Source of the DNA: a virus
DNA length: 64,000 nucleotides
Virus record (IMG/VR): IMGVR_UViG_3300023478_000001
Location: 7,323 to 71,322 of that record
Strand: one strand, 5' to 3'
In this document: piece by piece, positions 1 to 64,000 of the stretch
Numbering within the stretch: the first letter of the stretch is position 1
Layout of the letters: the number at the start of each line of letters is the position of its first letter
Made by a program: the position numbers and the translations under genes
The notes under the pieces: generated by a model
What the model was told of the DNA's origin: nothing
The model's database searches: none
The model's input: the letters and a program-made list of their open reading frames with translations, nothing else

Positions 1-235
1 CATCATCTGATACACGCATTTTTATATCAATCAATTCAGAATAATCTAAACATTTACCTGTGCCAGCTTTACCAAATAGTAAAAGATGCGGTATATCAGA
101 TGTTTCGATATATCCTGCAACTTTTTCCTTTAAATGAGGATTACCTATATATTCAGATAACATAGTTGGTCTCCAACGTTCACACCATAAACTGTTATCT
201 TGTTGTGTTTTTTGTTTTTCTTCAAAAAATCCCAT
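1..235 (-). CDS. Clamp loader subunit (gp44/RFC small-subunit-like), 5' part only; an intein begins after Walker A
   Basis: Manual translation from ATG 235: MGFFEEK...LWCERWRP...IPHLLLFGKAGTGK|CLDYSELIDIKMRVSDD; RFC WxExxRP box and P-loop; intein block A starts at Cys codon 52-50; runs off the window. Confidence 0.9.
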   Translation of the reverse strand, partial: MGFFEEKQKTQQDNSLWCERWRPTMLSEYIGNPHLKEKVAGYIETSDIPHLLLFGKAGTGKCLDYSELIDIKMRVSDD

Positions 236-237
236 TA

Positions 238-789
238 TTATATATTTTTTATTATGAATGGTGATTGTACACCACCACTAAATTTTTCTGCTGTTTCTAA
301 TGCTCTAATTATTCTATCTTTTGCAGAATAAGTTTGCATAGAACGTGTTTTTGATGAATTGTATAATGAACCTTTAGCATATTCTTCACCGCATCCAACT
401 GAATCATACTCATCAACTGATTCTCCTACTTGAAAATCTGAACCTATTTTAAATAATCTTCCTTGATATCCAACTAAAAATATACCGCCTTTCTCATCGC
501 CATCACTATATTTTTGTAAAAAACCGCCTTTACTAAAACATTTGCGTACTGCTTTAATAAAATCGGTACACATATATTCATATATGTCTTTATTACCTCG
601 TTTTTTTACTTTTAACGAAAATTGCAATAATTCAATCATTCTAAAACTAGAAGTACAACCAATTACAAAATCGCCAGTTATAAATACTTTTGGATCTTTT
701 CTAATAACTACATCTAACCCAGCAACTCCTGCAGAATCAGCTCCTATAATAACTTTTTCTTTATCAATAATTCCTACTATACACGTCAT
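238..789 (-). CDS. Ntn-hydrolase / proteasome-HslV-like peptidase
   Basis: N-terminal MTCIVG...IGADS and GCGEEYAKGSL motifs. Confidence 0.7.
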   Translation of the reverse strand: MTCIVGIIDKEKVIIGADSAGVAGLDVVIRKDPKVFITGDFVIGCTSSFRMIELLQFSLKVKKRGNKDIYEYMCTDFIKAVRKCFSKGGFLQKYSDGDEKGGIFLVGYQGRLFKIGSDFQVGESVDEYDSVGCGEEYAKGSLYNSSKTRSMQTYSAKDRIIRALETAEKFSGGVQSPFIIKNI

Positions 790-790
790 A

Positions 791-1033
791 TTAATGTAAT
801 TTAGTTAAACCATCATGCCAATTTGAATATGGAATTTTTTTTAAAGATACCGATAAGTCCTTATGTTTATCCCAAAAACTATTATAAATTGATCTATCTT
901 TACGTTCCTCTTCAGTACTAATTTCAACTAATTCTGTAAAAATATTATATAAATCAATTTTAGTTATTTTATGTTTTATAAAGTTATCAATAGCTGTAGA
1001 AAACTGTGTATATATTAATTCTCTATGTCCCAT
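791..1033 (-). CDS. Hypothetical protein
   Basis: 80-aa ORF tightly packed between neighbours. Confidence 0.6.
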   Translation of the reverse strand: MGHRELIYTQFSTAIDNFIKHKITKIDLYNIFTELVEISTEEERKDRSIYNSFWDKHKDLSVSLKKIPYSNWHDGLTKLH

Positions 1034-1356
1034 TATAACGAATCTACCATTAATAAATCTTGTTCTCTAAATAAAAGATATTCTTTATCATCAACTTTAA
1101 TTTTATCGCCTATCATATCCTTTTTATATAATACCATATCACCTGGTTTTACAGTCATTGGAATTTTTATACCACTTTGAGTATATATTCCATCTCCTAC
1201 CATTAATACCTTACCGAATACGGTTGTACCTCGTGTAACTGAATCAGTCAGTATAATACCACCTTTACTTTTTATTTCGCCTTTTCCAGCAAATTCTACT
1301 AGTACTCTATCGCCTAATGGTTTTAATTTTTTTCTCATATTATTTTGTTTCTTCAT
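1033..1356 (-). CDS. groES: Co-chaperonin GroES (Cpn10)
   Basis: LKPLGDRVLV...GGIIL...VKPGDMVLY...EYLLFREQDLL signature. Confidence 0.93.
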   Translation of the reverse strand: MKKQNNMRKKLKPLGDRVLVEFAGKGEIKSKGGIILTDSVTRGTTVFGKVLMVGDGIYTQSGIKIPMTVKPGDMVLYKKDMIGDKIKVDDKEYLLFREQDLLMVDSL

Positions 1357-1506
1357 TATTTAATTCATTTATATATAAACTTACACACTCACAATTTCGT
1401 TTAGTACAGCCTTCACTTGTTCCATTAGATGATGATATTACATCTCTTGTGGTGAAAACTGGTTGTTCTATTTTGATTATTTTCATATGAAAATAATTAT
1501 TAATTA

Positions 1507-3037
1507 TTAAGATTTATGGAACACATAAATTGGTTCATACTTATAGATTTTATTTTTATGTTTTACCGAGTTTTTAATTCCTGTTTTAGATGGATCAAGT
1601 CCTATCATACGGGTCATTAACATTTTTATTTTTCCTTTGTATTCACATCCTAACTCTTTTAATATTTTTATAGAATCGCCTTCTAAATCAAAATAAGTAT
1701 CTTTACCAACTTTAATTGATGCTATATTCCATAAGATATATCTATCATTTTTCAAATATTCATAGATAGTAGTCAAAGTGGGTTTCAAAAAATTATCCCG
1801 CCAATTATCATAATCAGAATATTTATCCCATGATTGTCCAGTTCCAACATCGCCATATCGCTCTCTATTAAAGTATGGTGGTGATGTAAATGCAATATCT
1901 AGTTTACCTTTGTATTTTTTAAATTTTGGATTTTTATATATTAACTCTGAACCATCAGTAAATGTTTCGAATGTATTAGATTGTGATTTTACTGAAAAGA
2001 ACTTATTAAATGAATCTGAATGATTATCTATACAATTTTTATTATAAAAATCTGCAACATAATCATATCGTGATTTTTGAATTTCATCTATATAATTATC
2101 CGGATTTGGGTCTGTACCTACATAATGTACTTGTTTACGTGTACTCATCGCTCCAATTATTCTACCACCCCAACCAGCAGATGAATCATAAATTATTATT
2201 GGTTCATCCTGTTTAATATGATTTGTAAAATTTTCATATAAATATTTTGCAGTTAATGCAGGAAAGTTTACAGCAGGTTGACCACAACTTAATCTAAATA
2301 CTTGCAAGATTTTTGGAAATATACCAATAGTTTTATCATACCAACGTATTAAATATAAAAATTTAATAATTTTCCCACTCTTTAATGTTGTAGAGGGTTC
2401 AATCTCTCCCAAATTTGCAATTTGAGTACTATTTAACCATTTATTATCAACACACGTTTGTACTTGTTCTGCAGTTAAATATATTTCCATCAAATACATC
2501 TTTTATAAAATCAATACCATTTTGTCCATTCCAAAATTTATTTTCGGTGCGTTTTGTTACGATTGATCTTGACCAAGAATACATTGAATCGCGTTTTACA
2601 GCTCTTTTCATAATTCTAATAAACCTATCTTCAAGAGTAGGTTCAGCAAAATAATCATAAATTGATAATCCGCCATCAGATGATTTGCCACTAGATATTT
2701 TTGTTTTTAACATAGTTGGAAAAAACTGATTTATCACGGATGCATCTTTATTAAAATTTTGAATTATTCCAAGCGATTCTGTATCATTAGTTAAATCCTT
2801 TTCCAAAAAATTGCAATCATTTCCTTTTAATTTTCTAAATGATTTTATTATACCATCTTTGTTCCTTCCAATTACAGGTGGTGTACCATACACATCCCAT
2901 TGGTGAGTAACTTCATTACGTAATAGTTTGGCCCAATTCACAAATTCTGTATCAGTCATTTGTAATAATTGATGATACGTTGTATTCGATTTAAATTCAG
3001 AAAATCTGGAACGTTCATAAAAATAGTTTTTACTCAT
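1507..3037 (-). CDS. DNA amino-methyltransferase (SPPY), broken into ORFs 2447-3037 and 1507-2499 by a frameshift or deletion
   Basis: YDSSAGWGGR SAM motif and FTSPPYF catalytic motif; overlapping out-of-frame ORFs near 2450-2500. Confidence 0.8.
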
Positions 3038-3076
3038 TTATTATAATATTTGAAATTGATTTTCAATAAATATAAA

Positions 3077-3790
3077 TTACGAATTTACCTCTACTAAAAA
3101 ATAATCGGTTGTGTATTCGTCCACTTCAAAATGAATGTGAGCCAATCCTTGGGTTGAAATATTTAACGTTGCAGTTTTTGCTTCTTTATTTGCAACAAGA
3201 ATTTCTTTTAAGTATTTTGCTGAAAATGATATTGGTTTAACTTCATCTGTGGTTTCACATTCAACATCAATAGAAATTCTATTTGAGTTAATATTTTCAT
3301 ACCCAATAATAATTTGATGTTTATTATTTTTAGATAAAAATGTGAAATTATCTACTTCTGCAAGTGCTCCTTTTGCTTTAATGAATTTTGTAATAAAATT
3401 TTGGTCAAGTTTTAATTTTACATCAAACTCTGGTAATTGTTTTAAATCAGGTACGGTTGGTATAACTGATAAATCAGCCAGCATATAATTAATTGAGGTT
3501 GATTCATCCTTAAATTTGGCAGAAGCTACTTTATCGTTAACTACTGATAATTCAAAATCTATATCAGCACCAAGTACTCCTAGCATTTTTATTAATTTTG
3601 TAGTATCATACACTCCGAATGTTAAATCATTTTGGTCAAATCCAGTCATATTAACTGTACCAAGTACTGATTTATCATCTGAAATAAATGATGTATTTAA
3701 GGTATTGTTTGATGATTGCCATTTTACTGATTCTACGAGACCAGCCAAATTATACTTACTAATAAATCTGTTTAATTTTTGTTTTTCCAT
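3077..3790 (-). CDS. Sliding clamp (gp45/PCNA-like)
   Basis: 237 aa; FGVYDTTKL motif and PCNA-like C-terminus (FSAKYLKEIL...YFLVE); adjacent to the polymerase. Confidence 0.8.
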   Translation of the reverse strand: MEKQKLNRFISKYNLAGLVESVKWQSSNNTLNTSFISDDKSVLGTVNMTGFDQNDLTFGVYDTTKLIKMLGVLGADIDFELSVVNDKVASAKFKDESTSINYMLADLSVIPTVPDLKQLPEFDVKLKLDQNFITKFIKAKGALAEVDNFTFLSKNNKHQIIIGYENINSNRISIDVECETTDEVKPISFSAKYLKEILVANKEAKTATLNISTQGLAHIHFEVDEYTTDYFLVEVNS

Positions 3791-3828
3791 TTTTTGTATT
3801 TAAATTTAGTTTTTATGTATTCTTATTG

Positions 3829-3860
3829 CTAATATACGAATAATTTTTTAATTATCCTAA
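3829..3860 (-). promoter_or_regulatory. Bacteroidota-type early promoter (representative copy; others at 11558, 26620, 33416, 33933, 43515, 63057, 63846)
   Basis: Recurrent TT(A)GGA/TTGTA-N~16-TTCGTATATTT(A/G) upstream of ORFs; resembles the -33/-7 TAnnTTTG consensus (exact TATCTTTG at 33933-33940). Confidence 0.75.
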
Positions 3861-3931
3861 TATTTTTAGTGTTTATTATTTGTTTTTACATGTCATGGTC
3901 ATGACCATACATTATAATTCTATTTAATTTA

Positions 3932-4885
3932 TTAAAAATTAAAAAATTTACTGGCAGTTTTTTGTTCATTAAGTACTAATCCCCATTTTAATACATCATA
4001 AAAATCTTGAAGTTTTCCTAATAATTCTCTTTCAAATATTTTTTCATGATTAATATAAGTATCTATAAATTTTGTTATTTCTGGTGGGTCTTTATATCCA
4101 GTAAATCCTACTGCATCTAATCCAAACGGATTACGTTTTAAATACACCCATTTTATTTTATCGCCGTTTTTCATTGGTGCGTATTTATATGGAGTTTTGT
4201 AATATTTTAATAAATCATTATACGCAATACCAGCTTTAACATGAGCAGGTGCACCCTTTTTAAAATCGAATAATTTTGTGCTCCCAACATTCATATATTT
4301 ACTTAGTTCCTTTACTGCAGAATTTTTAGCTATATCTGTGTTTGATAACTGTATCATCGAACTTTTGAATCCTAATATTATATCTGATATTGTACTTTGC
4401 GGTGTATCTTTTAATATTTCTATAAGTACTTTTGACATTAAATCTTGAAATGCTTTTGGAAATGATGAACGTATTACATCTAACCCTTTAACATCAAGTT
4501 TATCAACAGGTACACCATTATTAGAAATAATCCATTGAGCATATCTTTTTTTGGCTACCCAAAATCCTGCGCGTGCAACATATTCCTTTTTTATTTGTAA
4601 TCTGTGTTGTTGTACATTTAATATTTTATCTGCAAATATATCATAAAATTTATTTAAATAATTTTGCATTTCTCCTGCAATATTATCCACTTTTTTAGCT
4701 ATATTTGCAGGTGTGTCTTGTTCCCATTTAGGGTTTCGGTAGTCTAATAACGGTACTGCCGAAAAAAATACTGAATCTGTATCAATTTTCTCCCCGAAAG
4801 ATTAAACTAACGGGGAGAACGCATCGATATAGATATTGCTATCTACTGTAGCACCACCTATATCGAGTATTTTTTTTATTTTCAT
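3932..4885 (-). CDS. Family B DNA polymerase, C-terminal part (palm motif C and thumb), interrupted by a 42-nt insert with an in-frame TAA
   Basis: ATG 4885 gives MKIKKILDIGGATVDSNIYID[AFSPLV*SFGEKID]TDSVFFSAVP..., in frame with ORF 3932-4690 (KKRY, KGLD motifs). Confidence 0.88.
4781..4822 (-). other. 42-nt hairpin insertion in the PolB catalytic motif (candidate bypass element or micro-intron)
   Basis: 9-bp perfect stem (4788-4796/4811-4819) with a 14-nt loop holding in-frame TAA 4804-4802; flanked by ATC GAT and ATT GAT. Confidence 0.8.
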
Positions 4886-4901
4886 TTATTATATATTTTT
4901 A

Positions 4902-6674
4902 TTAATTTAAAACTAAATCATCATTTGGTTGCAATTCTTTAGCCGGTATTGTTGTTATAATTCCATTACGAGTTATAGTCATTTTAGTATTTGGACTAAT
5001 TTTAATAATTTTATTATTTTCTAACTCAATCTTCATCGGAGTTCCGCCAATTTCTTCATTATATTTAAGATTACACATATTCGCCGTTGACTTAATAATT
5101 AGCTGTCCTGTCGTTGTAACTGCTTCAGCATTTTCTCTATCATAAAAACGAAATGCGGGGAGACCCATTGTGCCATATAAACTATTAAGTAAAATTTTCT
5201 GTACAAGCTGTCGTTTTCCATAAAAATTATATTGTTCACTATCGCCAGATTTACCATATTTTTTCATTAAATTTTTATATTTTACTCGTTGATCAAACCA
5301 TAATGAAAGTATACCTGGAATACAACCTACTATATCTTTTCTGTACAAAACTCCATTAGTTGATACACTATAATCTTGCTCTTTTATAAGTTTAGCTAAG
5401 TTTTCCGAAGTTATAGTATTATTATCAATAGAATATGTTTTATTAGTATTATTTAAAAATTGTTGTGAATCCCAGTTAATAATTTTAGCAATTTTAGTTT
5501 CTGGCGAAATATTTAATGTCATAATAATAGATGGATACAATGATGTTAAATCTAAATCATATATCCAATCATGTTTACCAACTATTGGTTCTTTTACATA
5601 TGCACCAATAAATTTTCCCTTTCCCGCTTCTTTTAATGCTTTCATTTTTTCTCTTCTATCTGCAGGTTTATTAGGAGCAACTAAATTTTTACGTTTTAAA
5701 TAAGTTAATAATGCACCTTCTAAATATTTAGAAGAATATACAAAATCTTCATATGGTACATGACCTGAATGACAAATTCCTCTACATAAATCAATAAATT
5801 GTAGTTTCTTTTCTAATTTTACTACAATTTCAACATCTACTGTATTATATTCGACAAATTTATTAATATCTGTTTGAAATAAATCATCAAGGTTTCCTTC
5901 ATATTCAATTTTACCTTGATTTAGTTCAAGTTTACCAACGGTATCTAATCTATAATTAGGCAATTCATTATAATTGAATTTCTTATATAATGATAAATAA
6001 TCTAAGCAACTTACCCCCGCTAAAAAGAATCTTTGGCGATACGGTGAATAAAATGATTTTCCAATCGGTGATAATCTATTTGCGTAGTCTATTCCTAATA
6101 TTCGTTTTATACGATTAAATAAGTATGGAATATCAAAATAGTCAATATTCCAACCTGTTATAATATCTGGTGCTATATCTTCATATATTTCTAAAAATTT
6201 CAAACACATAGCTATTTCAGTTTTAAACGGTAACACTAATGCCTTTGATGTTTGTTTTGCTTGCATTTTACCGGTTTTATCCATTACAAGTACAACATAT
6301 TTATTACTAATATTATCGTGCAACCCAATAGCAGTCAGCTCGTTAGTTGATTCATTAACATTAGGTAATCCACTTTCCATTTCTACCTCAATATCAAATG
6401 TAAATACTTTAATACCAGTTGAAATTTCATCTGAATCTGTGTAAGTATCTACGAGTACTCTTGTAGTTTCAGGTACATCAGATTCAAAAAGATTAATGTC
6501 ATCCTTTGAAAACTTATATATCTTAGTTAGTTTATCACCATAAATTGATGTGTAACTACCATTAATATTTTTTTCATATGCGTATCGAGAGTATGGAAAC
6601 GAAATATATCCGTTAGTGTCATCCCAGATATGCATTAAATTCTTCTCCCTCTGATAATATATATTTTTATAAAT
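4902..6674 (-). CDS. Family B DNA polymerase, N-terminal part (3'-5' exonuclease, motifs A and B), ending in a Hint-like tail
   Basis: FDIE, GWNIDYFD, YDLDLTSLYPSII, KILLNSLYG; frame is open upstream of ATG 6635 to a possible ATT start at 6674. Confidence 0.93.
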   Translation of the reverse strand: MYKNIYYQREKNLMHIWDDTNGYISFPYSRYAYEKNINGSYTSIYGDKLTKIYKFSKDDINLFESDVPETTRVLVDTYTDSDEISTGIKVFTFDIEVEMESGLPNVNESTNELTAIGLHDNISNKYVVLVMDKTGKMQAKQTSKALVLPFKTEIAMCLKFLEIYEDIAPDIITGWNIDYFDIPYLFNRIKRILGIDYANRLSPIGKSFYSPYRQRFFLAGVSCLDYLSLYKKFNYNELPNYRLDTVGKLELNQGKIEYEGNLDDLFQTDINKFVEYNTVDVEIVVKLEKKLQFIDLCRGICHSGHVPYEDFVYSSKYLEGALLTYLKRKNLVAPNKPADRREKMKALKEAGKGKFIGAYVKEPIVGKHDWIYDLDLTSLYPSIIMTLNISPETKIAKIINWDSQQFLNNTNKTYSIDNNTITSENLAKLIKEQDYSVSTNGVLYRKDIVGCIPGILSLWFDQRVKYKNLMKKYGKSGDSEQYNFYGKRQLVQKILLNSLYGTMGLPAFRFYDRENAEAVTTTGQLIIKSTANMCNLKYNEEIGGTPMKIELENNKIIKISPNTKMTITRNGIITTIPAKELQPNDDLVLN

Positions 6675-7118
6675 AATTTCTAAATTTTAATTGTTATAAC
6701 TTTTTTTCTTACACCGTTTACTACGTTGATGTACTGCTAAATGAGTTGGTGGTAAATTTTTACCGCAAATATTGCATATTGTACGTGGTATGGGGTTTTA
6801 TTAGGTTCAGATATTCGTTATTTATGAATTTAAGATTTTGGTAAACGTAACCAATCATATGAATATGAACCATCTTTATGTTTTTGTGTAATAATAATAT
6901 TCCATAATTACCTTTCTTTGGTAGTAAACATTAACTTTTCTTAAATTTGTTTATTTCTGATATTGGATATCCATCTGGAAAACAAATATATTTTGTAGCA
7001 GTTGGGCTCATGTGTGATAAATTTATTTTATCATTCTCGTTTAGTATTATCATGATTGGTTCATTTTCCGCATCATAAACTGTATTCCTATTTTTACTTT
7101 CATAATTTTATTTATTAT

Positions 7119-8363
7119 TTATGGTTTCTGAAATAGCCATATAGGCTCGCAGAAAGTTTTAGTATTTTCATTTGATTCTTTAATTGTTTCTTCTGAGTAG
7201 TGTTCTGTATTTCTTGCGGTTAAAGTTCCACCAGAATTTGGACGCGATGCCATTGCCATTCCAATACATCCTTTATATATCATTCCGTGTTCTGTTAAGA
7301 AATCATTCATTGGATTACAAATTTCTAACCAACTTTTATCCATTGACAATTTACTATTGCTATATACATCTGCTATATTAATTGCTATAATTCCACTTTT
7401 TTTTACAGTTGGTATTATTTTTTCTAATGTTTTATGTAAAAAATCTTTGTTCCATTTATTTATATCTTTGTATCGTACCCAACTTTGTGTATCATCATAT
7501 GAGTATCGTTCCACCGAAAAATAGGGTGGTGATGTAAATACAATATCAAAATAATTTGTATAGTTTGAATAATCAAAATCTTCGGCTGGCGATACATAGA
7601 AATCAGTTTTCTTTTTGTTTTCAAAAAATGAAGAATTTTTTGTGTAAAATTCTTTTTGCTTTTTATAAAATGGATGATTCTCTTTTCTCGGGTCTAATCC
7701 AACGTAATGTTCCGTACAATCCGCCGAATAAAAACCAGCTAATCTATCACCCCAGCCCATTGAAAAATCCAATATTGTTTTTGCATTATACATTTCATAT
7801 AAAGCTTTAGCTACTGATGGTTTAAATTGTGCACAAATATATTTGCGTAATCCAATCATAGTTCTTAATTCAGATTTTCCAACTTTTTTTAATTTAAGAG
7901 AATATGCTGAACCCATTAATGAAGTCATAAACTTTTCATTTATCCAAGTTCGTGCAGGGCCCGGTGAAACTGAACCATCTACACTCCATCTATTAGTTTG
8001 TTGAAAATAATTTGAAGATTTATTTCCGGTATTTAATCTACTAAAATACAGTTGCTTATCGTTATACGTATAAGGATACCGCGATTTAGATGCTTTACGT
8101 GGAAACCACTCACCCTCTTTTAAAAGTTCGTTATATCTCACCCCTTTAAGTTTCATGTAATCTTTATACGCATCGCGTTCTGATATTTCTGCATATGGTA
8201 TTTCGTAAGTCATAGCACATTTTGCCATTTGCAACTTTACATCATCCTTTTCATATGTGTTTTTAATATGCTCCCATTGTTCTTCGTTGATGAAGAAGTA
8301 GGGAGTCATATTATAAAATTGTTTAAAATAATCTGTTATATTCATTTTATTGGATGAGTTCAT
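7119..8363 (-). CDS. DNA amino-methyltransferase (SPPY)
   Basis: LDFSMGWGDRL and FTSPPYF motifs; paralog of 1507-3037. Confidence 0.85.
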   Translation of the reverse strand: MNSSNKMNITDYFKQFYNMTPYFFINEEQWEHIKNTYEKDDVKLQMAKCAMTYEIPYAEISERDAYKDYMKLKGVRYNELLKEGEWFPRKASKSRYPYTYNDKQLYFSRLNTGNKSSNYFQQTNRWSVDGSVSPGPARTWINEKFMTSLMGSAYSLKLKKVGKSELRTMIGLRKYICAQFKPSVAKALYEMYNAKTILDFSMGWGDRLAGFYSADCTEHYVGLDPRKENHPFYKKQKEFYTKNSSFFENKKKTDFYVSPAEDFDYSNYTNYFDIVFTSPPYFSVERYSYDDTQSWVRYKDINKWNKDFLHKTLEKIIPTVKKSGIIAINIADVYSNSKLSMDKSWLEICNPMNDFLTEHGMIYKGCIGMAMASRPNSGGTLTARNTEHYSEETIKESNENTKTFCEPIWLFQKP

Positions 8364-8520
8364 TATTATCTTTAGTTTATAGTATTGTTTTTATGTAATT
8401 CTATATGACAATTCTTATGTAATATCACAATGTTAACTACTTTATTTTTACCAACATTAGCATAGTGTTCAATATTTTATAATTTTAACTAATATCGACA
8501 TTTATTTGATATATACAAGT

Positions 8521-9423
8521 TTATTCTTTTTTATTTTGTGTAGAACGTAAATATTTTATTGAATCTTGATAACTACCTCCCAACGAAAAAAACGCTATTT
8601 TACCTTTTAATTTATGAATATTTTGGTCTAACCATTTCCATGATTTTTTTTCCCAAAATTCGTTGCAATCAAATGGTACAATATAATCTTCCATCATATC
8701 ATTGAAATCGAACTCTGGTTTGTAAAGATGAATATTATTTTTATCACCTGCATAATTTTTATTTAAAATTTTACGTGTTGAATTAATAGTAGACATCGTA
8801 ATACTATGTACCTGACGTTTGTTTTCTACAATATCTTTCCAATTATCATATTTTAAAAATCCTTTAATTAATCCTGCAGCAGTTACACCACTTCCTATTC
8901 CAATAATTAAATGGTCAAAATCATTAATTTTCATGATTTCTTCCATTTTATCTTGCATATATTTTACATAAACTGGATGATTAAATGCGTGTGGTAGCAT
9001 TTGCCAGCCTTTTTTCTTATTTATACCTTTTAATTTATTTTCCATTAATGCCATCATATTTGGTTTTAACGGAAACATAGTAGCACCATTTTCTTTAATT
9101 CGTTGTAATAATTCAGGTGGATATGATTTTGAATCTGGATATGCTGAAATATATTCTATATCATGCATTGGACATAATTTTGATAAAGTCCAACCCGTCC
9201 AACTTCCATATACTGATAAATGTACCAATGGCTTATTTTTATCAATCGCATTAGACATTAATAATTTATCTATAGCTTCAATTTTACCCCAACGTGGATA
9301 TTCATTTCCATCTCCTACCAAATCGCCACGTATTACACTAACTTCTCTTCCATTTAGCATAAATTTATCAATTCTAAATGCTTCTTTAGGCAATTTATAA
9401 TAATTCATTTTTTTTGTATCCAT
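8521..9423 (-). CDS. PLP-dependent fold-type II enzyme (ACC deaminase/D-Cys desulfhydrase-like)
   Basis: IRGDL...WGK (candidate PLP Lys) and GIGSGVTAAGL phosphate-binding loop. Confidence 0.7.
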   Translation of the reverse strand: MDTKKMNYYKLPKEAFRIDKFMLNGREVSVIRGDLVGDGNEYPRWGKIEAIDKLLMSNAIDKNKPLVHLSVYGSWTGWTLSKLCPMHDIEYISAYPDSKSYPPELLQRIKENGATMFPLKPNMMALMENKLKGINKKKGWQMLPHAFNHPVYVKYMQDKMEEIMKINDFDHLIIGIGSGVTAAGLIKGFLKYDNWKDIVENKRQVHSITMSTINSTRKILNKNYAGDKNNIHLYKPEFDFNDMMEDYIVPFDCNEFWEKKSWKWLDQNIHKLKGKIAFFSLGGSYQDSIKYLRSTQNKKE

Positions 9424-11537
9424 TTGTATACTCCTGTATTATATGTTTCTATCGGATTTCGTAACTCTTTATGAGAAAATCCATTCATTTTTCTAAAATT
9501 ATCTTGAATGACATGGATCATTTTTTTTCTATTATTAAAATTTATAGTCGTATCATTTAAAATAATGTGTTCAATATAAACTTTAAAATTTGTACCTTTT
9601 TGAAACGCTCGTTTTTCTTGATTGATTACCTCTTTCGGTAAGTATGGTGTAAACGCATCAGCTAATGGTAATTTCCATTGAGTACCGTGTGATAATACTT
9701 CATTTGGTAAGTTTGTTGTATAATTAAGAAAATCTGTATCAAAAAATGGACATCTTAATTCTATTGTTCCATAATTCATAAATACAGTATTACCTCTTAA
9801 TAAATTACCATAATGTTGTTTTTCAAATAAGTTTTTCCTAATATCAGACCAATCTGGCTTTTTACTAAACATTCGTATCATTCCGTATGAACCATATGAT
9901 TCGTCTGAGCCTTCTCCGCTAAACGCAACTTTAATTCCATCTTTACACATTTCTTCGGCTATAAACGATTGTAAAATACCAACTTCTGTTTGTACCGTTG
10001 ACGGATATTCTATTACTTTAATTGATTCCAAAAATCGTTTTTTTAATATATTTGGGTCATTTGGAATATTAACTTCAACTAATTCAACATTCAAATATTT
10101 TGCTACTATTCTAGCGAAATGTAAATCTCTTGATTCTTCATCAAATTTTGCAGTATAAGCTTTGATAGTTGGAATTCGAGCTGAAAGTAAGTAAGTAATT
10201 ACTGCAGAATCAATTCCGCCACTTAAAGATGTTGCTATTGGCACATCTGATAATAATCGTTTATCAACTGCGTTACGTAATAAATTATATGTGATTAGTC
10301 CAACTTCTTCGCGTGTATTAATCTTTGTAGCAGTATTAGTAAAATTAAAATAAAAATTATTATGAATTTCTAACTTATCGTTATTTAAATTAATTTCAAT
10401 CAATGAATTTTTAGGTACGATACGTGCAATTGCAGTTGGATGAATACTATTAATAGATTTTAACTCACTAGCAACAATTGTATGGGTAGTTCCATTTTGA
10501 TATATATACAATGGTAATTTACCTACCCAATCGCGAGAAATTAATAATTTATTATTATCATAAATAACAAAAGAAAACATTCCGTCTAATCGATGCAATT
10601 CGTTTTCTTTATACAAATAAAGAATAATTTCTGAATCTGATGATGATTTGAATGTATAGCCTCGTTCTTCATATTCTTTGCGTAGTTGAGGATAATTCCA
10701 GATTTCGCCATTAACAATTAAATAAACACCGTCTGACTCCATTGGTTGCCTACCTGAGTCAGATGTATCATTTATAGATAAACGATTATGTCCTAATACT
10801 ATATGATGATTATTAATATCAAATTCATTAATACCGCGTGAATCATTACCTCTATGGGCAATAGTTTCAAGCATATTATTTACATTATTCATATCGCCTA
10901 AATGACATGAGCAAGCCAATATTGAAACTTTCCCTAATTCCTGATTGCTTTCCTTAGCTAAAAATTTACCCATATCAACTAACGCGGAATAATCAGCATA
11001 TCCACTTTTAGATACTCTGTTTGAACGTATGACTGATGTTAGATATAGTTTACCATTTCTAGGTTTAACATCTATTCCTAGCATACATGGTTGAGAATAT
11101 GGGTTTCTTGCGTCTCGCGATGGATCAAATATTATCATTTCACACCGTTTAACTGCTTTTCCTGTTTTTAATATCTTAATTACGTTTTCAACTTGGTTAA
11201 ATGTTCCTTGCCATGCAATCATTCTACCCCAGTATGAATCGTGCCAATGTTTTTTAATAAATTTATATTCTAATTTTGAATCGGTATCTATAAATTTATT
11301 CTTAAATTTAATAAGTTTTGGTTCTACAAATGTAACAGTTCGTGCATAATCAATTCTATCATCACCCATGATTTCTCTAAATGATGGTTCAAACCATGAA
11401 TCCTCTTTAAATTCTGTAATTTCTGTCATTACATTAAGTTCTTCGGTAAGATTACCTACTTTTACTCCATGCTTTAATAAATGATTGGCTGTTTTACACC
11501 ATCCATCGCCAGGTGAAGTTGCTTTTATTACTGTCAT
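9405..11537 (-). CDS. Thymidylate-synthase-like pyrimidine-modifying domain fused to an asparagine-synthetase-like amidotransferase
   Basis: N-terminal ~215 aa has PC and RSNRVSKSGYADY; C-terminal part has HRGND, GHNRLSI, NGEIWN, SLSGGIDS, SGEGSDE; lacks the AsnB N-terminal MCGI. Confidence 0.85.
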   Translation of the reverse strand: MTVIKATSPGDGWCKTANHLLKHGVKVGNLTEELNVMTEITEFKEDSWFEPSFREIMGDDRIDYARTVTFVEPKLIKFKNKFIDTDSKLEYKFIKKHWHDSYWGRMIAWQGTFNQVENVIKILKTGKAVKRCEMIIFDPSRDARNPYSQPCMLGIDVKPRNGKLYLTSVIRSNRVSKSGYADYSALVDMGKFLAKESNQELGKVSILACSCHLGDMNNVNNMLETIAHRGNDSRGINEFDINNHHIVLGHNRLSINDTSDSGRQPMESDGVYLIVNGEIWNYPQLRKEYEERGYTFKSSSDSEIILYLYKENELHRLDGMFSFVIYDNNKLLISRDWVGKLPLYIYQNGTTHTIVASELKSINSIHPTAIARIVPKNSLIEINLNNDKLEIHNNFYFNFTNTATKINTREEVGLITYNLLRNAVDKRLLSDVPIATSLSGGIDSAVITYLLSARIPTIKAYTAKFDEESRDLHFARIVAKYLNVELVEVNIPNDPNILKKRFLESIKVIEYPSTVQTEVGILQSFIAEEMCKDGIKVAFSGEGSDESYGSYGMIRMFSKKPDWSDIRKNLFEKQHYGNLLRGNTVFMNYGTIELRCPFFDTDFLNYTTNLPNEVLSHGTQWKLPLADAFTPYLPKEVINQEKRAFQKGTNFKVYIEHIILNDTTINFNNRKKMIHVIQDNFRKMNGFSHKELRNPIETYNTGVYKWIQKK

Positions 11538-11620
11538 AAATATTTTTTGAATTAACTTAAATATACGAAAATTTTTTCATATATCCTATTTTTTTTGATT
11601 ATATTGAAATATTCTTTTTT

Positions 11621-11803
11621 TCAAATGTGTTTCCAAGTAGTTCGATTTACTATTTGTCCCACATTCCAAGTAGTTATTTTATAGTTTCGTGCAATAATTT
11701 TGTGAGAAAACCCCTTAGCATGAAGTTCTCGTATTTCCAATACTTGTTTGCTGGATAATTTAGCATTCCAGTGAGTCTCGCCTCTTAATCTATTTCCGCC
11801 CAT
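11621..11803 (-). CDS. Small HTH protein (HNH-endonuclease C-terminal-like DNA-binding module)
   Basis: RGETHWNAKLSSKQVLEIR...IARNY...TWKHI motif. Confidence 0.7.
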   Translation of the reverse strand: MGGNRLRGETHWNAKLSSKQVLEIRELHAKGFSHKIIARNYKITTWNVGQIVNRTTWKHI

Positions 11804-11865
11804 ATGTTGCGTTACTATAACTTTATTTTTACTACAACCTATTTTTTGTTTTTAATAGCAAAATT

Positions 11866-12066
11866 TCAAATACTATACCATATCATCAAATGTTTAATAG
11901 CGTTTTCATCTTCGCCGCCTAATTTATATGTTCCTCGTTTTAGTATTTTATTTATATTACGTACTGATTTATTATAAGAAATATCGGTATGTGGGGTTTC
12001 CCACCATAAACATATTAATTGTTTTAAAAATTCAGATTGTTGCTTTGTAACTTTTATGTTTTTCAT
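11866..12066 (-). CDS. Hypothetical protein
   Basis: 66-aa ORF; its ATG lies inside the miniature element end. Confidence 0.5.
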   Translation of the reverse strand: MKNIKVTKQQSEFLKQLICLWWETPHTDISYNKSVRNINKILKRGTYKLGGEDENAIKHLMIWYSI

Positions 12067-12150
12067 TAATAATCAAATATAGTTTCAATAGTTGTAATTA
12101 GTTTTATAAAATATTTTATAAAACTTTATTATATTAAATGTAAAAGAACA
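12057..12150. mobile_element. Miniature non-autonomous derivative of the RHH-TnpB element
   Basis: 12057-12113 matches 47557-47613 (1 mismatch); 12114-12161 matches 49094-49141 (2 mismatches). Confidence 0.8.
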
Positions 12151-13185
12151 TTATACTATTTCGCACGCATTTCCAGCACATGCTAATTCCCCAGTTAAAT
12201 CAGTAGTATCACGTTTTTCTATAATTTGTGTTACATCAATATCTTTTAATGTTTCCATTAATCGTTCGTATTCTTTTTTTGTAATATCCTGAAAAGGTGC
12301 CTGTTTATAAGTACCACCGTTATATGGCAATACAGATAATCCATTGTAAACTCTACGATTTTTCCACATCCATTCGCCTATTTCTTCCCATTCATCATCT
12401 TTTATAGAAACCGTGCATGATACATTATTTTGATTTTGACCTTTACGATATCCTTCGTGCACCCAATTTTCTGAAATATGTTTTACTCTTTCTAGTAAAT
12501 CAATTGGCGATTCATGACGAGTTATAGCTCCAATCGGTGCCTTTTGTGGTACTGATATAACTGCTTGTGTTTTTGGATTAAAAAATTCATCCTCAATTAA
12601 TTCAGCATGATTTTTCTTTAAGTATTTATATATTGATTCATCTTTACCAATTCGTACTCGTCTAATATAATAATCATTATGCCAAGCGTGAATTCCACTA
12701 CTTGTACCTAATACTAAACTTGTAGTACCCGCAGGTTTTGTTGTAGTTGTTCTGGATGCAGGATTAATTCCTATTATCTTGGCAATTACTTTATTAGTAT
12801 CATTTACAATATTCGCAGTTTCTTTAAAATCTAGTTTCATATTAGATTCTGATGCTATACCCGTCATACTTACTCCAATTAATGCATCTTTTTCGGTCGT
12901 TTTTCTCCAAATATCACGTAAATAATGAAAATCAGTATATCCTGCTTGTAGTGTACCTAAGAATGCTGCTGCTTTAGCTCTTTTATTAAAATCATCTTGA
13001 TTTTTTACTGAAGCCATATTAATTTCAGTTAAATTACAAAATTGAAATGGCCTTAGTGAAATTTCACAATTATGGACTAATAAGCCATCAGCAAAAAAGT
13101 TATGATTATCAGCTACCTCAATATCGTATACATCAGTATTTTTTTCTATTGTTATTTTTTTTATCTTAATTCGTTTTAATTTCAT
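12151..13185 (-). CDS. nrdJ: Class II ribonucleotide reductase, part 3 (39-aa IntC plus C-extein)
   Basis: VYDIEVADNHNFFADGLLVHN|CEISLRPFQFCNL; TTTKPAGT; C-terminal ACAGNAC. Confidence 0.92.
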   Translation of the reverse strand: MKLKRIKIKKITIEKNTDVYDIEVADNHNFFADGLLVHNCEISLRPFQFCNLTEINMASVKNQDDFNKRAKAAAFLGTLQAGYTDFHYLRDIWRKTTEKDALIGVSMTGIASESNMKLDFKETANIVNDTNKVIAKIIGINPASRTTTTKPAGTTSLVLGTSSGIHAWHNDYYIRRVRIGKDESIYKYLKKNHAELIEDEFFNPKTQAVISVPQKAPIGAITRHESPIDLLERVKHISENWVHEGYRKGQNQNNVSCTVSIKDDEWEEIGEWMWKNRRVYNGLSVLPYNGGTYKQAPFQDITKKEYERLMETLKDIDVTQIIEKRDTTDLTGELACAGNACEIV

Positions 13186-13281
13186 TTTGTATTCTTCTTA
13201 TTGGTTTCCATATTTTATCTTTCCAAAATCCTTTAATTTCAACAATTTTTGTAATTTCATTTTTTTCGTTATATATAAAAA

Positions 13282-14313
13282 TTAAATTTTCAATAAAACA
13301 TCACTTTCGGTTAAGTCTTTTGCTTCCACGTATCCACGATTTTCAGTAAACACCTTATGGTCAGGTGTCATCTTTATAATTGAACCATCTTCTAATTCCA
13401 ATGAAATAACATCAGCGTGTTTTCTAGTTAGTAACCCATTCGTAATCTGTTTTTTTTCAACTTTACAAGTAGATGTATTATATGATAAAATATTTGGTGC
13501 AGTACCTCCCCGTTCATGTAATTCTACCAGTTCTTTAATAGTCCAGGTCTTATCAGTATCGGTACTAATTACGGTTTCTGGTGCCAAACAACATGGATTT
13601 GTACCCCATTCTTGATCATTGGTAAAAAATATACCGGGCTCGCCTGCACCAGATTCTTTAATTCGTTCCCAAATTCCATTAAATTTTTGTTTGCGAATTT
13701 GATGTCGTAATATAACAACACTATTGTTGGCTCTACCACGCTGAGGATTCCGTACATACCAATCACCAGTTTTGCATGCTAGCATTTCGGTATCATTTAA
13801 ATTAAATAATGATATCATTGCTGCTCTACGAATACCACCTGCTAATACTGCATCTGCAATATGACACATAATATCGTGTGATTCTAAAGTTGTTAGTTGT
13901 GTTCTATCTTGTTTTTCACGCAGCATTCCTTCGATTTTAGTAATAGCCAATCTAAGTGGTTCGGGGCCAGGAGCCTTTCCTCCTGCAGTAATAAGTAATG
14001 CTCCTTTTTCTCTAATATCACTATAATCAAATTGAATATGCGCACTAATTTTTCCTGTATAGGATTTAAATAATGTTTTTATTGCATCTGACCATCCTAT
14101 GATACTATCTTGAATAACATATTTCCTATTATATTCATAATTTGGTTTTCTAATTTCTGGTAACTGTTCTACATGATGCTTTTGTACGCTATAGCCAACC
14201 CCCGTATTATGTACTACTTCTCCAGCTGCTAAACAGAAATTTTGTGTTCCTTTGATTGATAAATCATAATAATTACGAGTATCTTCAATAAATGTTTTTT
14301 TAATTATTTTCAT
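13282..14313 (-). CDS. nrdJ: Class II ribonucleotide reductase, part 2 (36-aa IntC, extein, 102-aa IntN)
   Basis: VVHN|TGVGYSVQ...AGGIRRAA...GTNPC|CLAPET...TPDH. Confidence 0.92.
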   Translation of the reverse strand: MKIIKKTFIEDTRNYYDLSIKGTQNFCLAAGEVVHNTGVGYSVQKHHVEQLPEIRKPNYEYNRKYVIQDSIIGWSDAIKTLFKSYTGKISAHIQFDYSDIREKGALLITAGGKAPGPEPLRLAITKIEGMLREKQDRTQLTTLESHDIMCHIADAVLAGGIRRAAMISLFNLNDTEMLACKTGDWYVRNPQRGRANNSVVILRHQIRKQKFNGIWERIKESGAGEPGIFFTNDQEWGTNPCCLAPETVISTDTDKTWTIKELVELHERGGTAPNILSYNTSTCKVEKKQITNGLLTRKHADVISLELEDGSIIKMTPDHKVFTENRGYVEAKDLTESDVLLKI

Positions 14314-14536
14314 ATTATAATTCTAATAATAATTTTTTATGTATATTTTTTATCCCAGTTTTAATAATATCAGTTTCCCACCAAACAAATACCTTTTTGC
14401 CAGTAAGTTGCTCTATACGTTGGATTCTGGTTGCATCCGTTTTCCAAGTTTCTCCTACAAGTTTACCTCGTATTACATCGGTTTCGTTATATAAAGCTGG
14501 GTTGCCGTGTCAATAATCACCATATAATAAAAACAT
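14314..14536 (-). pseudogene. Remnant of a Vsr/DUF559-like homing endonuclease between intein halves
   Basis: YGDY*HGNP...VWWETDI; truncated, with TGA at the Trp position. Confidence 0.7.
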
Positions 14537-14538
14537 AA

Positions 14539-15192
14539 TTATTTAGGAATTTCACTTTCATCAGCAAATTTTATGTCATCATCTTCGGTTAAATGTTGCG
14601 CTTCCACCCATCCTCTATTTGTTGTTAAAAATTTATGATCAGTGGTACATTTTATCACCTTGCCACTTTCTATTGTTAATTCCATTTTTGGTTTTGATGC
14701 AGTTGGCGTCATTCCAGCAAAAGTAGGATGCACCCAATTATATTTACCTGTCGTTTCATCGAGGGTCAATATATAATCATCAGTTGTTACATCAATAATA
14801 CGTTTATCACCATCTTTTGTTTTTATCAAAGTGTCAGGGTCAAAGCATCCGCCTAACAATAAAAACATAGTTTCTGAAAAACTATATATTGAATCTACCG
14901 GCAGGAATGCACAATTATAGATTCTTGCGTTATTAAGTTCAATTGGTCTGCCACCAAATTGCATTGACCTCATTGAGGGTAACACTTTTTTTGTATAAAC
15001 AAACTCCTCGTATAACTTAGTTATATCATCCTTTAATTCAGGATAAGATTTTATATGCATTTTTTTATTACGGTTTACAATTTCTAACCACGTTTCTCTA
15101 CGGTTCTCAATAGATAAATGTCTTGCGTATTTCATGTGTACTATAATATCGCTAAGTATTTTTTTATCTAACTCTACATTAGTATTGTTCAT
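14539..15192 (-). CDS. nrdJ: Class II ribonucleotide reductase, part 1 (N-extein plus 102-aa IntN)
   Basis: RETW...LPSMRSMQFGG...YNCAF...LLLGG|CFDPDT...TTDH. Confidence 0.92.
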   Translation of the reverse strand: MNNTNVELDKKILSDIIVHMKYARHLSIENRRETWLEIVNRNKKMHIKSYPELKDDITKLYEEFVYTKKVLPSMRSMQFGGRPIELNNARIYNCAFLPVDSIYSFSETMFLLLGGCFDPDTLIKTKDGDKRIIDVTTDDYILTLDETTGKYNWVHPTFAGMTPTASKPKMELTIESGKVIKCTTDHKFLTTNRGWVEAQHLTEDDDIKFADESEIPK

Positions 15193-15261
15193 ATTTTGTA
15201 ATATTCATTTTTAAAAAGTTTTTGTTTCAGTTTTTATTTAATAAATTAATTTTAAAATTCA

Positions 15262-15432
15262 TCATTTATATTCTTCCACCGAAGCCTTTCTGTAATCGGT
15301 AATTAACTTTTTAAGCTCTCCAATAGCTTTTCTAGCACGTATTTTTGCTACTTTAGTTGTTTTGTTGTGTTCACTTTTAAATTCTTCGAATAATTCGTTT
15401 ATACGATCATAAATGTCATTTGAGGTTGTCAT
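15262..15432 (-). CDS. Histone H1-like (Hc1-family) small basic protein
   Basis: Manual translation MTTSNDIYDRINELFEEFKSEHNKTTKVAKIRARKAIGELKKLITDYRKASVEEYK; below the ORF-track cutoff. Confidence 0.75.
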   Translation of the reverse strand: MTTSNDIYDRINELFEEFKSEHNKTTKVAKIRARKAIGELKKLITDYRKASVEEYK

Positions 15433-15532
15433 AAAATAGTTGTTTTTGTTTTAAATTAAATAATTGATTGTCCGCGATTGCGGATTTATAAATACATCAT
15501 AAAAAGTTTTTGATGATTTTTTTTGTTAAATA

Positions 15533-16333
15533 TTATGTATTAAAAAAATCTTTAAATTTCATGTTGAGTTTATATTTTTGATAATTGTGGTTAAATACAT
15601 TCATATTAAAGGTTGGCATCGTTATTTCATTATATTTTCCAAGCGATACTCGTTTTTCAAAAATTAAATCTATATCCTTTGGATATTTTTTATTAGTATA
15701 TTCTGGATATTGATTTAATATTTTCTTGCTTGATTTATTTATAGGATATATGTATCTAAACATTAATCCTCTAATTCTAACTATTCCTTTGTATTCACAA
15801 AAATCATGAGTTAACCAAAATATTTTTTCTTTGTTTTCATATATAGCATTTTCTATACATAATTGTTTTGCGCTTCGTGGATGTATTTTTTCATGCGTTT
15901 CGATATCCATATATACACTTGTTTTAAAACTACCTAAATAACGAAAATTAGATGCTTGATAAACATAACCGCATTTTCCCATTATTCCATCAGCCATTGT
16001 ATATAAAAATTTTATATCTAATGATGTTTTTATCCATTTTATTAATAAACTTGTTGACTGAGAGCCAAAATTACTTTGATTTTTACTCGGTAAAAAACAC
16101 ATTTTGCCGATTTCTAAATAATCAGAACTTTTGAAATTATGCTTATAAAATATTTTATGAATTGTACCAAACGGTTGAGTTCCCCAACCCAAAGTTACAA
16201 CACCAACTAATTCTTCATTTTCAAAATAGCCAAGATAATGTTTTGTTAATCTAGGTAAAATTTTACTATAATGATATTTTTGTATAAAATCAATAGCTCT
16301 TTGCGGATAAATAGGTTTAATTATTAATTTCAT
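15533..16333 (-). CDS. Mom-like GNAT-fold DNA modification protein
   Basis: FIQKYHYS, LVGVVTLG, TMADG...GYVYQASNFRYLG. Confidence 0.8.
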   Translation of the reverse strand: MKLIIKPIYPQRAIDFIQKYHYSKILPRLTKHYLGYFENEELVGVVTLGWGTQPFGTIHKIFYKHNFKSSDYLEIGKMCFLPSKNQSNFGSQSTSLLIKWIKTSLDIKFLYTMADGIMGKCGYVYQASNFRYLGSFKTSVYMDIETHEKIHPRSAKQLCIENAIYENKEKIFWLTHDFCEYKGIVRIRGLMFRYIYPINKSSKKILNQYPEYTNKKYPKDIDLIFEKRVSLGKYNEITMPTFNMNVFNHNYQKYKLNMKFKDFFNT

Positions 16334-17728
16334 AAATCGAAAAATTTATTTGATTTTTTATTTTGAGCTGGAGTTGCTGATTCTTTATCTAAAACTTGAA
16401 GAGCGGTTTCAATTCTTGCTTTTGCTATTTTAAAATAATCAGCATTATCATCTATACCAATAAAATCATATCCAAGTTGTTTGCACGCTTTTCCTGTACT
16501 ACCACTACCCATAAATGGATCTAATACAATTCCGTTTGGTGGCGTTACCATTCTTACTAAATATTTCATTAGTTTGGTTGGTTTTAGAGTCGGATGATTA
16601 TTCTTTTTTGGTAATACGGAATTTCGTTCACTTCCATCTGGTCTGAATTTATTAGTGTTCATTCCATAAAGTTGTCCATTATCACGTTTTGCTGATTCTT
16701 TATACTCGAAATCATCTAATCCTTCATCCCTATCTTTTTTACTGGCTTTTGCACAATAGAAAAATCTCGATGCGTTTCCACTATAGCCGTGTTGATTATT
16801 TTGATTTGCGAACCCATTTAAAAAATTTGTATTAGTATCACTTTTATAACTAGATTTATCAGATGCTACTTTACCACTTTTTGTATCTGGAAATAAATCA
16901 GTTACTTCTTCACTACCATCATGTATAAAGTTTGCTGGCCATCTGCCATTGGGTTTTATAACATCCACCCTTTCAGATTTATTTTTAGTCATTCCCCACG
17001 TTTGATTATTAATATCAGTATCACGCTGAGACCGATTAATAGTACGAAGCTGAGAATTATCAATATCCAAATTTAATGGCACTCTACTTGCATCAATATT
17101 TATTCCACCTGTACCGTGTTTTATTACATTTTTAACTATCGTATTTTCTGAAAGTGGTTTTCTTGCCATTACAATTGGTTCATGAGCTGGTTTTAATGAT
17201 GTTCCCCAGCCTTCCCATTCTGAATTTCCCTTTGTAAGTATTTCCGCGTCATATCCAAAGTGTTTTATATTATTTCTATTAGCTGGGTCTGTAAGATACC
17301 CTGCACCTTTTGTTTTAACTGTCTGAACATCACCTCTTATTTTTTCACCGATTATTTCTCGTTTATTACCAAGTTGTTTATCAATCGCTTTACCAATATT
17401 ATAATTTTTTGGAAAACCGCTTCCGTAAACCCACATTATTTGGTCTCGTATTTCAAACCCCGCATCCTCAATATTTACAACCATTCTATGATAAGTTCTA
17501 GCTCCAGAAAATGATAATAAATATCCACCCGGTTTTAATACTCGTAAACATTCTTTCCATAATTCTACGGTTGGAACGTCATAATCCCATTTTTTACTCA
17601 TAAATTTTAAACCATATGGTGGATCGGTTACAATACTATCTACGGAGTTATCTTCTAATTCTTTCAATTTTATTTCAGATTTACCTAATAATATTTTCAT
17701 AAATCGAAAAATTTATTTGATTTTTTAT
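16328..17728. repeat. 34-bp exact direct repeat bracketing the 456-aa MTase gene
   Basis: tttcataaatcgaaaaatttatttgattttttat at 16328-16361 and 17695-17728. Confidence 0.9.
16330..17700 (-). CDS. DNA amino-methyltransferase (beta class, DPPY)
   Basis: VTDPPYG...HPTLKP...LDPFMGSGST. Confidence 0.92.
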   Translation of the reverse strand: MKILLGKSEIKLKELEDNSVDSIVTDPPYGLKFMSKKWDYDVPTVELWKECLRVLKPGGYLLSFSGARTYHRMVVNIEDAGFEIRDQIMWVYGSGFPKNYNIGKAIDKQLGNKREIIGEKIRGDVQTVKTKGAGYLTDPANRNNIKHFGYDAEILTKGNSEWEGWGTSLKPAHEPIVMARKPLSENTIVKNVIKHGTGGINIDASRVPLNLDIDNSQLRTINRSQRDTDINNQTWGMTKNKSERVDVIKPNGRWPANFIHDGSEEVTDLFPDTKSGKVASDKSSYKSDTNTNFLNGFANQNNQHGYSGNASRFFYCAKASKKDRDEGLDDFEYKESAKRDNGQLYGMNTNKFRPDGSERNSVLPKKNNHPTLKPTKLMKYLVRMVTPPNGIVLDPFMGSGSTGKACKQLGYDFIGIDDNADYFKIAKARIETALQVLDKESATPAQNKKSNKFFDL

Positions 17729-18398
17729 CTTTTATCATTAATCGTTCACTCATTACATCAAAATATTCCTGTAATTGTTCAATTCCAATAAAATCTCTAT
17801 TTAAGTTTTTACACGCAACTCCAGTTGTACCGCTTCCTGCGAACATATCCAATACAATATCATTTTCATTTGTATGTATTCTTAATAACCGTTCTAGTAA
17901 TTCCACTGGTTTTTCAGTTGGATGTTTTCGTTTTTTACTACTTGGACTTGAATACTTAAATGTTTTTAATTGAGTAGCATATCCTGTATTATTATAAGTA
18001 CAGTTTTTTCCTCTTACATATACCATAAATTCTAAATTTGAAATATATTTTCCATTACCAAATGGTACTGGATTTGGTTTATCCCAAACTAGCAATGTTG
18101 TTGAAAACCCTAAGTTTTCCCAATAACTCATTATTTTTGATATTTGTTTATTTGAGCAAAATACAACTAAATTTACTATTTTGCAAACACGTTGAATTTC
18201 ACTAAATATAAGATTCATATTAAATCCATTACTGATGAAATTTATATGAGTATCTTTTACCAGTTTTCGTTGCGCGAATTCACTTTTACCACCACCATGA
18301 TTTTCTAATTTATATGGAGGGTCTACTAATATAAAATCAATCGAGTTATTCGGTATATTTTTTAATTCGTCATAACAGTTTCCATGTATTAATTTCAT
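17697..18398 (-). CDS. DNA amino-methyltransferase (beta class, DPPY)
   Basis: LVDPPY...HPTEKP...LDMFAGSGTT. Confidence 0.92.
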   Translation of the reverse strand: MKLIHGNCYDELKNIPNNSIDFILVDPPYKLENHGGGKSEFAQRKLVKDTHINFISNGFNMNLIFSEIQRVCKIVNLVVFCSNKQISKIMSYWENLGFSTTLLVWDKPNPVPFGNGKYISNLEFMVYVRGKNCTYNNTGYATQLKTFKYSSPSSKKRKHPTEKPVELLERLLRIHTNENDIVLDMFAGSGTTGVACKNLNRDFIGIEQLQEYFDVMSERLMIKDKKSNKFFDL

Positions 18399-18866
18399 TT
18401 AATCTAAAATAACAGTATTAGCCCAATGTTTAATAGACCTTATTTCGGTAGGATAAAAATCTGTAATACTATTTATAAAATTACTGTTTATTCCTTCAAA
18501 TACAAACGGTCTTCCATTAACAGTTGAGTAAAATTCTCCAGCTTTTCCAAAAAACGGTTTTCCTAATTTTCCTGTATCCTTTAAATCAACTACAATATAA
18601 GAAGTCTCTTTTACTGCTATCGCATCAGGTGTTTTGAAATTTTCTATATAAACTCCTTTTATCTCCGTCACACCATACCCCATAGATAATAATTTACTTT
18701 TTAATAAAACGTTATTATGCTTATTTTCTTTCTTAAATATCTTTTCTCCTTTACCACACTCTTTTCTGTTACGAAACGCAGTAATTGTTCCCGAATCATG
18801 TGTTGTTACGTGTTTCCAAATTCTTGATAATGAAGATTCTTTAATTATATCTTTTAGTTTTTTCAT
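18399..18866 (-). CDS. Conserved phage protein, possibly head-packaged
   Basis: MKKLKDIIKE-SSLSRIW leader resembling T4-like internal proteins; may carry an internal deletion. Confidence 0.55.
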   Translation of the reverse strand: MKKLKDIIKESSLSRIWKHVTTHDSGTITAFRNRKECGKGEKIFKKENKHNNVLLKSKLLSMGYGVTEIKGVYIENFKTPDAIAVKETSYIVVDLKDTGKLGKPFFGKAGEFYSTVNGRPFVFEGINSNFINSITDFYPTEIRSIKHWANTVILD

Positions 18867-18920
18867 AGTAATTATAATGAGTTAAAAAATGATTTATTAT
18901 TTGTTGTGCATAATTTATTT

Positions 18921-19457
18921 CTAACCCATATTTAATAAACCAGACAACAATGTATGCATAAAACTATACATATTAAAAAAAAGTAGAAATGGAAGTAACA
19001 CTCCCATGTTTTCAAGATATTTTTTATGTAAAAGTTTCTTTTGCATGAGTGCTCCGTTATTTGATTCTTTAGTAGTTAATATTCCATTCGATGAAGTGCC
19101 ATCATAAACTTGAATAAATCCAGAGTTTGTATCCATTTTACAAGGAAATGTGATACCATCTGGCCCAAATCTGTTTTTCACAATATGAACCCTTGCAGTA
19201 TTGTTTAATTTATCTTTTGCTTTTCTACTCCAACTCATTATAAAATCTGCATTCATTACCTTTGCATATGAATCAGCTATTTTATCTGCTTCAATTATTT
19301 CACTATCAATTGCTGAATTATGAGTGTAAATCTCATTAGCAAAAAACATATGAGTATCATCTACTGTAATATCAACCGTTTCTTCTTCACCAATCAGTTG
19401 AATTGATTCTATTTCATCTAATTCAAAAGATTCTGTATTTAATTTATGTTCTTTCAT
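18921..19457 (-). CDS. gp41/DnaB-like helicase, part 3 (47-aa IntC plus C-extein)
   Basis: VDITVDDTHMFFANEIYTHN|SAIDSE...KNRFGPDG. Confidence 0.9.
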   Translation of the reverse strand: MKEHKLNTESFELDEIESIQLIGEEETVDITVDDTHMFFANEIYTHNSAIDSEIIEADKIADSYAKVMNADFIMSWSRKAKDKLNNTARVHIVKNRFGPDGITFPCKMDTNSGFIQVYDGTSSNGILTTKESNNGALMQKKLLHKKYLENMGVLLPFLLFFNMYSFMHTLLSGLLNMG

Positions 19458-19558
19458 TTATAAAATTTAAACATTTATCTATAATCTGTTGTTTATCATT
19501 TTTTCCACTTCTTGTTTTTAAAAATTATCTTTTTGTGTTTTAAGTTTTTTTGTTAAGA

Positions 19559-20752
19559 TCATTTTTCCATTTTTTTTAAACCATCTTCTTTTCCATATTT
19601 TTCAATATAATGATTTTCTGAAAAGGTTGCTTTCTTTTTTGAAACTTTTTTTGTAAAAAGCTTATCACCTACTTTTAGACCAGTTTCAATTGATTTTTGT
19701 TTGCCGTACTGTGTTGGGAAAAGATGTCTTGCAGAGCATTTAACTACTTTACCACTTTTTAATTTTATTTTATAAACTGGTTGCGTTTTCTTTTCAAATA
19801 CATGAGTCACATTTTTATATCCATTATGTGTAAGAACTTTATCACCTTTCTTAATACTACCGATTTCGACCTTACCCAATGGCGTATCTACTTTGGTATC
19901 CAATGTTAAACATCGATTTGTCTGGCTGGCTGTCCAGACCGGAATATTCTTCATTCCGCTTAATCCTCGTAATTCAATATAAACTCCGCCTTGCTCTTGA
20001 TATGTTGAATCATTTCTACCAGTTGAAGATAACATTAAATCCGCATAATCAATAATGATTAAATCTGGTTTTTTACCAGCTGCTATCATTTGTTCAATAT
20101 GTAATTCTATTTGCTTAGTACTCACTCCACGCGGTGGAAAATACTTAATCATTATATTACCTTGTAACGCCTTTATTTTAGAATATATCTCAGCTTGTTT
20201 ATCTTTTAATTGGTTTGTTGCAATATGAGTAATTACAGTATCATATCTAGCACCCACATAAGATTCAGAAAGTTCCATAGTATAATGAGCTACTTGTTTT
20301 CCTATACTCGATGCATATGCACCAATACAAGTTAAAATCCAAGTATTATGTGATAATATACCATTGCCATAAAAACATTGAACTTTATCAACCATTAAAT
20401 CATATAGAATTTTAATTTTTCCTTCTTTAATTTTTCTAATTTTTGCAGTACCGTTTTCAGTTTCTATAATATCATTTTCAATATTAATATCCTTAACAAG
20501 TTTCCACTCTCCATTTACTTTCAATTTATGTTCCCAACCGCATTGCAATGTTTTATTATTAGTAAAATATAAACGTATGGATTTTTGAGAAACGGTTCTA
20601 CAAATTGATGGAACTGAATAGTATCCATATGGGGTTTTCACTTTTACATCATAATGCATTTCATGAATATATTCAGCCTTTTCAGGAATATTATTATTTT
20701 TGAAAAAGGTATCCAACCGTACAGTTTCTCGTACTTTACGTGTATGTATCAT
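19559..20752 (-). CDS. gp41/DnaB-like helicase, part 2 (136-aa IntC, extein, IntN)
   Basis: GNGILSHN|TWIL...IIIDYADL...TASQTNR|CLTLDT...SARHLF. Confidence 0.92.
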   Translation of the reverse strand: MIHTRKVRETVRLDTFFKNNNIPEKAEYIHEMHYDVKVKTPYGYYSVPSICRTVSQKSIRLYFTNNKTLQCGWEHKLKVNGEWKLVKDINIENDIIETENGTAKIRKIKEGKIKILYDLMVDKVQCFYGNGILSHNTWILTCIGAYASSIGKQVAHYTMELSESYVGARYDTVITHIATNQLKDKQAEIYSKIKALQGNIMIKYFPPRGVSTKQIELHIEQMIAAGKKPDLIIIDYADLMLSSTGRNDSTYQEQGGVYIELRGLSGMKNIPVWTASQTNRCLTLDTKVDTPLGKVEIGSIKKGDKVLTHNGYKNVTHVFEKKTQPVYKIKLKSGKVVKCSARHLFPTQYGKQKSIETGLKVGDKLFTKKVSKKKATFSENHYIEKYGKEDGLKKMEK

Positions 20753-21668
20753 TTAAAAATTTTTTTATTTTATGTTTAACTATTTCAGCATTTTCATTAT
20801 AGTCATGTTCCCATATAATTAAAATATCATATCCACTCTGTTTAAGTTTAGATATTTTATTGATATCATAATTTCGTTTTATTGTAACATCTTCTTTATA
20901 TGTTGGGTGTATATCGCCGGTTTCAAATAAACGATTACTACAATGCCAATAGTCTCCGAAATATTCTATAATTTTATTATCAACTTTAATATCAACATTA
21001 TACCCGATAACAAATTCATTAGCTACTGCATTATATCCCAAATCTTTTTGTACAAAATCAAATAACTCAATTTCTGCTAAGCTTTTATAATTTGTCGTAA
21101 AATTACCAAATCTACTAACTAATTTGTCAGCGCCCAATTTTTCAGAATATCGCTTCATTGAGTTTGATATTTTTAATTTGCTTTTATTACTATGAATTTT
21201 GCCTGTAAATTTTTTTGATTTTGCAGATAGCGATGTTTGAGTTTTACTTATTTTTTCAATAGCATCCTTCTCCGAATATCCTTTGTTTATCCAAAATTCT
21301 ACTCTAAACGATGATCTTTTGTTTCTATCTGATTTGGGAGCTGCAGCAGATTTATTTGCATTTTTAGTTTGAATTTCGCTAACTTTTCGTATAGCTTCTT
21401 CCTTTACATATCCTTGCTTAATCCAATAGTTGTAATCAAAAATACTAGATTTATTTTTCTTATATTTATCTATCCATTTTTTCTGCTTAAATCGCTCCTT
21501 CCACATCTTAGATAAATTCTGCTTTTGGTATTCTTGGGTTGTGTGTACAGTAGCTACATTATATAATAATTTATAATCAGCAATATTCATATCGTGTTTA
21601 CGTGTAATATGGCTTACAAGAGATTTTCCTACAAATCCACAAATTTTACATACGTAAAATTTTACATA
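20736..21668 (-). CDS. Homing endonuclease (Vsr/DUF559-like) between intein halves
   Basis: IIEYFGDYWH...IIWEHD; frame is open upstream of ATG 21590 through DYVKFYVCKICG...SHITRKH (Zn finger). Confidence 0.85.
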   Translation of the reverse strand, partial: YVKFYVCKICGFVGKSLVSHITRKHDMNIADYKLLYNVATVHTTQEYQKQNLSKMWKERFKQKKWIDKYKKNKSSIFDYNYWIKQGYVKEEAIRKVSEIQTKNANKSAAAPKSDRNKRSSFRVEFWINKGYSEKDAIEKISKTQTSLSAKSKKFTGKIHSNKSKLKISNSMKRYSEKLGADKLVSRFGNFTTNYKSLAEIELFDFVQKDLGYNAVANEFVIGYNVDIKVDNKIIEYFGDYWHCSNRLFETGDIHPTYKEDVTIKRNYDINKISKLKQSGYDILIIWEHDYNENAEIVKHKIKKFLNDTYT

Positions 21669-22444
21669 GTCTTACCAACACCACATTGCTTCATTAATTT
21701 TTGAGCATCTGATGCTGTTATTGATATTTTATCATTTAAACGTATAATATCCCATGGTTTTTGCCATATTATGTATCCATTTTCAAGCTCAAATCCAATT
21801 TCATCATATTCTATATCAATTTTAGTATCACCACCAACACATTTCCCTACACCGCTTGGTGCAACCACCACCGCTAATTCGCCACCACCTAATCCACCAT
21901 TCATCAATTCATCTATTGGCTCCCAACCGGTTGGGATAGTGCTTCTGTTTTCCTCTGAATACCTTTTCTCAAAATCTACTTTGTAATCCATACCTAAATC
22001 GGTATTAATTCCAACTTTCATCGCCTTATCTACTTCAGTTTTAATTTTATCATATTCACCTAATTTTAATAAATCAACCGATTTTAAAATTACTTGTTTT
22101 AAATTTTGATTGATGCAAAACCTAGTAAATTCATCTTTAATATATTGTAAATCTACGGTGCCAACTTGTGTAAAAATATGACGTAATTGGTCTATTGCTG
22201 TTTTTTTTAATATTGGGTTTTCAAGTTGTTCTATTTTAACCTTAAACACATCAAGTGTTGGTGGTTTTTTATATAACGCATGATAATCAATTATTTCACT
22301 TACTAACCATTTATTTGCTTCTGATTCAAAAAATATTGGTTTAATAATATCAGTTAAAGTATCTAAAAATTGCGCATCAGTAAGTAAACTAGAAATAGTT
22401 TTTGTTTGAAAACTATGACCATATTTTTGTAAACTGTCTTGCAT
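21662..22444 (-). CDS. gp41/DnaB-like helicase, part 1 (N-extein plus 59-aa IntN)
   Basis: IPTGW...GGLGGGELAVVVAPSGVGK|CVGGDTKIDI. Confidence 0.92.
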   Translation of the reverse strand: MQDSLQKYGHSFQTKTISSLLTDAQFLDTLTDIIKPIFFESEANKWLVSEIIDYHALYKKPPTLDVFKVKIEQLENPILKKTAIDQLRHIFTQVGTVDLQYIKDEFTRFCINQNLKQVILKSVDLLKLGEYDKIKTEVDKAMKVGINTDLGMDYKVDFEKRYSEENRSTIPTGWEPIDELMNGGLGGGELAVVVAPSGVGKCVGGDTKIDIEYDEIGFELENGYIIWQKPWDIIRLNDKISITASDAQKLMKQCGVGKTM

Positions 22445-22449
22445 ATTTA

Positions 22450-23523
22450 TTAAGTATGTGTTATGAGGCTACCATATGTAGTGTTTATCCAATTGTTTAT
22501 GTTACTGCCAAATCCATTTATAATACCATATTTTAAACAAGTTTGAAAAAACTTAGGTTTGTTCAAAGGAATTATTTTTTCATCGTATCGTGTTAATATA
22601 TTCATTTTAATACTAGCATTCATGGTTGGATTTTCTAATTGCATTAACTCTCTATTTAATAAAATTTGTGATTCTGCATTTATAATATCATCATATAATT
22701 TAATCGGTTTTTGCTTTTCATTTAAACGTATATCCCGTTTCTTTTTTGCTAAGTCAAGTAAATCATTAACTGTTAGTTTTCGTTTCTCGCTTAGTTCTGG
22801 AAATCGTTTTAAAAGGGTTGTTATACCGCAACCTTTAATCCCAGGAATATTATCTGATACATCGCCATCTAAAACTCTGTATAACAATACGTTATATGAT
22901 TCTATTCCGAAATCTTCTTTAATTATTTGTCTATTATAAATTTTCTTTTTTGTAGGTGACCAAACAATAACTTTGTCATTAACAAGTTGTAAAAAATCTT
23001 TATCTGTTGACATGATTACGGCTTCTTCATCCGGTTTTAAAAGTTGAGTAGCTACGTACCCCATAACATCATCAGCCTCAACCATATCATAAATCATAGT
23101 AGTAACTGGTAATACACTTAGTACATCATCTAGCCATCTATATTGTCGTTTCATCGAAGTTCGTTCATCTTCTTTAGTCATCATTTCGGGGTATTGACGA
23201 TTTACTCGTAATTTATTTTTTCCTCGATTTGCTTTATAACCACCAAACTTCTTTTTTCTTGAAGTTGAACCATCCTTCCCATCAAAAACTACAACTACAC
23301 GTGTTGGTCTTACTTGTTTAATTGCATATCCAATTGATTTTAATACACCTGTAATTCCAGCTACATGGTCACCATTATCATTCATTGTTGGAATTGCAGA
23401 CCAACATCTTATGAAAGTATTTGTACCATCAATTATTAATACACGAGAATTTTGATGCATATTAATATTTTTAGTATGATCTTTTTCAACTGAATATAAA
23501 ATGTTCTTATATAATTCTTTCAT
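22450..23523 (-). CDS. 5'-3' exonuclease / flap endonuclease (T4 RNase H-like)
   Basis: LIIDG, VFDG, YKANR, EADD, STDKDF, GDVSDNIPG. Confidence 0.92.
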   Translation of the reverse strand: MKELYKNILYSVEKDHTKNINMHQNSRVLIIDGTNTFIRCWSAIPTMNDNGDHVAGITGVLKSIGYAIKQVRPTRVVVVFDGKDGSTSRKKKFGGYKANRGKNKLRVNRQYPEMMTKEDERTSMKRQYRWLDDVLSVLPVTTMIYDMVEADDVMGYVATQLLKPDEEAVIMSTDKDFLQLVNDKVIVWSPTKKKIYNRQIIKEDFGIESYNVLLYRVLDGDVSDNIPGIKGCGITTLLKRFPELSEKRKLTVNDLLDLAKKKRDIRLNEKQKPIKLYDDIINAESQILLNRELMQLENPTMNASIKMNILTRYDEKIIPLNKPKFFQTCLKYGIINGFGSNINNWINTTYGSLITHT

Positions 23524-23544
23524 TTGTAACTGTTTTTAAATAAA

Positions 23545-23580
23545 GTATCATCGGTATGGAATATACCTTACCGATGCTTA
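23545..23580 (-). terminator. Stem-loop between uvsX and the exonuclease gene
   Basis: catcggta-N12-taccgatg; weak U-tract. Confidence 0.4.
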
Positions 23581-23594
23581 CTTAATTGATTGAT

Positions 23595-24857
23595 TTAATC
23601 ATCTATACCAGGTGCTTTAGTATCTAAAGTATTTTCACTGGTATCTAAAGTATTCACTTTATATGATAGAATTTCTTCATGACATATTCGTTCATATATT
23701 TGTTTCTTTAAATCATTATCCGCTTCTAATAAAGTTGGAAAATCTTTTGAAAGAAATTTATGAATTTCGCCAGTTGCAACATCTGTATAAGTATACCATG
23801 CACCTGCTTGAGTTATAAGTTTAGTTTCTTTCATTACCGATAACCATGAACCAACATCATCAATTCCTCTGTTGAAATAAATTTCAAAATCAGCTGCACG
23901 TAATGGCGGGCCCATTCTATTTTTAATAACTTGGCATCGAACTTTCATTCCAATAATTTTTTTATCCTTATTTTTAATTTGTCCCATGTTTTTTAATCGT
24001 AATCGTACTGATGCATGAAAAGCTAAAGCTTTACCACCACTAGTAGTCCACGGGTCTCCAAACATTGCACCCATTTTAACTCTAAGTTGATTTGTAAAAA
24101 TTAATGATATGTTTTGTCTACCTATTAAGTTAGTAATTTTCCTCATTGCTTTAGAAATAATAATAGCTTTTTGAGTAGCGTATCCCGCTTGATCGTAATC
24201 TCCCGCTAATTCAACTTTCGTACTAGCACCTGCAACTGAATCGACTACAATAGTTACTAATCGTTCTCTATCGGTTTCCCTCACTTTTTGAATTATAGCT
24301 TCAATATATTCAAATATATCCTCTACTGTATCTGCTGATATATAAAGTAGTTTAGAAACATCTACACCGATTGCTTCTAAAAATTCTCTACTAACTGCAG
24401 TTTCGGTATCAATTAGAACAGCCACGCCCCCTTGCTTTTGTGTTTCTGCAAGGGAATGCGCTGATACTAATGATTTTCCTGAATTATGATTTAAAATTCC
24501 ATTTCCAAAGTATGAATGATCTTTACTGTCTACTTTAATATCTACGATACGATGTAATCCAATGTACTCTACTGATTTAACTACTTGATATACATCATCA
24601 TTTGTATAAATTTTTGTTATTTTTGGTTTTAATTTATCAGTAGATATCCAACCTCGCGAAGTAAAAAATTTGTGTTTAGCAGAAGTTTTTATTTTTTTAC
24701 CATCATTTAATGTAACTAAAAAAGTAGGTAATACCCCTTTATCAAAATAATCAACAATAGGTACAAATTTATTATTTTTAGTTTTTACTGATATAGTTCT
24801 TCCATCATTTAATAATGTCTGTACTTGTGATATTGGAATTTGTGTTGCTGTACTCAT
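23595..24857 (-). CDS. uvsX: RecA/UvsX recombinase, part 2 (125-aa IntC plus C-extein)
   Basis: GNGILNHN|SGKSL...IDTE...VVDSVA...FTNQLR...GGKALAFHASVRL. Confidence 0.93.
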   Translation of the reverse strand: MSTATQIPISQVQTLLNDGRTISVKTKNNKFVPIVDYFDKGVLPTFLVTLNDGKKIKTSAKHKFFTSRGWISTDKLKPKITKIYTNDDVYQVVKSVEYIGLHRIVDIKVDSKDHSYFGNGILNHNSGKSLVSAHSLAETQKQGGVAVLIDTETAVSREFLEAIGVDVSKLLYISADTVEDIFEYIEAIIQKVRETDRERLVTIVVDSVAGASTKVELAGDYDQAGYATQKAIIISKAMRKITNLIGRQNISLIFTNQLRVKMGAMFGDPWTTSGGKALAFHASVRLRLKNMGQIKNKDKKIIGMKVRCQVIKNRMGPPLRAADFEIYFNRGIDDVGSWLSVMKETKLITQAGAWYTYTDVATGEIHKFLSKDFPTLLEADNDLKKQIYERICHEEILSYKVNTLDTSENTLDTKAPGIDD

Positions 24858-25014
24858 TTAGTCATTATTTATAACTGTTTTTTCTTAATTTTTTCTGTAT
24901 TATTTTATTTAAATGAAACTCGCGAGTTTCATTTTTTATATTCTTTTGAGTAATATTCTACTAACTTTTCTTTTTTTCATAATACTAATATTAGTATTAC
25001 GGAAATAGAAAAAA

Positions 25015-25284
25015 TCATTCAATAATTACATCAATAAGTGTATCTTCCGTTACACATTGTTCTAATCCGGTTATTTCTACGATTCTTCCAACTGGAAATC
25101 CACCATAAGCACGGTTCGAAATCGCTATATCCAAAGTTGCACACCCAGAAGATACCCAGCCCATTACATTTGTAGGGGCTTCATCAGAATCTAAAAAGAA
25201 TGCAACTTTTTGGCCTTTGGTTTTTTTGTTTAGCTCGGCCGCAAGAATATCCGCTAAGTTTTCGTCTTTTCCATCTTTTGCCAT
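25015..25284 (-). CDS. uvsX: RecA/UvsX recombinase, part 1 (N-extein plus 13-aa IntN)
   Basis: SSGCATLDIAI...GGFPVGRIVEITGLEQ|CVTEDTLIDVIIE*. Confidence 0.92.
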   Translation of the reverse strand: MAKDGKDENLADILAAELNKKTKGQKVAFFLDSDEAPTNVMGWVSSGCATLDIAISNRAYGGFPVGRIVEITGLEQCVTEDTLIDVIIE

Positions 25285-25299
25285 TTGAAAAATTATTTT

Positions 25300-26106
25300 T
25301 TATTTGTTAAATAGTTCGTCAAATGCTGCTCCAACATCAGTTGCGTTTGATGTTACTGTTGTAGGTTGTTTAGTTTCAGGCGCAGCAGTTTTAATTGCAG
25401 GCGGATTAGGTTTTGAAGTTGATGCAGAAGCAACGGGTTCAGTTTTAGGTTTATCAGGATTTAGCCAACCTTCAAGTACAGATTTTAATTCATCATATGA
25501 AAGTTCAGAATATAATTCTGTAATTTCAGTTTGTGTATCTAAAAATCTAGTAGTATCATCTTTAGTATTAGCTAATGGTGTTTGATTTGGTTTAACTCTG
25601 ATTGTAGTTACAGGATATGAAGTACCTGCATCTTCTGCAGATTTATACTCAATAGTAATATCTCTACCAGATTGAGGATCTGTAATATCACCGTAATCTG
25701 GGTCAGCAATAGTGCTTAATAATTCTTGATATACAGTTTTACCGAACCCCCAAAATTGTACGCCTTTTGCTTCTTGATCTCTAACTAAAACTGGAACAAA
25801 TGTACGAAGTTTTGGCTCCATTGCTTTTGCAGCTTTCCAGTCCTCTTTATCTCCCATTCGTTTAAGTTTGTCTGCAAACTCAACAATAGGGTCAGGTCGA
25901 CCAAATGAAATGGGAGATAAATAAGTTTTGTTGTTTACGTTATAATGAAAATAAAGTTCGATAAAGCAGTTGTCTGGAACAAATTTGTAAGGAACTATTC
26001 TAACTTGTTGTTTACCTGGAGTTGGTTTCCACAATAAATCTGATTTTCTTTGAGTGTTTTGCAGTTTGTTCAGTCTACCTCTGATTGCGTTAATGTCTAA
26101 TGCCAT
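25300..26106 (-). CDS. Single-stranded DNA-binding protein (gp32-like)
   Basis: LWKP...QVRIVP...FWGFGKTVY...DITDPQSGRDI; acidic C-terminus AAFDELFNK. Confidence 0.85.
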   Translation of the reverse strand: MALDINAIRGRLNKLQNTQRKSDLLWKPTPGKQQVRIVPYKFVPDNCFIELYFHYNVNNKTYLSPISFGRPDPIVEFADKLKRMGDKEDWKAAKAMEPKLRTFVPVLVRDQEAKGVQFWGFGKTVYQELLSTIADPDYGDITDPQSGRDITIEYKSAEDAGTSYPVTTIRVKPNQTPLANTKDDTTRFLDTQTEITELYSELSYDELKSVLEGWLNPDKPKTEPVASASTSKPNPPAIKTAAPETKQPTTVTSNATDVGAAFDELFNK

Positions 26107-26264
26107 CTTGTTTTAAATTTAATTATTATTTATTAATGTTTTATGGTTTTATTTACGTGTCTTTTACCTACACGCGGTGTATATATAAGTATGTATTTTT
26201 TATAAAAATACGCCGTTTTTTTGAAGTTTTTTTGTTATGTTATATTCTAATTATAATATTGTAT

Positions 26265-26588
26265 TTATCTTAATTTTTGGTCAATATATCGTTTAATATC
26301 TTTGATATCCATAGTATCTGTACCCTTTTCTGAAAATAATTTTGCAGTATATGTTTCGGTTCTATTACGCAAGACAATTACATTATAATCTGATAATTTC
26401 TCATCTAATACATTATTCATATCCGTCATAAAAGTGGGTGGGGTTGATGCCGGAGTTCCAATCATAAAAATTGGTTTTATACATTTTTGACTTAAGCTAA
26501 AATTATCATATAAACTATTATGTGTTAGTATGGCAGTTGCAGGTTGTTCAGTACTGTATGTTTGGATATATCCATTAGATTTTGACAT
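26265..26588 (-). CDS. Hypothetical protein
   Basis: 107-aa ORF preceded by the early promoter motif. Confidence 0.6.
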   Translation of the reverse strand: MSKSNGYIQTYSTEQPATAILTHNSLYDNFSLSQKCIKPIFMIGTPASTPPTFMTDMNNVLDEKLSDYNVIVLRNRTETYTAKLFSEKGTDTMDIKDIKRYIDQKLR

Positions 26589-26668
26589 ATATGAATCTTT
26601 TTTTTATGTTGAAGTAATGTAAAGATACGACATTTATTTTAAATATCCTAATTTTTATAGTAGTTTTT

Positions 26669-27829
26669 TTATAATTTTTTTATGTTTGATAAGAGGGCTA
26701 ATCCAGTCTTAAATATTTCATCATTAAACCAGTGGTTTAATTTATTAATGGCGTCACTATTATATGACCTATTAATTATCAATTCATTACTATCTTCATC
26801 TGTTGTATTAACTATTTCTTCACTAATTTCCGCATTATCATAAATAGCTAAATTATATACATTTAATGAATATGGACAGGTATTATTAACAAAATTAAGC
26901 GTATTAGTATATGTTTGTTTTGATTCACCCAATAATCCAATAATGAGATTTAATATTACATTTATATTGTATTTTTTCAATATTTGTACGGATTCTTTTA
27001 AAAGTTTAGTAGTTACTGGTTTTTTAAATGCTTTTAATATGGAATCATTATAACTTTCAACACCAATTTCACACGCAAATATATGTAAATCTTCAAAATT
27101 TATTTTATGAATTTGAGAGCCGGTTGTCTGAACGATAAATCCATTAAATATTGGATTGTACTTTTTTATTATTTTATAAATATCCTTTAATAAACGATAA
27201 TTAGAAGATTGGCCAAATGTTTTATCATCTATATAAATTAGTTTAAAATCTAATTTCTTAAAACTCTCTACTTGTTGTAAAATTATATCTTTATTCACTT
27301 CGACAACCGTATTATCGATCATGCAAAATTTACAATGATAATGACATCCAGTTGACATTTGTAAACGTGGGATTGTAGTATTTTTATCAAACATGGAATA
27401 ATCCGTTCCAAATTTATAAGGTACTCCAATTAAATTACATAACTTATTTATATTTTCTATATAGATTGCATCTGTATTTTCTAATTTAGTGTATCCACCA
27501 TAATAAACCGTTTTATCGATACCAGAACATAATGTATCTATAATATTTTTATTTGTATTTAATACTGAAAATATTACTGAATCGTATGATGAATTATTTA
27601 TAAATTTTATTGAATCCTCTATATTTCGGACTATATGTAATTCACAATTAGGAATAGTATATGCAGTTTGAGCAATCCAAACAGGAATTTCCCAAAAATC
27701 ATCTGGTCTTTGATATCCATCCTCTAAATGTAACTTATATATTGTATTGTAGTATAACGAAGAAATATCATTATTATCGTTATCACTATTAATCAAGTTG
27801 TTACTAATCTGACAAAGCAGTATACTCAT
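26669..27829 (-). CDS. Radical SAM protein
   Basis: GCHYHCKFC (CxxxCxxC), IDDKTF, IGVES, IIGLLGE; resembles the B12-associated radical SAM family. Confidence 0.88.
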   Translation of the reverse strand: MSILLCQISNNLINSDNDNNDISSLYYNTIYKLHLEDGYQRPDDFWEIPVWIAQTAYTIPNCELHIVRNIEDSIKFINNSSYDSVIFSVLNTNKNIIDTLCSGIDKTVYYGGYTKLENTDAIYIENINKLCNLIGVPYKFGTDYSMFDKNTTIPRLQMSTGCHYHCKFCMIDNTVVEVNKDIILQQVESFKKLDFKLIYIDDKTFGQSSNYRLLKDIYKIIKKYNPIFNGFIVQTTGSQIHKINFEDLHIFACEIGVESYNDSILKAFKKPVTTKLLKESVQILKKYNINVILNLIIGLLGESKQTYTNTLNFVNNTCPYSLNVYNLAIYDNAEISEEIVNTTDEDSNELIINRSYNSDAINKLNHWFNDEIFKTGLALLSNIKKL

Positions 27830-27999
27830 TCAATTATTTTTTTAATACCAGCAAACATATATAATTGTGAACCGGAACCTGACTCCCCCCCTCCTTACAA
27901 TTAGTGTACCTAGCCTTAATGGTTTAAAAAAATTATACAATTTATCTAAAATTGTAGATTTTTCAGTAATTAGTGATGTTAATTTAATTGGTTTCATAT

Positions 28000-28407
28000 T
28001 TAATTTTTTGAAAATTCAAGAATATCATAAATTCTAGTTGGAATCTTGTTAGTTCCTTCATTATTAGTAATAACGATAGAATTTCTTAATTGTTCCCAAT
28101 CAATAATAAAGTTTTTATCGAGAACCCCATAATTTTCTTCTTTTACTAACTCGTTTAATGCGTTAATAGTATATAATGTATTATATTCTTTTTTTCTGTG
28201 TACTAAAATTGTGTTATGTAATGGTAAATGCGGTTTATAATCAGTATCTATATTATACGTGACAAAAAGTTCATCTAAATTAGTTTTATTTTGTAATATA
28301 TAAATATAATTATAAACTACATTATATGTGTTTTGCACTTGATCTAGTACAGTTGTTAAATTGGATTTATCAGTAAAAGTACATAAAAGTTGTGTATGCA
28401 TCGTCAA
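28000..28407 (-). CDS. Conserved hypothetical phage protein
   Basis: 135-aa ORF, LLCTF...VHRKK..NTLYTINALN. Confidence 0.65.
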   Translation of the reverse strand: MTMHTQLLCTFTDKSNLTTVLDQVQNTYNVVYNYIYILQNKTNLDELFVTYNIDTDYKPHLPLHNTILVHRKKEYNTLYTINALNELVKEENYGVLDKNFIIDWEQLRNSIVITNNEGTNKIPTRIYDILEFSKN

Positions 28408-28472
28408 GTTATTTTTATTAGTTCTTGTATAAATATAAACAGTAAACTAGAAAGATAAACTTTTTTTAATAT

Positions 28473-30851
28473 TTATAATACTTTAGATTTCAACATTTTC
28501 TGTAAATCGTTACCAAACGCACCAATTACAGCATTTTGACCGACACCCTTTGTTCTGTATTTTTCCCTGCCAATTTCAGCGTTAGTTGTATCAAATAATA
28601 ATGTAGCAGTATCTGCACTAACTTTTAAAGTTTTTCTTAAATGGTTAAATAATAATTTTTTATCATCATCAGTAACTACAGTACCATTAAAATGACTCAA
28701 AGCTGCTAAAGAATCTCGCATTGTTTTAGAATTTACGGTATAACCAGCAATATTCATATCACCAATATCATCTTCGTTTTTATATATGTATCTGTCCCAG
28801 TGCATTTGCTTCATGTATGATTCAATATACGTTTGCATATATGGCCCATTTTGGTTTGGGTGAGTTCCAAATTTAGTATGAGTCATTGGTATTGAATTAG
28901 TTTTTTCATTTAATTTCATATCAGACGATAAAAATGTATCTATTGATTCATTATATGTATCTGTATTTAGAGTATTTTGATTCATTTTTGTACTAGGATA
29001 AATATAAGCGTTCTCCCATGTGTTATCATGTCTAGTCAAATCAGTTATTAATTGAGTATGAGCTACAGACATCGAATCGCGTGTTGTAGCTCCAACTTTT
29101 TCAATCCAATTCATATCAGGTGATAACATTGTATTTAATGATTCGATAGAAAACGGTTGTGCTCCTATATTTTTATATCCATTCACAGTTTTAAGTGTTA
29201 ATTCTTTAAGTTTTAAATTTTCCAACTCAATATTATCACGTCGCATTCTATTATATACCGCTCTAACTAATTTTACATCATCAGATACTTTTATTATATA
29301 TTTTTTTACTGAATTGGTGTTATCACCATCTTTTGCTAATCCAAACACAACACCTGCTATAACATTATCTGTATATGGTGGTTGTATATTGTTTTCTCTA
29401 AAATATCTATTAATTTTTACGCCTATCGCAGAATCTAACTTTATTGATTTTTTTAAATCAACCATATAATTTTTTCTGCGTTTTTGGCCTCCATCAAAGT
29501 TTTTAAATAATTCACCTAAATTATGTTTTTCTGAATATTCTATTGGATTATCAATGTTATCGCGAACCGCTTGTCCAGAGATACTACCTGCAGTTTCTAC
29601 AATTTTTGCTGCACCTTTGGTAATTTTAGATAAATTATCTACTATTTGTTTTGCATCTCCTTCTGTCATATTATAATCCCTTGCTACAGATTTAGCAGCT
29701 AATTGCATTACAGCTCCACGTTTATTAATAGTAGAATTAAATACAGGCGCACTAAATGATTTTTTATTTGAAGTGTGCTTAAATCCGATAGTGTTATCAT
29801 TAGTTTCATACAAAATACCAGTATCGGTATCTTCTCTTAATTTAATAAACTTTAATTGTCTTGTATAAAATTTTTCTTTTGAACTATCACCGTTTTGTAC
29901 AGCAGTAGCTACTTTATTTTTAAAAAAATTAATTAAGGTTTGTTTAGTATTATTCCTATTATTTACCGGATCCATTATTCCAATTGGATATGGACTAGAT
30001 TGAGGCGATTTAAAATTATATATGCTATTAGATTCTAATTCGTTTAATTCACTTTGGCCAGTTTTATAAGCTATTTTCATCCACTTTATAATATCATTAT
30101 CTGTTAATCCTTTACTAATAGCAGAATATTTTATATCATCAAAATTATTTTGCAAAAAATCATCTTCGGATGTATTATGTTTATATATAGATTCAACCGA
30201 TATAATACCATATAATTCACCAATTGTAGAACCGCCAGTACCAGGTTGAGTTTTTTTGCCACTAAGAATATCTTCACGTTCAGATTTGAATTTAGTTATA
30301 TCAACTTTTTCTGAACTGCCACCTTCTACTCTTTTTAATGTATCTGCTTCATCTTTTATTTTCTTTTGATACATAGGGTCACTAAACGTTTTTTTAACAT
30401 TTTCCTCAGCATCTGATTTTGTTTGGTCTGATTCTGAATTTACATTACTAACAATTGGATTACTCTGAGCAGTTGTATTATTAGTAGCACCGCCGGCTTC
30501 CCCTTGTGATGCTTTTTCTTGTTCATATTCACTTGTTGACATTGGGGTATAATTATCATTATCGTCTTTTTTATAATGTTTAGCTCCTTCTTTTCCTGTA
30601 TTTGCTGATTTATCAAAATCAGCTTTTCGCACGTATGCACTGCCTCCAACGTGTATGTAGTTATTATCATCTTTATCTTCTATTAAAAAATCTAAAGTTG
30701 GCTGTACTAATTCAGGAAATCCTCTTTCATATAAAATTTCTGATAATAAAGATTGTTGAGATTTTTTTGTAAAATCAACAATACCATCTTTGCAGCGATA
30801 TCCAACTTCGGATATTATACTACTTATAAATTCCTTGCTTTTCATTAGCAT
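28473..30851 (-). CDS. Large hypothetical protein, possibly virion-internal
   Basis: 792-aa ORF with IISE/LLSE/FLIE repeats in the N-terminus. Confidence 0.6.
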   Translation of the reverse strand: MLMKSKEFISSIISEVGYRCKDGIVDFTKKSQQSLLSEILYERGFPELVQPTLDFLIEDKDDNNYIHVGGSAYVRKADFDKSANTGKEGAKHYKKDDNDNYTPMSTSEYEQEKASQGEAGGATNNTTAQSNPIVSNVNSESDQTKSDAEENVKKTFSDPMYQKKIKDEADTLKRVEGGSSEKVDITKFKSEREDILSGKKTQPGTGGSTIGELYGIISVESIYKHNTSEDDFLQNNFDDIKYSAISKGLTDNDIIKWMKIAYKTGQSELNELESNSIYNFKSPQSSPYPIGIMDPVNNRNNTKQTLINFFKNKVATAVQNGDSSKEKFYTRQLKFIKLREDTDTGILYETNDNTIGFKHTSNKKSFSAPVFNSTINKRGAVMQLAAKSVARDYNMTEGDAKQIVDNLSKITKGAAKIVETAGSISGQAVRDNIDNPIEYSEKHNLGELFKNFDGGQKRRKNYMVDLKKSIKLDSAIGVKINRYFRENNIQPPYTDNVIAGVVFGLAKDGDNTNSVKKYIIKVSDDVKLVRAVYNRMRRDNIELENLKLKELTLKTVNGYKNIGAQPFSIESLNTMLSPDMNWIEKVGATTRDSMSVAHTQLITDLTRHDNTWENAYIYPSTKMNQNTLNTDTYNESIDTFLSSDMKLNEKTNSIPMTHTKFGTHPNQNGPYMQTYIESYMKQMHWDRYIYKNEDDIGDMNIAGYTVNSKTMRDSLAALSHFNGTVVTDDDKKLLFNHLRKTLKVSADTATLLFDTTNAEIGREKYRTKGVGQNAVIGAFGNDLQKMLKSKVL

Positions 30852-31086
30852 TTTTATCTGGAGTAGCTTTGTATGTTTTTATTATAACATTTTTATTTAA
30901 GATTAAAGCTCTTAATTTATCGCGTGAAATTCTTCCAATTTCTTGGTCTATACCGTGTACTTGCGGGGCTGTAATACCGTATAGTCTAATAGTTAATGTG
31001 TAGCAAATTTTGAAACCCAACTGAATAATCACTCTGATAGTATCACCATTAGGTACACTCACTACTTTAGCATTGTATTCATACAT
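30820..31086 (-). CDS. Thermonuclease (SNase)-like protein, degenerate or truncated
   Basis: MYEYNAKVVSVPNGDTI...IRLYGITAP; catalytic acidic residues altered; C-terminus missing. Confidence 0.7.
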   Translation of the reverse strand: MYEYNAKVVSVPNGDTIRVIIQLGFKICYTLTIRLYGITAPQVHGIDQEIGRISRDKLRALILNKNVIIKTYKATPDKNANEKQGIYK

Positions 31087-31188
31087 ACTGTAAGGGCGTT
31101 GTGCATCTTTTTGTAAAAAATACGTGTTAATATATCATTCCTTAGTTATAAGTATATAAAACTATAGCTAATATGCATATTTATATGA

Positions 31189-32484
31189 TTAAACCTGCGA
31201 ATAATCAGTTCCCCACGATGCTTTTACTGGATATCCAAAACTTTCTAATATGTTTTTTATATTTTTTGCTTCATTTACTCCATTATTTTTGTCATATTCA
31301 AAAAGAAATGCGTCATATGAATATAGACACAACGAGTTTATTCCATTTTCATATAATTTTGAAATTATTTTCATATTTGTTTCTGTTTCAGTTGCTTGTA
31401 ATAAATAATTGAAAACTTTTTGCGGTGTAGCATTATCTATCCAATTCAAAAATATTTTTCTGCCAGATGGTGTTTTAACATATCCATATTTTTTAGCTTT
31501 GTTATATATTTTTTGAATATATAAGTCTACCTTATTAAAAAACGGAATTTTTTTATCTTCCGTATTAACCCCTCCATAAAGTATTCTAAACGTTCTAGAT
31601 TTTGATTCTGTATAATTACAACCATACATATTAGCCAACCATAGGTGCGTCGATGTTTTTGGTAATTTAAAATTTATCATCTTTGCAATAAGTCGTACAT
31701 GATATGCATCGTAATCAAATGATAAAAATATTTTATCAAATCCCGGTATAAAAATTTCACGTGTGCCATCATTTTTATTAAGAGCTCCATAATTAATACC
31801 AGCATGATGATTAGATGGTCGTGATGTTATTGTATATGGATTATATTCTGTATAAACTTTGTTTTCTTTAATATGTTTTATTGCATTCGGAAATCTATTT
31901 ATAAATTTTTTCTTATCTATATGAATACCATGTTGTTCTAATTTTGATAAAATCGGTATCATTACTTGGTCTACCCAATTATCTGTAAATGAGTATAATA
32001 TAATATTTATTAAGGGGGTAGTAATACCTCGTAATACCTCAATCCACTTCATTATAGGAATGCTTTTACCTAAATCATCGTGTAACCCTAATCGAGTATA
32101 AAACCCCGTTAAATCTCCTATTTTTTCATCAATCTGATATAACTCATTATTATTAAAAAAGTTATCTGCTTGCATATCATATAAATTTTGAATGCCTAAA
32201 TTTGTCTGCAATAATCCTTTTTTATAAAATGTTTTTTTCTTTTGAGTTGACCGAGTTAAATCAATATTAAGTCGTTCGCAATCATTATGATTAAAAGGTA
32301 AAATATAATCCATTTTATATAATCCTTGATCAGTTTCATCATCGCGAAACCTCACATATAAAAATGATATATCATTATTCATTGGATGTGTTTCCGTATC
32401 TGCCCAAACGGGAAATATCAAACACGGTTCAGTATTCCAATAATTTAAAAAATTATCTATATCTTTTTTAGTTTCTAGTATCAT
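31189..32484 (-). CDS. Family A DNA polymerase-like protein (compact)
   Basis: TITSRPS, motif A FDYDAYHVRL, motif B SKSRTFRILYG, NYLLQATE, motif C YSYDAFLF. Confidence 0.85.
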   Translation of the reverse strand: MILETKKDIDNFLNYWNTEPCLIFPVWADTETHPMNNDISFLYVRFRDDETDQGLYKMDYILPFNHNDCERLNIDLTRSTQKKKTFYKKGLLQTNLGIQNLYDMQADNFFNNNELYQIDEKIGDLTGFYTRLGLHDDLGKSIPIMKWIEVLRGITTPLINIILYSFTDNWVDQVMIPILSKLEQHGIHIDKKKFINRFPNAIKHIKENKVYTEYNPYTITSRPSNHHAGINYGALNKNDGTREIFIPGFDKIFLSFDYDAYHVRLIAKMINFKLPKTSTHLWLANMYGCNYTESKSRTFRILYGGVNTEDKKIPFFNKVDLYIQKIYNKAKKYGYVKTPSGRKIFLNWIDNATPQKVFNYLLQATETETNMKIISKLYENGINSLCLYSYDAFLFEYDKNNGVNEAKNIKNILESFGYPVKASWGTDYSQV

Positions 32485-32514
32485 TAATTCTATCTAATTA
32501 ATCTTTGTGAAATA

Positions 32515-32772
32515 TCAATTAATAGGAGATAAAATTAATGCGCGAGGGTTCTTTTTTAATTCTTCGTATTCATAATCAGTCATACAATTATCTTCTGCAG
32601 TCCATTCATCAAAATATACGTCTCCATTCCAAGTTGTTTCAGGCATATATCTAGCTTCAAAGTTTGCTTGAGATAACGGTGAATACCCATTTCCTTCTGA
32701 GTCATGTTGCAATATTACCTCCATATCGTCAGGAAGATTTTCAATATAATTTTTCAATTCTTTAACAGTCAT
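32515..32772 (-). CDS. Hypothetical protein
   Basis: MTVKELK..LPDDMEVILQHDSEGNGYSPL phage motif. Confidence 0.65.
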   Translation of the reverse strand: MTVKELKNYIENLPDDMEVILQHDSEGNGYSPLSQANFEARYMPETTWNGDVYFDEWTAEDNCMTDYEYEELKKNPRALILSPIN

Positions 32773-32954
32773 TTTTTTTTTTATTTACATTAGTGGTAAT
32801 GAAATTCCATTAATATTAATTAAACTAATAAATCTTCCGGCTCTATAATGCTCAAATCCTCTAATTCTTGCTTTTTTAAGATTAGGAAAAGATTCAATAA
32901 AGTGACCTCTACCTTCTAAAGCTTTACTGGTTACTGTGTATTTTCTGATTTTTG

Positions 32955-33254
32955 TCATAATTTAATGTTTACAGTTATATTATTTTTATTTATTCCTCGT
33001 TTTCCAAATTTTTTAATAAAATGATTAAGAGTTAAATCGCAATAGTCATCTTCCCAATCGCCAATATAATATAATTTATGAATTTCATTAATTACACCTT
33101 TACTATATAAATTTTCATCTAAAGTATCTGAAACAATAGAGTTTTTTATTTTACTAAAAAAATCTTTTGGCGGTAGTTTTGGTGGATCGACTGACTTTAA
33201 TTTTTTCCAAAAATTAAATATTGATTTACGTTTGAATTTTTTGCTAGAATCCAT
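32955..33254 (-). CDS. Hypothetical protein
   Basis: 99-aa ORF. Confidence 0.45.
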   Translation of the reverse strand: MDSSKKFKRKSIFNFWKKLKSVDPPKLPPKDFFSKIKNSIVSDTLDENLYSKGVINEIHKLYYIGDWEDDYCDLTLNHFIKKFGKRGINKNNITVNIKL

Positions 33255-33522
33255 TGAATCTGGATTGATGTTCCAACCTACATTGTCTTCAGTTTCAAAA
33301 TAACTGTTATTTATTTTTTTTCTGATTTATATTTTAGTAGGGGGTTATCTACTAGAAAACTCCAAATATTTGGAGTCCTTTCTCTGTCCAATCTAACATT
33401 ATATTTTATTTTATGTAAATATACGAAAAAAAAATGAGAAATCCTAATTTTTTCTATTGTTATTTTTTGAAAGATACACAATTTCACCCATAAGTTGGCC
33501 GATACCAACTATAACTGTAAAT

Positions 33523-33900
33523 TCAAATCCAGTTATTTTCCACATTACCCAATATATAAATGAATTTATTATATAGTAAAGTACTGTAGTTGGTTTCTCC
33601 AGTATTACCACTTTTTATTGAAATACTAAGAGTTTTATGCAACATATCATAAAACTCTTTTGAGATTTTTTCAAACCCTACTGGTTTTACGATATATTTA
33701 TCATTATTTTCCCATTCAATAATATCACCAACTGAAACTGATGGTGAACTTTTTGCGTGTACCTCGTTTTGACCATACTCAAAAACTTTATTCAAATCGT
33801 AATTAATATCGCCCGTTAATATACTATAAGGAACGTTAACTATTCGCACCATTCCTTTATTAAATTTCATTTGTTCTACTTTAAATTCTTTAGTACCCAT
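33523..33900 (-). CDS. Hypothetical protein (SVSVGD motif)
   Basis: 125-aa ORF after the early promoter motif. Confidence 0.6.
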   Translation of the reverse strand: MGTKEFKVEQMKFNKGMVRIVNVPYSILTGDINYDLNKVFEYGQNEVHAKSSPSVSVGDIIEWENNDKYIVKPVGFEKISKEFYDMLHKTLSISIKSGNTGETNYSTLLYNKFIYILGNVENNWI

Positions 33901-34017
33901 ACTTTTTAATTTTTATTATCTTGTTATTATAGCAAAGATACAAAAAAAAATAGAGATATACAAGTTTTTTTACTATTAATTTTCTTTATGTAATATACAA
34001 AAAAATATTTATATTTC

Positions 34018-34413
34018 CTAATTTTTCTTCCAATATTGTATTAAGTTTGGCAAGTACATATTTAGATTTCTGATATTGACAGATGCTAATTGGATTGATG
34101 TTTTATTAGAAAGTTTGACTCCTTTATCAATTATTTTCTTTTGAGGATTTCTGATAATTTCTTTTGAGCCACTAATTCGCCATCGTAAAGTTGTGGTATT
34201 GAATAATACAGAAGATGATAATCTTCCATAATCTGATGCGGATATTTCAAATATAGGTGCTGATGAATCATTCACACGTTGAGTAAAATATCTATTAATA
34301 TATCCTTTGAAATAATCATTTTTGGTAGGAATTATAACAGATGCTTTAACTTTTACATTTAAGCGTTTAAATTTTCCATTTGTTAAATTAGTATATTTAT
34401 CGTTTATATTCAT
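34018..34413 (-). CDS. Putative baseplate/tail protein
   Basis: PTKNDYFKGYINRYF motif; end of the baseplate operon. Confidence 0.5.
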   Translation of the reverse strand: MNINDKYTNLTNGKFKRLNVKVKASVIIPTKNDYFKGYINRYFTQRVNDSSAPIFEISASDYGRLSSSVLFNTTTLRWRISGSKEIIRNPQKKIIDKGVKLSNKTSIQLASVNIRNLNMYLPNLIQYWKKN

Positions 34414-34415
34414 AA

Positions 34416-36920
34416 CTATATTTTAATATTTCTCATTGTTGCTTTTACGGTAGTTTTCCATAAATTATCACTTATGTCATGTGAAACTTCCATTATCTGA
34501 AACGTTCCTGATTTAAACACACTTGGTAAATCTATTATACGAAATAAATCACCTATTTTGAGACCAGAAATTCCATGAATTTCAAAATTAAATTCAATGC
34601 TCAATATAGCAGGATTACTTATTGAGTGTGAACCATTAGCAATACTAAGTTTGCCTTCATCTCGCAATCTTATAGTTGTTAATAATGAACTATCACTCCA
34701 ACCACCTACTAAGAAAAAGTTTTCTACTGTGGTTTTATTACTACTAGAAAGCCAATCAAACCACCCATTTCTGATATCAGCTCGACTTCTAAATTGATGT
34801 TTTGGAATTATAATTGCTTTTTTCATATATAATTCTAAATTTTGTTTTTTAATCTGGTCTTGTGATAATTTTTTACTGCTAGTTGGTGATGGTTCAACAG
34901 TTGCGTTATTTACTGATTTAAAACTATTTAATATTGCTACTACTCTATCTTGGGTTTTACTAAAAAAGAAACTTCTAGGTAGAGGTTGACCTTCAGCTTG
35001 AGTTTCTACTTTAAGTGAACTTCGTTGTCCTAATATTGTATTTTGCATAATAGCAGGAATATCCATATTTAGGTCAGATGATAAAAATGGACATCCAATT
35101 CCCTTGCTTTGAAACTCTGGAATTTTAAGTTTTGTCTTATCTATATTTCCTAAAAATGTAGTATCTTTTATTTCTAATTGGTAGTTAGGTAAAGTTGATT
35201 TTGATTTTGATTTTTTACCAAATTTTATTGGATTATTTGCATTTTCATATATTTCAAATTCCCAATAAGAATTAGCTGCAGACGATATACCATTTAATAA
35301 TTCATAATAAATATCTTTGGCAACATAATTGCTTCTGGATATTACGTTTATAAAAAAATCAAAATTAATATATAAATCATCTAAATATCCATAATTTTCA
35401 GCTTTATATGTAACTGATGTTTGGGTTTCTTTTAAAAATTTAGGTAGTGAATCATGTGTTTGAGGAAACGCATAATCATTGTTTGAGTCATCCTCAAACA
35501 TATTGCCATTTACAACTGATCCTGATACATTGTTTTCTATTCTGTCTACATCAATAGGCCATTTGTCTATTAATTTATGAGATGTAATTGCATTAACTAA
35601 TCCAAATTCTGGTAATTTACTATTTGGTATATACAATTTACTTAAATCTGTTGAAAATATGTGAGAATGCGCGCGAATTACAGTATCGCGTGTATTAATT
35701 TTATAACTGTATGTAGTTACTTCGGAACAATTTTTAGCAGGAAGTGGTTCTAAATTAGCATTATATGTATTTAATATGGCAAATGCAAGTTCAATTCGTA
35801 TAAATGAGTGCTTTTCAGATATTAATTCAATTCCATCCGGAATATCACTAGTTATTGTAATATTACTAGCAGTGTCAGTTTTCAATTTTATAGTAGACCC
35901 AGCAAGACTTCCAATATCTTTACGTATTTCATCATCTATATTAATATAGTTTCCTGGATCATTCCATGGTCTGCCACGTTTATCGACTTGATTATCTTTT
36001 ACTAAGTTTTTAACTAATTCAGTCTGTTTTGCTAATGGTAGTTTATTGTACATTTGCATAAATAATCCACGACCATATGTGTTTTTATTTTTAGCAGCTG
36101 TGTCAATTGCTTCTGGTTTAAATTTTATTCCAGTATCGGTTGATATAGCAGAAAATTTATCATTTAATAATACTCCGTTTTTTTGAACTTGTAAATATGC
36201 GGGTACTTGACCAATAGATACTAATTCTACACTTACGATATAAGTATCATTCTCTGCGTTTTTATAACCACCGCCTGTAATACGTCCCATAAATCCATCG
36301 TATGTTCCATTTGATTTTTTTCTTTTACTTAAAATTGTATTATAATTATTATATGCTGCTATAGCGCAAGGCCCCTTTTGTTTTAAATCTGCCTTACTGT
36401 TTATTGAATCGCGTGTATTCCAGCCAAACTCTACTAATACAGCAAATCCAGGTTCGTAAAAATGCTTAGTTACAATTTCTGCTTGTGATAATGTATAACA
36501 CTTAATATCAAAACTTGCTTTACGAGTTAAACCTCTGCCTCCGTTTTCAATGGTTAGCGAATCTATGGTAGGTGATGGTCTATGAGCTCTGTCCGGTGAA
36601 TCGGTATACACAGAATTTCCCTTAAAATCAGTTCCAACCCTTCCTGAACGACTGTTTCCACCGTATGCAGTTGTGAATGAATTATTTTCTGGCAAACTTT
36701 CTAATATTAATCCTTTACCTTCTGCTACAGTATTTTCACCATTTAGTAAAGTTCCGGTTACATTAGTTTTTTGAATTGCAGGATGTTTACCTACAGTTCC
36801 AGCTGATGATATACGTATCCATGCCAATAACTTACTTGTATCAATATTGTTATTAGCGCGAGATTTCATCAAATCTACTGTATATTTTTGTAATGCTCCT
36901 AATGCAGGAAATACTCCCAT
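34416..36920 (-). CDS. Putative baseplate hub protein
   Basis: PGFAVLVEFGW; C-terminal HGISGLKIGD...FQIMEVSH...WKTTV; context. Confidence 0.6.
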   Translation of the reverse strand: MGVFPALGALQKYTVDLMKSRANNNIDTSKLLAWIRISSAGTVGKHPAIQKTNVTGTLLNGENTVAEGKGLILESLPENNSFTTAYGGNSRSGRVGTDFKGNSVYTDSPDRAHRPSPTIDSLTIENGGRGLTRKASFDIKCYTLSQAEIVTKHFYEPGFAVLVEFGWNTRDSINSKADLKQKGPCAIAAYNNYNTILSKRKKSNGTYDGFMGRITGGGYKNAENDTYIVSVELVSIGQVPAYLQVQKNGVLLNDKFSAISTDTGIKFKPEAIDTAAKNKNTYGRGLFMQMYNKLPLAKQTELVKNLVKDNQVDKRGRPWNDPGNYINIDDEIRKDIGSLAGSTIKLKTDTASNITITSDIPDGIELISEKHSFIRIELAFAILNTYNANLEPLPAKNCSEVTTYSYKINTRDTVIRAHSHIFSTDLSKLYIPNSKLPEFGLVNAITSHKLIDKWPIDVDRIENNVSGSVVNGNMFEDDSNNDYAFPQTHDSLPKFLKETQTSVTYKAENYGYLDDLYINFDFFINVISRSNYVAKDIYYELLNGISSAANSYWEFEIYENANNPIKFGKKSKSKSTLPNYQLEIKDTTFLGNIDKTKLKIPEFQSKGIGCPFLSSDLNMDIPAIMQNTILGQRSSLKVETQAEGQPLPRSFFFSKTQDRVVAILNSFKSVNNATVEPSPTSSKKLSQDQIKKQNLELYMKKAIIIPKHQFRSRADIRNGWFDWLSSSNKTTVENFFLVGGWSDSSLLTTIRLRDEGKLSIANGSHSISNPAILSIEFNFEIHGISGLKIGDLFRIIDLPSVFKSGTFQIMEVSHDISDNLWKTTVKATMRNIKI

Positions 36921-36922
36921 AT

Positions 36923-37213
36923 TTATTTATTAAAATTATTAATAATAGTTATATAATCTTTTGGTATTCGTAGTATTGTACCGTCATCTACTGCAAAAAC
37001 GCCATCATGAATATTATTTGCGCTTGCGATTATCCACCATAACGATTGATCATCATAAAACTGTTTAGCCAATGTATCTAATCTATCGCCTTGTTGTACA
37101 ACTGCATATATATCCGTATCATCTAATGGTATATTTGGATATATTTTTGTTCTATACGTCTCACGACCATCTGATAATTTGTTAATTTTTGTATTTTCGT
37201 TTCTACTTGCCAT
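36923..37213 (-). CDS. LysM/tail-X-like baseplate wedge protein (gp53-like)
   Basis: GDRLDTLAKQFYDDQSLWWIIASAN...LRIP. Confidence 0.8.
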   Translation of the reverse strand: MASRNENTKINKLSDGRETYRTKIYPNIPLDDTDIYAVVQQGDRLDTLAKQFYDDQSLWWIIASANNIHDGVFAVDDGTILRIPKDYITIINNFNK

Positions 37214-37216
37214 ATT

Positions 37217-38746
37217 TTATAATAAAGTTTTAGGTACTGAAAATGTATTTAGTTTCGCCAATTTAGTTATATTAGAAGTTAGAGCAGCAGGGCCAGTTCG
37301 TGGACTTTCATTAAACGTCATATTAGTTTTAGTTAAACTAGTAGGATTAGCATATAATCCTTTTGATTCTACCCCAATATTTTCAATAAATTTAATTGAG
37401 ACTGATACATCTATGTATTTTGGTAATAATCCAACACTAGGATCAATCTCCCATGTTGTATTATCAGGTAATGTATAACTTAGTGAACTTATATACCCTA
37501 CTTTGTTATTATACATATCACCAAGTCTAAAATTAATAATTGGTGGATTAATTAATGTACCTCTATCTTTAATTGTTTTAAATTTAGGGTACGTGTATTC
37601 AGTTAATTTTGTAATTTTTTGCCAGTTATTAATTAATTCTTGACTATTCATACAATAAATTTGTAACGAAAATGTTAATTCTCTGCCAACACCGCTGTAT
37701 GTATAAAATTCATATGGATTACCAAAAAAAGAATTAGATGACCAATTTGGCGAAACAGTTTCAGTAATGCCATTTAATAATGTTCTAAAATGAGTTTTTG
37801 GTGTTTTTGTATCATCTTGTCTACCAATCCAAAACGGAACTAAATCATATTTTTCATATTTTTCTGTACTATAATTTACAGTATTAGTCGTATTAACATC
37901 TTGCAAATTTATAATATCGTGTGTACCTTTAGGTTGAGTTGAACCAGCTAATTGTGGAGCAGCAATTCCATATTTTATTTCTAATGAATCTTTTGTAATT
38001 TTATTATCTAACTTATCGCCAGTATTGCCAGTATAAGGGGTATCTATACTGTATGATGTTAATTCACTACCAAGTGATGTATTATCTCCAAATTTTTCTT
38101 TTCTAATTTGGTGACCTAATTCGGTTGTCCATAACTCACTATGTCGGTCTACGCCATATATTGGTGAATATTTTGCTAAATCAATAGGTTTTATATGTTG
38201 AAACGTTTCAAGGATCTCTTTGCGAAACTTAGTTTTATTACCAACTTGTTCTTTATAATTTAATTTCTTCTTTACATCAGTATATGTATTTGTATTACTA
38301 TATTCAAAAAAATTTAAAGGTTTTGGAGTTGTAATTCCGGATGATACTGTATTACCAAATAAAGCGTTTCTTAGTTTATCTTTTCCTAATTTAATAGTAT
38401 TTCCTAATAATTGATGTCCTATTGTTTTTAAATTTCCGCCACCAGTTTGTATTAAAGGGTGCGGAATACCTAGTGTTTCATTTACTTTGTTACGAACCGT
38501 AGTTATGGCTTTTCCAAGAATTCCGCTATTACCAACTTTACCAGTAGCAGCAGTTTTCATTACATCTAATGTTGGGGTGGTTCTTAATGCTATACGAGTT
38601 GTATCACTTCCATATAGTAATGGATTATTTGCATCCGCTAAACTGCGGGTACGGATTCCATTAAGTTCTTCTTTTACTAATGTTTCTGAGTTAGAAGTTA
38701 TATTGTCATATACTGAACCTTTAAATAAATCTCTTAAACTTGCCAT
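37217..38746 (-). CDS. Putative tail tube initiator / baseplate protein
   Basis: YTYSGVGRELTFSLQI...PPIINFRLGDMY...LPKYIDVS; follows the tape measure gene. Confidence 0.6.
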   Translation of the reverse strand: MASLRDLFKGSVYDNITSNSETLVKEELNGIRTRSLADANNPLLYGSDTTRIALRTTPTLDVMKTAATGKVGNSGILGKAITTVRNKVNETLGIPHPLIQTGGGNLKTIGHQLLGNTIKLGKDKLRNALFGNTVSSGITTPKPLNFFEYSNTNTYTDVKKKLNYKEQVGNKTKFRKEILETFQHIKPIDLAKYSPIYGVDRHSELWTTELGHQIRKEKFGDNTSLGSELTSYSIDTPYTGNTGDKLDNKITKDSLEIKYGIAAPQLAGSTQPKGTHDIINLQDVNTTNTVNYSTEKYEKYDLVPFWIGRQDDTKTPKTHFRTLLNGITETVSPNWSSNSFFGNPYEFYTYSGVGRELTFSLQIYCMNSQELINNWQKITKLTEYTYPKFKTIKDRGTLINPPIINFRLGDMYNNKVGYISSLSYTLPDNTTWEIDPSVGLLPKYIDVSVSIKFIENIGVESKGLYANPTSLTKTNMTFNESPRTGPAALTSNITKLAKLNTFSVPKTLL

Positions 38747-38747
38747 A

Positions 38748-41471
38748 TTATGCTACACTCAATCCAAATGAGTTTCCTGTTTGTTTTTCGCTATGTTTCA
38801 TTACACTGCTAGTTACTTTATCCTTATCTAAATACACATCTCTTTTTGATTTTACTTCAGCTATTAATGTATCCATTTTGCTCAACATTTGTGTTTCGTA
38901 ATCCGATACTGATTCTGTTTTTTTACCACCAAGTAAATCTCCAACACTATTAATTAATCCGCCAATTCCTTCTGCAAGTCCACTAACTGTGTTTCCGATA
39001 GAAGCCGTAATAGAAAAATTACTTAATGCATCTAATTTTGCAGGATTAATTCTATCAAGTTGAGTTGCAATCATATCAAGTGATTTTCCCATGCTTAATA
39101 AGGCAGCTGATGTTTGAGTTAAACCTGGGCCCATAGTCGATAACTGATTTAATGGTATCATAGCCAATAAAGCAAATGGAGTAGCCAAACCAAGTGTTGT
39201 TAATCCAAGTGCTAATGAACCTAATCCAATTCCTAATGTAATTATAGAACTAGCAACAGTTGCAGAATCTGATACTGTACTTAATAATGGCCCTATTGAT
39301 TTTTCTAATATTTCAAATCCATTACCAATTGATTGTAATGCGTTTCCTAATATCAACATAGAACCAGCTACTACAACCATAGCTGCGACTCCTACTAATA
39401 ATGGACCTACCATTCCTTCTGACATTACTGTTCCAAGTAATATTACTCCACCGATTAGTACAGCCATTGAAACTACTGCTTTGCCAACTGCGTTCCAACT
39501 TACTTTCATAAATTCTTGAACAGCTTTTCCAAATACAAAAACTGCTCCTGCTGCTACAACCATAGCTGCGGCTCCTGCTAAAAGTTTAGGTGGTTTCAGT
39601 TTTTGAATACTGTCAGTTAAACTTGTTGTACCTTTGCCAATTTTTGGTGAGGATTGTTTATTTGAGTCAACTCCTTTAAAAAGTTTATTTTTAAATCCAC
39701 CTAATGCTTTTCCTAGTTTTGTATTTCCGATAGAGCCAAAACGTTTTCCTACATTGCCAATTTTTGGTATCATTCCTAGCATGTTTTTGCCTATCTGTAA
39801 TGTACCTTTTAAAATTCCACCCACAGATAATCCAACAGATTGTAATCCTAAATTAAATTGGCCTGTTGATGCTACAATAGCTCCTAATCCTTTTAATGAA
39901 GTTCCTAAAACTTTATTTAATCCAGCATCAATTGAAGTTCCCCATTCTGAAAATGTTTTTTTAATTACTTGACCAGATTCACCAATATGTTTTTGATGAT
40001 CTAACATTTTTTGTAATTGAGTTACTGATAATCCTATTGCTTCTGCAGCAGCTTTTCTTTGGAATACATCCATTCTATTAAATGAATCTATTCCTCCAAG
40101 TTGTTTCAATGCTTCTGTTGTTGCCTCTTTGAGGTCACCATCATAAGCTAATTGTCTAGCCTTATTAAGATTTATGTTTCTTCCTAATAATGCACTTAAT
40201 TGTAATTCTGATGCTATACTACTTTGAAAATCTAATAAACTATCAGCTACTCCAGTAAGTGTACTCATATTAGTACCTAATTTTTGAGCATAAACACCTG
40301 CTTTAATTATATTATCACCACCGTTTTTTGCATATAATGCAAATGCTTCGGCACTATCAGCTAAATCTGATAATACTGCTGAAGGTATAACGTGGTTTTG
40401 TTTTGCAAATTCTTTTGTAGTAGCAATCATATTTGTTGCTACTGATGTACTATCTCCATTTACTCTTGAAAAACTACCTATTAATGATACAGCTTCAGTA
40501 TTTGAACTACCCATTGTGGATGCTATTAATCCAACATTTGTTTGAACAGTTAATGTTGCAGCACTTAATGAACCAAGTTCGCTAGATAATGATTTCACTG
40601 TCCCAGCTGTATCATCAAATGCAAAACTTAATAATCCAGCTTCGGTTGATGCTAAATTTACATCTCGTATTGTAAATCCTAGTTTTTTATTAGTATCTAC
40701 TATATTATCAGTTACAAATCCAGATGCAGTAATTAAAGCGCCAAAAGCAGTTTGCGGACGTTTTAAAAATGTAGATAAAGTTGCACCTAACGCAGTAATT
40801 TTAGTTTTTATATTTTTTATTACCTTTGCTTGACTTTCAAGAATATCTTTATTTTTTGAATCAATAGATGATAATGATTTAGCCTCGTTTGTTTGCGCTT
40901 TTATACCCGCTTCAATATCTGATTGTTTTTCTAGAAAATCTTTAGCAATACTGCTTCTTTTATCAAGTAATTCAACTTCGCCTTCTAACTCACTTTGAAT
41001 GCTTTTCATATCATCTAATATATGAGCTTTACTTAATTCATCTTCCTCAGATAATTGTGATAATTTAAGTGCTAATGATGATTGATCTTTATAATGTTTT
41101 AATACAGATTCAGTAATTTGCGCTTGAAATTCTTGAAGGTCAGTTAATCCCTTTGCAGAATTTCGTTGTATTTTGATTGAACCCAAAATGTCCATATGTT
41201 TTAACGCTTGAGCTGATATACTTTTTTTTATTTTATTGTATACCGTGCTTAATGAGCCCAATGTATCTTTTAAGTCATACATTGAATTAACTTGGCTACG
41301 GGCAGAAGTTGCAGATTCACGTTCAAGTTTTAAAATAGCTTGCAAGCGCGCTTTTGTTTTGATATAAGTTTTATCAAGTTTAGCTGCTTCTTTTCCATGC
41401 AGTTTTTGAATTTCCTTTATTCGTTCTACAAGTTTAAGGCGTTCTTTTAATATTTCGTTTTGAGTGGCCAT
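38748..41471 (-). CDS. Tape measure protein
   Basis: 907 aa, helical Ala/Gly/Leu-rich, hydrophobic C-terminal half; context. Confidence 0.8.
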   Translation of the reverse strand: MATQNEILKERLKLVERIKEIQKLHGKEAAKLDKTYIKTKARLQAILKLERESATSARSQVNSMYDLKDTLGSLSTVYNKIKKSISAQALKHMDILGSIKIQRNSAKGLTDLQEFQAQITESVLKHYKDQSSLALKLSQLSEEDELSKAHILDDMKSIQSELEGEVELLDKRSSIAKDFLEKQSDIEAGIKAQTNEAKSLSSIDSKNKDILESQAKVIKNIKTKITALGATLSTFLKRPQTAFGALITASGFVTDNIVDTNKKLGFTIRDVNLASTEAGLLSFAFDDTAGTVKSLSSELGSLSAATLTVQTNVGLIASTMGSSNTEAVSLIGSFSRVNGDSTSVATNMIATTKEFAKQNHVIPSAVLSDLADSAEAFALYAKNGGDNIIKAGVYAQKLGTNMSTLTGVADSLLDFQSSIASELQLSALLGRNINLNKARQLAYDGDLKEATTEALKQLGGIDSFNRMDVFQRKAAAEAIGLSVTQLQKMLDHQKHIGESGQVIKKTFSEWGTSIDAGLNKVLGTSLKGLGAIVASTGQFNLGLQSVGLSVGGILKGTLQIGKNMLGMIPKIGNVGKRFGSIGNTKLGKALGGFKNKLFKGVDSNKQSSPKIGKGTTSLTDSIQKLKPPKLLAGAAAMVVAAGAVFVFGKAVQEFMKVSWNAVGKAVVSMAVLIGGVILLGTVMSEGMVGPLLVGVAAMVVVAGSMLILGNALQSIGNGFEILEKSIGPLLSTVSDSATVASSIITLGIGLGSLALGLTTLGLATPFALLAMIPLNQLSTMGPGLTQTSAALLSMGKSLDMIATQLDRINPAKLDALSNFSITASIGNTVSGLAEGIGGLINSVGDLLGGKKTESVSDYETQMLSKMDTLIAEVKSKRDVYLDKDKVTSSVMKHSEKQTGNSFGLSVA

Positions 41472-41474
41472 TTA

Positions 41475-41666
41475 TTATAAGTCATCTAATGTTTTTCGTA
41501 AATCAATATAATTTTTTTCTAAAGTAGTTAATTTATCAGTTACATTTGAAGATACACCTCGTTTCTTAGCTTGTGAAATAAATCGTTTTTGAGTACCTAA
41601 TTGTAGGTTATCAAGAAATTTATTTATAAAATTAGTTACAGATAGTTCAGTTATTCTTTTTTTCAT
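41475..41666 (-). CDS. Hypothetical protein
   Basis: 63-aa ORF after the late motif. Confidence 0.55.
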   Translation of the reverse strand: MKKRITELSVTNFINKFLDNLQLGTQKRFISQAKKRGVSSNVTDKLTTLEKNYIDLRKTLDDL

Positions 41667-41723
41667 AATATAGTAGGTGTTATAGTCTATAAATATATAA
41701 CAAAAAAAAAGAGTGAAGAAATA

Positions 41724-41975
41724 TTATTTCCTCACTCGTGTTATGTGGCCTGGTGTCTTCCTGTTAGATTTCATTGCAGCTATAGTCTTCGATTCTTTCT
41801 TTTTAGATTCAAGTAATTTATTATAATAAAATTTTCTCCAATGGATAGGCATTGTATATAAAGATTTCCAAGAAAATCCATTGCCATAATTAGCTTGTTC
41901 CCAAAGTTGTGTATGAAGTTGAATACTATAATTAGTCGGTAGGGTAAAAAAACCCAACCCCAAACGGGATATCAA
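41724..41975 (-). CDS. gp51-like tail/baseplate assembly chaperone extension (likely reached by frameshift)
   Basis: GFSWKSLYTMPIHWRKFY; overlaps the upstream gene at a T7 run. Confidence 0.65.
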   Translation of the reverse strand: MISRLGLGFFTLPTNYSIQLHTQLWEQANYGNGFSWKSLYTMPIHWRKFYYNKLLESKKKESKTIAAMKSNRKTPGHITRVRK

Positions 41976-42723
41976 TTACCTCACTTTCGCCAGTTAACTC
42001 TGATTCGAAGTTGAACGTAAAATCCACATCTGGACTAATTGATTTAACATAGCTACGTAACGCTTTACTATCTCTTGCTAATAATTGGTTTTGTACCCAA
42101 TTGTTAATAAATCCTTTATCTGTATTACCGTTTACATCAATAATCATGTATCGTAATCGTGTACTAATATCATGAGAAACACCATCTTTGGATTTATTTA
42201 ATCGTTGCAATGCTTTAACTTCTGCATTTATATTTTTTTCATCCTTATGAGTTAATAGTTTAAATACAATTTTTATTTTAGAATTTGGTAAAGTAAAATC
42301 ATAACGATTTTCAGTATTTAATTTTGAAAAATCAACTTCTTTAATCTGAATAGAACCTAAATCTATATTTACTTTTTGTAATTCACCACTAAATGGGTCA
42401 TTAACTTCTATATTATAATTAGGGCCATATCCCAATACTCTTGTAGCTAAAAGAATAGCATTTTTATCACCTAAAAATATATCATCTACATTTATATCAT
42501 CTTGAACCACAACAGATTCAAACAATCGATCAAGAGCCACCCCCTTTCTTATCAAATTTTGTGATGCTAAAATATCTTCTTCCCTTGCAGTCATATATTT
42601 TAATTCCACCGTACCCTTTGATAACGGGTTTGTTTCTGGATATAGTTTTCCATTAGATGGAAGGTCTATAACTTCAGTTGGAAATTTAATTTTTGTCATT
42701 TTACTTAATTTATTGTTACACAT
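41932..42723 (-). CDS. gp26-like baseplate hub / tail assembly chaperone
   Basis: LPSNGKLY...MTAREEDIL...RVLGYG; ends GVGFF. Confidence 0.8.
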   Translation of the reverse strand: MCNNKLSKMTKIKFPTEVIDLPSNGKLYPETNPLSKGTVELKYMTAREEDILASQNLIRKGVALDRLFESVVVQDDINVDDIFLGDKNAILLATRVLGYGPNYNIEVNDPFSGELQKVNIDLGSIQIKEVDFSKLNTENRYDFTLPNSKIKIVFKLLTHKDEKNINAEVKALQRLNKSKDGVSHDISTRLRYMIIDVNGNTDKGFINNWVQNQLLARDSKALRSYVKSISPDVDFTFNFESELTGESEVIDIPFGVGFFYPTD

Positions 42724-42916
42724 ATATATATATGTATAAATAAAAAAAAAGAAATACTTTTGTATTTATTTCTTCAAAAATATTTTTTTGGAATTGCCAT
42801 ATACTTATATGTTTCTGCATCGCCATATCAGCGATTTGAGTCTGACCAGAAATAGAATCTAACTTTTAGTAATTCATCTGTTGATTTTTCGTCTGTAAAA
42901 ATCATATGTTTAAATT

Positions 42917-43321
42917 TTATGTTAAATGTAATATTGTTTTTTCAAATTCTCGTCTATGATTTCTATTATGTAACCACATATTAAAACCATATACGTTTCG
43001 TTGCCATTCTTTTGATAATTTAGCGTTGATCATAGTTAATACTTTATATTCAGAAGTTGGTAACATTGGAAATAATCTATATGTACTAGATATTGCGAAA
43101 TAACGGCCGTTATCTTTTTTTGTATCTGCTACTAAATGCCAAACGTTATCTAACATCCAATATTCTTTTGAATACGATTTTTTATTACCACGAATTAAAT
43201 ATTCTCCGTTTGGTAAATTTTTGTATTGTGGTAATGGTGAATCTACAATATCAAAATCCTCTAATAAATTAGTGTGTGTCCACCATTCCGGAGCATTTAA
43301 AAATTTTATCTTATTTTTCAT
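42917..43321 (-). CDS. Hypothetical protein
   Basis: 134-aa ORF in an insertion downstream of an early promoter motif. Confidence 0.55.
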   Translation of the reverse strand: MKNKIKFLNAPEWWTHTNLLEDFDIVDSPLPQYKNLPNGEYLIRGNKKSYSKEYWMLDNVWHLVADTKKDNGRYFAISSTYRLFPMLPTSEYKVLTMINAKLSKEWQRNVYGFNMWLHNRNHRREFEKTILHLT

Positions 43322-43576
43322 AATACTTTATTTAAGTTCAAGTGAATTATAAGTGTATCCCTCACAATCAGTATATGTATCGGATAAATATTTTGAATAT
43401 TCATCAAATATCATATCGAATTGGATCTTAGATAGCTCATTTCATACGGTTTATAATATTTTCACTTTTCATAATTTAGTTGTTTTAAGTTTTACTTATA
43501 GTTTTATTACATAGTAAATATACAAAAAAAAATCGTGATACTACAAATTTGAAATGCTAAAGTTTTGTTAAAATTT

Positions 43577-44100
43577 CTATGTATTATATGATGGGTGAAG
43601 TTTATGATGACATTTTTTACATAATGTTTTTCCTGATGTGCTATTATCTATATGATAATCTATAACTTTATTTGCAATATCTCGTTTTTCATCAAATGTA
43701 TATTCATTAGTTTTATCAACAAATTTTTGAAGTATTTGTGGCATTTGTTCTTTATCATGATGAACTTCTAATTGTTTATTAGATCCACAAGATTGACAAG
43801 TAAATTTTTCTTTTATTAATATTGGATATATCCAATCTGTATATAATCTTTTATTTGAACGTATAATATTATTTATTGAAGATACGCCACCTTTCCAATT
43901 ATGTGATTTTAATCCGTATTCAGCAACAATACTTCCAAATTGCCATTGTTCAGACATTCGATGTTTTCTTCGTTGAATTTCATTTTTATCTGACTGTATA
44001 GTGATACTACCGCATTTACCATATTTGGCAACTCGATCATCTGTTTCTTTGGTTAACCCTGTGTTCCAAACTATTCGTTCTCCGTTTTTGAATTGTTTTT
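43577..44100 (-). pseudogene. HNH homing endonuclease, 5' part disrupted
   Basis: NWKGG, CQSCG..LEVHH, TLCKKCH; upstream WNTGLTKETDDRV NUMOD-like motif near 44030-44070. Confidence 0.75.
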
Positions 44101-44157
44101 TACGTTAAGATATGATTAAGAAGTTATTAGCAATTTCCTAATTTAGAATGATTCTAA

Positions 44158-44646
44158 TTAATACTCTAAAATTGCGTAATCATAGGCTAACGTTAATGAT
44201 ATTTCTACCACATCACTTGCAGACCAGTCTAAATCACCGAATTCTGCTGATAATATGAATGCACCTTTTAATTTCCATTGTTCTGTTTTATCACCAAGAG
44301 GGCCTAAAGTATAGCAGTCTATATCTTTTTTGTACATTCCTGCATATCCATCTCTACCTGTTAATGATTCATGAGATAATCTTACCCAATCCATTACTGC
44401 TTGTGCTCCACTAGGTACAATTGGATCATATAGTGTCATGGTTACATCTTGCCACTCGCCTTTTCCCTTTAGTTTTCGCTTTATATTAATATGATCAAGA
44501 GTAATAGCTTCAAATTGAAGTTGGGGTTTTGTTACTGTTTTTATCATATATGATGGAATCCCATCTATCTCCATGATAAAATGATTTTTTGTTTTCGGTT
44601 CAAAGTCCGTATAGAACATATCCGAAAATTCTAAGACAGATGCCAT
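44158..44646 (-). CDS. Tail tube protein (gp19-like)
   Basis: KGKGEWQDVTMTLYD...QWKLKGAF...LTLAYDYA. Confidence 0.9.
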   Translation of the reverse strand: MASVLEFSDMFYTDFEPKTKNHFIMEIDGIPSYMIKTVTKPQLQFEAITLDHINIKRKLKGKGEWQDVTMTLYDPIVPSGAQAVMDWVRLSHESLTGRDGYAGMYKKDIDCYTLGPLGDKTEQWKLKGAFILSAEFGDLDWSASDVVEISLTLAYDYAILEY

Positions 44647-44718
44647 AATTTATTTTCTTTTTAGTTAATTTCTATTTTTGTTACACCTATAAATATAAGA
44701 AAATATTTTTTTCACTTA

Positions 44719-44860
44719 TTTTAGAAAAAAATATAAATTAAAAGATACGTTAGAAAATTTTAATCCAAAATTAACAGAATGGGAAAATATGCGAATAAAT
44801 GGGTATGATAGGATTTGGGACTGCGGAAATTATGAATACACTAAAAATTATTTAAAATAA
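44719..44860 (+). pseudogene. C-terminal remnant of a Hef-like homing endonuclease
   Basis: Plus-strand FNPKLTEWENMRINGYDRIWDCG. Confidence 0.75.
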
Positions 44861-44885
44861 AAAAACCACCCTAAAGAGTGGTTTT
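44855..44885 (-). terminator. Intrinsic terminator after the sheath gene
   Basis: aaaaccac-N8-gtggtttt with a U-tract on the minus strand. Confidence 0.65.
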
Positions 44886-44908
44886 ATAAAAATATTTAAA
44901 TATATTAG

Positions 44909-47144
44909 TTATCCATTGAATTGTGCTCCTGTACTTTGGATGTTGAAATCTAGTACAATAAATTCAGCTGTTCGTGTAGGTTGTAAAAATAATTGGCCTA
45001 CTAACATATTTCTATCAATAACATCAGGTGTATTATTAGTTTCATCCATTACTACTTTAAACACAGTTAAACCTTGTCGTTGTTGTATTCCTTCTAAATA
45101 TGGATTAACCGTATTTAAAAATTTATTACGAGTAGTAGGTGTATTTTGTTCAAATACTAAGAATCTTGATGTAGATGCAATAAATTTTTTGACTTTAATA
45201 AGTAATCTTCTTACGCCAATTCTATCTAATGCTGATGATGCATCTTGTAATGTTTTTTGTCCATAAGCTGCAATTCCAGTACCAGGAAATACGGCTATAG
45301 GATTTACTTTATTTTCATATAATTCATCACGTTCTGCATGAGTTAATCTGTTTAGCACACTTACTGCACCGACAAGTCCACCACGATTTAATCCAGCTGG
45401 TGCCCACCATTCTGCTGAGATTGCGTCACTTGCTGCATAAATTCCTGGCATTAATACTGATGGTGGTATTGCTGTTAATTTGTTAGTATTTCTATCAATA
45501 GTTTTTACCCATGGATAATATGTACCTACATAGTTTGAATCCACTTTTTGAGCTTCTGTTGTTGCTTGTGCTATACTATCATTTTGAGAAGTTATATCAC
45601 CGATATAAAACGCATCTTCACGAGTTTCTACCATGTTTACAATTTTATCAAATGAGTATGAATGTAATCGTCTAATTATTCCTTGTAATAGATACTCCTA
45701 AATTTATAGCTCTCGTTGGAGTTACACCATCAAATCCATTTTGAAACCCTATTGTAAATTGTCGTTTATTAATATCAGTTGTATCTGAACCTGTTGCTTC
45801 ATATCCAAAATTATATGGTGTTGCTACACCACCACTTGCAGCATTAATAGTATCATCAAATGAAAATACCGTATTAATACCTACTATTGCTGATGTTGGA
45901 ATTGGGTTTAAGTAAGTTGCGTTATCTTTTTTTACGTTTGTTGTTATTAAATCAATTCCTGCAAAGTTTGTATCTTCTGTACTTGTGTTTTCGTTTGAAC
46001 CAGTTGAGAAAATTACAGCTGGTACAGTAAGAGTTGTACCTGTTATATTAATTGGATTTATATATGCAGCATGTGCGAATGGAAATGATACACGTGGAAA
46101 TGAATTTTCTGGTGCAACTTCTACACGTACATATTTTGAATTATTATCATAATCACCGTTATCAGTAATTTTACCTGATGAATTAATGGTTAAATGTTTA
46201 TCGCCGATTACTTTTAATATATAATTAGATGATGCAGGATTCATAGTAACATTACTATATACTTCTTTTACCACTTGTTTACTATCAGTATCGTTGTAAT
46301 CTCGTATTAAAATAGAAAATGTAGGCCAAGGTTCTGGAATACTTGTTGTTGCATCTTTTATCTTAACATTATAAATACTAATTTTATATTCTTTGTTATA
46401 ATTTGTACCATCACCTAAAGTATGAAATCTAAATAAATTATTTCTTGTTGATGAAATAAGTTGTGATTGTATCCATGGAGTTGATGCATTTGTTGCAGTA
46501 TTTACATCTGTGTCTGCACCATAATTAAATTCTTGGGTTGGCAATTCAACTAAAGATACTATTCCACCAGTACCAAGATCAGTATCAGTATTAGCAGCAT
46601 TTTCAAAATAATTATAAGCATAAGTACTTTTGCTTCCTTTTGGTGAATTTCCAAATACGTCATTAATATCGTTAGGTGATGATGTTAATACAGATGATGA
46701 AACTGGAGCTGAACCGGTTACTGTAATATTAAAATCTGATGAAGATGCTATACTACTAATAGTAGAACCAGAAAATCCAGTTAATTCACCGCCTTCATCC
46801 GTAGATAATAATGATGCGATTAATGTATTACCACTCGAACCTGATATTGAAATTCCGATTGGTGCTATGTGTTGATACCCACCTACATGACCTACTCTAA
46901 CAATAGTTACAGTTCCGGCTTCACGTAAATAGTTTTGTACGGTATATCCTGTATAGAATGTTCCATCAGGTGTACCAAAAATTTCTTCAAATTCTGATTG
47001 TGTATTTACAATTGTTGGTACGAACGTTGGGCCTTTTTTGAATGGGCCTATTATTGCTGCACCGATATTTCCAATTCCTTGTGCCAAAAATGATGTATCA
47101 TTTTCACGAGTGAACACACCAGGCGATATAATTTTTTCTGCCAT
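44909..47144 (-). CDS. Tail sheath protein (gp18-like), broken near 45680 into ORFs 45672-47144 and 44909-45634
   Basis: SPGVFTREND...GPFKKGP; WWAPAGLNRG...GQKTLQ...RIGVRRL...PTRTAEFI. Confidence 0.9.
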
Positions 47145-47185
47145 TTTTATTTACTCCTAATTATTTTTTTATATTAAAATTCACA

Positions 47186-47195
47186 TATAAATATA
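47186..47195 (-). promoter_or_regulatory. Putative late promoter TATATTTATA (representative copy; others at 28428, 41688, 44688, 47506, 48979, 56606, 59115, 63361)
   Basis: Same 10-mer 20-45 nt upstream of the sheath, tube, neck, fibre and other genes. Confidence 0.7.
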
Positions 47196-47218
47196 AAATA
47201 GTTTTTCCAAACTACTTT

Positions 47219-47470
47219 TTATTGTTTTGTTTCTGTTTGATTTTCTTGGTTATTTGTGTTTAAAGGGGTAAACACGCCGTTTTCTGGATTATAGTTTCCA
47301 TCCCCATACTTTTTATTTAATGATTTAAATAATTCTTGTTCTACTACAAATAATTTTTTCTTCTTTTCGATTGAAATCTGGCCTAATTGAGTAAATACGC
47401 CAGAAACCTCTAATCTTAAATCATTTATTTGTTTAATTTCATCATTTGTAAACTTAATTGATTTTGTCAT
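47219..47470 (-). CDS. Conserved small coiled-coil phage protein
   Basis: LGQI...LNKKYGDGNYNPENGVF. Confidence 0.6.
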   Translation of the reverse strand: MTKSIKFTNDEIKQINDLRLEVSGVFTQLGQISIEKKKKLFVVEQELFKSLNKKYGDGNYNPENGVFTPLNTNNQENQTETKQ

Positions 47471-47633
47471 TTTTTATCTATGTTAGTTATTAATGTATAT
47501 ATATATATAAATATAAAGAAAAAATAAAAACGTATGATTTTTCATTATAATTTTATTGTTTTTCATTAATAATCAAATATAGTTTCAATAGTTGCAATTA
47601 GTTTTATAAAATAATATAAAATTAACTACTTTT

Positions 47634-48820
47634 TTAGCTAGAGAGACTATATACTCCTCTACTGCGGATGTTTATTGCTGCATTATAATCTGCATCAAGT
47701 TCGTTTCCACAAGATATACATTTATATTTTTCTCCGTTTCTGGAGTGTTTATTTATGTTACCACAATTAGAGCATGTCTGACTGGTATAAGCTGGTGAAA
47801 CCTTCACCATTTTTATACCATTAACCAGACATATATCTGTTAGTTTTTCAATTGTTTTAGTATAAGACAATCTTTGTAATTTATTCATTACTTTATGATA
47901 AATCTTGCCTTTAGTATTTTTCTTAACATCTAATAAGTTCTCAATTACAAGTGTACTTATATTATCAAGTTTTAATTGTTTACTATAATAATTAATTAAA
48001 TTATCTCTATGCTTTAATAATTTCTTAAATTTTTTGCTACCTTGTTCTTTATTTGAAAGTTTAGTATAAACTTTTAAAAGTTCTTTGCCAATAAATTCTT
48101 TATTAGAAGTTGTAATTAACTTTTTATAACCAAGATCGATTCCAATGGATTTACCAGTAGTTTTAAGTTCAGGTGCTTCTTTAAACCAAACTAGATTAAT
48201 ATAATAATCTTTGCCTATTTGCTTTAATTGTATATTGCTTTTTAAGGTATAACCACTATCTAATAAACTATTAGAATGTTTATGTTGCTTTAGTGGTAAT
48301 TTTATATTAATTGCTCTAGTACCTTTCTTATTAAAATATGGAAGTGTTATTTTAACAAAGTTATCAAAGTGATTTCCAATTTTAATATCAAAAAAGCGTT
48401 CGTCTAAATTAATAGATATATTTTTTAAAGAAGACATTTTAAAATATTTAGTCAAATAAACAGGTGTTAGTTTTAACTTTGAAAATTTAGTATTAACAAA
48501 CTTAGAGTCAGGATGCATTTTAGCCATATAAGCATATACCTTTTTATAAGTGTAATAGCGTTTAGCTTTTGCTTTCTTGCTTTGAGAACGGATTATACTA
48601 GAAGCATGTTTATAAATTAAGTTTTTATATCTACTATGCTTAATTATTTTAGTTGGAAGTATTTTGCTAGATAAATTAGATTTTAAGGGTAATTTTCCAG
48701 TTATAATATAAGTTATGTAAGTTTTTAAATCATTTTTTAGCTAAAAAATAATGCATCAAGTATTACTAACTTATTTTTATTAGCAATATTAACTATATTA
48801 TGTTTTGACGTTTTAATCAT
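47634..48820 (-). CDS. tnpB: TnpB RNA-guided nuclease (frameshift near 48740)
   Basis: RuvC motifs GIDLG, VIENL, DADYNAAINI; PAYTSQTCSNCG...CISCG Zn finger; N-terminus MIKTSKH from ATG 48820 is in another frame. Confidence 0.9.
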
Positions 48821-48951
48821 TTTCTTATTTCTTGCAAAATAAATTGTCTTATTTTTGTAGACATATCAAGTAAATCGGCATTACATACTTCTTTAAACTT
48901 CTTTTTTATATCGGTTGGTACTCTAACTATTATTTGATTAGTATGTTTCAT
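48817..48951 (-). CDS. Ribbon-helix-helix DNA-binding protein
   Basis: MKHTNQIIVRVPTDIKKKFKEVC...MSTKIRQFI; ATGA-coupled to tnpB. Confidence 0.75.
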   Translation of the reverse strand: MKHTNQIIVRVPTDIKKKFKEVCNADLLDMSTKIRQFILQEIRK

Positions 48952-49170
48952 ATTAATTAGTATTATATTGTTACTACTTATAAATATAAGAAAAATAAAA
49001 AAGAAGCAAGATTTGAGCAATTATTTTTAAAAAAGTTTTGGTAAACTCAAATAATTTTCGTATCTTTAATGAAAGTAACCATAGTTTATATTATTTTATT
49101 AAACTTTATTATATTAAATGTAAAAGAACATGATACTATTTGATTATCTTTTTAACATTTATTAAACTCA

Positions 49171-49359
49171 TTATACCACTATTATTTTAGGGTCTCTTAA
49201 AGCTGAATTAGGGTCAACAATTATTCTTACATTATAGTTTTTCATTCCCTCTTGCAAATATAATATAAAATCATTCTTCCTTTTTTCATATTCTCTTTTT
49301 TGCTCGATTAGAGTTAATTCTTCGTCTGAAAATTCTTTTTTTTCTACTGTTTTTTTCAT
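49171..49359 (-). CDS. Hypothetical protein
   Basis: 62-aa ORF. Confidence 0.55.
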   Translation of the reverse strand: MKKTVEKKEFSDEELTLIEQKREYEKRKNDFILYLQEGMKNYNVRIIVDPNSALRDPKIIVV

Positions 49360-49410
49360 TTTTATATATTTAGATTAATATTCTTAAATTATTAGTATTG
49401 TCGCATTTAA

Positions 49411-49899
49411 TTACTGTAAAGTTAAACTTACTATACTACTATATCCTGATGTATTCCCTGCTGCATCAAATGCATTTACTCTATAGCTAACATAATCACC
49501 TACAGTTCCAGCTGCAGCGTCATAAAAAGAATTACCAGAAGGAGAACTTCTAAGTATCCAAGCACCACTGCCTATTTTTCGTTCTACATTGTAGCCCGTA
49601 ACTGCTACATTATCAGTAGATGCGATCCAATCTATTTGTACTTTAGTAAGACCTGGTATTTGAGATGCTGATAATCCAGTAGGTATGCTAGGAGCTATAG
49701 TATCTGATGGTGGTGGTGGTGGTGTATTTACGTAACCTCTAAAATTTGTTAATCTATCTTTTACCCCTACATAAGTAGCATCAAAAGTACCTGTTGCATC
49801 TATAAAAGATTGAGATTGACTTCTTCCACTAGTATTAGAAGTACCATATATTTCTAAAGTTACATCTGAAAACTTTATTGGTAACGTTGTTGCTATCAT
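49411..49899 (-). CDS. Fibronectin type III domain virion protein
   Basis: DTIAPSIPTGL...WIASTDNVAVTGY...YRVNAFDAAGNTS. Confidence 0.85.
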   Translation of the reverse strand: MIATTLPIKFSDVTLEIYGTSNTSGRSQSQSFIDATGTFDATYVGVKDRLTNFRGYVNTPPPPPSDTIAPSIPTGLSASQIPGLTKVQIDWIASTDNVAVTGYNVERKIGSGAWILRSSPSGNSFYDAAAGTVGDYVSYRVNAFDAAGNTSGYSSIVSLTLQ

Positions 49900-52800
49900 A
49901 ATTCTAATTTATTCATTATTAAATTTAGCTTATGTCTTAATTCTAAGTTTTCTTCTTTTAATTGTGCTATTTCAGCAGAATGTAAATCAATATAACTTAC
50001 AGATTTTATACCTTCAGAATTAGTTCTTACAAATTCAGGATTAGCTTTTTCTAATTCTTGAGCTATTACACCAACTCTTAATTGTTTGTTTTTATCAGAG
50101 ATGAATCTAAATGTTTTATAGTGGGTATCAATTTTCTTAGATTTAAAAGGTTTAATATCAGTTTTTAATCTTTCATCTGAAGTACCTATAAAATCCGTTG
50201 CTGTAACTGTGCCACTAGCAACAATATTCTTTGCGTACCAATCTACTGTTGAGAGGTTAGAGTTTCCTGCATTATATATTGTATGCCATGTTTTACCATT
50301 CATACTTCTTACAGAAAAAGCTCCTGTATCATTATTACCATATGCAAATTGAACTCCCCGATTTATAACATCACCACCTGCAACATTCCATACATGTCCA
50401 TCAGCAATAGTAGAGGGTTTATTAGTTGCAGATGATTGAAAAAATCTTGATTCCCCAATAATTGATACAGTATTTAAATCTAAAGAAGCTTCATATGCAC
50501 TACCATTACTCATTGAGTTACCAAAGTTAGTAGGTCTTGGCTTGCCATTCCAATTGGTACTATCTACAGCTTTTGCAGAGATGCCTAAGTATTTAGAAGC
50601 TAAAGACACATTGTTTTCATATAAAGTTACACCATATATAGTATTGAAATTCCATGATGAAGTACCTAAAGAGCTTGAGCCTCCCGATGTGGATGGGATA
50701 ATTCCATTTACGGTTGTTCTTAACCAATCAGTCGTAGAACCACCTTTCCCTATGAATTGAGAATATGATGCTGACTTATTATACCTTACTACTTCATTTG
50801 CACCATTATCTGTGTCTAAAGATCCATATAGGTAAGCATTACCCGTTCTTGCATCCACGGAAAAAGCAGGATTCCCTTGACCTACAGTTCCTGCAAAAGT
50901 GGAGCTTACTGAAAATCCATACCAAGTACTTATATCTATGTTGTTTATTTTTCCTAGGCCTGCAAAATCAGCTCCGCCTGTTATTTGAGCTCCACTTATT
51001 AAAGTTGTTGGGGTGGATGCATTACTAACAAAACCAAAACCCATTGCGCTCTGTCCTTGTATATTACCATACAATAAAGAGGAAAAATTATCATTTACAT
51101 CACTTCTCAAAAACTGGCTACTATCAATTCCATCTAATAAATTACTATCTGATGCTTTTGCAGATATGCCTAAATATTTAGAAGATAATAATGTTCCCCC
51201 TTCTGAAATAGTGCCTGATGCAACAATATTCTTTGCGTACCAATCTACTGTTGAGAGGTTTGAGTTGCCTGCGTGGAAGATGGTATTATTATCCCAAAAG
51301 AAAGAGCCATCTCCACTAAAGTTTAATAATTTAAAACCTCCTGCACCATTCCAAACTCTTAGATTTGCTGTAGATACATTTGTACCATTACCACCATTTG
51401 GATAATAATGGTCATATACATTTGTCGCATTATACATATAACGATAAAAATGTTGTGGTAAAGTTGAAGCTGTACTATTAATATCTACATCCCCTGTAAA
51501 AGTTTGTTTGGAAGTAAAAGTTTGAGCCGAAGCTAATTTTGCAAATGCGGTACTATCAATTCCATCTAGTAAATTACTATCTGATGCTTTTGCAGAGATA
51601 CCAAGATATAATCCTGCGTGGTCGCCCCAACTATATGCAGTATTCCAATTAGTACTATTGCCTCCTGTTGCTGTTATTATACCATTTACATCTAGTGGTG
51701 TTGTTGGGGTTATCGTTCCAATACCTACGTTACTTGCAGAAGCATCTACAAAAAAAGTATCTGTATTTATTTTAAAATCAAAATTCCCTATTGTAATTTT
51801 TCCAGTATTATCAATTCTCATTCTTTCATTGACTCCACCTGTGTAAAAAATAAGGGGTGTAGTACCTTCAGTCATTACTCCTGCATATCCAGCACCAGAA
51901 CGCAAGACAATAGAGTCTGTATTAGTAACTCTAAAATTACCACCTTCAACATGTAACTTTTCTGATGGACTACTAGTTCCAATTCCAACGTTGCCAGTTG
52001 ATTTTACATAAATAGTATTTGTCGGAGTGGAGGGTTCAATTTGAAAAGGATTTGTAGTATGAGTAACATCACGAACTGTAAAACCATCATTTGTGCCCTG
52101 GACATAATTTCTCCATACTTGAGCATCATTTGACATTCTAAAACCTGCTTCTGAATTTATATCTGTACTCTTTGCTTCTATATCTATGCCAGAAGCCCCC
52201 ACGACGTTAAGTTTATATAACGGATTCGTCGTCCCGATGCCGACGTTACCATTTGCTGTAATTCTCATCTTTTCAGACAATACAGCGTTATTAGACGTTC
52301 TAAAAGCTAGAAACCCATCATCGGGAGACCAAGCTTCAACTCCACCTTTTATTTGTGCATAATTAATATTAAAAGTTCCATCATTTCCTTTAAATAATAT
52401 TCCCGCGTATGTTGCATCAACTCCTGCTGGAAACTTTAAAGTAAATCCATCAGAATTATTAGTTGGAGAAATAGATTCAACAGATACAAATGAAGGCGTC
52501 CCTAATGTTGTTACATCTTGATTTATGAAACTATGATCAGAACCATCATTTGAAATATGAGTAAATGCAGTATTCCAATTAGTACTATTGCCTCCTGTTG
52601 CTGTTATTATACCATTTACATCTAGTGGTGTTGTTGGGGTTATCGTTCCAATTCCGACGTTTCCAAATGTATTATAAACATTAGTTCCATCACTTTGCCA
52701 TCTTCCGTTATAATCTAATGCGTTTAGGTGATAATATTCTGAAGAAGTACCCCCTTGTAAACCTGTGGTATTGTTGTGTGAAACTGTAGAACCAAATTCT

Positions 52801-53648
52801 ACCCATGCAGTTCCGTTGTAGGTATAATTTGTGTTTAGATTTTCATCCCAAAGAGTAAAACCTTTATTAGGCACAAATTCTACCCAAGCTCCACTATTCC
52901 ACTCATATATGCTGTTTGCATTAAATGTAATAGCTGTAGATATAGACCCTAATCCTGTTGTATTATTTATGTACCTGTCTCCTTCAGCGGGTGTTAAAGG
53001 TTCTGCGATTGCAAAATTTAATTGATTTAAGATGCTATCTTGCCAATCTAAACCAGCAATAGCTGAATTCATTTGGTCTAACCTTACTAAATGATTATTA
53101 GCCGTGGCATTGTTATTACTAATAACATTGGCAAAAGTAGGCGTTGCAGAAATTGTTACATCTTGATTTATGAAACTATGGTCTGAACCATCATTTGAAA
53201 CATGCGTAAATGCAGCATTCCAATTAGTACTATTACCTCCTGTTGCTGTTATTGCCCCGTTAATATCTAATTTGGTTGCTGGAGTGGTTGTTCCAATTCC
53301 AACATTACCGCCACTATAATTTATTCCACCAGTTGCGTTGTCCCACTGAGAATATAAATTAGCACCCTCTGTTAAATTATCCGTTGTTTTTGTGGCTAAT
53401 TGAGTATCCCATAAACTGTTAAAATCAGTTATTCCGTATCCTCCAATAGTTGTAGGTTTACTTTGTAAATCTGAAAATAATCTAGTTGTTGAGTGATTAC
53501 CCCAACTATATGCAGTATTCCAATTAGTACTACTACCACTTAATGCTGTTATTGGCCCACTGACGTTATTGCTGCCTGATATAACTAAATTAACTCCGAT
53601 TTCTACGTGAGTAGAATCTTCGACTATTTGACTTTTATATTTGCTCAT
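49896..53648 (-). CDS. Tail fibre with C-terminal peptidase S74 intramolecular chaperone
   Basis: Repeated GNVGIGTT and LLDGIDS; SDERLKTDI...GVIAQELE. Confidence 0.88.
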   Translation of the reverse strand: MSKYKSQIVEDSTHVEIGVNLVISGSNNVSGPITALSGSSTNWNTAYSWGNHSTTRLFSDLQSKPTTIGGYGITDFNSLWDTQLATKTTDNLTEGANLYSQWDNATGGINYSGGNVGIGTTTPATKLDINGAITATGGNSTNWNAAFTHVSNDGSDHSFINQDVTISATPTFANVISNNNATANNHLVRLDQMNSAIAGLDWQDSILNQLNFAIAEPLTPAEGDRYINNTTGLGSISTAITFNANSIYEWNSGAWVEFVPNKGFTLWDENLNTNYTYNGTAWVEFGSTVSHNNTTGLQGGTSSEYYHLNALDYNGRWQSDGTNVYNTFGNVGIGTITPTTPLDVNGIITATGGNSTNWNTAFTHISNDGSDHSFINQDVTTLGTPSFVSVESISPTNNSDGFTLKFPAGVDATYAGILFKGNDGTFNINYAQIKGGVEAWSPDDGFLAFRTSNNAVLSEKMRITANGNVGIGTTNPLYKLNVVGASGIDIEAKSTDINSEAGFRMSNDAQVWRNYVQGTNDGFTVRDVTHTTNPFQIEPSTPTNTIYVKSTGNVGIGTSSPSEKLHVEGGNFRVTNTDSIVLRSGAGYAGVMTEGTTPLIFYTGGVNERMRIDNTGKITIGNFDFKINTDTFFVDASASNVGIGTITPTTPLDVNGIITATGGNSTNWNTAYSWGDHAGLYLGISAKASDSNLLDGIDSTAFAKLASAQTFTSKQTFTGDVDINSTASTLPQHFYRYMYNATNVYDHYYPNGGNGTNVSTANLRVWNGAGGFKLLNFSGDGSFFWDNNTIFHAGNSNLSTVDWYAKNIVASGTISEGGTLLSSKYLGISAKASDSNLLDGIDSSQFLRSDVNDNFSSLLYGNIQGQSAMGFGFVSNASTPTTLISGAQITGGADFAGLGKINNIDISTWYGFSVSSTFAGTVGQGNPAFSVDARTGNAYLYGSLDTDNGANEVVRYNKSASYSQFIGKGGSTTDWLRTTVNGIIPSTSGGSSSLGTSSWNFNTIYGVTLYENNVSLASKYLGISAKAVDSTNWNGKPRPTNFGNSMSNGSAYEASLDLNTVSIIGESRFFQSSATNKPSTIADGHVWNVAGGDVINRGVQFAYGNNDTGAFSVRSMNGKTWHTIYNAGNSNLSTVDWYAKNIVASGTVTATDFIGTSDERLKTDIKPFKSKKIDTHYKTFRFISDKNKQLRVGVIAQELEKANPEFVRTNSEGIKSVSYIDLHSAEIAQLKEENLELRHKLNLIMNKLEL

Positions 53649-53651
53649 ATC

Positions 53652-53954
53652 TTAAATTATCACAGCGAACTTATGATTTGGAGTTACTGGTTTAATCTCA
53701 TATTGCGCCCATTCTTTTGGTTGTGAGGTTTTCCACATAACATCTACGTTATAAGTAGTGCCTTTTTTTATTAATACTTGTTTATCGGTTTTTGGGTCAT
53801 AAGAGAATTTATCTTCAAACCCCCATGCGTTTATCCCATTAGTTAATTCTGTTACTGTAATATCTTTAAAAGATAAACTACTACCTTTTGGTATTAATGT
53901 TTCTAACAACTGTTTAGCTGTTACTTCGTCTGGAAATGAATATCTATTTATCAT
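53652..53954 (-). CDS. Small tail-fibre-associated protein
   Basis: YNVDVMW...PVTPNHKFA; lies between fibre genes. Confidence 0.6.
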   Translation of the reverse strand: MINRYSFPDEVTAKQLLETLIPKGSSLSFKDITVTELTNGINAWGFEDKFSYDPKTDKQVLIKKGTTYNVDVMWKTSQPKEWAQYEIKPVTPNHKFAVII

Positions 53955-56578
53955 AACATTATAATTTTATTAAATCTTCCATTAGGAATCTGATATGTTC
54001 CTGGTATAGTTGTTATAGGAGCTTGGTCTATATTATTTATTGTTTCAATGATACTTGTTACTCCTACTGGTGGTGTTACTGTAACAACATCCGCTACCCT
54101 TGTTACTGTTGTGCCTAAGGTCTTTATGTATGAGGTGGCTGATGTGCCTAATTCTATTTGTGCACCATATAAATATATACCCTTTATTCCATCACTTATA
54201 TAATTAGGCATTATTGTATTACCGTTATATGTGAATGAATTATCTTCAAAACCCCCTATATTTAAATTATTTGGATAATGTGTTGCTGGATTTGTTATTG
54301 TAAAAGTTATATATTTCCAACCATTAATCAATGAGGTAAATATATAAGAATAAGTACTACTAGATACGGAAGATGAAAATAAACTACCATCTGTTAAGTC
54401 TATTATTATACCAATACCACTTGAATTAGATGCGTGTAGAAATGAACAAGCAACATATTTCTGTCCTCCCTCTTTAACAAAAAAAGAAGCTGTTGCAGAT
54501 AAATCTGTTGTATTAGAAAAAGACCGTACTAAATGATGTCTTTCTAATGTTGTAGATGATATTATTTTATCCGCCGTTAAATTACCATCTGGTGATATAA
54601 TATTATTTGCAGTTACACTAACACTCCCAATATGATTCCAAGCAGTAACATTATCAAACTCCTCACTTCTTAAAGCTAAATTAGTACTTTGACCTTCTAC
54701 TAATATCTCTGGAAAACCATTTGTGTAATCAAAGCGTATTACGTCATTAGCCTCTGTTACTAATATTCCATCACTATTAATTCTAGTTGCTATTGAAGCT
54801 CTTGATACTGTGAAGTCGCCTGTTCTATCTGGCGGTAATATACTATATAATTTAGATAATTTTTCTGCGCTTGGTATTGTTAATAAACTTGGATATATAT
54901 TTTGTTGTTTAATAGCAGCATATTCATATCCCGCTGAATTAGGATAATAAGTAGCTCCATCATTTATAACGGTATCCCTGTAATTTGCAATATATGATTC
55001 TCCAAATGAAATATTTCTTTGTGATACTATTAATGTAGATTGCGGTGAAATCTGTTGTAGCGTTACAAATTCATTAGGATTTACTGCATCTTGTCCAGAT
55101 TGAGGTACACTAAAATTATTATCTGTGTCTGTATGAGCTACATTGACCGGTATATTAGTCAAATCTGAATATCCAACTTGATGTGGATTGCCTGATGTTA
55201 ATTGAGAATGCGCATATCCCGCATTCCATTCAGTACTACTACCACTTAATGCGGCTATATAACCACTAAATATAGCATCGTTTCCATATAGTGTTCCTGT
55301 CAATGCACTTCCAGTACCTACAGTAAGTGGTAAATAATTATTTATGTTTGTTGTTTGAGATGCATCGATTTGTGAACTTCCGCTTACAATACCAGCTGGA
55401 ATGCTTACAATATTTGGATAAATTACTTGTGAACTTCCGCTAAATAAAGTTGGTAGATTAGATATGTTAGAATAATCAATATCAGCTGCAGTTACGCCAG
55501 TTACTTGTGAACCATCTCCTTTAAATCCTATCGACGATGAAACTTGATAATTTAATAAAATAGTTTGTGATGCGTGTTCCCAAACTAATGATGGATTTGC
55601 TTGACTTAAAATATCAATCTCAATACCGCCACCATCAGCAGTAGCTGAATTTATTGAACCACTTGCAACTGTAATTAATTTATCTGTTATTTTTAGTGCA
55701 CTTGTTTTAATTTCTGTAGCAGCGCCTAATACAACTAAATCACCATTTATTGTTAAATCGCCAGTAAACGAGCCAGTATTAAATGTTACATTAGATATAC
55801 TATTTATATCTTGGTTTAAGTTACCGACATAACCCCATTGCACACTAGAAATTGTACTTGAATCAATATTTGCAAGTTGAGTGATTTCACTCGGTGTTAA
55901 ACTATTTAATAAAGATTGAGATACTACTCCATCTATATCTAGTTTGTTCTTTATACCGTTTGTAAAGTGGTTCGAACCAGTATCTAACGTTATTGTTTTT
56001 GAAGTAACAAGTGTACCACCACCACTTAATCCGTTACCTGCAGTTATTATTAGTGTTGAATGGTCTATATGTTGATTTAAAACATAGTTTGTAGTTAAGT
56101 TATGATCAATTTGAGCAGAACCACTAACTAATGTTGGGTTGTTTATAATATTAGGCCAATCAACTATAATTGAACCACTAATATTAATGGCGTCAATTGT
56201 ATCTGCATATATTTTATTCCATTGTTTAGCAGGAGAACCTAAATCATATGTAGCATCAATTTCTGGAATTAAAGAGCCTGATAAAGGAGCTCCTACAATA
56301 ATTGTATCATTGCTACCACTACCAAGTGTAATACTACCGCCTATAAATAAATTACCTTCTAAATCTATGTTCCCAGAAAAAATTGCTGATGATGCAGTTA
56401 TGTTACCAATTAAATTTAAATCACCTGTATTTGATCCATCTAATTTAATTAATGTTATATAACTACCAAATTCATCAATTCCAATATTAAAAGTAGTATT
56501 AGTAGTTTCTAAAAAAGGTTCTGCAGTGACTAAACTTTCTATTGTTGTGTTATTTCTTAATTGTAATATTGCAGCCAT
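53951..56578 (-). CDS. Tail fibre / spike-like structural protein
   Basis: SGSSQ repeats; STNLALRSEEF and GAQIELGTSATSYIKT fibre motifs. Confidence 0.75.
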   Translation of the reverse strand: MAAILQLRNNTTIESLVTAEPFLETTNTTFNIGIDEFGSYITLIKLDGSNTGDLNLIGNITASSAIFSGNIDLEGNLFIGGSITLGSGSNDTIIVGAPLSGSLIPEIDATYDLGSPAKQWNKIYADTIDAINISGSIIVDWPNIINNPTLVSGSAQIDHNLTTNYVLNQHIDHSTLIITAGNGLSGGGTLVTSKTITLDTGSNHFTNGIKNKLDIDGVVSQSLLNSLTPSEITQLANIDSSTISSVQWGYVGNLNQDINSISNVTFNTGSFTGDLTINGDLVVLGAATEIKTSALKITDKLITVASGSINSATADGGGIEIDILSQANPSLVWEHASQTILLNYQVSSSIGFKGDGSQVTGVTAADIDYSNISNLPTLFSGSSQVIYPNIVSIPAGIVSGSSQIDASQTTNINNYLPLTVGTGSALTGTLYGNDAIFSGYIAALSGSSTEWNAGYAHSQLTSGNPHQVGYSDLTNIPVNVAHTDTDNNFSVPQSGQDAVNPNEFVTLQQISPQSTLIVSQRNISFGESYIANYRDTVINDGATYYPNSAGYEYAAIKQQNIYPSLLTIPSAEKLSKLYSILPPDRTGDFTVSRASIATRINSDGILVTEANDVIRFDYTNGFPEILVEGQSTNLALRSEEFDNVTAWNHIGSVSVTANNIISPDGNLTADKIISSTTLERHHLVRSFSNTTDLSATASFFVKEGGQKYVACSFLHASNSSGIGIIIDLTDGSLFSSSVSSSTYSYIFTSLINGWKYITFTITNPATHYPNNLNIGGFEDNSFTYNGNTIMPNYISDGIKGIYLYGAQIELGTSATSYIKTLGTTVTRVADVVTVTPPVGVTSIIETINNIDQAPITTIPGTYQIPNGRFNKIIML

Positions 56579-56630
56579 TTATTTGTATTCTATCTCTTAT
56601 CTTTATATAAATATAACTAATTAATAATTG

Positions 56631-56675
56631 TGAACTACCCATCCACGTAAAAAGCGATGAATGGGTTTTACACTC
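56631..56675. mobile_element. Isolated IS200/IS605-type end hairpin (alternatively a terminator)
   Basis: tgaactacccatccacgtaaaaagcgatgaatgggttt imperfect GC-rich palindrome. Confidence 0.5.
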
Positions 56676-56695
56676 ATTCTATAAAAATTAACCAT

Positions 56696-57436
56696 TTATA
56701 ATGTTGTTTCGGAATTCCATATTACTTTTTTTATTGTTAACGCTTTTTGAGTAGTTGGTTGATTTGCAAATTTTTCGGGTAATAAATATGCATTCACTAC
56801 CATACTAAAATTTGTTTTAACAACACGTTGCGCACCATCAGTAACCTCCGTTGTATTATCAAATGAATCTATTTTTGTTCTAAATTTAAATCCATTTTTA
56901 TTACCCCAATAATCATCGGTTGCATATTGAAATGCTTCTACTATTGTATTCATTTGTTCTATAAAATCAGTCCAAATAATCACTTCGTATGTTAATGTTA
57001 CATAATCTGGCATTGTAATATTATATTGTATAACTGGTCTAGTAGTATTTATCATGCTAGAAAATAAATCATACTTATGTTTTGCAGAATATCTTGACAC
57101 AGCTGGATATGTAACATGACGGTTCATCATACTTTGTAAATTTTCATCACGATCAACAGATGTTCGTTTAAATATTACCAACGGTATTTGCACTTGACCT
57201 TTTTTATCACGTAAAAATCCCTCTTTTTGTATAGATGTCCAACGTTCTAATCCAGCATATAAAACGGGTACTTTTACGGAATCGCCCAAAATTTCAAGAG
57301 TTGGCATAATGTTATCAATCATGTGTTCCGCTATTGTTGAATCAATATCGTATAATTTAATACCAGCATTAAATTGTTTTTCAGTTTTTAGTTGAGTTGC
57401 TCGGTTTAAATCTTTTTTTAGTGGATCAGTTGCCAT
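56696..57436 (-). CDS. Tail terminator / sheath stabiliser (gp15-like)
   Basis: KVPVLYA...PDYVTLTYEVIIWT...QMNTIVE. Confidence 0.65.
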   Translation of the reverse strand: MATDPLKKDLNRATQLKTEKQFNAGIKLYDIDSTIAEHMIDNIMPTLEILGDSVKVPVLYAGLERWTSIQKEGFLRDKKGQVQIPLVIFKRTSVDRDENLQSMMNRHVTYPAVSRYSAKHKYDLFSSMINTTRPVIQYNITMPDYVTLTYEVIIWTDFIEQMNTIVEAFQYATDDYWGNKNGFKFRTKIDSFDNTTEVTDGAQRVVKTNFSMVVNAYLLPEKFANQPTTQKALTIKKVIWNSETTL

Positions 57437-57990
57437 TAGTATATCCTATCTTCTATTTGTATTTGTGATCTTCTTACCATAAATCCAGCTACTATTAATT
57501 CCATTCTTGCATCTTGAAATGAATTTGTTTTTTCATCATAAATTGTTGGTGAACCACCTACTAATTTATGTTCTCGTGTATGATTAATTTCATAATACGC
57601 ACTATCAAATTTAATAATATCACCGATTTGTGGATAACCATAAATACTGTTTTGAATAGCACCTGCTGGAATTTGTACTCCGTTTATATCATGTAATTGT
57701 GGTATTTGATGAGTTCGTAATCTATGTCTCATAAATCTAAATTCTACTAATTGTGTTTTATCTGGCCCAAATCCTTCATAAATTACGTTTTGCGGTTCTC
57801 TATCCACAATACACATTAGATTTGTTGGCATATGATATATTTTACCTAGTGATTCTCCATATAAATTTGTTTTACTTTCGCCTACTGACATTTTAAATAA
57901 TGTAATACTTTGCTCTGTTACATAATCTACAACTTCTTCTGAAATTGTCTTTATAAACGTTAAATCTTTATTATTAAAAAACTTTGGCAT
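57436..57990 (-). CDS. Neck / head-closure protein (gp14-like)
   Basis: TNLYGES...PQIGDII...YYEI. Confidence 0.65.
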   Translation of the reverse strand: MPKFFNNKDLTFIKTISEEVVDYVTEQSITLFKMSVGESKTNLYGESLGKIYHMPTNLMCIVDREPQNVIYEGFGPDKTQLVEFRFMRHRLRTHQIPQLHDINGVQIPAGAIQNSIYGYPQIGDIIKFDSAYYEINHTREHKLVGGSPTIYDEKTNSFQDARMELIVAGFMVRRSQIQIEDRIY

Positions 57991-58006
57991 ATTTTATAGT
58001 TTTATA

Positions 58007-59083
58007 TTATGCGATATATATTGGTAATGGGACTCTACCCATTATAGCTTCTTGCTGTTCACTTATTGCTGCTTCGTTTTCCATTCGTTGTTTTCTACTT
58101 ACCTCATTTAAATTTTCGCGAAGTTGAGCGATTAATGTATCCTTTTCAGTTTGCGCTTCAGAACGAAGTGCAGCACCATCTAAAGATACTTCTGAACCTG
58201 GAATTGGTACTTGCGAATATTTTTCTCTAATCGCTCCTAGTAATTCTTTGGATAATGCCAAGGTATATTTTCGTATCCATTGAATACCCACATCATTAAT
58301 TGTAGAATAATTTGCAAAATCGTATCCGATATTTGAATAATCCGAAATCACTCCTGGCGTAACTGTTGTACTTCCACTTACAAATTCACTTTGTACTATA
58401 TATTCGAACCATAATTTATCCTTTTTTAATGGTGACGGAAATACTTGTATTTTATTATTAACTATATTAAATGTAAATGCTGATTTTCTAATTTGATCAT
58501 TTAATTCAATAGCTTGCATTCTTTGTAAATCTTCGTAGATAGGCATCAAAATAAATTGAGAAGCAGGTGAGAACGAACCAAACCCAAATTCATCTATTAA
58601 ATTTAATGTTCCTTGTCCACTTACTGAATATGGATCAAAAAAACGTTGTATAGCTGGAATTGCTTCATAAAATACTCGTGTTATATCAATACGTTCACCG
58701 CTTTCACTTACGTCTCCCCACATAGCCTGTAAATCATAAGATTGTGTTCCAGGATATATAATTATTGAACCCTTTTTAACATCAGTTTTACCGCCAACAT
58801 TAGTATATGTTCCGTATGTATCTGCTATTCTAAAAATGTTATTTAATTCTACTCCATTAACTGATTGACCAGTATATTCAGATACAGCTTCTTCAAAACA
58901 CGCAAAAATATTATCGCCGCCTAGTTCAACATCAATAATAGGATATCCTAATCTTGTTGCAACCCAACCAGCAACAGCCGGTGCATCTGTTTGAAACGTT
59001 GTATCTGAATCATACGTTCCAAACGGAGTTGAACTTCCAGATACAAAATCTGCTGAGCCTGTCCATACAATATTTAATGACAT
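58007..59083 (-). CDS. Neck protein (gp13-like)
   Basis: RLGYPIIDVEL...WIRKYTLALSKELLG..REKY...LDGAAL. Confidence 0.8.
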   Translation of the reverse strand: MSLNIVWTGSADFVSGSSTPFGTYDSDTTFQTDAPAVAGWVATRLGYPIIDVELGGDNIFACFEEAVSEYTGQSVNGVELNNIFRIADTYGTYTNVGGKTDVKKGSIIIYPGTQSYDLQAMWGDVSESGERIDITRVFYEAIPAIQRFFDPYSVSGQGTLNLIDEFGFGSFSPASQFILMPIYEDLQRMQAIELNDQIRKSAFTFNIVNNKIQVFPSPLKKDKLWFEYIVQSEFVSGSTTVTPGVISDYSNIGYDFANYSTINDVGIQWIRKYTLALSKELLGAIREKYSQVPIPGSEVSLDGAALRSEAQTEKDTLIAQLRENLNEVSRKQRMENEAAISEQQEAIMGRVPLPIYIA

Positions 59084-59158
59084 ATTTAGTTCCTTTGTTT
59101 ATATAGTTTACTATTATAAATATAGGTTTTTGAAAAACAAAAGAAAAAATATAGACAT

Positions 59159-59190
59159 AAAAAAAATAGACCGATTAAAGTCTATTTTTT
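59159..59190. terminator. Intrinsic terminator (bidirectional-looking)
   Basis: aaaaaatagac-N8-gtctatttttt. Confidence 0.7.
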
Positions 59191-59215
59191 AAAAAAAAGA
59201 ATAAATAAAGAAATA

Positions 59216-59461
59216 CTAACTTATTCGTTCATGTACTGTATGAATATCACCACATTTATTACAGATACATATATTGTTATCTTTAAAACCTTCTGAATCT
59301 TCATAATCAAAAATGCTACTTACATTTTTCATTTTATAATTATTGAGTTCATAACATCTAGGACATCTAAGATGTTTTTTATTATATATTTCAATGAAAT
59401 CTTCATATTGTTTACGATTAATCTTCCAATTTTTTCGTAAATTATTTATGTGATTTTTCAT
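59216..59461 (-). CDS. Small Zn-ribbon protein
   Basis: CPRC...CNKC. Confidence 0.6.
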   Translation of the reverse strand: MKNHINNLRKNWKINRKQYEDFIEIYNKKHLRCPRCYELNNYKMKNVSSIFDYEDSEGFKDNNICICNKCGDIHTVHERIS

Positions 59462-60131
59462 TATTACGAATTGGATGCCTTTGATATGTTTTTTGTGGTG
59501 AATATCGTCTAATTGGTCTTACACTACGTCTTTTATTTCGAGTATATGGTGTTGGAGTTACATATCTAATTGGGTGTGGTTTACTATTATAATGTTGTCT
59601 TGTATATGTATGTGAACGATTGTATCTAGTAGGCTGTTTAATTAGTCTAGTATTACGATGTATATTGTGAATATATTTATATGTATGTTTTGGATGTTTA
59701 CGACCAACTGTATTCCATGAATTACGTTGATTCAATTCATTAATGTAACGTAATCGTTGCATATAATAATAGTTTTGGTATGGTGGACTCCAATAATTCG
59801 TATAGTTGCGGTCATATAATGAAACACCATTCCACATATTGCAGTACTGCAATCCATTAATATATTGTGAATGTCTAAAATAATAGTAATCGTAAGGATG
59901 AATACCATTATATAAGGTATTATAATTCCAATGTGACCAAGGCGAATAAAAAAGACGGGTTTGATTATAATTATAATAATCAATTGTACGACTAAACGGA
60001 CAGTTAATTGTCTCAGTATATCCAGATTGAACTGGAGTTTCAATAGAACCGCATGATACAAATAAAAATGCGGTTAGTAACAATAATAATTTCAAAAAGT
60101 TTTTCATATCTATAAGTATTACAAAAATCAT
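59442..60131 (-). CDS. Putative lipoprotein, Tyr/Asn-rich with a basic tail
   Basis: MKNFLKLLLLLTAFLFVS|C lipobox. Confidence 0.65.
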   Translation of the reverse strand: MIFVILIDMKNFLKLLLLLTAFLFVSCGSIETPVQSGYTETINCPFSRTIDYYNYNQTRLFYSPWSHWNYNTLYNGIHPYDYYYFRHSQYINGLQYCNMWNGVSLYDRNYTNYWSPPYQNYYYMQRLRYINELNQRNSWNTVGRKHPKHTYKYIHNIHRNTRLIKQPTRYNRSHTYTRQHYNSKPHPIRYVTPTPYTRNKRRSVRPIRRYSPQKTYQRHPIRNNEKSHK

Positions 60132-60141
60132 ACCAGCTATT

Positions 60142-60360
60142 CTAACTCAGTAAAAACGCTGATGCTAATAAACCGCCGAACCAATACCACCAACTTATAT
60201 CAGTTGGAGAAGTCCATGCTAAAAATAATATAATTGTGGCTAATCCAAAAACAAAATTTAATGCTGAAAATATTCGTTTGTTGCTTTTAACAAGTCCTAT
60301 AATTGTTGCAATTAAGGTAAACAATATAGTTGTTATGATTATTATTAATTTTGGTTTCAT
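60142..60360 (-). CDS. Small membrane protein
   Basis: Three hydrophobic segments. Confidence 0.6.
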   Translation of the reverse strand: MKPKLIIIITTILFTLIATIIGLVKSNKRIFSALNFVFGLATIILFLAWTSPTDISWWYWFGGLLASAFLLS

Positions 60361-60554
60361 TGTTTTAAGTTTAAATATTTAAATATAATTATATTATTAT
60401 CATTATTAAGTTCAAAATCATAGCAATTTGTATTGTTTACAAACGTAGTTACATTTGATATTGTATCTGTTTCGAATGTTTCTAATGATAATTTAACATT
60501 TAGTTCATTATAATGATTAAGTACATCTTTTTTATTTTGATTATATAATCGCAT
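60357..60554 (-). CDS. Hypothetical protein
   Basis: 65-aa ORF coupled to its neighbour. Confidence 0.5.
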   Translation of the reverse strand: MRLYNQNKKDVLNHYNELNVKLSLETFETDTISNVTTFVNNTNCYDFELNNDNNIIIFKYLNLKQ

Positions 60555-60600
60555 TTTGTTGCACCTTGATAATTTTTTCTTTATGAGTTTTTATTTCATA

Positions 60601-61209
60601 TCATTTCATTTTAGGTCTAAATGAACGTTTTTTATCAAATCCATGTGATACTATCTTACCAACGTTAGTTTGATTATCTGGTAATGGTGGGTTATCAATT
60701 AAAAATCCTAAAAATGTTTCAATATTAATATACATTTTTTTTGCACTCATTATTTTATTAAAATCAAAGGTTTTTAATAGTGGAATTACATATTCATCAG
60801 CAGTTCCCCAACCGAAATCTTTTATTAGTATTGGTTCTCTATATTTTAGGTTTACATCAGTCGATACCCCATTTTTGGTATCGTAAAATGTTTGATATGA
60901 ATTATCCGTAAGTGGATAAAATCTATATGGTATTTGCAAATTAGTATTATGTTTAGTTCTTAATAGTGTATCCAACTGTTTTAATTCTTCCGCAGTATGA
61001 TAAAATTCACCTCTAAAATCAAATATCGTATATAGTACACCACATATATGGAATGTAAGTTCAGTTGGAGCTCCAGCTGATTCATTAAAGAATGGATATT
61101 GTTTAACATATGCAACAGTATTTCGTCTATCATATGTTTTAGTAGTATCTATACCAAATACTCCTTGATAATAATCATAATAATCTTTTTGCTTACGTAT
61201 AATTCTCAT
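60601..61209 (-). CDS. Conserved hypothetical phage protein
   Basis: KDYYDY...KIVSHGFDKKRSFR. Confidence 0.65.
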   Translation of the reverse strand: MRIIRKQKDYYDYYQGVFGIDTTKTYDRRNTVAYVKQYPFFNESAGAPTELTFHICGVLYTIFDFRGEFYHTAEELKQLDTLLRTKHNTNLQIPYRFYPLTDNSYQTFYDTKNGVSTDVNLKYREPILIKDFGWGTADEYVIPLLKTFDFNKIMSAKKMYINIETFLGFLIDNPPLPDNQTNVGKIVSHGFDKKRSFRPKMK

Positions 61210-61212
61210 AAT

Positions 61213-61684
61213 TTATATTTTATTGATTTTAGTATAACAACATTTTTTATATTTCTTTCCACTTCCACACAAACAGTTATCGTTTCTGCCTAATTTATGA
61301 AATTTAACTTTAAGTTCTAAATCTTGTTTACGTTTAATTAATTGAGTTTCTAGTAATTTTTTTATTTTTAATCTATGCAATTCATCAAGTTTTTTTTGTC
61401 CTGCATCACTTTCTTGAATTTTAAATTTATAATTTGAAGTTGTAAATGAACTTAATAAACTCATTCCACTTGTTAAAATACTTGAATATATTTGTAAATG
61501 TTCTTTTTTTACTTGTTCTTTGTTTTTCAAGTTTTTCGATTGGAATAGTAGATAATAATACGGATTCATATTTAGTATCGCATTCATTACAATAATAATC
61601 TGATTTAAATATATCATGTTTATCATGAAGTGTAAAATCATTACAATGTTTGCACCAAATTCGTTTTACTATTTTAGTTGGCAT
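61213..61684 (-). CDS. Zn-ribbon plus SEC-C motif protein (frameshifted)
   Basis: WCKHC...CNEC in ORF 61427-61684; GRNDNCLCGSGKKYKKCC in ORF 61213-61641. Confidence 0.7.
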
Positions 61685-62045
61685 TACTTTTAAATTTTAA
61701 ATAATTATTTAATAATCCATTAATATTCGATTTCGCAACAGTATTTGCTGATTGGACTTCCCAGTTTGGTAACGGTTTATTGTTATCCATGCAATATTCA
61801 ACTACATACTTCGCTGCGTCATATCCTTCCATTTTTTCACCCAAATCATTATCAAACGCAATTGTATCTGGTAATCCATTTTTTATAATCCAATCACAAA
61901 ACTCATGATAAGTTTTTACCCATACTACATTGTTTCTATCAGCATTCCATTCAGGTACATACATTAATAGCCAATCACATAAAAACGGATTTCTAATATC
62001 ATCAAGCCAAAGAAGAATTTTTCTATTATTTGTTTGTTGTTTCAT
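61674..62045 (-). CDS. Cyclic-phosphate-processing receiver-like domain protein
   Basis: LWLDDIRNP...IAFDNDLG...GYD...VQSAN. Confidence 0.75.
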   Translation of the reverse strand: MKQQTNNRKILLWLDDIRNPFLCDWLLMYVPEWNADRNNVVWVKTYHEFCDWIIKNGLPDTIAFDNDLGEKMEGYDAAKYVVEYCMDNNKPLPNWEVQSANTVAKSNINGLLNNYLKFKSNAN

Positions 62046-62076
62046 TTTCTTATTATTAATAAATATGAAAATAAAA

Positions 62077-62259
62077 TTAGGATATCTCAATTTTATTTTT
62101 ATATTCTAAAAGTTCCACTAAAACTTCAAGTTTACCTATTAATTTAGCTTTTTCTGCTATGCTGTCTAATGATACATGTGAGGATATCTTACCAATTAAA
62201 TCATAGTGTTTATTATTTTCTATAATTTTTTTTTCTAAGTATTCGGATGTTATAATCAT
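62077..62259 (-). CDS. Hypothetical protein
   Basis: 60-aa ORF. Confidence 0.5.
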   Translation of the reverse strand: MIITSEYLEKKIIENNKHYDLIGKISSHVSLDSIAEKAKLIGKLEVLVELLEYKNKIEIS

Positions 62260-62424
62260 TTGTTTGAATTTAAAAATTTATATATTTCTCTAATACCACT
62301 GTCCATTATTTTAATATAATATGGTTTCCAACTTGTATCAAGCCACCCTTTTTTATAAAGTGTTTTACATTTTTTTCTGACTGCAGCTTGTAAATCACCC
62401 ATCAAATAGCTATCTATCATAATT

Positions 62425-62661
62425 TTATATTTTAGTTCCGTATTTATCTATTAATTGTTTTGCAATATCTACATCAAATTTCGTTCCCCAAGATAAAATA
62501 TGTAAAATAGATTCATATTCATCTCTATTATCATATGTTCCAATATATGCTTTAGACTCGTTCGAAATAGTATCAATAGCTAATACAACACCAATTCCAT
62601 CTCGACCAGTAATCCAACAATAGCCAGTTACTTCTACATTGTTATTTATAATTTTTTTCAT
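62425..62661 (-). CDS. Hypothetical protein
   Basis: 78-aa ORF, IGVV...KAYIG...WGTKF. Confidence 0.6.
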   Translation of the reverse strand: MKKIINNNVEVTGYCWITGRDGIGVVLAIDTISNESKAYIGTYDNRDEYESILHILSWGTKFDVDIAKQLIDKYGTKI

Positions 62662-63020
62662 TTTTTAATATAATTATAGGGTTTATCCCATTTTCCGATA
62701 GTGATACTAGTATAAAAGTTTGGTATGTTTCCATAATCGCCATCAACCGATTCAATAGCGTTATCTTCATCAATTATTTCATAAACTTTAGATAAAAAAT
62801 CAGATTTTTCTGAAAACTCTTTATAATGACTTTTAATATGAAAACAATTTATTTGTTCATATTTTTCATCTATATCTTTTACTAAATCAATAGGGCCGGA
62901 CAGTATTGATACATTAATACCTGAATAGTTATCTGTTCTTACTGAAAACTTAAAATCAGGAAATGCTGATTTTAATAAGTTTCGTTTAATCTTTACACTT
63001 TCTTTTGATATATAAGGCAT
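62658..63020 (-). CDS. LPD29-like early protein
   Basis: LKSAFPDFKFSVR..YSGINVSI...DY...FY..ITIGKWDKPY. Confidence 0.65.
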   Translation of the reverse strand: MPYISKESVKIKRNLLKSAFPDFKFSVRTDNYSGINVSILSGPIDLVKDIDEKYEQINCFHIKSHYKEFSEKSDFLSKVYEIIDEDNAIESVDGDYGNIPNFYTSITIGKWDKPYNYIKK

Positions 63021-63111
63021 AATTTATAATTGTTATTGTTTATTTATTTTTACATAGTAAATATACAAAAAATAAATCAGACTTCCTAATATTTTTGAAA
63101 TTATTTTGCAT

Positions 63112-63139
63112 AAAAAAAGGGAATATTAGTATTCCCTTT
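63112..63139 (-). terminator. Intrinsic terminator
   Basis: aaagggaata-ttag-tattcccttt with a U-tract on the minus strand. Confidence 0.75.
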
Positions 63140-63162
63140 ACTCTGAATGTCAACTGAGTTAA

Positions 63163-63339
63163 TTATTTATCAATTAATTCTTTAATTTTACCGTAATTGA
63201 AATGTATAAACAATCCAAAACAAGCTCCAGCTACAAATGACCATCCTAAAATAAGTGAAACTACAAATCCTGCACCCCAACCTAAATTAGTAATGCCAGT
63301 TGTTTTAATCCATTCTTTAATTTTTTCAATAAATTTCAT
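63163..63339 (-). CDS. Small membrane protein (holin-like?)
   Basis: MKFIEKIKEW followed by two hydrophobic helices; late motif at 63361. Confidence 0.55.
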   Translation of the reverse strand: MKFIEKIKEWIKTTGITNLGWGAGFVVSLILGWSFVAGACFGLFIHFNYGKIKELIDK

Positions 63340-63376
63340 AATATATAGTTTTAGTTCTACTATAAATATAAAATTT

Positions 63377-63802
63377 TTATTTTTTATGACCGGAACAAAC
63401 TGGTCCAACTCCTTTTTTTATACTGTTGGCATCTGTTAATGTTTTACCACAAACTAAACAATGACCTTCGTGCATTATTTCTACATTTTTATCTAGCCAT
63501 TCAAATTTACCCTTTTCAACCCAATTCAAAATAAATGCGATTGCGGTTGCAGCGGGGTTTTTATTTATTAAACCTTTTTTAAAAAGTTTTCCGTTAAAGT
63601 ATGAACCTAAATAATTAAAATTTAAATATTGATTTTCGCAACGCACATGGGTGTACCATTTGTTTTTCCAAAATTTTCTACTTATTTTATACGTATAATC
63701 TTTATTAGTTTTTAAAGATTTAATGGTAAAAATTGCACCGTTATTATTCTTTTCTCGTGTTAACACGTTAGATAACGATTTTGATGAAATTACTACTGTC
63801 AT
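63377..63802 (-). CDS. DUF6011-like Zn-finger protein
   Basis: HEGHCLVCGKTLTDANSIKKGVGPVC. Confidence 0.75.
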   Translation of the reverse strand: MTVVISSKSLSNVLTREKNNNGAIFTIKSLKTNKDYTYKISRKFWKNKWYTHVRCENQYLNFNYLGSYFNGKLFKKGLINKNPAATAIAFILNWVEKGKFEWLDKNVEIMHEGHCLVCGKTLTDANSIKKGVGPVCSGHKK

Positions 63803-64000
63803 ATCTTTTTAAATTTTAAAGGTTTAATTATTTCTTAATTACATAATAAATGTACAAAAAATAAATCAGACTTCCTAATATTTTTGAAATTATTTTGCAT
63901 TAAAAACGTTAAAAATATTTTATGTTTTTATTTTTACACCGTTACTACTTATAATTATGGTAAAATTACCCAAACGTTAAAAATAAAGTCTACTATATTT

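What the first reader, a model, noticed from the sequence alone, without database searches (positions are those of the whole stretch)
4781..4828. 42-nt hairpin insert with an in-frame stop inside the PolB catalytic YxD|TDS motif: candidate ribosomal bypass or micro-intron
Seen (minus strand): TAT ATC GAT [GCG TTCTCCCCG TTAGTTTAATCTTT CGGGGAGAA A ATT GAT] ACA GAT TCA. Removing exactly 42 nt restores YIDTDS. The insert has a perfect 9-bp GC-rich stem in an AT-rich genome, a TAA in the loop, and matching take-off and landing codons (GAT/GAT, preceded by synonymous ATC/ATT). Without removal, no product carries the catalytic DTDS. Established: T4 gene 60 hopping and yeast mitochondrial byps use matched codons plus a hairpin, and YxD|TDS is a known PolB intein insertion site. 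Inference: a minimal element skipped in translation or spliced from RNA, which could regulate the polymerase or destroy a homing-endonuclease target. It is too short for a group I or II intron. A structured insertion is unlike the deletion-type errors elsewhere in the contig.
Basis: partly seen in the sequence, partly recalled or inferred. Interest (0 to 1): 0.92.

Follow-up and report, generated by a model that had tools for sequence, protein, structure and literature searches.

The report
Ribosome-hop hairpin in phage polymerase
An uncultured T4-like phage carries 42 untranslatable bases (a tight hairpin plus stop codons) inside the active-site motif of its split DNA polymerase gene, and comparison with relatives suggests ribosomes jump over them, as in the rare phage T4 gene 60 bypass.

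Summary
On the minus strand, 42 nt (4822..4781) sit between GAT (Asp) and ACA GAT TCA of YIDTDS. They hold a perfect 9-bp GC stem, and all three frames are closed by stops. A second assembly at depth 285 shows no differences over 3 kb.

It is not isolated. Inserts of 5, 6, 42 or 43 nt occur at this motif in 9 diverged lineages. All 9 are polymerase genes already split by a homing-endonuclease-type cassette with conserved tails. None of 144 + 50 unsplit relatives has one.

In 9 of 9 insert-bearing lineages, and 0 of 2 insert-free split lineages, the coding sequence just upstream folds into a 13-bp hairpin ending at the Asp codon, with compensatory changes.

The window and L085 (43 nt, not a multiple of 3) have matched GAT/GAT codons, with GAG 6-7 nt before the landing codon.

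Best reading (about 0.55): programmed translational bypass, analogous to T4 mobA/gene 60. This is untested: no RNA or protein data exist.

Main rival: stop plus re-initiation, giving a three-piece polymerase.

This scan has noted the same kind of element before on other DNA. Three paper searches found no report of it in a polymerase gene.

The parts
4902..6635 (-). Polymerase ORF1 (577 aa): exonuclease domain, palm N-part and fingers of a family B DNA polymerase, ending in a 45-aa non-polymerase tail.
   Evidence: PF03104 at E 4.7e-21 and PF00136 positions 14-208 at E 1.3e-27.
4905..5039 (-). C-terminal extension (CTE) of ORF1, PMKIELENNK...DDLVLN. It is absent from unsplit relatives and conserved in all split lineages.
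   Evidence: There is a weak Intein_splicing hit (E 0.0011, 19.2 bits, below the 35.8-bit cut-off).
4886..4901 (-). Short AT-rich spacer between the ORF1 stop and the ORF2 start. This is where relatives carry a homing endonuclease gene; none is present here.
   Evidence: Endonuclease genes sit at this place in L068, L072, L085 and L088.
4823..4885 (-). ORF2 leader: ATG plus 20 codons (MKIKKILDIGGATVDSNIYID). It comprises the N-terminal extension and the polymerase residues DSNIYID, and ends at the proposed take-off codon GAT (4825..4823).
4823..4867 (-). Leader hairpin (5' stem-loop). Its 3' arm is the SNIYID coding sequence and it ends at the Asp codon.
   Evidence: -19.6 kcal/mol, z -6.1. 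Covariation across 9 lineages is shown.
4781..4822 (-). 42-nt coding gap: GCG, a 9-bp GC stem with a 14-nt loop holding TAA, GAG (4792..4790), the 6-nt AU spacer AAAATT, and the landing-type GAT (4783..4781).
3932..4780 (-). ORF3 / resumed polymerase reading frame: TDSVFF... to the stop (palm C-part and thumb).
   Evidence: PF00136 positions 247-411. dN/dS is 0.15-0.20 against L074 and L085.

Best explanation
The 42 nt are a coding gap that ribosomes bypass.

Proposed sequence of events (all steps inferred; none shown by RNA or protein data):
1. ORF2 is translated from its own ATG through MKIKKILDIGGATVDSNIYID.
2. With peptidyl-tRNA-Asp on GAU (4825..4823), the GC hairpin just downstream hinders normal decoding.
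3. The tRNA leaves its codon, and the mRNA slides through the ribosome.
4. Sliding is helped by refolding of the leader hairpin behind the ribosome, whose 3' arm is the SNIYID codons.
5. [quoted passage not shown]
6. Decoding resumes at ACA GAU UCA, giving an intact YIDTDS motif.

Proposed origin: the gap belongs to a cassette that split the polymerase gene (a homing endonuclease gene plus CTE and NTE tails). It most likely persists because it disrupts the endonuclease's DNA target in the conserved motif-C coding sequence. In this phage the endonuclease gene has since been lost.
For: 1. The gap cannot be read through. Each frame has a stop inside it, and the sequence stands in two assemblies at depth 285.

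2. The gene is under selection. ORF3 dN/dS is 0.15-0.20 with saturated dS between insert-bearing lineages. One 5-nt-insert genotype is identical in 5 contigs from 5 metagenome records.

3. Matched codons.
- GAT...GAT here and in L085, where the gap is 43 nt, so only a frame-independent mechanism restores the frame.
- In both, the landing GAT is the only GAY triplet in the gap.
- In the short inserts the triplet before the resumed codon is ACC, ACA or ACT after a Thr take-off codon in 3 of 6 lineages, and ATG or ATT in the other 3. Every landing triplet therefore has C or U at the second position.
- Five further proteins start NTG-TDS, which implies ACN there too.

4. Upstream hairpin.
- It is present in 9 of 9 insert-bearing lineages and ends at the Asp codon. 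It is absent in 2 of 2 split lineages without an insert.
- 93.7% of 111 cells are paired, 4 of 13 pairs changed on both sides, and 1 of 500 shuffles reaches the covariation score. Slid controls pair 12.7-45.2%.
- The sense strand folds better than the antisense strand in 8 of 9.

5. Inserts occur only in split genes. None of 144 unsplit loci or 50 unsplit loci has one.

6. Cassette mobility. The L085/L072 leader is 93% identical (dS 0.13) but ORF3 is 76% identical (dS 1.83).

7. The hairpin core is 28-30 of 32 nt identical among the three hairpin lineages, although leader synonymous sites are saturated. One stem pair changed C-G to A-T, and one is G-T in L085.

8. Match to published bypass features. 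The Manning and Atkins preprint (introduction and discussion read) lists these for T4 gene 60: matched codons including GAU/GAC Asp take-offs, a take-off stem-loop, a 5' stem-loop, GAG 6 nt before landing, an AU-rich 3' gap, a split gene with CTE/NTE tails, and frequent loss of the endonuclease with the bypass kept.
Against: - No RNA, read-level or protein evidence exists. The only run holding the stretch is DNA, kept as contigs.
- L074/L075 keep the 42-nt hairpin but have TAC, not GAY, before ACA. Their only GAT in the gap is in frame at nt 31-33, which would give YID-KMY-TDS. They have ATG two codons before ACA.
- The codon after take-off is not a stop. It is GCG here (4.3 per 1000 codons, only moderately rare), CAT in L085 and TTC in L074.
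- Shine-Dalgarno motifs are rare upstream of this phage's genes (GGAG in 3 of 54), so a role for the GAG is uncertain.
- Several lineages have a possible start codon in the resumed frame: ATT here; ATG in L041, L074 and L252; TTG in L246.
- Bypass alone does not explain why the 14-nt loop sequence is so conserved.
- Protein P0050 reads YIDTQIDS in frame, so either small inserts are tolerated or dead copies exist.
- Only three hairpin-type lineages could be found.
Confidence: 0.55

Rival explanations
1. Stop plus re-initiation gives a three-piece polymerase. ORF2 ends at the TAA in the loop as a 27-aa peptide. Its ribosomes open the hairpin that sequesters GGGGAG and restart at the in-frame ATT (ATG in L074). 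The palm C-part is then made as a separate protein starting (M)DTDS, which assembles non-covalently.
For: - ATT lies directly before GAT ACA GAT, 3 nt after GGGGAG.
- L074 has ATG at the same place.
- L041 reads ACG TAA ATG GAT and L252 reads ACG TGATG GAT, both classic stop-start junctions.
- L246 has TTG overlapping its stop.
- 8 of the 120 proteins listed start M/V/L-(Y)(T)DS.
- The polymerase already works as two pieces in many lineages (33 of 120 listed proteins carry an NTE leader with an intact motif).
- ORF1's own start has a similar GGGAGAAGAATTTAATG context.
Against: - L085 (43 nt) and L072 (5 nt) have no start codon of any usual kind in the resumed frame. L231 and L228 have only CTG.
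- In the 5-nt type the NTG falls out of ACN+TGA by construction, and all four N occur. ATG is therefore not specifically selected.
- ATT is a poor initiator, and the 3-nt spacing to GGAG is short.
- A co-varying hairpin upstream of the stop has no known role in re-initiation.
- Cutting a polymerase between its two catalytic aspartates into a 27-aa peptide and a C-piece has no precedent that I know of (recalled).
Confidence: 0.17
2. The gene is dead or defective. The insert is scar or selfish DNA from endonuclease activity, and the phage relies on another polymerase or on co-infecting helpers.
For: - The record is only 31% complete, so a second polymerase cannot be excluded.
- The split lacks intein catalytic residues.
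- P0050 shows an in-frame disrupted motif.
Against: - ORF3 dN/dS is 0.08-0.20 with intact frames across lineages whose synonymous sites are saturated.
- The same 42-nt gap is kept in lineages only 62% identical in protein.
- Depth is 285 with no variant contig.
- One insert-bearing genotype recurs identically in 5 metagenome records.
- Compensatory changes maintain the leader hairpin.
- No second PF00136 gene is present in the 71 kb held.
Confidence: 0.08
3. Removal at RNA level. The conserved hairpin is recognised by an endonuclease, and the ends are rejoined by a phage RNA ligase (a micro-intron).
For: - The stem and the 14-nt loop are conserved at 28-30 of 32 nt, far above neighbouring synonymous sites. 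This would fit sequence-specific recognition.
- The flanks ATCGAT/ATTGAT pair and bring the two junctions together.
Against: - No Rfam family comes near threshold (best 14.8 bits against gathering scores of 45-56).
- There is no bulge-helix-bulge symmetry.
- The 5-nt and 6-nt inserts at the same motif share the same leader hairpin and cannot be spliced this way.
- No RNA data exist.
Confidence: 0.07
4. Artefact or DNA-level heterogeneity. Either the insert is an assembly error, or functional genomes lacking it coexist through slippage between the ATYGAT repeats.
For: The insert is flanked by near-identical hexamers and forms a hairpin, which favours replication slippage. Contigs drop rare variants.
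Against: - Two assemblies agree with 0 differences at depth 285.
- Homologous inserts stand at the same site in contigs from other samples (L074/L075/L087, L085/L088).
Confidence: 0.03

Closest known systems
Phage T4 gene 39 / mobA / gene 60 cassette with the 50-nt translational bypass (Manning and Atkins preprint 10.1101/2022.08.31.505936, introduction and discussion read; Bonocora 2011 as cited there)
   Same: - An essential replication gene is split next to a metal-binding motif by a homing-endonuclease cassette that adds CTE and NTE tails.
- A stop-containing gap of tens of nt lies a few dozen codons into the downstream ORF.
- Take-off and landing codons match; Asp GAU/GAC variants exist in that family too.
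- There is a stem-loop at take-off and a further stem-loop upstream.
- GAG lies 6 nt before landing, in AU-rich sequence.
- The endonuclease gene is often lost while the gap stays.
   Different: - The host gene is the family B DNA polymerase, not Topo2L. The preprint calls MobA elements exclusive to Topo2L and has 0 occurrences of 'polymerase'.
- The neighbouring endonucleases in relatives carry NUMOD3 and a C-terminal domain that gave no family hit here, not MobA/HNH.
- No stop follows the take-off codon directly.
- The leader is 21 codons, not 46.
- The same site also carries 5-nt and 6-nt versions.
- Homology of the gap to the T4 cassette was not tested.
- Nothing here is shown at the bench.
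byp elements of Magnusiomyces capitatus mitochondria (as described in the same preprint's introduction)
   Same: Both are GC-rich hairpin inserts of 27-55 nt in AT-rich coding sequence. Both are bypassed between matched codons, with a sense codon rather than a stop after take-off and an AU-rich 3' part.
   Different: Those are 81 copies spread over 12 genes of one genome. Here there is one copy at one site, tied to a homing-endonuclease cassette, in a bacterial virus.
Fractured genes: genes split by free-standing homing endonucleases, with or without split inteins (Dassa et al. 2009, PMC2677866, passages read; the paper cites split gp43 of T4-like phages)
   Same: A replication gene sits in two adjacent ORFs with an endonuclease gene between them in relatives. 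NUMOD-bearing endonucleases occur, and the endonuclease can be lost leaving the two halves adjacent. The same window is noted to hold split inteins in other genes (untested here).
   Different: That work describes no stop-containing insert inside a catalytic motif. It mentions bypassing only as an unlikely alternative for the long intervening regions. The tails here lack intein catalytic residues.
Short tRNA hops over a stop codon (early 'hopping' cases, as summarised in the preprint's introduction)
   Same: The 5-nt relatives (ACN, stop, CN) fit a peptidyl-tRNA-Thr re-pairing 5 nt downstream over a slow codon.
   Different: The known cases are low-efficiency or synthetic. Here the pattern recurs in an essential gene with a co-varying helper hairpin. 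The window's own gap is 42 nt, not 5.

Membership tests
Programmed translational bypass (gene 60 type, functional class) | A coding gap that cannot be decoded; its exact removal restores a conserved protein. | tested here: met
   Stops are present in all three frames of the 42 nt. Removal gives YIDTDS, as in 144 of 159 related loci.
Programmed translational bypass (gene 60 type, functional class) | Take-off and landing codons readable by the same tRNA, with no earlier matching triplet in the gap. | tested here: met
   GAT/GAT here and in L085, and the only GAY in each gap is the landing one. Not met in L074 (TAC; GAT at nt 31-33).
Programmed translational bypass (gene 60 type, functional class) | A stable stem-loop at or just 3' of the take-off codon. 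| tested here: met
   A 9-bp GC stem starts 3 nt after GAT. An outer helix pairs UAUCGAU with AUUGAUA. Energy is -26.4 kcal/mol, z -6.1. A similar fold occurs in L085; it is weaker in L074. These are predictions only.
Programmed translational bypass (gene 60 type, functional class) | A stop or very rare codon in the A site at take-off. | tested here: not met
   The next codon is GCG (76 of 17,676 codons counted, 4.3 per 1000; 9% of Ala codons). It is CAT in L085 and TTC then TAA in L074. The stop lies 6 codons on.
Programmed translational bypass (gene 60 type, functional class) | A Shine-Dalgarno-like triplet about 6 nt 5' of the landing codon, in AU-rich sequence. | tested here: inconclusive
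   The sequence is GAG, then AAAATT, then GAT; the spacer is 7 nt in L085. However, GGAG precedes only 3 of 54 ORFs of this phage, and the host is unknown.
Programmed translational bypass (gene 60 type, functional class) | An upstream (5') stem-loop that can refold behind the ribosome. | tested here: met
   Present in 9 of 9 insert-bearing lineages and 0 of 2 insert-free split lineages. 93.7% of cells are paired, 4 of 13 pairs are compensatory, and 1 of 500 shuffles matches.
Programmed translational bypass (gene 60 type, functional class) | A joined protein is made from the two coding segments, and the nascent-peptide signal acts in the exit tunnel. | not testable with these tools
   No RNA or proteome data exist. 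Only a DNA run kept as contigs holds the stretch.
MobA mobile element (homologous family of T4 gene 60) | Insertion in the Topo2L gene with a MobA (HNH) endonuclease or its remnant. | tested here: not met
   The host gene is PF00136 / PF03104 DNA polymerase. No endonuclease gene is present here. Relatives' endonucleases show NUMOD3 only.
MobA mobile element (homologous family of T4 gene 60) | Sequence homology of the gap, NTE and CTE to the T4 cassette. | not tested
Fractured gene / split intein (Dassa 2009) | The gene lies in two adjacent ORFs, with a free-standing homing endonuclease gene between them. | tested here: inconclusive
   The split is met. The spacer here is 16 nt with no endonuclease. 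One is present in L068, L072, L085 and L088. A 103-aa ORF in L246 was not characterised.
Fractured gene / split intein (Dassa 2009) | Split-intein halves with catalytic residues (first Cys/Ser, terminal HN plus a nucleophile). | tested here: not met
   The CTE starts PMK and the NTE ends ...GGATV before DSNIYID. Only a sub-threshold Intein_splicing hit was found (19.2 bits against a 35.8-bit cut-off).
Self-splicing or enzyme-spliced intron | A recognisable intron core (group I or II) or a bulge-helix-bulge motif. | tested here: not met
   The insert is 42 nt. No Rfam match exceeds 14.8 bits, against gathering scores of 45-56. The two junctions sit asymmetrically on the helix.

The most novel reading that the evidence does not exclude
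This would be a second natural family of programmed translational bypass elements, living in the motif-C coding sequence of phage family B DNA polymerases.
- The hops range from 5 nt (Thr to Thr over a stop) to 42-43 nt (Asp to Asp over a GC hairpin).
- All are driven by a co-varying 'pusher' hairpin formed by the codons just translated.
- All are maintained because the gap makes the genome immune to the homing endonuclease that split the gene.
- The nearly invariant hairpin loop may in addition be a sequence-specific control point for how much polymerase is made.
Probability: 0.5. Interest if true: 0.9.

Novelty: new variant of a known kind. Interest (0 to 1): 0.8.

Why it matters
Efficient long-range ribosomal bypass has been shown at the bench only for T4 gene 60 and inferred for one yeast mitochondrion. 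The most recent survey I read found its relatives only in topoisomerase genes.

A second, unrelated set of gaps in another essential gene would be informative for several reasons:
- It has natural variants of 5, 6, 42 and 43 nt.
- It has a helper hairpin whose pairs co-vary.
- It would therefore give a ready-made series for testing what drives take-off, sliding and landing.

It would also show that homing endonucleases repeatedly push their hosts into recoding. On the practical side, it would warn annotators that 'broken' polymerase genes in phage metagenomes may be intact.

Tried and rejected
Dead ends and negative searches:
- RNA evidence: no RNA holder listed. Only X1, a DNA run kept as contigs, held the stretch. 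X2 and X3 laid nothing.
- GenBank phages: only distant hits. blastn gave at most 26% cover at 70% identity. tblastn gave 2 records at 47% and 36% identity. No annotated relative was available.
- More hairpin-type gaps:
  - The loop-specific pattern found only L074/L075 in viral contigs.
  - It found 5 stretches in metagenome contigs. L085, L087 and L088 are real. L084 and L086 are an unrelated terminator-like hairpin between convergent genes.
  - It found 1 chance hit in a Chryseobacterium genome.
  - A loop-free pattern found only L082 (the L075 contig) and an unrelated GC-rich match, L253.
- P0097 (7-nt type inferred from the protein): no relative in viral contigs. The 7-nt types, the M/V/L-TDS types and P0050 therefore rest on protein N-termini only.
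- A second alignment-based scan returned 80 loci, 79 of them new, all uninterrupted.
- Endonuclease family: Pfam gave NUMOD3 only, for L085 and not for L068. PHROGs gave one family of unknown function for L068. The PDB sequence search gave nothing meaningful. The 'Vsr-like' label is therefore my impression of a motif and is not tested.
- Own record: no endonuclease of the L085 type, no tRNA genes, and no second PF00136 gene. The record is 31% complete.
- Hairpin as a repeat family or terminator: it is unique in the window, has no T-run, and is not in the terminator scan.
- Alternative genetic code: rejected. TAA ends 39 of 54 ORFs, and the 43-nt and 5-nt versions shift the frame.
- Paper searches found no report of bypass in a polymerase gene. 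Supplements were closed and not seen. The preprint's supplementary tables could list cases that I missed.
- Not used: structure prediction, complex prediction and the representative-protein search.
Full report
WHAT IS THERE

The window is part of a 71-kb IMG/VR virus record that is 31% complete. It has 28% G+C, and all 54 ORFs of 100 aa or more lie on the minus strand.

Its family B DNA polymerase is in pieces:
- ORF1 (6635..4902, 577 aa) carries the exonuclease domain and the first part of PF00136. It ends in a 45-aa tail that unsplit relatives lack.
- After a 16-nt spacer, a new ATG (4885) opens MKIKKILDIGGATVDSNIYID.
- Then comes TDSVFF... running to 3932.

fixes every coordinate:
- GAT at 4825..4823.
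- Gap at 4822..4781, made of GCG, stem TTCTCCCCG, loop TTAGTTTAATCTTT with TAA, stem CGGGGAGAA, then AATT and GAT.
- Resumption at ACA GAT TCA.
- Each of the three frames has a stop inside the gap.

IS IT REAL AND NON-RANDOM?

The hairpin pattern is unique in the window, with 0 of 100 shuffles matching, and unique in the record. The region folds at -26.4 kcal/mol, z -6.1.

Logan's separate assembly of the one run that holds the stretch gives a contig at word depth 285 that is identical over 3800-6800. That run is probably the source sample, so this excludes an assembler artefact but not a property of the sample.

Independent support comes from other samples:
- L074/L075/L087 carry a homologous 42-nt gap at the same codon.
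- L085/L088 carry a 43-nt one.

CONTEXT IN RELATIVES

- Of the 159 IMG/VR loci examined, 144 are unsplit and read ...DSNIYIDTDSVFF... without interruption. Seven more are uninterrupted but too short upstream to classify, and 2 lacked the motif. L057 has an upstream frameshift. The rest are split genes: L068 (no insert), L041 (6 nt), L072 (5 nt) and L074/L075 (42 nt).
- Of the 71 loci, 50 are unsplit and uninterrupted, 12 lacked the motif (mostly 30%-identity relatives) and 4 were short. L228/L230 and L231 carry 5-nt inserts, and 2 are the L074/L075 contigs again.
- A degenerate pattern for the 5-nt type found 8 stretches. Two were contigs already seen. Five were contigs identical over this region (L246-L251). 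One was L252.
- Some contigs were fetched more than once, so these are counts of loci, not of phages.
- No unsplit gene has an insert. Nine distinct lineages with DNA in hand do, and all nine are split genes with the conserved CTE and an MKIKKI-type NTE.
- Among the 120 best split-length proteins of 636 found, 33 have an NTE with an intact motif. Fourteen start at or in a broken motif, and about 25 start just downstream.

THE CASSETTE

Between the halves, L085 has a 301-aa ORF with NUMOD3 (E 8.6e-13). L068, L072 and L088 have homologues. The window, L074, L231, L252 and L228 have nothing there, and L041 has three small ORFs.

L085 and L072 share the 3' half of the endonuclease gene and the leader at 90-95% identity, while identity declines downstream. 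The figures are leader dS 0.13 against ORF3 dS 1.83. This is the signature of a mobile cassette whose conversion tract ends near motif C.

Yet these two carry different inserts, 43 nt and 5 nt, placed 3 nt apart. This suggests repeated selection to break that DNA sequence.

That the endonuclease cuts there is inferred by analogy with MobA (preprint). It is not shown.

IS THE GENE ALIVE?

- ORF3 dN/dS is 0.15-0.20 between the three hairpin lineages, with dS of 1.5-2.0. It is 0.08 between L085 and L072.
- The leader residues DSNIYID are kept while their synonymous sites are saturated.
- One 5-nt genotype is identical in five metagenome records.
- The 71 kb held contain no second PF00136 gene, but the record is incomplete.

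HOW IS THE GAP HANDLED?

Evidence for a hop:

(a) Matched GAT/GAT here and in L085, where 43 nt rule out any frame-keeping mechanism. The landing GAT is the only GAY in either gap.

(b) In the short inserts the pattern is ACN, stop, then a triplet ACC, ACA or ACT (L072, L231, L246) or ATG/ATT (L041, L252, L228). In every case the landing triplet has C or U at its second position. Protein starts NTG-T-D-S in five further clusters imply ACN as well.

(c) In all nine insert-bearing lineages, the 45 or so nt before the Asp codon form a 12-13-bp hairpin. Its 3' arm is the (S)NIYID coding sequence. The two split lineages without an insert lack it (z -1.5 and 0.2).
- On the alignment A2 with the 13-pair helix, 93.7% of 111 cells pair.
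- Four pairs changed on both sides, for example G-C in 7 and A-U in 2, or G-C in 6 and A-U in 3.
- 1 of 500 shuffles reaches the covariation score, and 17 of 500 reach the number of double-changed pairs.
- Slid controls pair 12.7-45.2%.
- The shuffle baseline is high (89%) because the columns are conserved, so the compensatory pairs carry the weight.
- There are many G-U cells, and the sense strand folds better than the antisense strand in 8 of 9 lineages, L041 being the exception. Both points indicate an RNA structure.

(d) GAG lies 6 nt before the landing GAT, in AU-rich sequence (7 nt in L085).

These are the elements that the Manning and Atkins preprint lists for gene 60 and its relatives. 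They include Asp GAU/GAC take-offs, a 5' stem-loop proposed to drive forward movement, and loss of the endonuclease with retention of the gap. The abstract of Wills et al. 2024 is also relevant.

That prompted my test, and the result here is my own.

WHAT DOES NOT FIT

- L074 keeps the hairpin and the leader hairpin but has ATG TAC where the window has ATT GAT. A Asp-tRNA would find only an in-frame GAT 12 nt early. ATG could instead start a separate C-piece.
- The codon after take-off is not a stop and is only moderately rare.
- Shine-Dalgarno use is rare in this phage, though ORF1 itself has GAGGGAG.
- The 14-nt loop is nearly invariant (28-30 of 32 core positions), which is more than bypass requires.
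- P0050 reads through a 6-nt insert in frame.

Because of these points, stop plus re-initiation (a three-piece polymerase) stays at about 0.17, and I hold bypass at about 0.55.

KNOWN OR NEW?

- The split-with-endonuclease arrangement is known: fractured genes, with split gp43 of T4-like phages cited in PMC2677866.
- Bypass tied to a homing endonuclease is known for T4 gene 60, but is described there as exclusive to Topo2L.
- Three full-text searches found no polymerase case. Supplements were not available.
- This scan's own earlier notes list similar polymerase gaps on other DNA. Those are unchecked AI notes and are not counted as evidence.

I therefore class this as a new variant of a known kind. 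It is well supported by comparison and unproven experimentally.

Noticed in passing
window 4905-5039 (-) and 4844-4885 (-): The CTE of ORF1 gives a sub-threshold Intein_splicing hit (E 0.0011). IGG(T/A) occurs at both borders of the split. The tails may be a degenerate, non-splicing split intein that now only holds the halves together.
   Followed up: partly
L074 48-2777: ORF1 of this relative is 909 aa against 577 here. The extra roughly 330 aa suggest a further inserted element (an intein?) in the same polymerase gene.
   Followed up: no
L068 114-1200: The polymerase N-part of this relative appears to be split once more. A 186-aa ORF ends ...RIDSSRGYIKGNVQWV..., which looks HNH-like by eye, though there is no Pfam hit. 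The polymerase restarts as MIKIELYNK...
   Followed up: no
L085 versus L088: These two contigs share an identical leader and 43-nt hairpin but have different endonuclease genes upstream. L088's is 50% identical to that of L068, not to that of L085. The gap and the endonuclease therefore seem to reassort.
   Followed up: partly
L084 6812-6835, L086, L173 5311-5334: Hairpins with the same CCCCG/CGGGG stem and a similar TTAGTTT...TTT loop occur as terminator-like sites between convergent genes. One is in an unrelated 33% G+C contig and one is in a Chryseobacterium genome. This is probably chance at this pattern length, but the loop likeness is curious.
   Followed up: partly
protein P0050: A split-form protein reads YIDTQIDS. 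This is the 6-nt insert with CAA and ATH in place of TAA and ATG, so it is in frame with no stop. It is either a tolerated 2-aa insertion in motif C or a dead copy.
   Followed up: no
L246 10096-10407: A 103-aa ORF lies between the polymerase halves of the 5-nt lineage found in five metagenomes. By eye it has a small nuclease-like motif (YVADG...IIEF) and may be a minimal or decayed endonuclease.
   Followed up: no
window, whole: All 54 ORFs of 100 aa or more are on the minus strand. GGAG precedes only 3 of them, one being the polymerase ORF1. No tRNA genes are present.
   Followed up: no

Follow-up and report, generated by a model that had tools for sequence, protein, structure and literature searches.

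The window, that is, the whole stretch of 64,000 nucleotides that was analysed, comes from a 71-kb viral record that is 31% complete. On its minus strand, a T4-like family B DNA polymerase (PolB) is encoded as two cistrons, ORF1 and ORF2, as identified by sequence and Pfam (Table 1). The native part of ORF1 contains motif A (DLDLTSLYPS) and motif B (KILLNSLYG) and matches Pfam DNA_pol_B_exo1 (4.7e-21), DNA_pol_B (1.3e-27) and PHROG 262 (2.5e-128); it is collinear with the PolB of 26 out of 26 relatives up to residue 530-533. The part of ORF2 that lies past the proposed landing codon (see below) matches DNA_pol_B (1.1e-08) and PHROG 262 (1e-46). Both natural termini of the polymerase are intact, and the break falls after motif B, 10 codons before motif C. 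The spacer between the cistrons closes with a TAA that is in the ORF2 frame, immediately 5' of the ORF2 ATG, and no homing endonuclease gene lies within its 16 nt.

The original prediction described a PolB split by a degenerate, non-splicing intein-like module at 4853-5051, a stretch that runs from the Ile codon of a first IGG through the last Gly codon of a second. The borders it quoted (EEIGG followed by the tail, and MKIKKILDIGG-ATVDSNIYID) are present as quoted. Although its Hint-like, dead module is borne out by the comparisons below, it overlooked an in-frame stop and a hairpin in ORF2. Read from its ATG, ORF2 reaches a TAA after 27 codons, six codons past ...NIYID, in the middle of motif C and within the hairpin, and the callable ORF for the second half begins only after motif C. 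Since the stop and the hairpin decide whether ORF2 can yield a polymerase half, the earlier reading was incomplete. TAA is the stop of 41 out of 62 genes, and there are no tRNA genes in the window; on these grounds, we rejected both a suppressor tRNA of the phage and an altered genetic code.

Table 1. Features of the split PolB locus (positions of the window).
Feature	Position	Strand	Description
ORF1	6635..4902	-	577 aa; ends ...NEEIGGTPMKIELENNKIIKISPNTKMTITRNGIITTIPAKELQPNDDLVLN, then TAA TAA
ORF1 native PolB part, residues 1-530	5046..6635	-	Exonuclease domain, motif A, motif B; ends ...NLKYNEEIGG
ORF1 C-terminal extension, 47 aa (TPMKIE...DDLVLN)	4905..5045	-	Probable Hint-derived tail, catalytically dead, corresponding to the second half of IntN
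ORF1-ORF2 junction	4886..4904	-	ORF1 stop TAA 4902-4904, second in-frame TAA, 16-nt AT-rich spacer
ORF2 start and 11-aa N-terminal extension (MKIKKILDIGG)	4853..4885	-	ATG at 4885; reads MKIKKILDIGGATVDSNIYID
5' stem-loop, ending at the take-off codon	4824..4866	-	Arms 4849-4866 and 4824-4841; inverted repeat I3, 18 nt, 83% complementary
Native palm strand ATVDSNIYID	4823..4852	-	Relatives have (K/T)DVDSNIYID in the alignment; proposed take-off at the last codon, GAT 4823-4825
Gap hairpin	4780..4829	-	Lower 7-bp stem, UAUCGAU (4823-4829, take-off side) with AUUGAUA (4780-4786, landing side); upper perfect 9-bp stem, 4811-4819 with 4788-4796; UAA in 14-nt loop
42-nt insert, absent from all relatives	4781..4822	-	39-nt gap (GCG...AUU) and landing codon GAT 4781-4783; in-frame TAA 4802-4804; GAG mini-SD 4790-4792, 6 nt before the landing codon
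Weaker downstream hairpin, possible forward barrier	4734..4764	-	Inverted repeat I12, 10 nt, 90%; about 17 nt past the landing codon
ORF2 past the landing codon	3932..4780	-	TDSVFF..., rest of motif C, KKRY region, thumb, ...SKFFNF and stop; Pfam, PHROG

Comparison with the polB genes of relatives, which had been proposed as a check, shows the gene to be unsplit in all 26 IMG/VR relatives, where ...ELGT(K/T)DVDSNIYIDTDSVFF... runs uninterrupted. The same split is encountered in LR756508.1, a 484-kb phage whose ORF1 is the protein P0009. The ORF2 head of the window aligns with MKTKKIKNI of its ORF2, and in the two ORF2s compared, MK(I/T)KKI is followed by the native strand before motif C. In LR756508.1, this ORF2 also carries a 312-aa insert that ends in VVHN directly before TDS, at the pol-c site, and is an intein. 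A protein database search with the head gave P0008, a fragment of an unsplit PolB, as the sole match. Among 52 loci related to P0013, another protein with a homologous tail, 49 are unsplit at the site and the remaining three end short of it. Given that close relatives of P0013 are unsplit, the cassette looks mobile and its occurrence sporadic.

The C-terminal extension of ORF1 resembles the second half of an intein N-fragment (IntN), as the original prediction had held. The tail (47-49 aa) matches Pfam Intein_splicing with an E-value of 0.0017 (18.6 bits, below the cut-off of 35.8), over profile positions 49-94 of 155 only. By BLASTP, it aligns with the IntN of NrdJ in the same window (E 8e-6), with no alignment to the other three of the four window inteins, and its only two matches among PDB sequences are both to one intein (E ~1.1). 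An AF2 model of the tail, which represents a half-domain only, has a pLDDT of 88.2 from an input alignment of six rows, four of them true intein pieces. With this model, Foldseek ranks 1-13 are all inteins, none with E <= 0.001, while in VIA-align all 29 rows are inteins or hedgehog Hint domains, with Z-scores of 6.5-4.8, below the caution line of 8 for this tool. The tail aligns to residues 50-97 of the Npu DnaE IntN. Its intein likeness thus appears to be more than chance, but modest, and the matches and the model support a probably Hint-derived tail that corresponds to the second half of IntN without the catalytic residues.

Homologous tails are present in six further proteins (P0007, P0013 and P0009-P0012), with a pairwise BLASTP E-value of 9e-15 for P0007. 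Counting the window, all seven ORF1s end 40-50 aa past ...YN(K/E)E(L/I)G(G/K); the residues G, E, E, R, G, K, L and D are common to the seven tails, and His and Cys are absent from every one of them. Because homologous tails recur in LR756508.1, P0007 and P0013, the comparison supports a conserved module rather than random decay. A word-index protein search with residues 500-577 found no tail homologues, and neither did queries of viral contigs with P0007 or the tail alignment. A back-translated scan of metagenome contigs gave three loci, all unrelated proteins (a small protein at two loci and a large multi-pass membrane protein at one), and the tail has no BLASTP alignment to the T4 gp39 extension.

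Judged from its sequence, the split module cannot splice, since the nucleophile, the block-B His and the terminal Asn are all missing. TPMK directly follows the native EEIGG in place of a block A nucleophile, and at the position of xxxH in the four window inteins, the tail has SPNTKM. The head does not end in HN, and the next residue is Ala, not Cys, Ser or Thr. The absence of these residues, and the loss of splicing that was deduced from it, had been predicted correctly. One cysteine-less PolB intein has been reported to tolerate loss of the block B His (PMC10189870).

A phage replication gene in two cistrons with IntN-like and IntC-like ends recalls the 'fractured genes', in which a split intein is accompanied by a homing endonuclease gene that stands free (Dassa et al. 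2009, PMC2677866). Working-looking split inteins occur in the same window in NrdJ, gp41 and UvsX, and Aes123 PolB1 is a split intein of a T4-like phage (PDB 9hth; PMC11923092). Unlike in the fractured genes, only the second IntN half and about 7-11 IntC residues are left here, and no trans-splicing would be possible. The two-subunit PolB (gp43A/gp43B) that was cited as a precedent is described in Aeromonas phages 25 and 44RR and Acinetobacter phage ZZ1, with co-purification and activity reported for the phage 25 subunits (PMC2988022). The precedent holds for a T4-like PolB made from two cistrons; however, ZZ1 is split elsewhere, before motif B (KLLINSLYG in 43B) rather than after it and 10 residues before motif C, and has no intein-like tail. 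Cassette-borne C- and N-terminal extensions are also a feature of the split reductase nrdA-a/mobE/nrdA-b of Aeh1, where they have persisted since the split and the enzyme requires them for its function (according to Manning and Atkins, bioRxiv 10.1101/2022.08.31.505936). The gene is a different one, and in that account the Aeh1 tails are not reported as intein-derived.

The 42-nt insert interrupts motif C of ORF2. Its deletion, between two GAU codons, restores the YIDTDS of relatives exactly, and the codons that flank the gap match, with AUC GAU at the proposed take-off and AUU GAU at the landing. A single predicted helix at the base of the gap hairpin holds the take-off codon in its 5' strand and the landing codon in its 3' strand. 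The predicted fold of this 54-nt region has −23.0 kcal/mol (z −5.66), and none of 200 shuffles was as stable. No other perfect 9-bp stem with at least six GC pairs and a loop of up to 20 nt exists in the 64 kb; the pattern of the hairpin has one copy in the window and one copy in the 71-kb record. The codon after the take-off is GCG, which is not a stop and is not especially rare (78 out of 18141 codons, 4.3 per 1000). GAY triplets are absent from the gap, which is uninformative (31% by chance).

Immediately upstream, the 5' stem-loop has a stability of −19.6 kcal/mol, compared to −5.2 ± 2.1 for 300 synonymous recodings, none of which was as stable (z −6.8). This is far beyond what the protein sequence demands; four control segments in the same test gave z −1.1 to +0.6, and the homologous head of LR756508.1, where an intein takes the place of the gap, folds with only −6.1 kcal/mol. 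Both IGG sequences that had been noted at the borders are present, but the second lies in the 5' arm of this RNA stem-loop and not at an intein border; it may be a cassette-borne copy of the target. The downstream hairpin is less pronounced (−7.3 versus −2.2 ± 1.9 kcal/mol; z −2.7), 3.3% of the recodings being as stable. A long-range 11-nt pairing of AAAAAAAUACU with AGUAUUUUUUU (4866-4876 with 4762-4772) carries little weight, as there are 17 such perfect pairs in 64 kb.

The landing codon is preceded by a mini-SD triplet and an AU-rich spacer (GAG, AAAAUU, GAU). If a mini-SD is defined as GAG, GGG, GGA or AGG located 5-7 nt before the landing codon, 120 of the 1543 GAT sites (7.8%) have one by chance, and GAG exactly 6 nt upstream is found at 14 of them (0.9%). 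The real SDs of this phage are 7-9 nt from the ATG.

The 42-nt element is a singleton among viral contigs, metagenome contigs and protein searches. The hairpin with the landing pattern had no match in viral contigs, and degenerate NIYID-gap-DTDSVFF patterns had none in viral or metagenome contigs. A looser gap pattern retrieved three viral loci, none of them genuine: two encode proteins other than PolB, and the third an unsplit PolB. The bare hairpin pattern retrieved 29 viral loci, all unrelated and mostly in GC-rich contexts. Due to the lack of a second copy, the gap offers no covariation, nor any proof that it is under selection. Rfam gave only a 9-bit tmRNA match on 4500-5200, a promoter and terminator scan gave nothing relevant, and in the open-access literature that was searched no description was found of bypass in a phage DNA polymerase or of this PolB split.

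The best explanation for this locus, to which we assign a probability of roughly 55%, is a PolB split by a cassette, with translational bypass of the 42-nt gap. The cassette would have invaded the PolB of a T4-like phage, splitting it 10 codons before motif C and placing 42 nt inside the motif. ORF1 would have acquired its tail from the second half of an intein N-fragment, and ORF2 a head that resembles the start of an intein C-fragment, with the splicing residues lost from both; tail and head, we infer, dock the two polymerase halves and hold them together non-covalently. Ribosomes on ORF2 would take off at the GAU of Asp21 (or the preceding Ile AUC) and pass over the hairpin that holds the UAA, and the peptidyl-tRNA would re-pair at the matching GAU (or AUU) 42 nt downstream, where the GAG 6 nt upstream may position the landing. 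The 5' stem-loop may refold behind the ribosome, aiding its forward move. The bypass product would read ...SNIYIDTDSVFF..., as in all relatives, while ribosomes that fail to hop would stop after 27 residues.

The insert sits exactly at the pol-c homing site. Thus, its likely selective value would be to destroy the pol-c target in the DNA with the protein unchanged. In this position, precisely between YxD and TDS, it resembles the intein allele pol-c, which is known from family B polymerases and, in split form, from the PolB of Nanoarchaeum equitans (PMC549080), but it consists of 14 codons with a stop, contains no intein blocks and is not removable as protein. A wider reading is that a mobile, intein-derived gene-splitting cassette carries the bypass gap as a shield, erasing the homing site in the DNA and keeping the catalytic motif in the protein. 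This reading is tentative, and we place it somewhat short of even odds.

Some features speak against bypass. The stop comes six codons after the take-off, unlike in most cassettes of the gene 60 type, and the GAG mini-SD is itself a near-cognate landing triplet for tRNA-Asp; clades with an Asp take-off tend to avoid a GAG mini-SD (Manning and Atkins, bioRxiv 10.1101/2022.08.31.505936). The leader (nascent) peptide before the take-off is only 21 aa, compared to 46 in gene 60.

In the T4 gene 39/mobA/gene 60 system, similar to the locus here, an essential replication gene is split by a mobile cassette and ORF1 has an extension of about 45 aa. The MobA/gene 60 element is described as having an ORF1 C-terminal extension of about 44 aa, an ORF2 head, a target copy and a 20-50 nt cassette, with take-off at Asp GAU/GAC in several clades and an endonuclease that is often lost (Manning and Atkins, bioRxiv 10.1101/2022.08.31.505936). 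The gap in PolB falls within that size range, and the spacer holds no endonuclease gene. In both cases, ORF2 has a short head and a native stretch, followed by a non-coding insert within a metal-binding motif; take-off and landing codons match, and the take-off codon is on the 5' side of a stem-loop. In both, GAG precedes the landing by 6 nt, and the spacer between them is AU-rich (GAG AUUAUU GGA in T4). The strong upstream stem-loop and the undiminished conservation after the stop also recall gene 60. Unlike in gene 60, the host gene is PolB and not Topo2L, the tail is apparently Hint-derived and without gp39 similarity, no stop directly follows the take-off codon, and the hairpin lies inside the gap, has a 14-nt loop and also pairs the landing codon. 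The byp elements of Magnusiomyces capitatus mitochondria, as summarised by the same authors, are likewise short structured inserts (27-55 nt) that are relatively GC-rich in an AT-rich genome and have matching flanking codons. However, byps occur in many copies per genome and have no SD, whereas here there is one copy in 71 kb and an SD-like GAG.

Because the sequence is a metagenome contig, an assembly or sequencing artefact has to be considered, including the collapse of an intact intein by the assembler, which had been named as a case against the module. An independent Logan contig made by a second assembler (6607 b, k-mer depth 285) is identical over 3800-6800, with no differences and no gaps, although a comparison of contigs hides rare variants and the sole matching sequencing run probably comes from the source sample itself; in the same study, two further runs contain only short, unlike pieces, and no RNA run was among the matches listed. 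An artefact is therefore scarcely credible. Less easily dismissed, but still unlikely, is a dead or dying gene: the 42 nt would have been inserted recently and disabled the gene, or would be what a pol-c intein left behind when it was imprecisely lost, ORF2 would end after 27 codons, and the phage would use another polymerase or be a defective variant. The singleton status of the element fits this explanation, as do the intein at the same site in LR756508.1 and the first gap codons, AFSPLV, which weakly resemble intein residues 4-9, GFEPIV (the DNA shares CCCCG(G)TT). Since the record is incomplete, a second polymerase gene could lie elsewhere. The window does contain a PolA-like 431-aa gene (31189-32484), but this gene is found alongside an unsplit PolB in both complete 288-kb relatives and is thus not a replacement polymerase. 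The rest of the 866 codons is intact, and no variant contig accompanies the one at depth 285. The ratio of C-part to N-part identity is 0.91 for the window (against 15 relatives) and 0.86 ± 0.06 for 77 pairs of intact relatives, with no sign of decay, ORF2 after the stop being no more diverged than ORF1. A deletion scar would also leave the perfect 9-bp stem, the paired matched codons, the GAG spacing and the stability of the 5' stem-loop unexplained.

The 42 nt might also be removed before translation, either from the mRNA, with the helix that pairs the 6-nt repeats being cut and religated, or by precise DNA deletion between the repeats in some members of the population. One hairpin does pair the take-off and landing sequences at its base, and excision anywhere within the AUYGAU repeat would give the same product; short direct repeats that flank a palindrome favour precise deletion. 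We know of no bacterial or phage mRNA splicing of this cut-and-religate kind, however, the weak tmRNA match was the only one in Rfam, and the compared contigs, which drop rare variants, have no joint or indel, all of which makes prior removal improbable. Another way to obtain a polymerase would be from three pieces, with a 27-aa ORF2a that ends at the UAA and a restart at the AUU or GAU behind GGGGAG, giving a third polypeptide from IDTDS. While GGGGAG is located just 5' of the in-frame AUU, this is highly improbable: the spacing of GGAG to AUU is 3 nt instead of the 7-9 nt at real starts of this phage, the next canonical in-frame start is a GUG at 4690, past motif C, and the strand NIYI would be stranded on the 27-aa peptide. 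Still more doubtful is read-through of the stop. The insert is in frame (42 = 14 x 3), and decoding of the TAA would add the 14 residues AFSPLVxSFGEKID to motif C, parting the YID strand from TDS in the metal-binding turn, where the YID-TDS stretch is described as invariant across all PolBs (PMC549080). The general use of TAA as a stop and the lack of a tRNA gene in the window also argue against it.

To our knowledge, programmed bypass of tens of nucleotides in bacteria and phages is known essentially from T4 gene 60 and its MobA-element homologues. All of these homologues, as described by Manning and Atkins (bioRxiv 10.1101/2022.08.31.505936), are within a topoisomerase gene. If translational bypass does occur in the split PolB, it would represent a second, unrelated bypass cassette, located in the catalytic motif of a DNA polymerase, and its different hairpin geometry and 21-residue leader would separate the essential features of bypass from accidents of T4. 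A pol-c intein endonuclease would then offer a direct test of the anti-homing role. On the wider reading of the gap as a shield, bypass would be a general way for selfish elements to persist in essential phage genes, the third beside inteins and introns, rather than a gene 60 curiosity. The conserved dead half-intein tails, in turn, would be a natural case in which an intein has become a module for subunit docking, and as such of interest to protein engineers. Genes of this kind are shortened or missed by gene callers, and recognition of the pattern would improve phage annotation.

The PolB gene of the window is in two parts, and the PolB identity of both cistrons, ORF1 and ORF2, is confirmed by Pfam and PHROGs. 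ORF1 encodes PolB as far as ...NLKYNEEIGG, continues with 47 further residues (TPMKIE...DDLVLN, here called the tail), and ends at TAA TAA. ORF2 starts 16 bases past these stops with the short head MKIKKILDIGG. None of the 26 relatives found in IMG/VR (44-73% identity) has a break here; they carry ...NIKYNKELGT(K/T)DVDSNIYIDTDSVFFSAVPLLD..., and the sequence between EEIGG and ATVDS is therefore an insertion in the window. The two-part PolB described in the original prediction is thus real and its anatomy was given correctly; what had been missed is an in-frame stop and a second insert, in motif C.

Features of the split PolB and of other genes in the window
Feature	Position	Strand	Description
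ORF1	6635..4902	-	577 aa; PolB with C-terminal tail
ORF2	ATG at 4885	-	reads MKIKKILDIGGATVDSNIYID
Insert in motif C	4781-4822	-	42 nt between YID and TDS
Stop in insert	4802-4804	-	TAA, in frame
Candidate take-off codon	4823-4825	-	GAU
Candidate landing codon	4781-4783	-	GAU
Next canonical in-frame start after stop	4690	-	GUG, past motif C
Further inverted repeat in ORF2	4630-4710	-	19 nt, 84% complementary, 11-nt perfect core, ~100 nt past landing codon
Proteasome-subunit-like protein (under Pfam cut-off) and Cpn10/GroES homologue	238-789 and 1033-1356	-	beside replication genes
NrdJ-like class II ribonucleotide reductase	12151-15192	-	cistrons 14539-15192, 13282-14313, 12151-13185; two split inteins; spacers of 225 and 96 nt, no endonuclease gene in either
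Mom-like gene and two N6/N4 DNA methylase genes	15533-18398	-	adjoining
DnaB/gp41-like helicase	18921-20752	-	IntN ends 19559-20752; IntC begins 18921-19457
UvsX/RecA	23595-25284	-	atypically split intein; first cistron ends in 13-residue IntN (CVTEDTLIDVIIE), second begins with ~125 intein residues ending ...GILNHN/SGKS; hairpin within 157-nt spacer
PolA-like gene	31189-32484	-	compact, 431 aa; weak Pfam and PDB matches to Klenow fragment
TnpB-like gene	47634-48527	-	Cas12f1-like TNB domain and OrfB_IS605; amid phage structural genes

In its own frame, ORF2 runs from MKIKKILDIGGATVDSNIYID through AFSPLV to the stop, and then through SFGEKID into TDSVFF.... The borders of the insert are AUC GAU ... 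AUU GAU and, because these match, exact removal of the 42 nt yields YIDTDS. Within the insert lies CTCCCCG-14 nt-CGGGGAG, which occurs once in the window (0 expected, 100 shuffles) and once in the 71-kb record. The window is AT-rich (GC 0.25-0.35). No other stem in the 64 kb combines 9 perfect base pairs, 6 or more of them GC, with a loop no longer than 20 nt. The isolated 54 nt containing the insert are predicted to fold at -23.0 kcal/mol (z -5.66, 0/200 shuffles), with a predicted 7-bp lower stem in which UAUCGAU, containing the first GAU, pairs with AUUGAUA, containing the second. GAG stands 6 nt ahead of the second GAU and is followed by AAAAUU; a GAG at exactly this distance precedes 14 of the 1543 GAT sites of the window. 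Pattern searches of viral and metagenome contigs and protein searches gave no second copy of the insert, which is a singleton in these collections.

Directly upstream of the insert, codons 6-21 of ORF2 form an interrupted 18-bp stem-loop with a predicted energy of -19.6 kcal/mol. Synonymous recodings of these codons average -5.2 +/- 2.1 (native z -6.8, 0/300 as stable), while four control segments in the same test gave z of -1.1 to +0.6. An unusual Ser codon (AGC) and the LDIGG codons are used in this stem. IGG is present at both borders of the split, as had been pointed out, and its second occurrence is thus at least partly a feature of RNA structure. A weaker hairpin lies downstream of the landing site (z -2.7 on synonymous recoding); for the 161-nt region as a whole, the predicted fold has z -5.48. 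The equivalent head in LR756508.1, a phage record with a similarly split PolB, has no gap and a predicted energy of only -6.1 kcal/mol; the strong upstream stem-loop therefore belongs with the gap and not with the head.

The position of the insert, YxD/TDS, is where pol-c inteins sit in family B polymerases, the Nanoarchaeum split intein among them (PMC549080). ORF2 of LR756508.1 reads ...EYCVYTD/SCPGF...(312 aa)...SIVVHN/TDSVFY, and its 312-aa insert is matched by Pfam Intein_splicing (E 1.1e-6). Since an intein is found there, the site filled by the 42 nt in the window is a genuine target of homing.

The candidate explanation is programmed translational bypass, to which we assign a probability of roughly 0.55 and which is the only route to an active enzyme that we see. 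The ribosome would leave GAU21 (or AUC20), skip 42 nt and resume at the matching codon; the junction of the product would read ...SNIYIDTDSVFF..., and ribosomes that do not bypass would yield a 27-aa termination product. As described by Manning and Atkins (bioRxiv 10.1101/2022.08.31.505936), the T4 gene 39/mobA/gene 60 bypass cassette parallels the window PolB point by point: an ORF1 tail, a short ORF2 head, a native stretch, a gap that interrupts a metal-binding motif and has both RNA structure and a stop, Asp codons that match and GAG at 6 nt, with the endonuclease gene missing at the window cassette. The T4 gene 60 record has GAG AUUAUU GGA where the window has GAG AAAAUU GAU. Unlike gene 60, the window has no stop or clearly hungry codon right after take-off, and the landing codon is itself paired in the hairpin, whose loop is large. 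The window cassette is not homologous to the MobA/gene 60 element, since the tail has no similarity to the T4 gp39 extension and the host gene differs. With these differences taken together, its membership of the gene-60 family is rejected, and we propose that it may work in the same manner. In the open-access literature searched, neither bypass in a phage polymerase nor a PolB split of this kind was found described.

The main rival, a recent lethal-looking lesion or the scar of an intein deletion, appears unlikely. In its favour, AFSPLV of the gap weakly resembles residues 4-9 of the LR756508.1 intein; against it, all 866 PolB codons outside the cassette are open, the N and C termini are native, and conservation after the stop equals that of ORF1 (mean C/N identity ratio of 0.91 against 15 relatives, the reference for intact relatives being 0.86 +/- 0.06 in 77 pairs). 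The other rivals carry less weight still. Excision of the 42 nt from RNA or DNA, if exact, would likewise give YIDTDS. As regards artefact, an independent contig (one sequencing run, probably the source) covers 3800-6800 at a k-mer depth of 285 with no difference, which contradicts the collapse of an intact intein by the assembler, a possibility raised in the original prediction. Against read-through, TAA is the commonest stop, ending 41 of 62 genes, and the window was found to contain no tRNA gene. Against re-initiation after the stop, the next canonical start of ORF2 lies past motif C, and GGAG in the insert stands only 3 nt from AUU, real starts of the phage having a spacing of 7-9 nt.

The tail resembles part of an intein. 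Pfam Intein_splicing matches it (49 aa) at E 0.0017 and 18.6 bits, which falls under the cut-off of 35.8 bits, over profile positions 49-94 of 155. By BLASTP it aligns with IntN of the second NrdJ piece (E 8e-6) and with none of the remaining three window inteins, and a PDB sequence search returned two matches only, both to one archaeal RadA intein, at E ~1.1 and in matching register. This sequence evidence for an intein-like tail is modest but consistent, and structural comparison points the same way. The AF2 model (pLDDT 88.2, four strands) is biased by an input alignment of 6 rows, four of them genuine intein pieces. With this model, ranks 1-13 in Foldseek are all inteins (TM 0.68-0.76, none at E <= 0.001), and each of the 29 VIA-align rows is either an intein or a Hint domain of hedgehog type (the best 13 have Z 6.5-4.8, every score lying below 8, where the tool advises caution). 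VIA-align places the tail on residues 50-97 of Npu DnaE IntN, the second half. These comparisons agree, at modest scores, with the earlier identification of the tail as the second half of an IntN, and the choice of the IntN fragments of the window as a frame of comparison was sound, as split inteins break NrdJ (3 pieces), the helicase (2 pieces) and UvsX. The reported lack of the block A Cys, block B His and terminal HN is also borne out by alignment and sequence: SPNTKM occupies the block-B His position of true inteins, block A is not present in the tail, and HN is not present in the 11-residue head. Because all three are missing, protein splicing of the PolB halves is excluded.

An all-against-all HMMER search retrieved P0007, a 48-aa protein of a 1058-nt contig with 42% gap-free identity to the tail (pairwise E 9e-15). 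A tblastn search of phage records retrieved LR756508.1, an uncultured 484-kb phage, whose PolB ORF1 ends ...YYNKKIGKD followed by a homologous 43-residue tail, and whose ORF2, ~4 kb downstream, starts MKTKKIKNI.... The latter is alignable with MKIKKILDI of the window. A profile of the three tails found five ORF1-type PolBs that end in the same tail; one, P0013 (589 aa), is 47% identical to the window ORF1, tail included. His and Cys are missing from 7/7 tails, and G, E, E, R, G, K, L and D are common to all. Among IMG/VR relatives of P0013 (up to 84% identical), 49 of 52 loci are unsplit and the other 3 end short of the site. Because the same tail occurs in distant lineages whose close kin are without it, its distribution is, judged from sequence, the signature of a mobile cassette. 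The same pattern is described for MobA by Manning and Atkins. Conservation of the tail supports the proposal that an intein remnant was retained for a function, most plausibly a putative docking of the polymerase halves.

The LR756508.1 PolB (L068 208-3276, L069 475-2352) shares its split site with the window PolB, and has two further inteins, in the ORF1 motif B region (KILIN/SVYG) and at the ORF2 pol-c site. Two paralogous genes and one for a deaminase lie in the ~4 kb between its cistrons. A third intein is present in P0011, a relative.

The virus record containing the window (71,322 b) is rated 31% complete. The window encodes a T4-like replisome, with genes for a clamp, gp32, a gp41-like helicase, UvsX, an RNase H-like protein and NrdJ. 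The PolA-like protein is 57-58% identical in three relatives (two complete), which also have unsplit PolB; both complete relatives, of 288 kb, carry the PolA-like gene together with unsplit PolB. The two methylases have a common C-terminus, ...KKSNKFFDL, and thus the genes after them have an identical 25-nt upstream sequence. This end is similar to ...SKFFNF, with which PolB ends, and both may represent one type of peptide that binds the clamp.

Follow-up and report, generated by a model that had tools for sequence, protein, structure and literature searches.

The handles known for hypermodification of phage pyrimidines are 5-hydroxymethyl, 5-hydroxy or 5-carboxymethyl groups. The accessible text on the CmoA/CmoX/CmoY system describes CmoY as acting on DNA, where it tailors a modified pyrimidine of phage DNA, and proposes that the glutaminase-bearing CmoY class turns the side-chain carboxylate into a carboxamide with glutamine-derived ammonia (PMC12783734). 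In phage M6, gp52 decarboxylates amino acid conjugates on DNA, and K36 is its proposed internal aldimine lysine, according to the available part of the report (PMC8989533). AfhB and RB69 gp48 are presented as flavin-dependent 5-hydroxy-dCMP synthases marked by D169N (PMC13326640). The gene cassette analyzed here unites enzymes of three separately found pathways, namely a homolog of thymidylate synthase (TS), a ligase of the CmoY type and a gp52-like PLP enzyme.

The window, that is, the whole stretch of DNA analyzed, comprises 64,000 nt of viral DNA (positions 7,323 to 71,322 of IMG/VR record IMGVR_UViG_3300023478_000001), and its features are listed in Table 1. The usual gene order of the cassette starts with a TS paralog of 232 aa, followed by a glutamine-dependent ligase of 501 aa (counted from Cys1) and an overlapping PLP enzyme of about 280 aa. 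In this normal layout the three core genes are translationally coupled, and an SPPY methyltransferase-like gene usually adjoins as the fourth. The ligase, an ATP-dependent amide-forming enzyme of the CmoY type, exists in two forms, of which one has an Ntn glutaminase domain and the other lacks it. In some lineages a class-B-like radical-SAM (rSAM) enzyme takes the place of the M6-gp52-type PLP enzyme or accompanies it. Genes for ribonucleotide reductase (RNR), thioredoxin and DNA polymerase surround the cassette. The TS paralog, the ligase and the PLP enzyme each have a relative that is linked to base modification. We consider it probable that the locus is a modular phage cassette for pyrimidine hypermodification, with the C5 of cytosine as the most likely site, and we infer the chemistry; the conserved gene set most likely produces a hitherto undescribed decorated cytosine in phage DNA that evades bacterial defenses. 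A candidate new pathway of base hypermodification, probably of cytosine, had been put forward in the preliminary description of this DNA, whose open reading frames and motifs are present as described. The proposal gains from co-occurrence, from the extra TS gene and from CmoY and gp52 homology, whereas the protein fusion, the private promoter and the Mom route that had been attached to it fell away.

Table 1. Positions of the cassette genes and associated features in the window.
Feature	Position	Strand	Remarks
Paralogous methyltransferase-like protein, 330 aa	1507..2499	-	N6_N4_Mtase 30.3 bits
SPPY amino-methyltransferase-like protein, 414 aa	7119..8363	-	Frequent cassette neighbor
Fold-type II PLP enzyme, phage M6 gp52 family	8521..9423	-	300 aa; overlaps ligase ORF by 19 nt
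AsnB/CmoY-type glutamine-dependent amide ligase	9405..10885	-	As assembled, without first 14 codons, including catalytic Cys1
Deletion junction	10879..10892	.	88 nt of relatives absent between two 7-nt repeat copies; two genes joined in frame
TS-family paralog, cytidylate type	10886..11537	-	Truncated: last ~16 codons of normal 232-aa gene absent; 'PC' Cys, 'RSNR', invariant K(+6), D(+11)
TTGAAA-N15-TATAAT	11598..11624	-	60 nt upstream of ATG; promoter-like by eye only, no site here in scan

By sequence, the similarity of the window ORF to TS proteins is weak (phrog_160 match, 3e-8); PF00303 is not listed for it at E<=0.1 and gave no match at E<=1 in the window's own genome record. The intact ortholog likewise stays below the cutoffs of PF00303 (21.7 against 24.3 bits) and of TIGR03283 (70.6 against 174.55 bits), and falls in a methanogen-type lineage. 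Its TS fold is clear, as the AF2 model has a pLDDT of 92.5 and Foldseek retrieves MilA, AfhB and ThyA at E 1e-11 to 1e-8, with MilA (TM 0.70) and the dCMP hydroxylase AfhB of phage HY126 (TM 0.63-0.69) ahead of ThyA and T4 gp42. MilA is the best solved-structure match both by sequence and by fold. The catalytic 'PC' noted earlier proved to be a family trait: P150-C151, R171-S172, the Lys at +6 and the Asp at +11 are invariant in 22/22 family members. The Arg reported in place of the Asp of the RSxD motif is also borne out, since the D169 position holds Arg in 16 and Ala in 6 of the 22 members; neither the folate-binding Asp169 nor the Asn that is the signature of 5-hydroxy-dCMP synthases (0/22) occurs in the family.

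The assignment of an Asp to the N177 position, also part of the preliminary description, stands in part. The ungapped +11 spacing and the phmmer alignment to MilA argue for it, and D182, invariant among the 22 members, pairs with the MilA Asp; hhalign puts a 3-residue gap there, and this alternative weakens the putative N177D assignment. Together with cytidylate enzymes (MilA, AfhB) as the top folds, the invariant D182 favors cytosine as the probable substrate. An ordinary ThyA or ThyX is also encoded by 5/5 near-complete relatives (ThyA in G001-G003 at 300-316 bits and partially in G005, ThyX in G004), which makes the TS paralog an extra gene, and on this ground ordinary dTMP synthesis by this protein is rejected.

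In the window the TS and ligase sequences form a single ORF of 710 aa (9405-11537, minus strand) that contains both 'QPCML' and 'RSNRVSKSGYADY' and had been taken for one TS-AsnB polypeptide. This arrangement is specific to the present contig: the two are separate genes elsewhere, and the 88 nt missing here are kept in 46/46 related loci. The deletion, defined by aligning the window to loci L001, L004 and L006, lies between the repeat copies and accounts for the fusion as well as for the loss of Cys1 from the window ligase. In run X1, which contains the same sequence, the matches of contigs end at 10885 and 10879 and undeleted sequence lies beyond, and no part of the stretch was found in runs X2 and X3. 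Because the repeat is just 7 nt, an assembler mis-join as the only cause is doubtful, and the deletion is possibly a real minority variant. The 'fusion protein' is unsuitable as a design template, and the record is thereby corrected. The early promoter that the operon was said to own was not recovered either, as a scan returned 35 promoter-like sites where 42 were expected, none of them upstream of the ATG.

The AsnB-like domain described after the TS-like part was readily identified (GATase_7, 2.7e-32; Asn_synthase, 3.7e-39). Cys1 is kept in 36/46 related loci, those with an MCGI-type ORF, as well as in P0001, which has an N-terminus consistent with the overhang of the contig from run X1, and 33 of the 36 MCGI-type ORFs start 1 nt after the TS stop codon. 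The ligase ortholog of locus L008 scores above the asparagine-synthase cutoff of TIGR01536 (287.2 vs. 267.1 bits). The PP-loop SGGxDS and the residues E348, R387 and K449 are conserved in the cassette ligases; the four of them that were examined, like TurkishDelight gp124, have Leu or Glu in place of K376 and Asn in place of D384. We take K376 and D384 to be aspartate-site residues of AsnB. The cassette AsnB-like proteins reach 203-230 bits against gp124 and 135-182 bits against E. coli AsnB. TurkishDelight gp124 is the nearest isolate-phage relative of the ligase and is located in a CmoX/CmoA-type cluster, flanked by a C5-methyltransferase gene (PF00145, 1e-53) and a CmoA-like gene. Matches of the PP-loop-only ligase form are limited to four phage records, and the two inspected, S-B43 and vB-SscS-F1, show the order methyltransferase-domain gene, ligase, cytosine methyltransferase. 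By its product name and its position between these methyltransferase genes, the S-B43 ligase fits the characterized SpCmoY, as far as the accessible text describes it (PMC12783734). For both cassette ligase forms, the only isolate-phage relatives lie in CmoY-type, 5-carboxymethylcytosine-type clusters. CmoA (TIGR00740) and C5-methylase (PF00145) were each found in 0/5 records, comprising the window's record and four complete relatives; because the cassette has a TS paralog and a PLP or rSAM enzyme in their stead, the carboxylate handle would be made differently from that of the Cmo system. Hundreds of near relatives of the ligase were seen in metagenomes.

The overlapping fold-type II PLP enzyme, too, was rightly recognized: its AF2 model has a pLDDT of 91 and matches D-cysteine desulfhydrase and ACC-deaminase homologs in Foldseek at E ~1e-11, with a PALP score below the cutoff (27.3 against 35 bits). 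M6 gp52 aligns over its full length (hhalign 99.8%, E 2.2e-27, 258 columns), with K46 opposite gp52 K36. As queries against the five records and G001, M6 gp51, gp53 and gp54 gave no matches; no homolog of the 5-hmdU DNA kinase or of the aGPT-Pplase2 amino-acid:DNA transferase turned up in these searches, which were of low power with single M6 sequences. A predicted complex between the TS paralog and the PLP enzyme scored 0.01.

The IMG/VR data contain 63 distinct cassette loci, carried by phage contigs as long as 375 kb. These correspond to 63 unique TS-like loci, of which the 52 with flanks of 1.5 kb or more upstream and 3 kb or more downstream were used for counts. The neighborhood survey showed that the genes first seen together in the window also co-occur elsewhere, tightly and widely: a ligase is present in 51/52 loci (40 AsnB-type, 11 PP-loop-only), a PLP enzyme in 49/52 and an rSAM enzyme in the three others, and the cassette is kept down to 37-50% TS identity. 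Three loci with the cassette are from bacterial MAGs, and an MT-TS-PPloop-rSAM cluster lies on a 3.28-Mb bacterial contig. A methyltransferase-like gene is found in 46/52 loci, in 27/52 as the immediate upstream neighbor of the TS gene, and as many as four tandem paralogs stand beside the core genes at L134. The 330-aa paralog of the window may be tied to the cassette. Fusion proteins join a TS-like domain with rSAM (P0125) and rSAM with N6_N4_MTase (L097). Genes for dCTP removal are inconsistent among the four complete relatives (dCMP deaminase 2/4, MazG 1/4). A Mom-like gene flanks 3/46 loci, and none was detected at E<1e-3 in G001, a complete relative, so that the suggested amidation of a Mom-made adduct by the AsnB-like domain is rejected for want of co-occurrence; like Mom, CmoA and C5-methylase are unlinked to the cassette. 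Isolate-phage searches found the TS paralog family and the cassette in no isolate phage, and megablast with the region as query gave no match among phage isolates. By DNA polymerase, Microcystis phage Mel-JY01 is the closest isolate (51% identity), and it does not have the cassette. The literature searched does not describe the cassette, with the proviso that clusters with a related ligase or 'amidotransferase' might appear in the supplementary figures or lists of PMC12783734 and PMC8989533. The preliminary description mentioned neither the neighboring SPPY gene nor the variants with rSAM or a PP-loop-only ligase, nor the precedents published for CmoY and gp52.

In the scheme that we propose, Cys151 of the TS paralog would attack C6 of dCMP (or CMP), and a carbon side chain would be attached at C5. 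Since the folate-binding Asp169 is replaced by Arg or Ala and the pocket is lined by the invariant Lys, the donor would be other than the usual methylene-folate, and is probably an anion with a carboxylate. Once the base is part of DNA, the ligase would adenylate a side-chain carboxylate and use ammonia from glutamine to turn it into a carboxamide, the gp52-like PLP enzyme would decarboxylate or otherwise trim that side chain at an alpha-amino-acid end, and the SPPY protein may methylate a nitrogen, either exocyclic or of the amide. The resulting cytosine, neutral or cationic and with amino or amide substitution, would block host nucleases. Because one carboxylate cannot undergo both amidation and decarboxylation, the side chain would need two carboxylates or the pathway would need to branch; this requirement counts against the scheme, as do the asparagine-synthase score of the intact ligase and the inconsistent dCTP-removal toolkit. 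Tentatively, and with more doubt than attaches to the cassette as such, the 232-aa TS paralog could represent a new catalytic class that couples C5 of cytosine, through a C-C bond, to a carboxylate-bearing electrophile other than a folate (e.g., an alpha-keto or imino acid). The amino-acid-like handle would then be amidated by the CmoY-type ligase and trimmed by the gp52-type PLP enzyme, giving a hitherto unseen carboxamide or amine cytosine that many T4-like jumbo phages of aquatic habitats would share with Ignavibacteria/Kapaibacterium-type genomes.

The division of labor between free nucleotide and DNA in this scheme has two competitors. Somewhat improbable, yet in keeping with the two rSAM fusions and the chromosomal MAG copies, is that every step takes place on DNA after replication, with SPPY paralogs targeting the sequence and the TS-fold, ligase and PLP or rSAM enzymes acting on a flipped-out base. 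The tandem methyltransferase-like paralogs of L134, the cluster on the 3.28-Mb bacterial contig and the inconsistent presence of a dCTPase-type gene (dCMP deaminase and MazG were searched in the four complete relatives) point the same way, as do the characterized homologs CmoY and M6 gp52, which act on DNA in the accessible text of both reports (PMC12783734; PMC8989533). The nearest folds of the TS paralog, however, are MilA and AfhB, which bind CMP or dCMP, and the phosphate-binding Arg-Ser pair is kept. To our knowledge, moreover, all characterized TS-fold enzymes act on mononucleotides. The opposite extreme, implied by the preliminary description, would have the whole pathway run on free nucleotides before replication, with a finished dCTP analog being polymerized. 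Despite the tight coupling of the three core genes and their place among RNR, thioredoxin and DNA polymerase genes we regard it as unlikely, since homologs of both the ligase and the PLP enzyme act on DNA and a non-exhaustive search identified no dedicated dNMP kinase or dCTPase.

Ordinary auxiliary metabolism, by a thymidylate synthase, an asparagine synthetase and a threonine/serine dehydratase, is what the source annotations 'asparagine synthase', 'cysteine synthase' and 'threonine dehydratase' and the TIGR01536 score would suggest. It is nonetheless very unlikely, given the co-encoded canonical ThyA or ThyX and the loss of D169, the replacement of the ligase by a PP-loop-only protein in 11/52 loci and of the PLP enzyme by rSAM in 3/52, the D384N and K376L changes that the ligase has in common with a CmoY-type protein, and the membership of the PLP enzyme in the gp52 family. 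We give just as little credence to a diffusible modified nucleoside or nucleotide, a natural product of the MilA or bacimethrin type, as the product in place of a DNA base: MilA is the closest solved structure and copies exist in bacterial chromosomes, but the cassette has a DNA-methyltransferase-like partner, resides in phage replication modules, and includes homologs of CmoY and gp52, which act on DNA.

A modified cytosine in phage DNA, if true, would bear on restriction and CRISPR evasion and on sequencing bias in viromes, and would provide new enzymes for DNA functionalization. Compared with the known systems, the TS paralog resembles MilA, T4 gp42, AfhB and RB69 gp48 in that it has a TS fold, a catalytic Cys, the Arg-Ser pair that clamps the phosphate and an Asp at the putative N177 position, and differs from this group in its invariant Lys at +6, its length of just 232 aa and its methanogen-type lineage. 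At the Leu143 position it has Ser and neither Asp nor Glu, and position 169 is Arg or Ala as opposed to Asp in folate enzymes and Asn in 5-hydroxy-dCMP synthases; the lack of the folate-binding Asp suggests a different handle chemistry. With the CmoA/CmoX/CmoY 5-carboxymethylcytosine system of Synechococcus phage S-B43, as far as the accessible text goes (Nat Commun 2025, PMC12783734), the cassette shares an AsnB-family ATP-dependent amide ligase, which in the cassette would likewise tailor a cytosine carboxylate; unlike that system, it pairs the ligase with a TS-fold paralog and a PLP or rSAM enzyme, without CmoA or a C5-methylase. The clusters with which phages M6 and ViI hypermodify thymidine, in the part of the report available, are likewise combinatorial, with PLP and rSAM tailoring beside a TS-family gene (PMC8989533). 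The cassette PLP enzyme is a full-length homolog of the M6 gp52/ViI gp226 family with the aldimine lysine aligned, whereas the cassette rSAM enzyme is class-B-like, unlike M6 gp53, and the modified base, thymine in M6 and ViI, is probably cytosine here.

The parent IMG/VR record of the window is a 71-kb fragment, ~31% complete by CheckV estimate, with ~28% G+C and all of its genes on the minus strand. Three ORFs make up the cassette in the window, and the sequence motifs cited in the preliminary description were found there exactly as given. Residues 1 to ~217 of the 710-aa ORF have a weak likeness to thymidylate synthase (TS; phrog_160, 3.3e-8; phrog_5131, 1e-7), with PF00303 not listed at E ≤ 0.1, and the part from residue ~245 on matches GATase_7 (2.7e-32) and Asn_synthase (3.7e-39). 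The 300-aa ORF matches PALP at 27.3 bits, below the 35-bit cutoff, and phrog_7093 ("threonine dehydratase," 6e-18); the 414-aa ORF contains a DFSMGWG box and an SPPY motif and weakly matches DNA methylases.

Cassette genes and neighboring features (window positions unless stated otherwise)
Feature	Position	Strand	Remarks
Family-B DNA polymerase	3932–6635	-	two ORFs, 4902–6635 and 3932–4690
SPPY MTase-like ORF	7119–8363	-	414 aa; 157-nt gap to PLP-like ORF
PLP-like ORF	8521–9423	-	300 aa; 19-nt overlap with 710-aa ORF
TS-AsnB ORF	9405–11537	-	710 aa
HTH ORF	11621–11803	-	60 aa; just upstream of cassette
Ribonucleotide reductase	12151–15192	-	three ORFs, 14539–15192, 13282–14313, 12151–13185
Mom-like gene, then directly two N6_N4 DNA methylase genes	15533–18398	-	Mom-like: phrog_1384, 6e-32
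DnaB-like helicase	18921–22444	-	three pieces; homing-endonuclease-like ORF 20736–21590 between two
MazG-like pyrophosphohydrolase ORF, related locus L008	2888–3229 (198026–198202 in genome G001)		between ribonucleotide reductase subunit genes, ~5 kb upstream of cassette

Several neighboring genes are in pieces. The ribonucleotide reductase ORFs are consecutive parts of phrog_367 with intein-like ends ("CLAPETV...", "...VHNC") at each boundary, which suggests split or trans-splicing inteins. The match of the 60-aa ORF to HNH/homing endonucleases is confined to their C-terminal HTH part (phrog_6156, 7e-8), and the ORF is probably a remnant. With the two SPPY proteins counted, five or more genes of DNA-modification type lie in the fragment outside the cassette core. 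The MazG-like ORF occurs in one of four complete relatives.

Rescanning with a profile built from diverse TS-like proteins yielded 77 loci, or 63 unique loci after removal of duplicate TS genes; 52 of these had enough flanking sequence (≥1.5 kb upstream, ≥3 kb downstream), and the other 11 were left out for short flanks. The partners assigned to one pathway in the preliminary description do co-occur: a ligase is present in 51/52 loci (40 AsnB-type and 11 PP-loop-only, the latter ~300 aa with SxSGGxDS), and a PLP-like gene in 49/52, the other three carrying a radical-SAM (rSAM) gene, so that one or the other is found in 52/52. The SPPY MTase-like gene is present in 46 loci, and in 27 of them it immediately precedes the TS gene. 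Alternative gene orders include TS-PLP-PPloop (L141), AsnB-rSAM-TS (L074), and TS-AsnB-rSAM-PLP (L126), and fusions join TS-like to rSAM (P0125, 676 aa) and rSAM to N6_N4_MTase (L097, 753 aa). Three bacterial MAG loci (L146–L148; labeled Ignavibacteria, Kapaibacterium, and uncultured bacterium, the last on a 3.28-Mb contig) have the order MT-like, TS-like, PP-loop, rSAM, and in one of them a gene for a MacB/FtsX-type permease lies 4.7 kb upstream. These copies may belong to a prophage or island, or may represent a host DNA-modification system. The cassette was found in no isolate phage (among isolates, Microcystis phage Mel-JY01 comes nearest when judged by DNA polymerase, at 51% identity), and no description of this gene cluster was found in the literature.

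The single TS-AsnB polypeptide described for the window proved to be a local deletion product. Its closest database relatives span just 69% of the 710-aa ORF and are 501-aa proteins whose MCGI start supplies the Ntn-glutaminase nucleophile, Cys1. Among 46 related IMG/VR loci the fusion occurs in none; by pattern, a 232-aa TS-like ORF is present in 45, and a separate MCGI-start ligase ORF in 36 (with a 1-nt spacer before the start in 33), the remaining ten having a different ligase (6) or being cut by the contig end (4). DNA alignment to relatives shows that 88 nt are missing from the window, removing ~16 last TS-like codons and the first 14 ligase codons, including Cys1; the breakpoints have 7 nt in common, which places the deletion between two copies of a repeat of that length. 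In sequencing run X1, 95% of sampled words of the stretch are present and contigs match at ≥99%, and no contig bridges the junction: matches end at 10885 in one and 10879 in another, and both run on into non-window sequence. The 28-letter overhang of one, translated manually from the minus strand, gives VATIGYTKS, the residues after MCGI in P0001 (a near-identical protein on a 122-kb contig), and the other encodes a lysine-rich tail resembling the TS-like C-termini of relatives. As these overhangs continue undeleted, the intact two-gene form exists in the run with the same phage, and it is there at high depth; the deleted form may be a real sub-population. As assembled, the fused protein would have no glutaminase activity; a ligase without glutaminase is viable in the cassette, as natural PP-loop-only variants show. 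P0001, which comes from a second assembly of a near-identical phage, has an intact ligase start and lacks a different 44-residue stretch within the glutaminase domain (window ~10440–10570), and X1 contigs break at 10565/10574 too; the ligase gene seems liable to vary within populations or to break in assembly.

The TS paralog is an additional gene, present beside canonical ThyA in G001–G003 (300–316 bits), a partial ThyA in G005, and ThyX in G004 (all genomes of relatives). Exhaustive phmmer against 1.84 billion representatives returned 276 proteins at E ≤ 1e-3 and just 15 at E ≤ 1e-30, so the family is small. An intact ortholog stays below the cutoffs of TIGR03283, the methanogen-type TS model (70.6 vs. 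174.55 bits), and PF00303 (21.7 vs. 24.3 bits), and MilA CMP hydroxymethylase provides the only solved sequences found (E 0.0015). The AF2 model (pLDDT 92.5) best matches MilA (TM 0.70), followed by AfhB, the dCMP hydroxylase of phage HY126 (TM 0.63–0.69); ThyA proteins and T4 dCMP hydroxymethylase (TM ~0.5) rank below both. Residues were equated by hhalign to E. coli ThyA (90% probability) and a 22-member alignment. ThyA C146 and R166-S167 correspond to invariant C151 and R171-S172, whereas L143 is replaced by Ser, H147 by Met, and C168 by N/Q/M/C; a Lys at +6 is invariant. The Arg noted earlier in place of the RSxD Asp holds for most of the family, with D169 being Arg in 16/22 members and Ala in 6/22. 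The Asp noted at the cytosine-specifying position is likely, though short of certain: ungapped spacing and the MilA alignment both place an invariant Asp at N177, whereas hhalign opened a 3-residue gap there instead. That the pocket has lost Asp169 and acquired Lys and Arg suggests a non-folate, probably anionic co-substrate.

The PLP enzyme is modeled by AF2 with a fold-type II PLP fold (pLDDT 91.2), with CJ0600, Fn1220, D-cysteine desulfhydrase, and the ACC-deaminase homolog 1j0a as best Foldseek matches (E ~1e-11, TM 0.63–0.69). It hits 65 phage records by tblastn, mainly Pseudomonas yuaviruses and Bordetella phages. The phage M6 match is gp52 (YP_001294560), and profile comparison with gp52 is full-length (99.8%, E 2.2e-27, 258 columns), takes in the C-terminal PF(D/P)CN...FWN(I/L)G block, and aligns window K46 with gp52 K36, the lysine proposed by the authors of PMC8989533 for the internal aldimine. 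That source reports that M6 gp52 and ViI gp226 decarboxylate amino-acid:thymine conjugates in DNA. Homologs of the M6 partners gp51, gp53, and gp54 were not detected in low-power single-sequence searches.

An intact ligase ortholog scores above the TIGR01536 cutoff (287.2 vs. 267.1 bits) and retains E. coli AsnB Cys1, R49, N74, E76, D98, the SGGxDS loop, E348, R387, and K449. Four cassette ligases score 203–230 bits to Streptomyces phage TurkishDelight gp124 and 135–182 to E. coli AsnB, and all four share K376L/E and D384N with gp124, at AsnB residues that we take to bind aspartate.

Beyond the observed layout, co-occurrence, family memberships, and deletion, we infer a mechanism for pyrimidine hypermodification, most likely of cytosine at C5. 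The TS paralog would activate cytidylate C5 and attach to it a carbon side chain taken from a donor other than folate; the ligase would turn a side-chain carboxylate into a carboxamide with ammonia from glutamine (PP-loop-only forms using free ammonia or an amine), the gp52-like enzyme would work on a free alpha-amino-acid end, and the SPPY protein would methylate nitrogen. Because amidation and decarboxylation cannot share one carboxylate, either the side chain should have two or the enzymes would serve separate branches. By analogy with the homologs, we see the TS paralog as probably acting on nucleotides, and the ligase and the PLP enzyme as acting on DNA; a model with all steps on DNA, the TS-like one included, is kept alive by the TS-like/rSAM and rSAM/MTase fusions and the chromosomal copies.

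Ordinary metabolism is an unlikely role for genes that accompany ThyA or ThyX, have modularly swapped parts, and encode ligases sharing substitutions with a CmoY-type ligase. That the cassette makes a small molecule is possible, yet less probable, as relatives of its enzymes act on DNA. The suggestion that the AsnB-like domain amidates a Mom-made adduct was abandoned, since co-occurrence with Mom fails.

Among known systems, gp124 is flanked on one side by a C5-cytosine methylase homolog (PF00145, 1.1e-53) and on the other by a CmoA-like protein (TIGR00740, at 89.5 bits short of the cutoff), and it follows two ParB-like genes; this architecture is described for CmoX/CmoY/CmoA clusters whose ligase bears a glutaminase domain (PMC12783734). 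The PP-loop-only variant matches four phage records only; in the two inspected, Synechococcus phage S-B43 and Staphylococcus phage vB-SscS-F1, the layout is the same, with the ligase ("putative asparagine synthase" in S-B43) flanked by a gene with a methyltransferase domain and one for a DNA-cytosine methyltransferase. By layout and product name the S-B43 protein fits SpCmoY, reported to join glycine to 5-carboxymethylcytosine in DNA (PMC12783734). Neither CmoA nor the C5-methylase occurs in the window's record or in four complete relatives, so the ligase family is shared and the carboxylate must be made differently. Co-occurrence of amidoligase and glutamine-amidotransferase domains with thymidine clusters is mentioned as a remark in PMC8989533. 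The residue rules given in PMC13326640 assign Asp at 177 to cytidylate enzymes, Asp or Glu at 143 to hydroxymethylases, and Asn at 169 to flavin-dependent 5-hydroxy-dCMP synthases; the paralog would agree with the first only, not with those for 143 or 169. Within phage pyrimidine hypermodification, we rate the cassette as a new gene combination with a new TS subclass.
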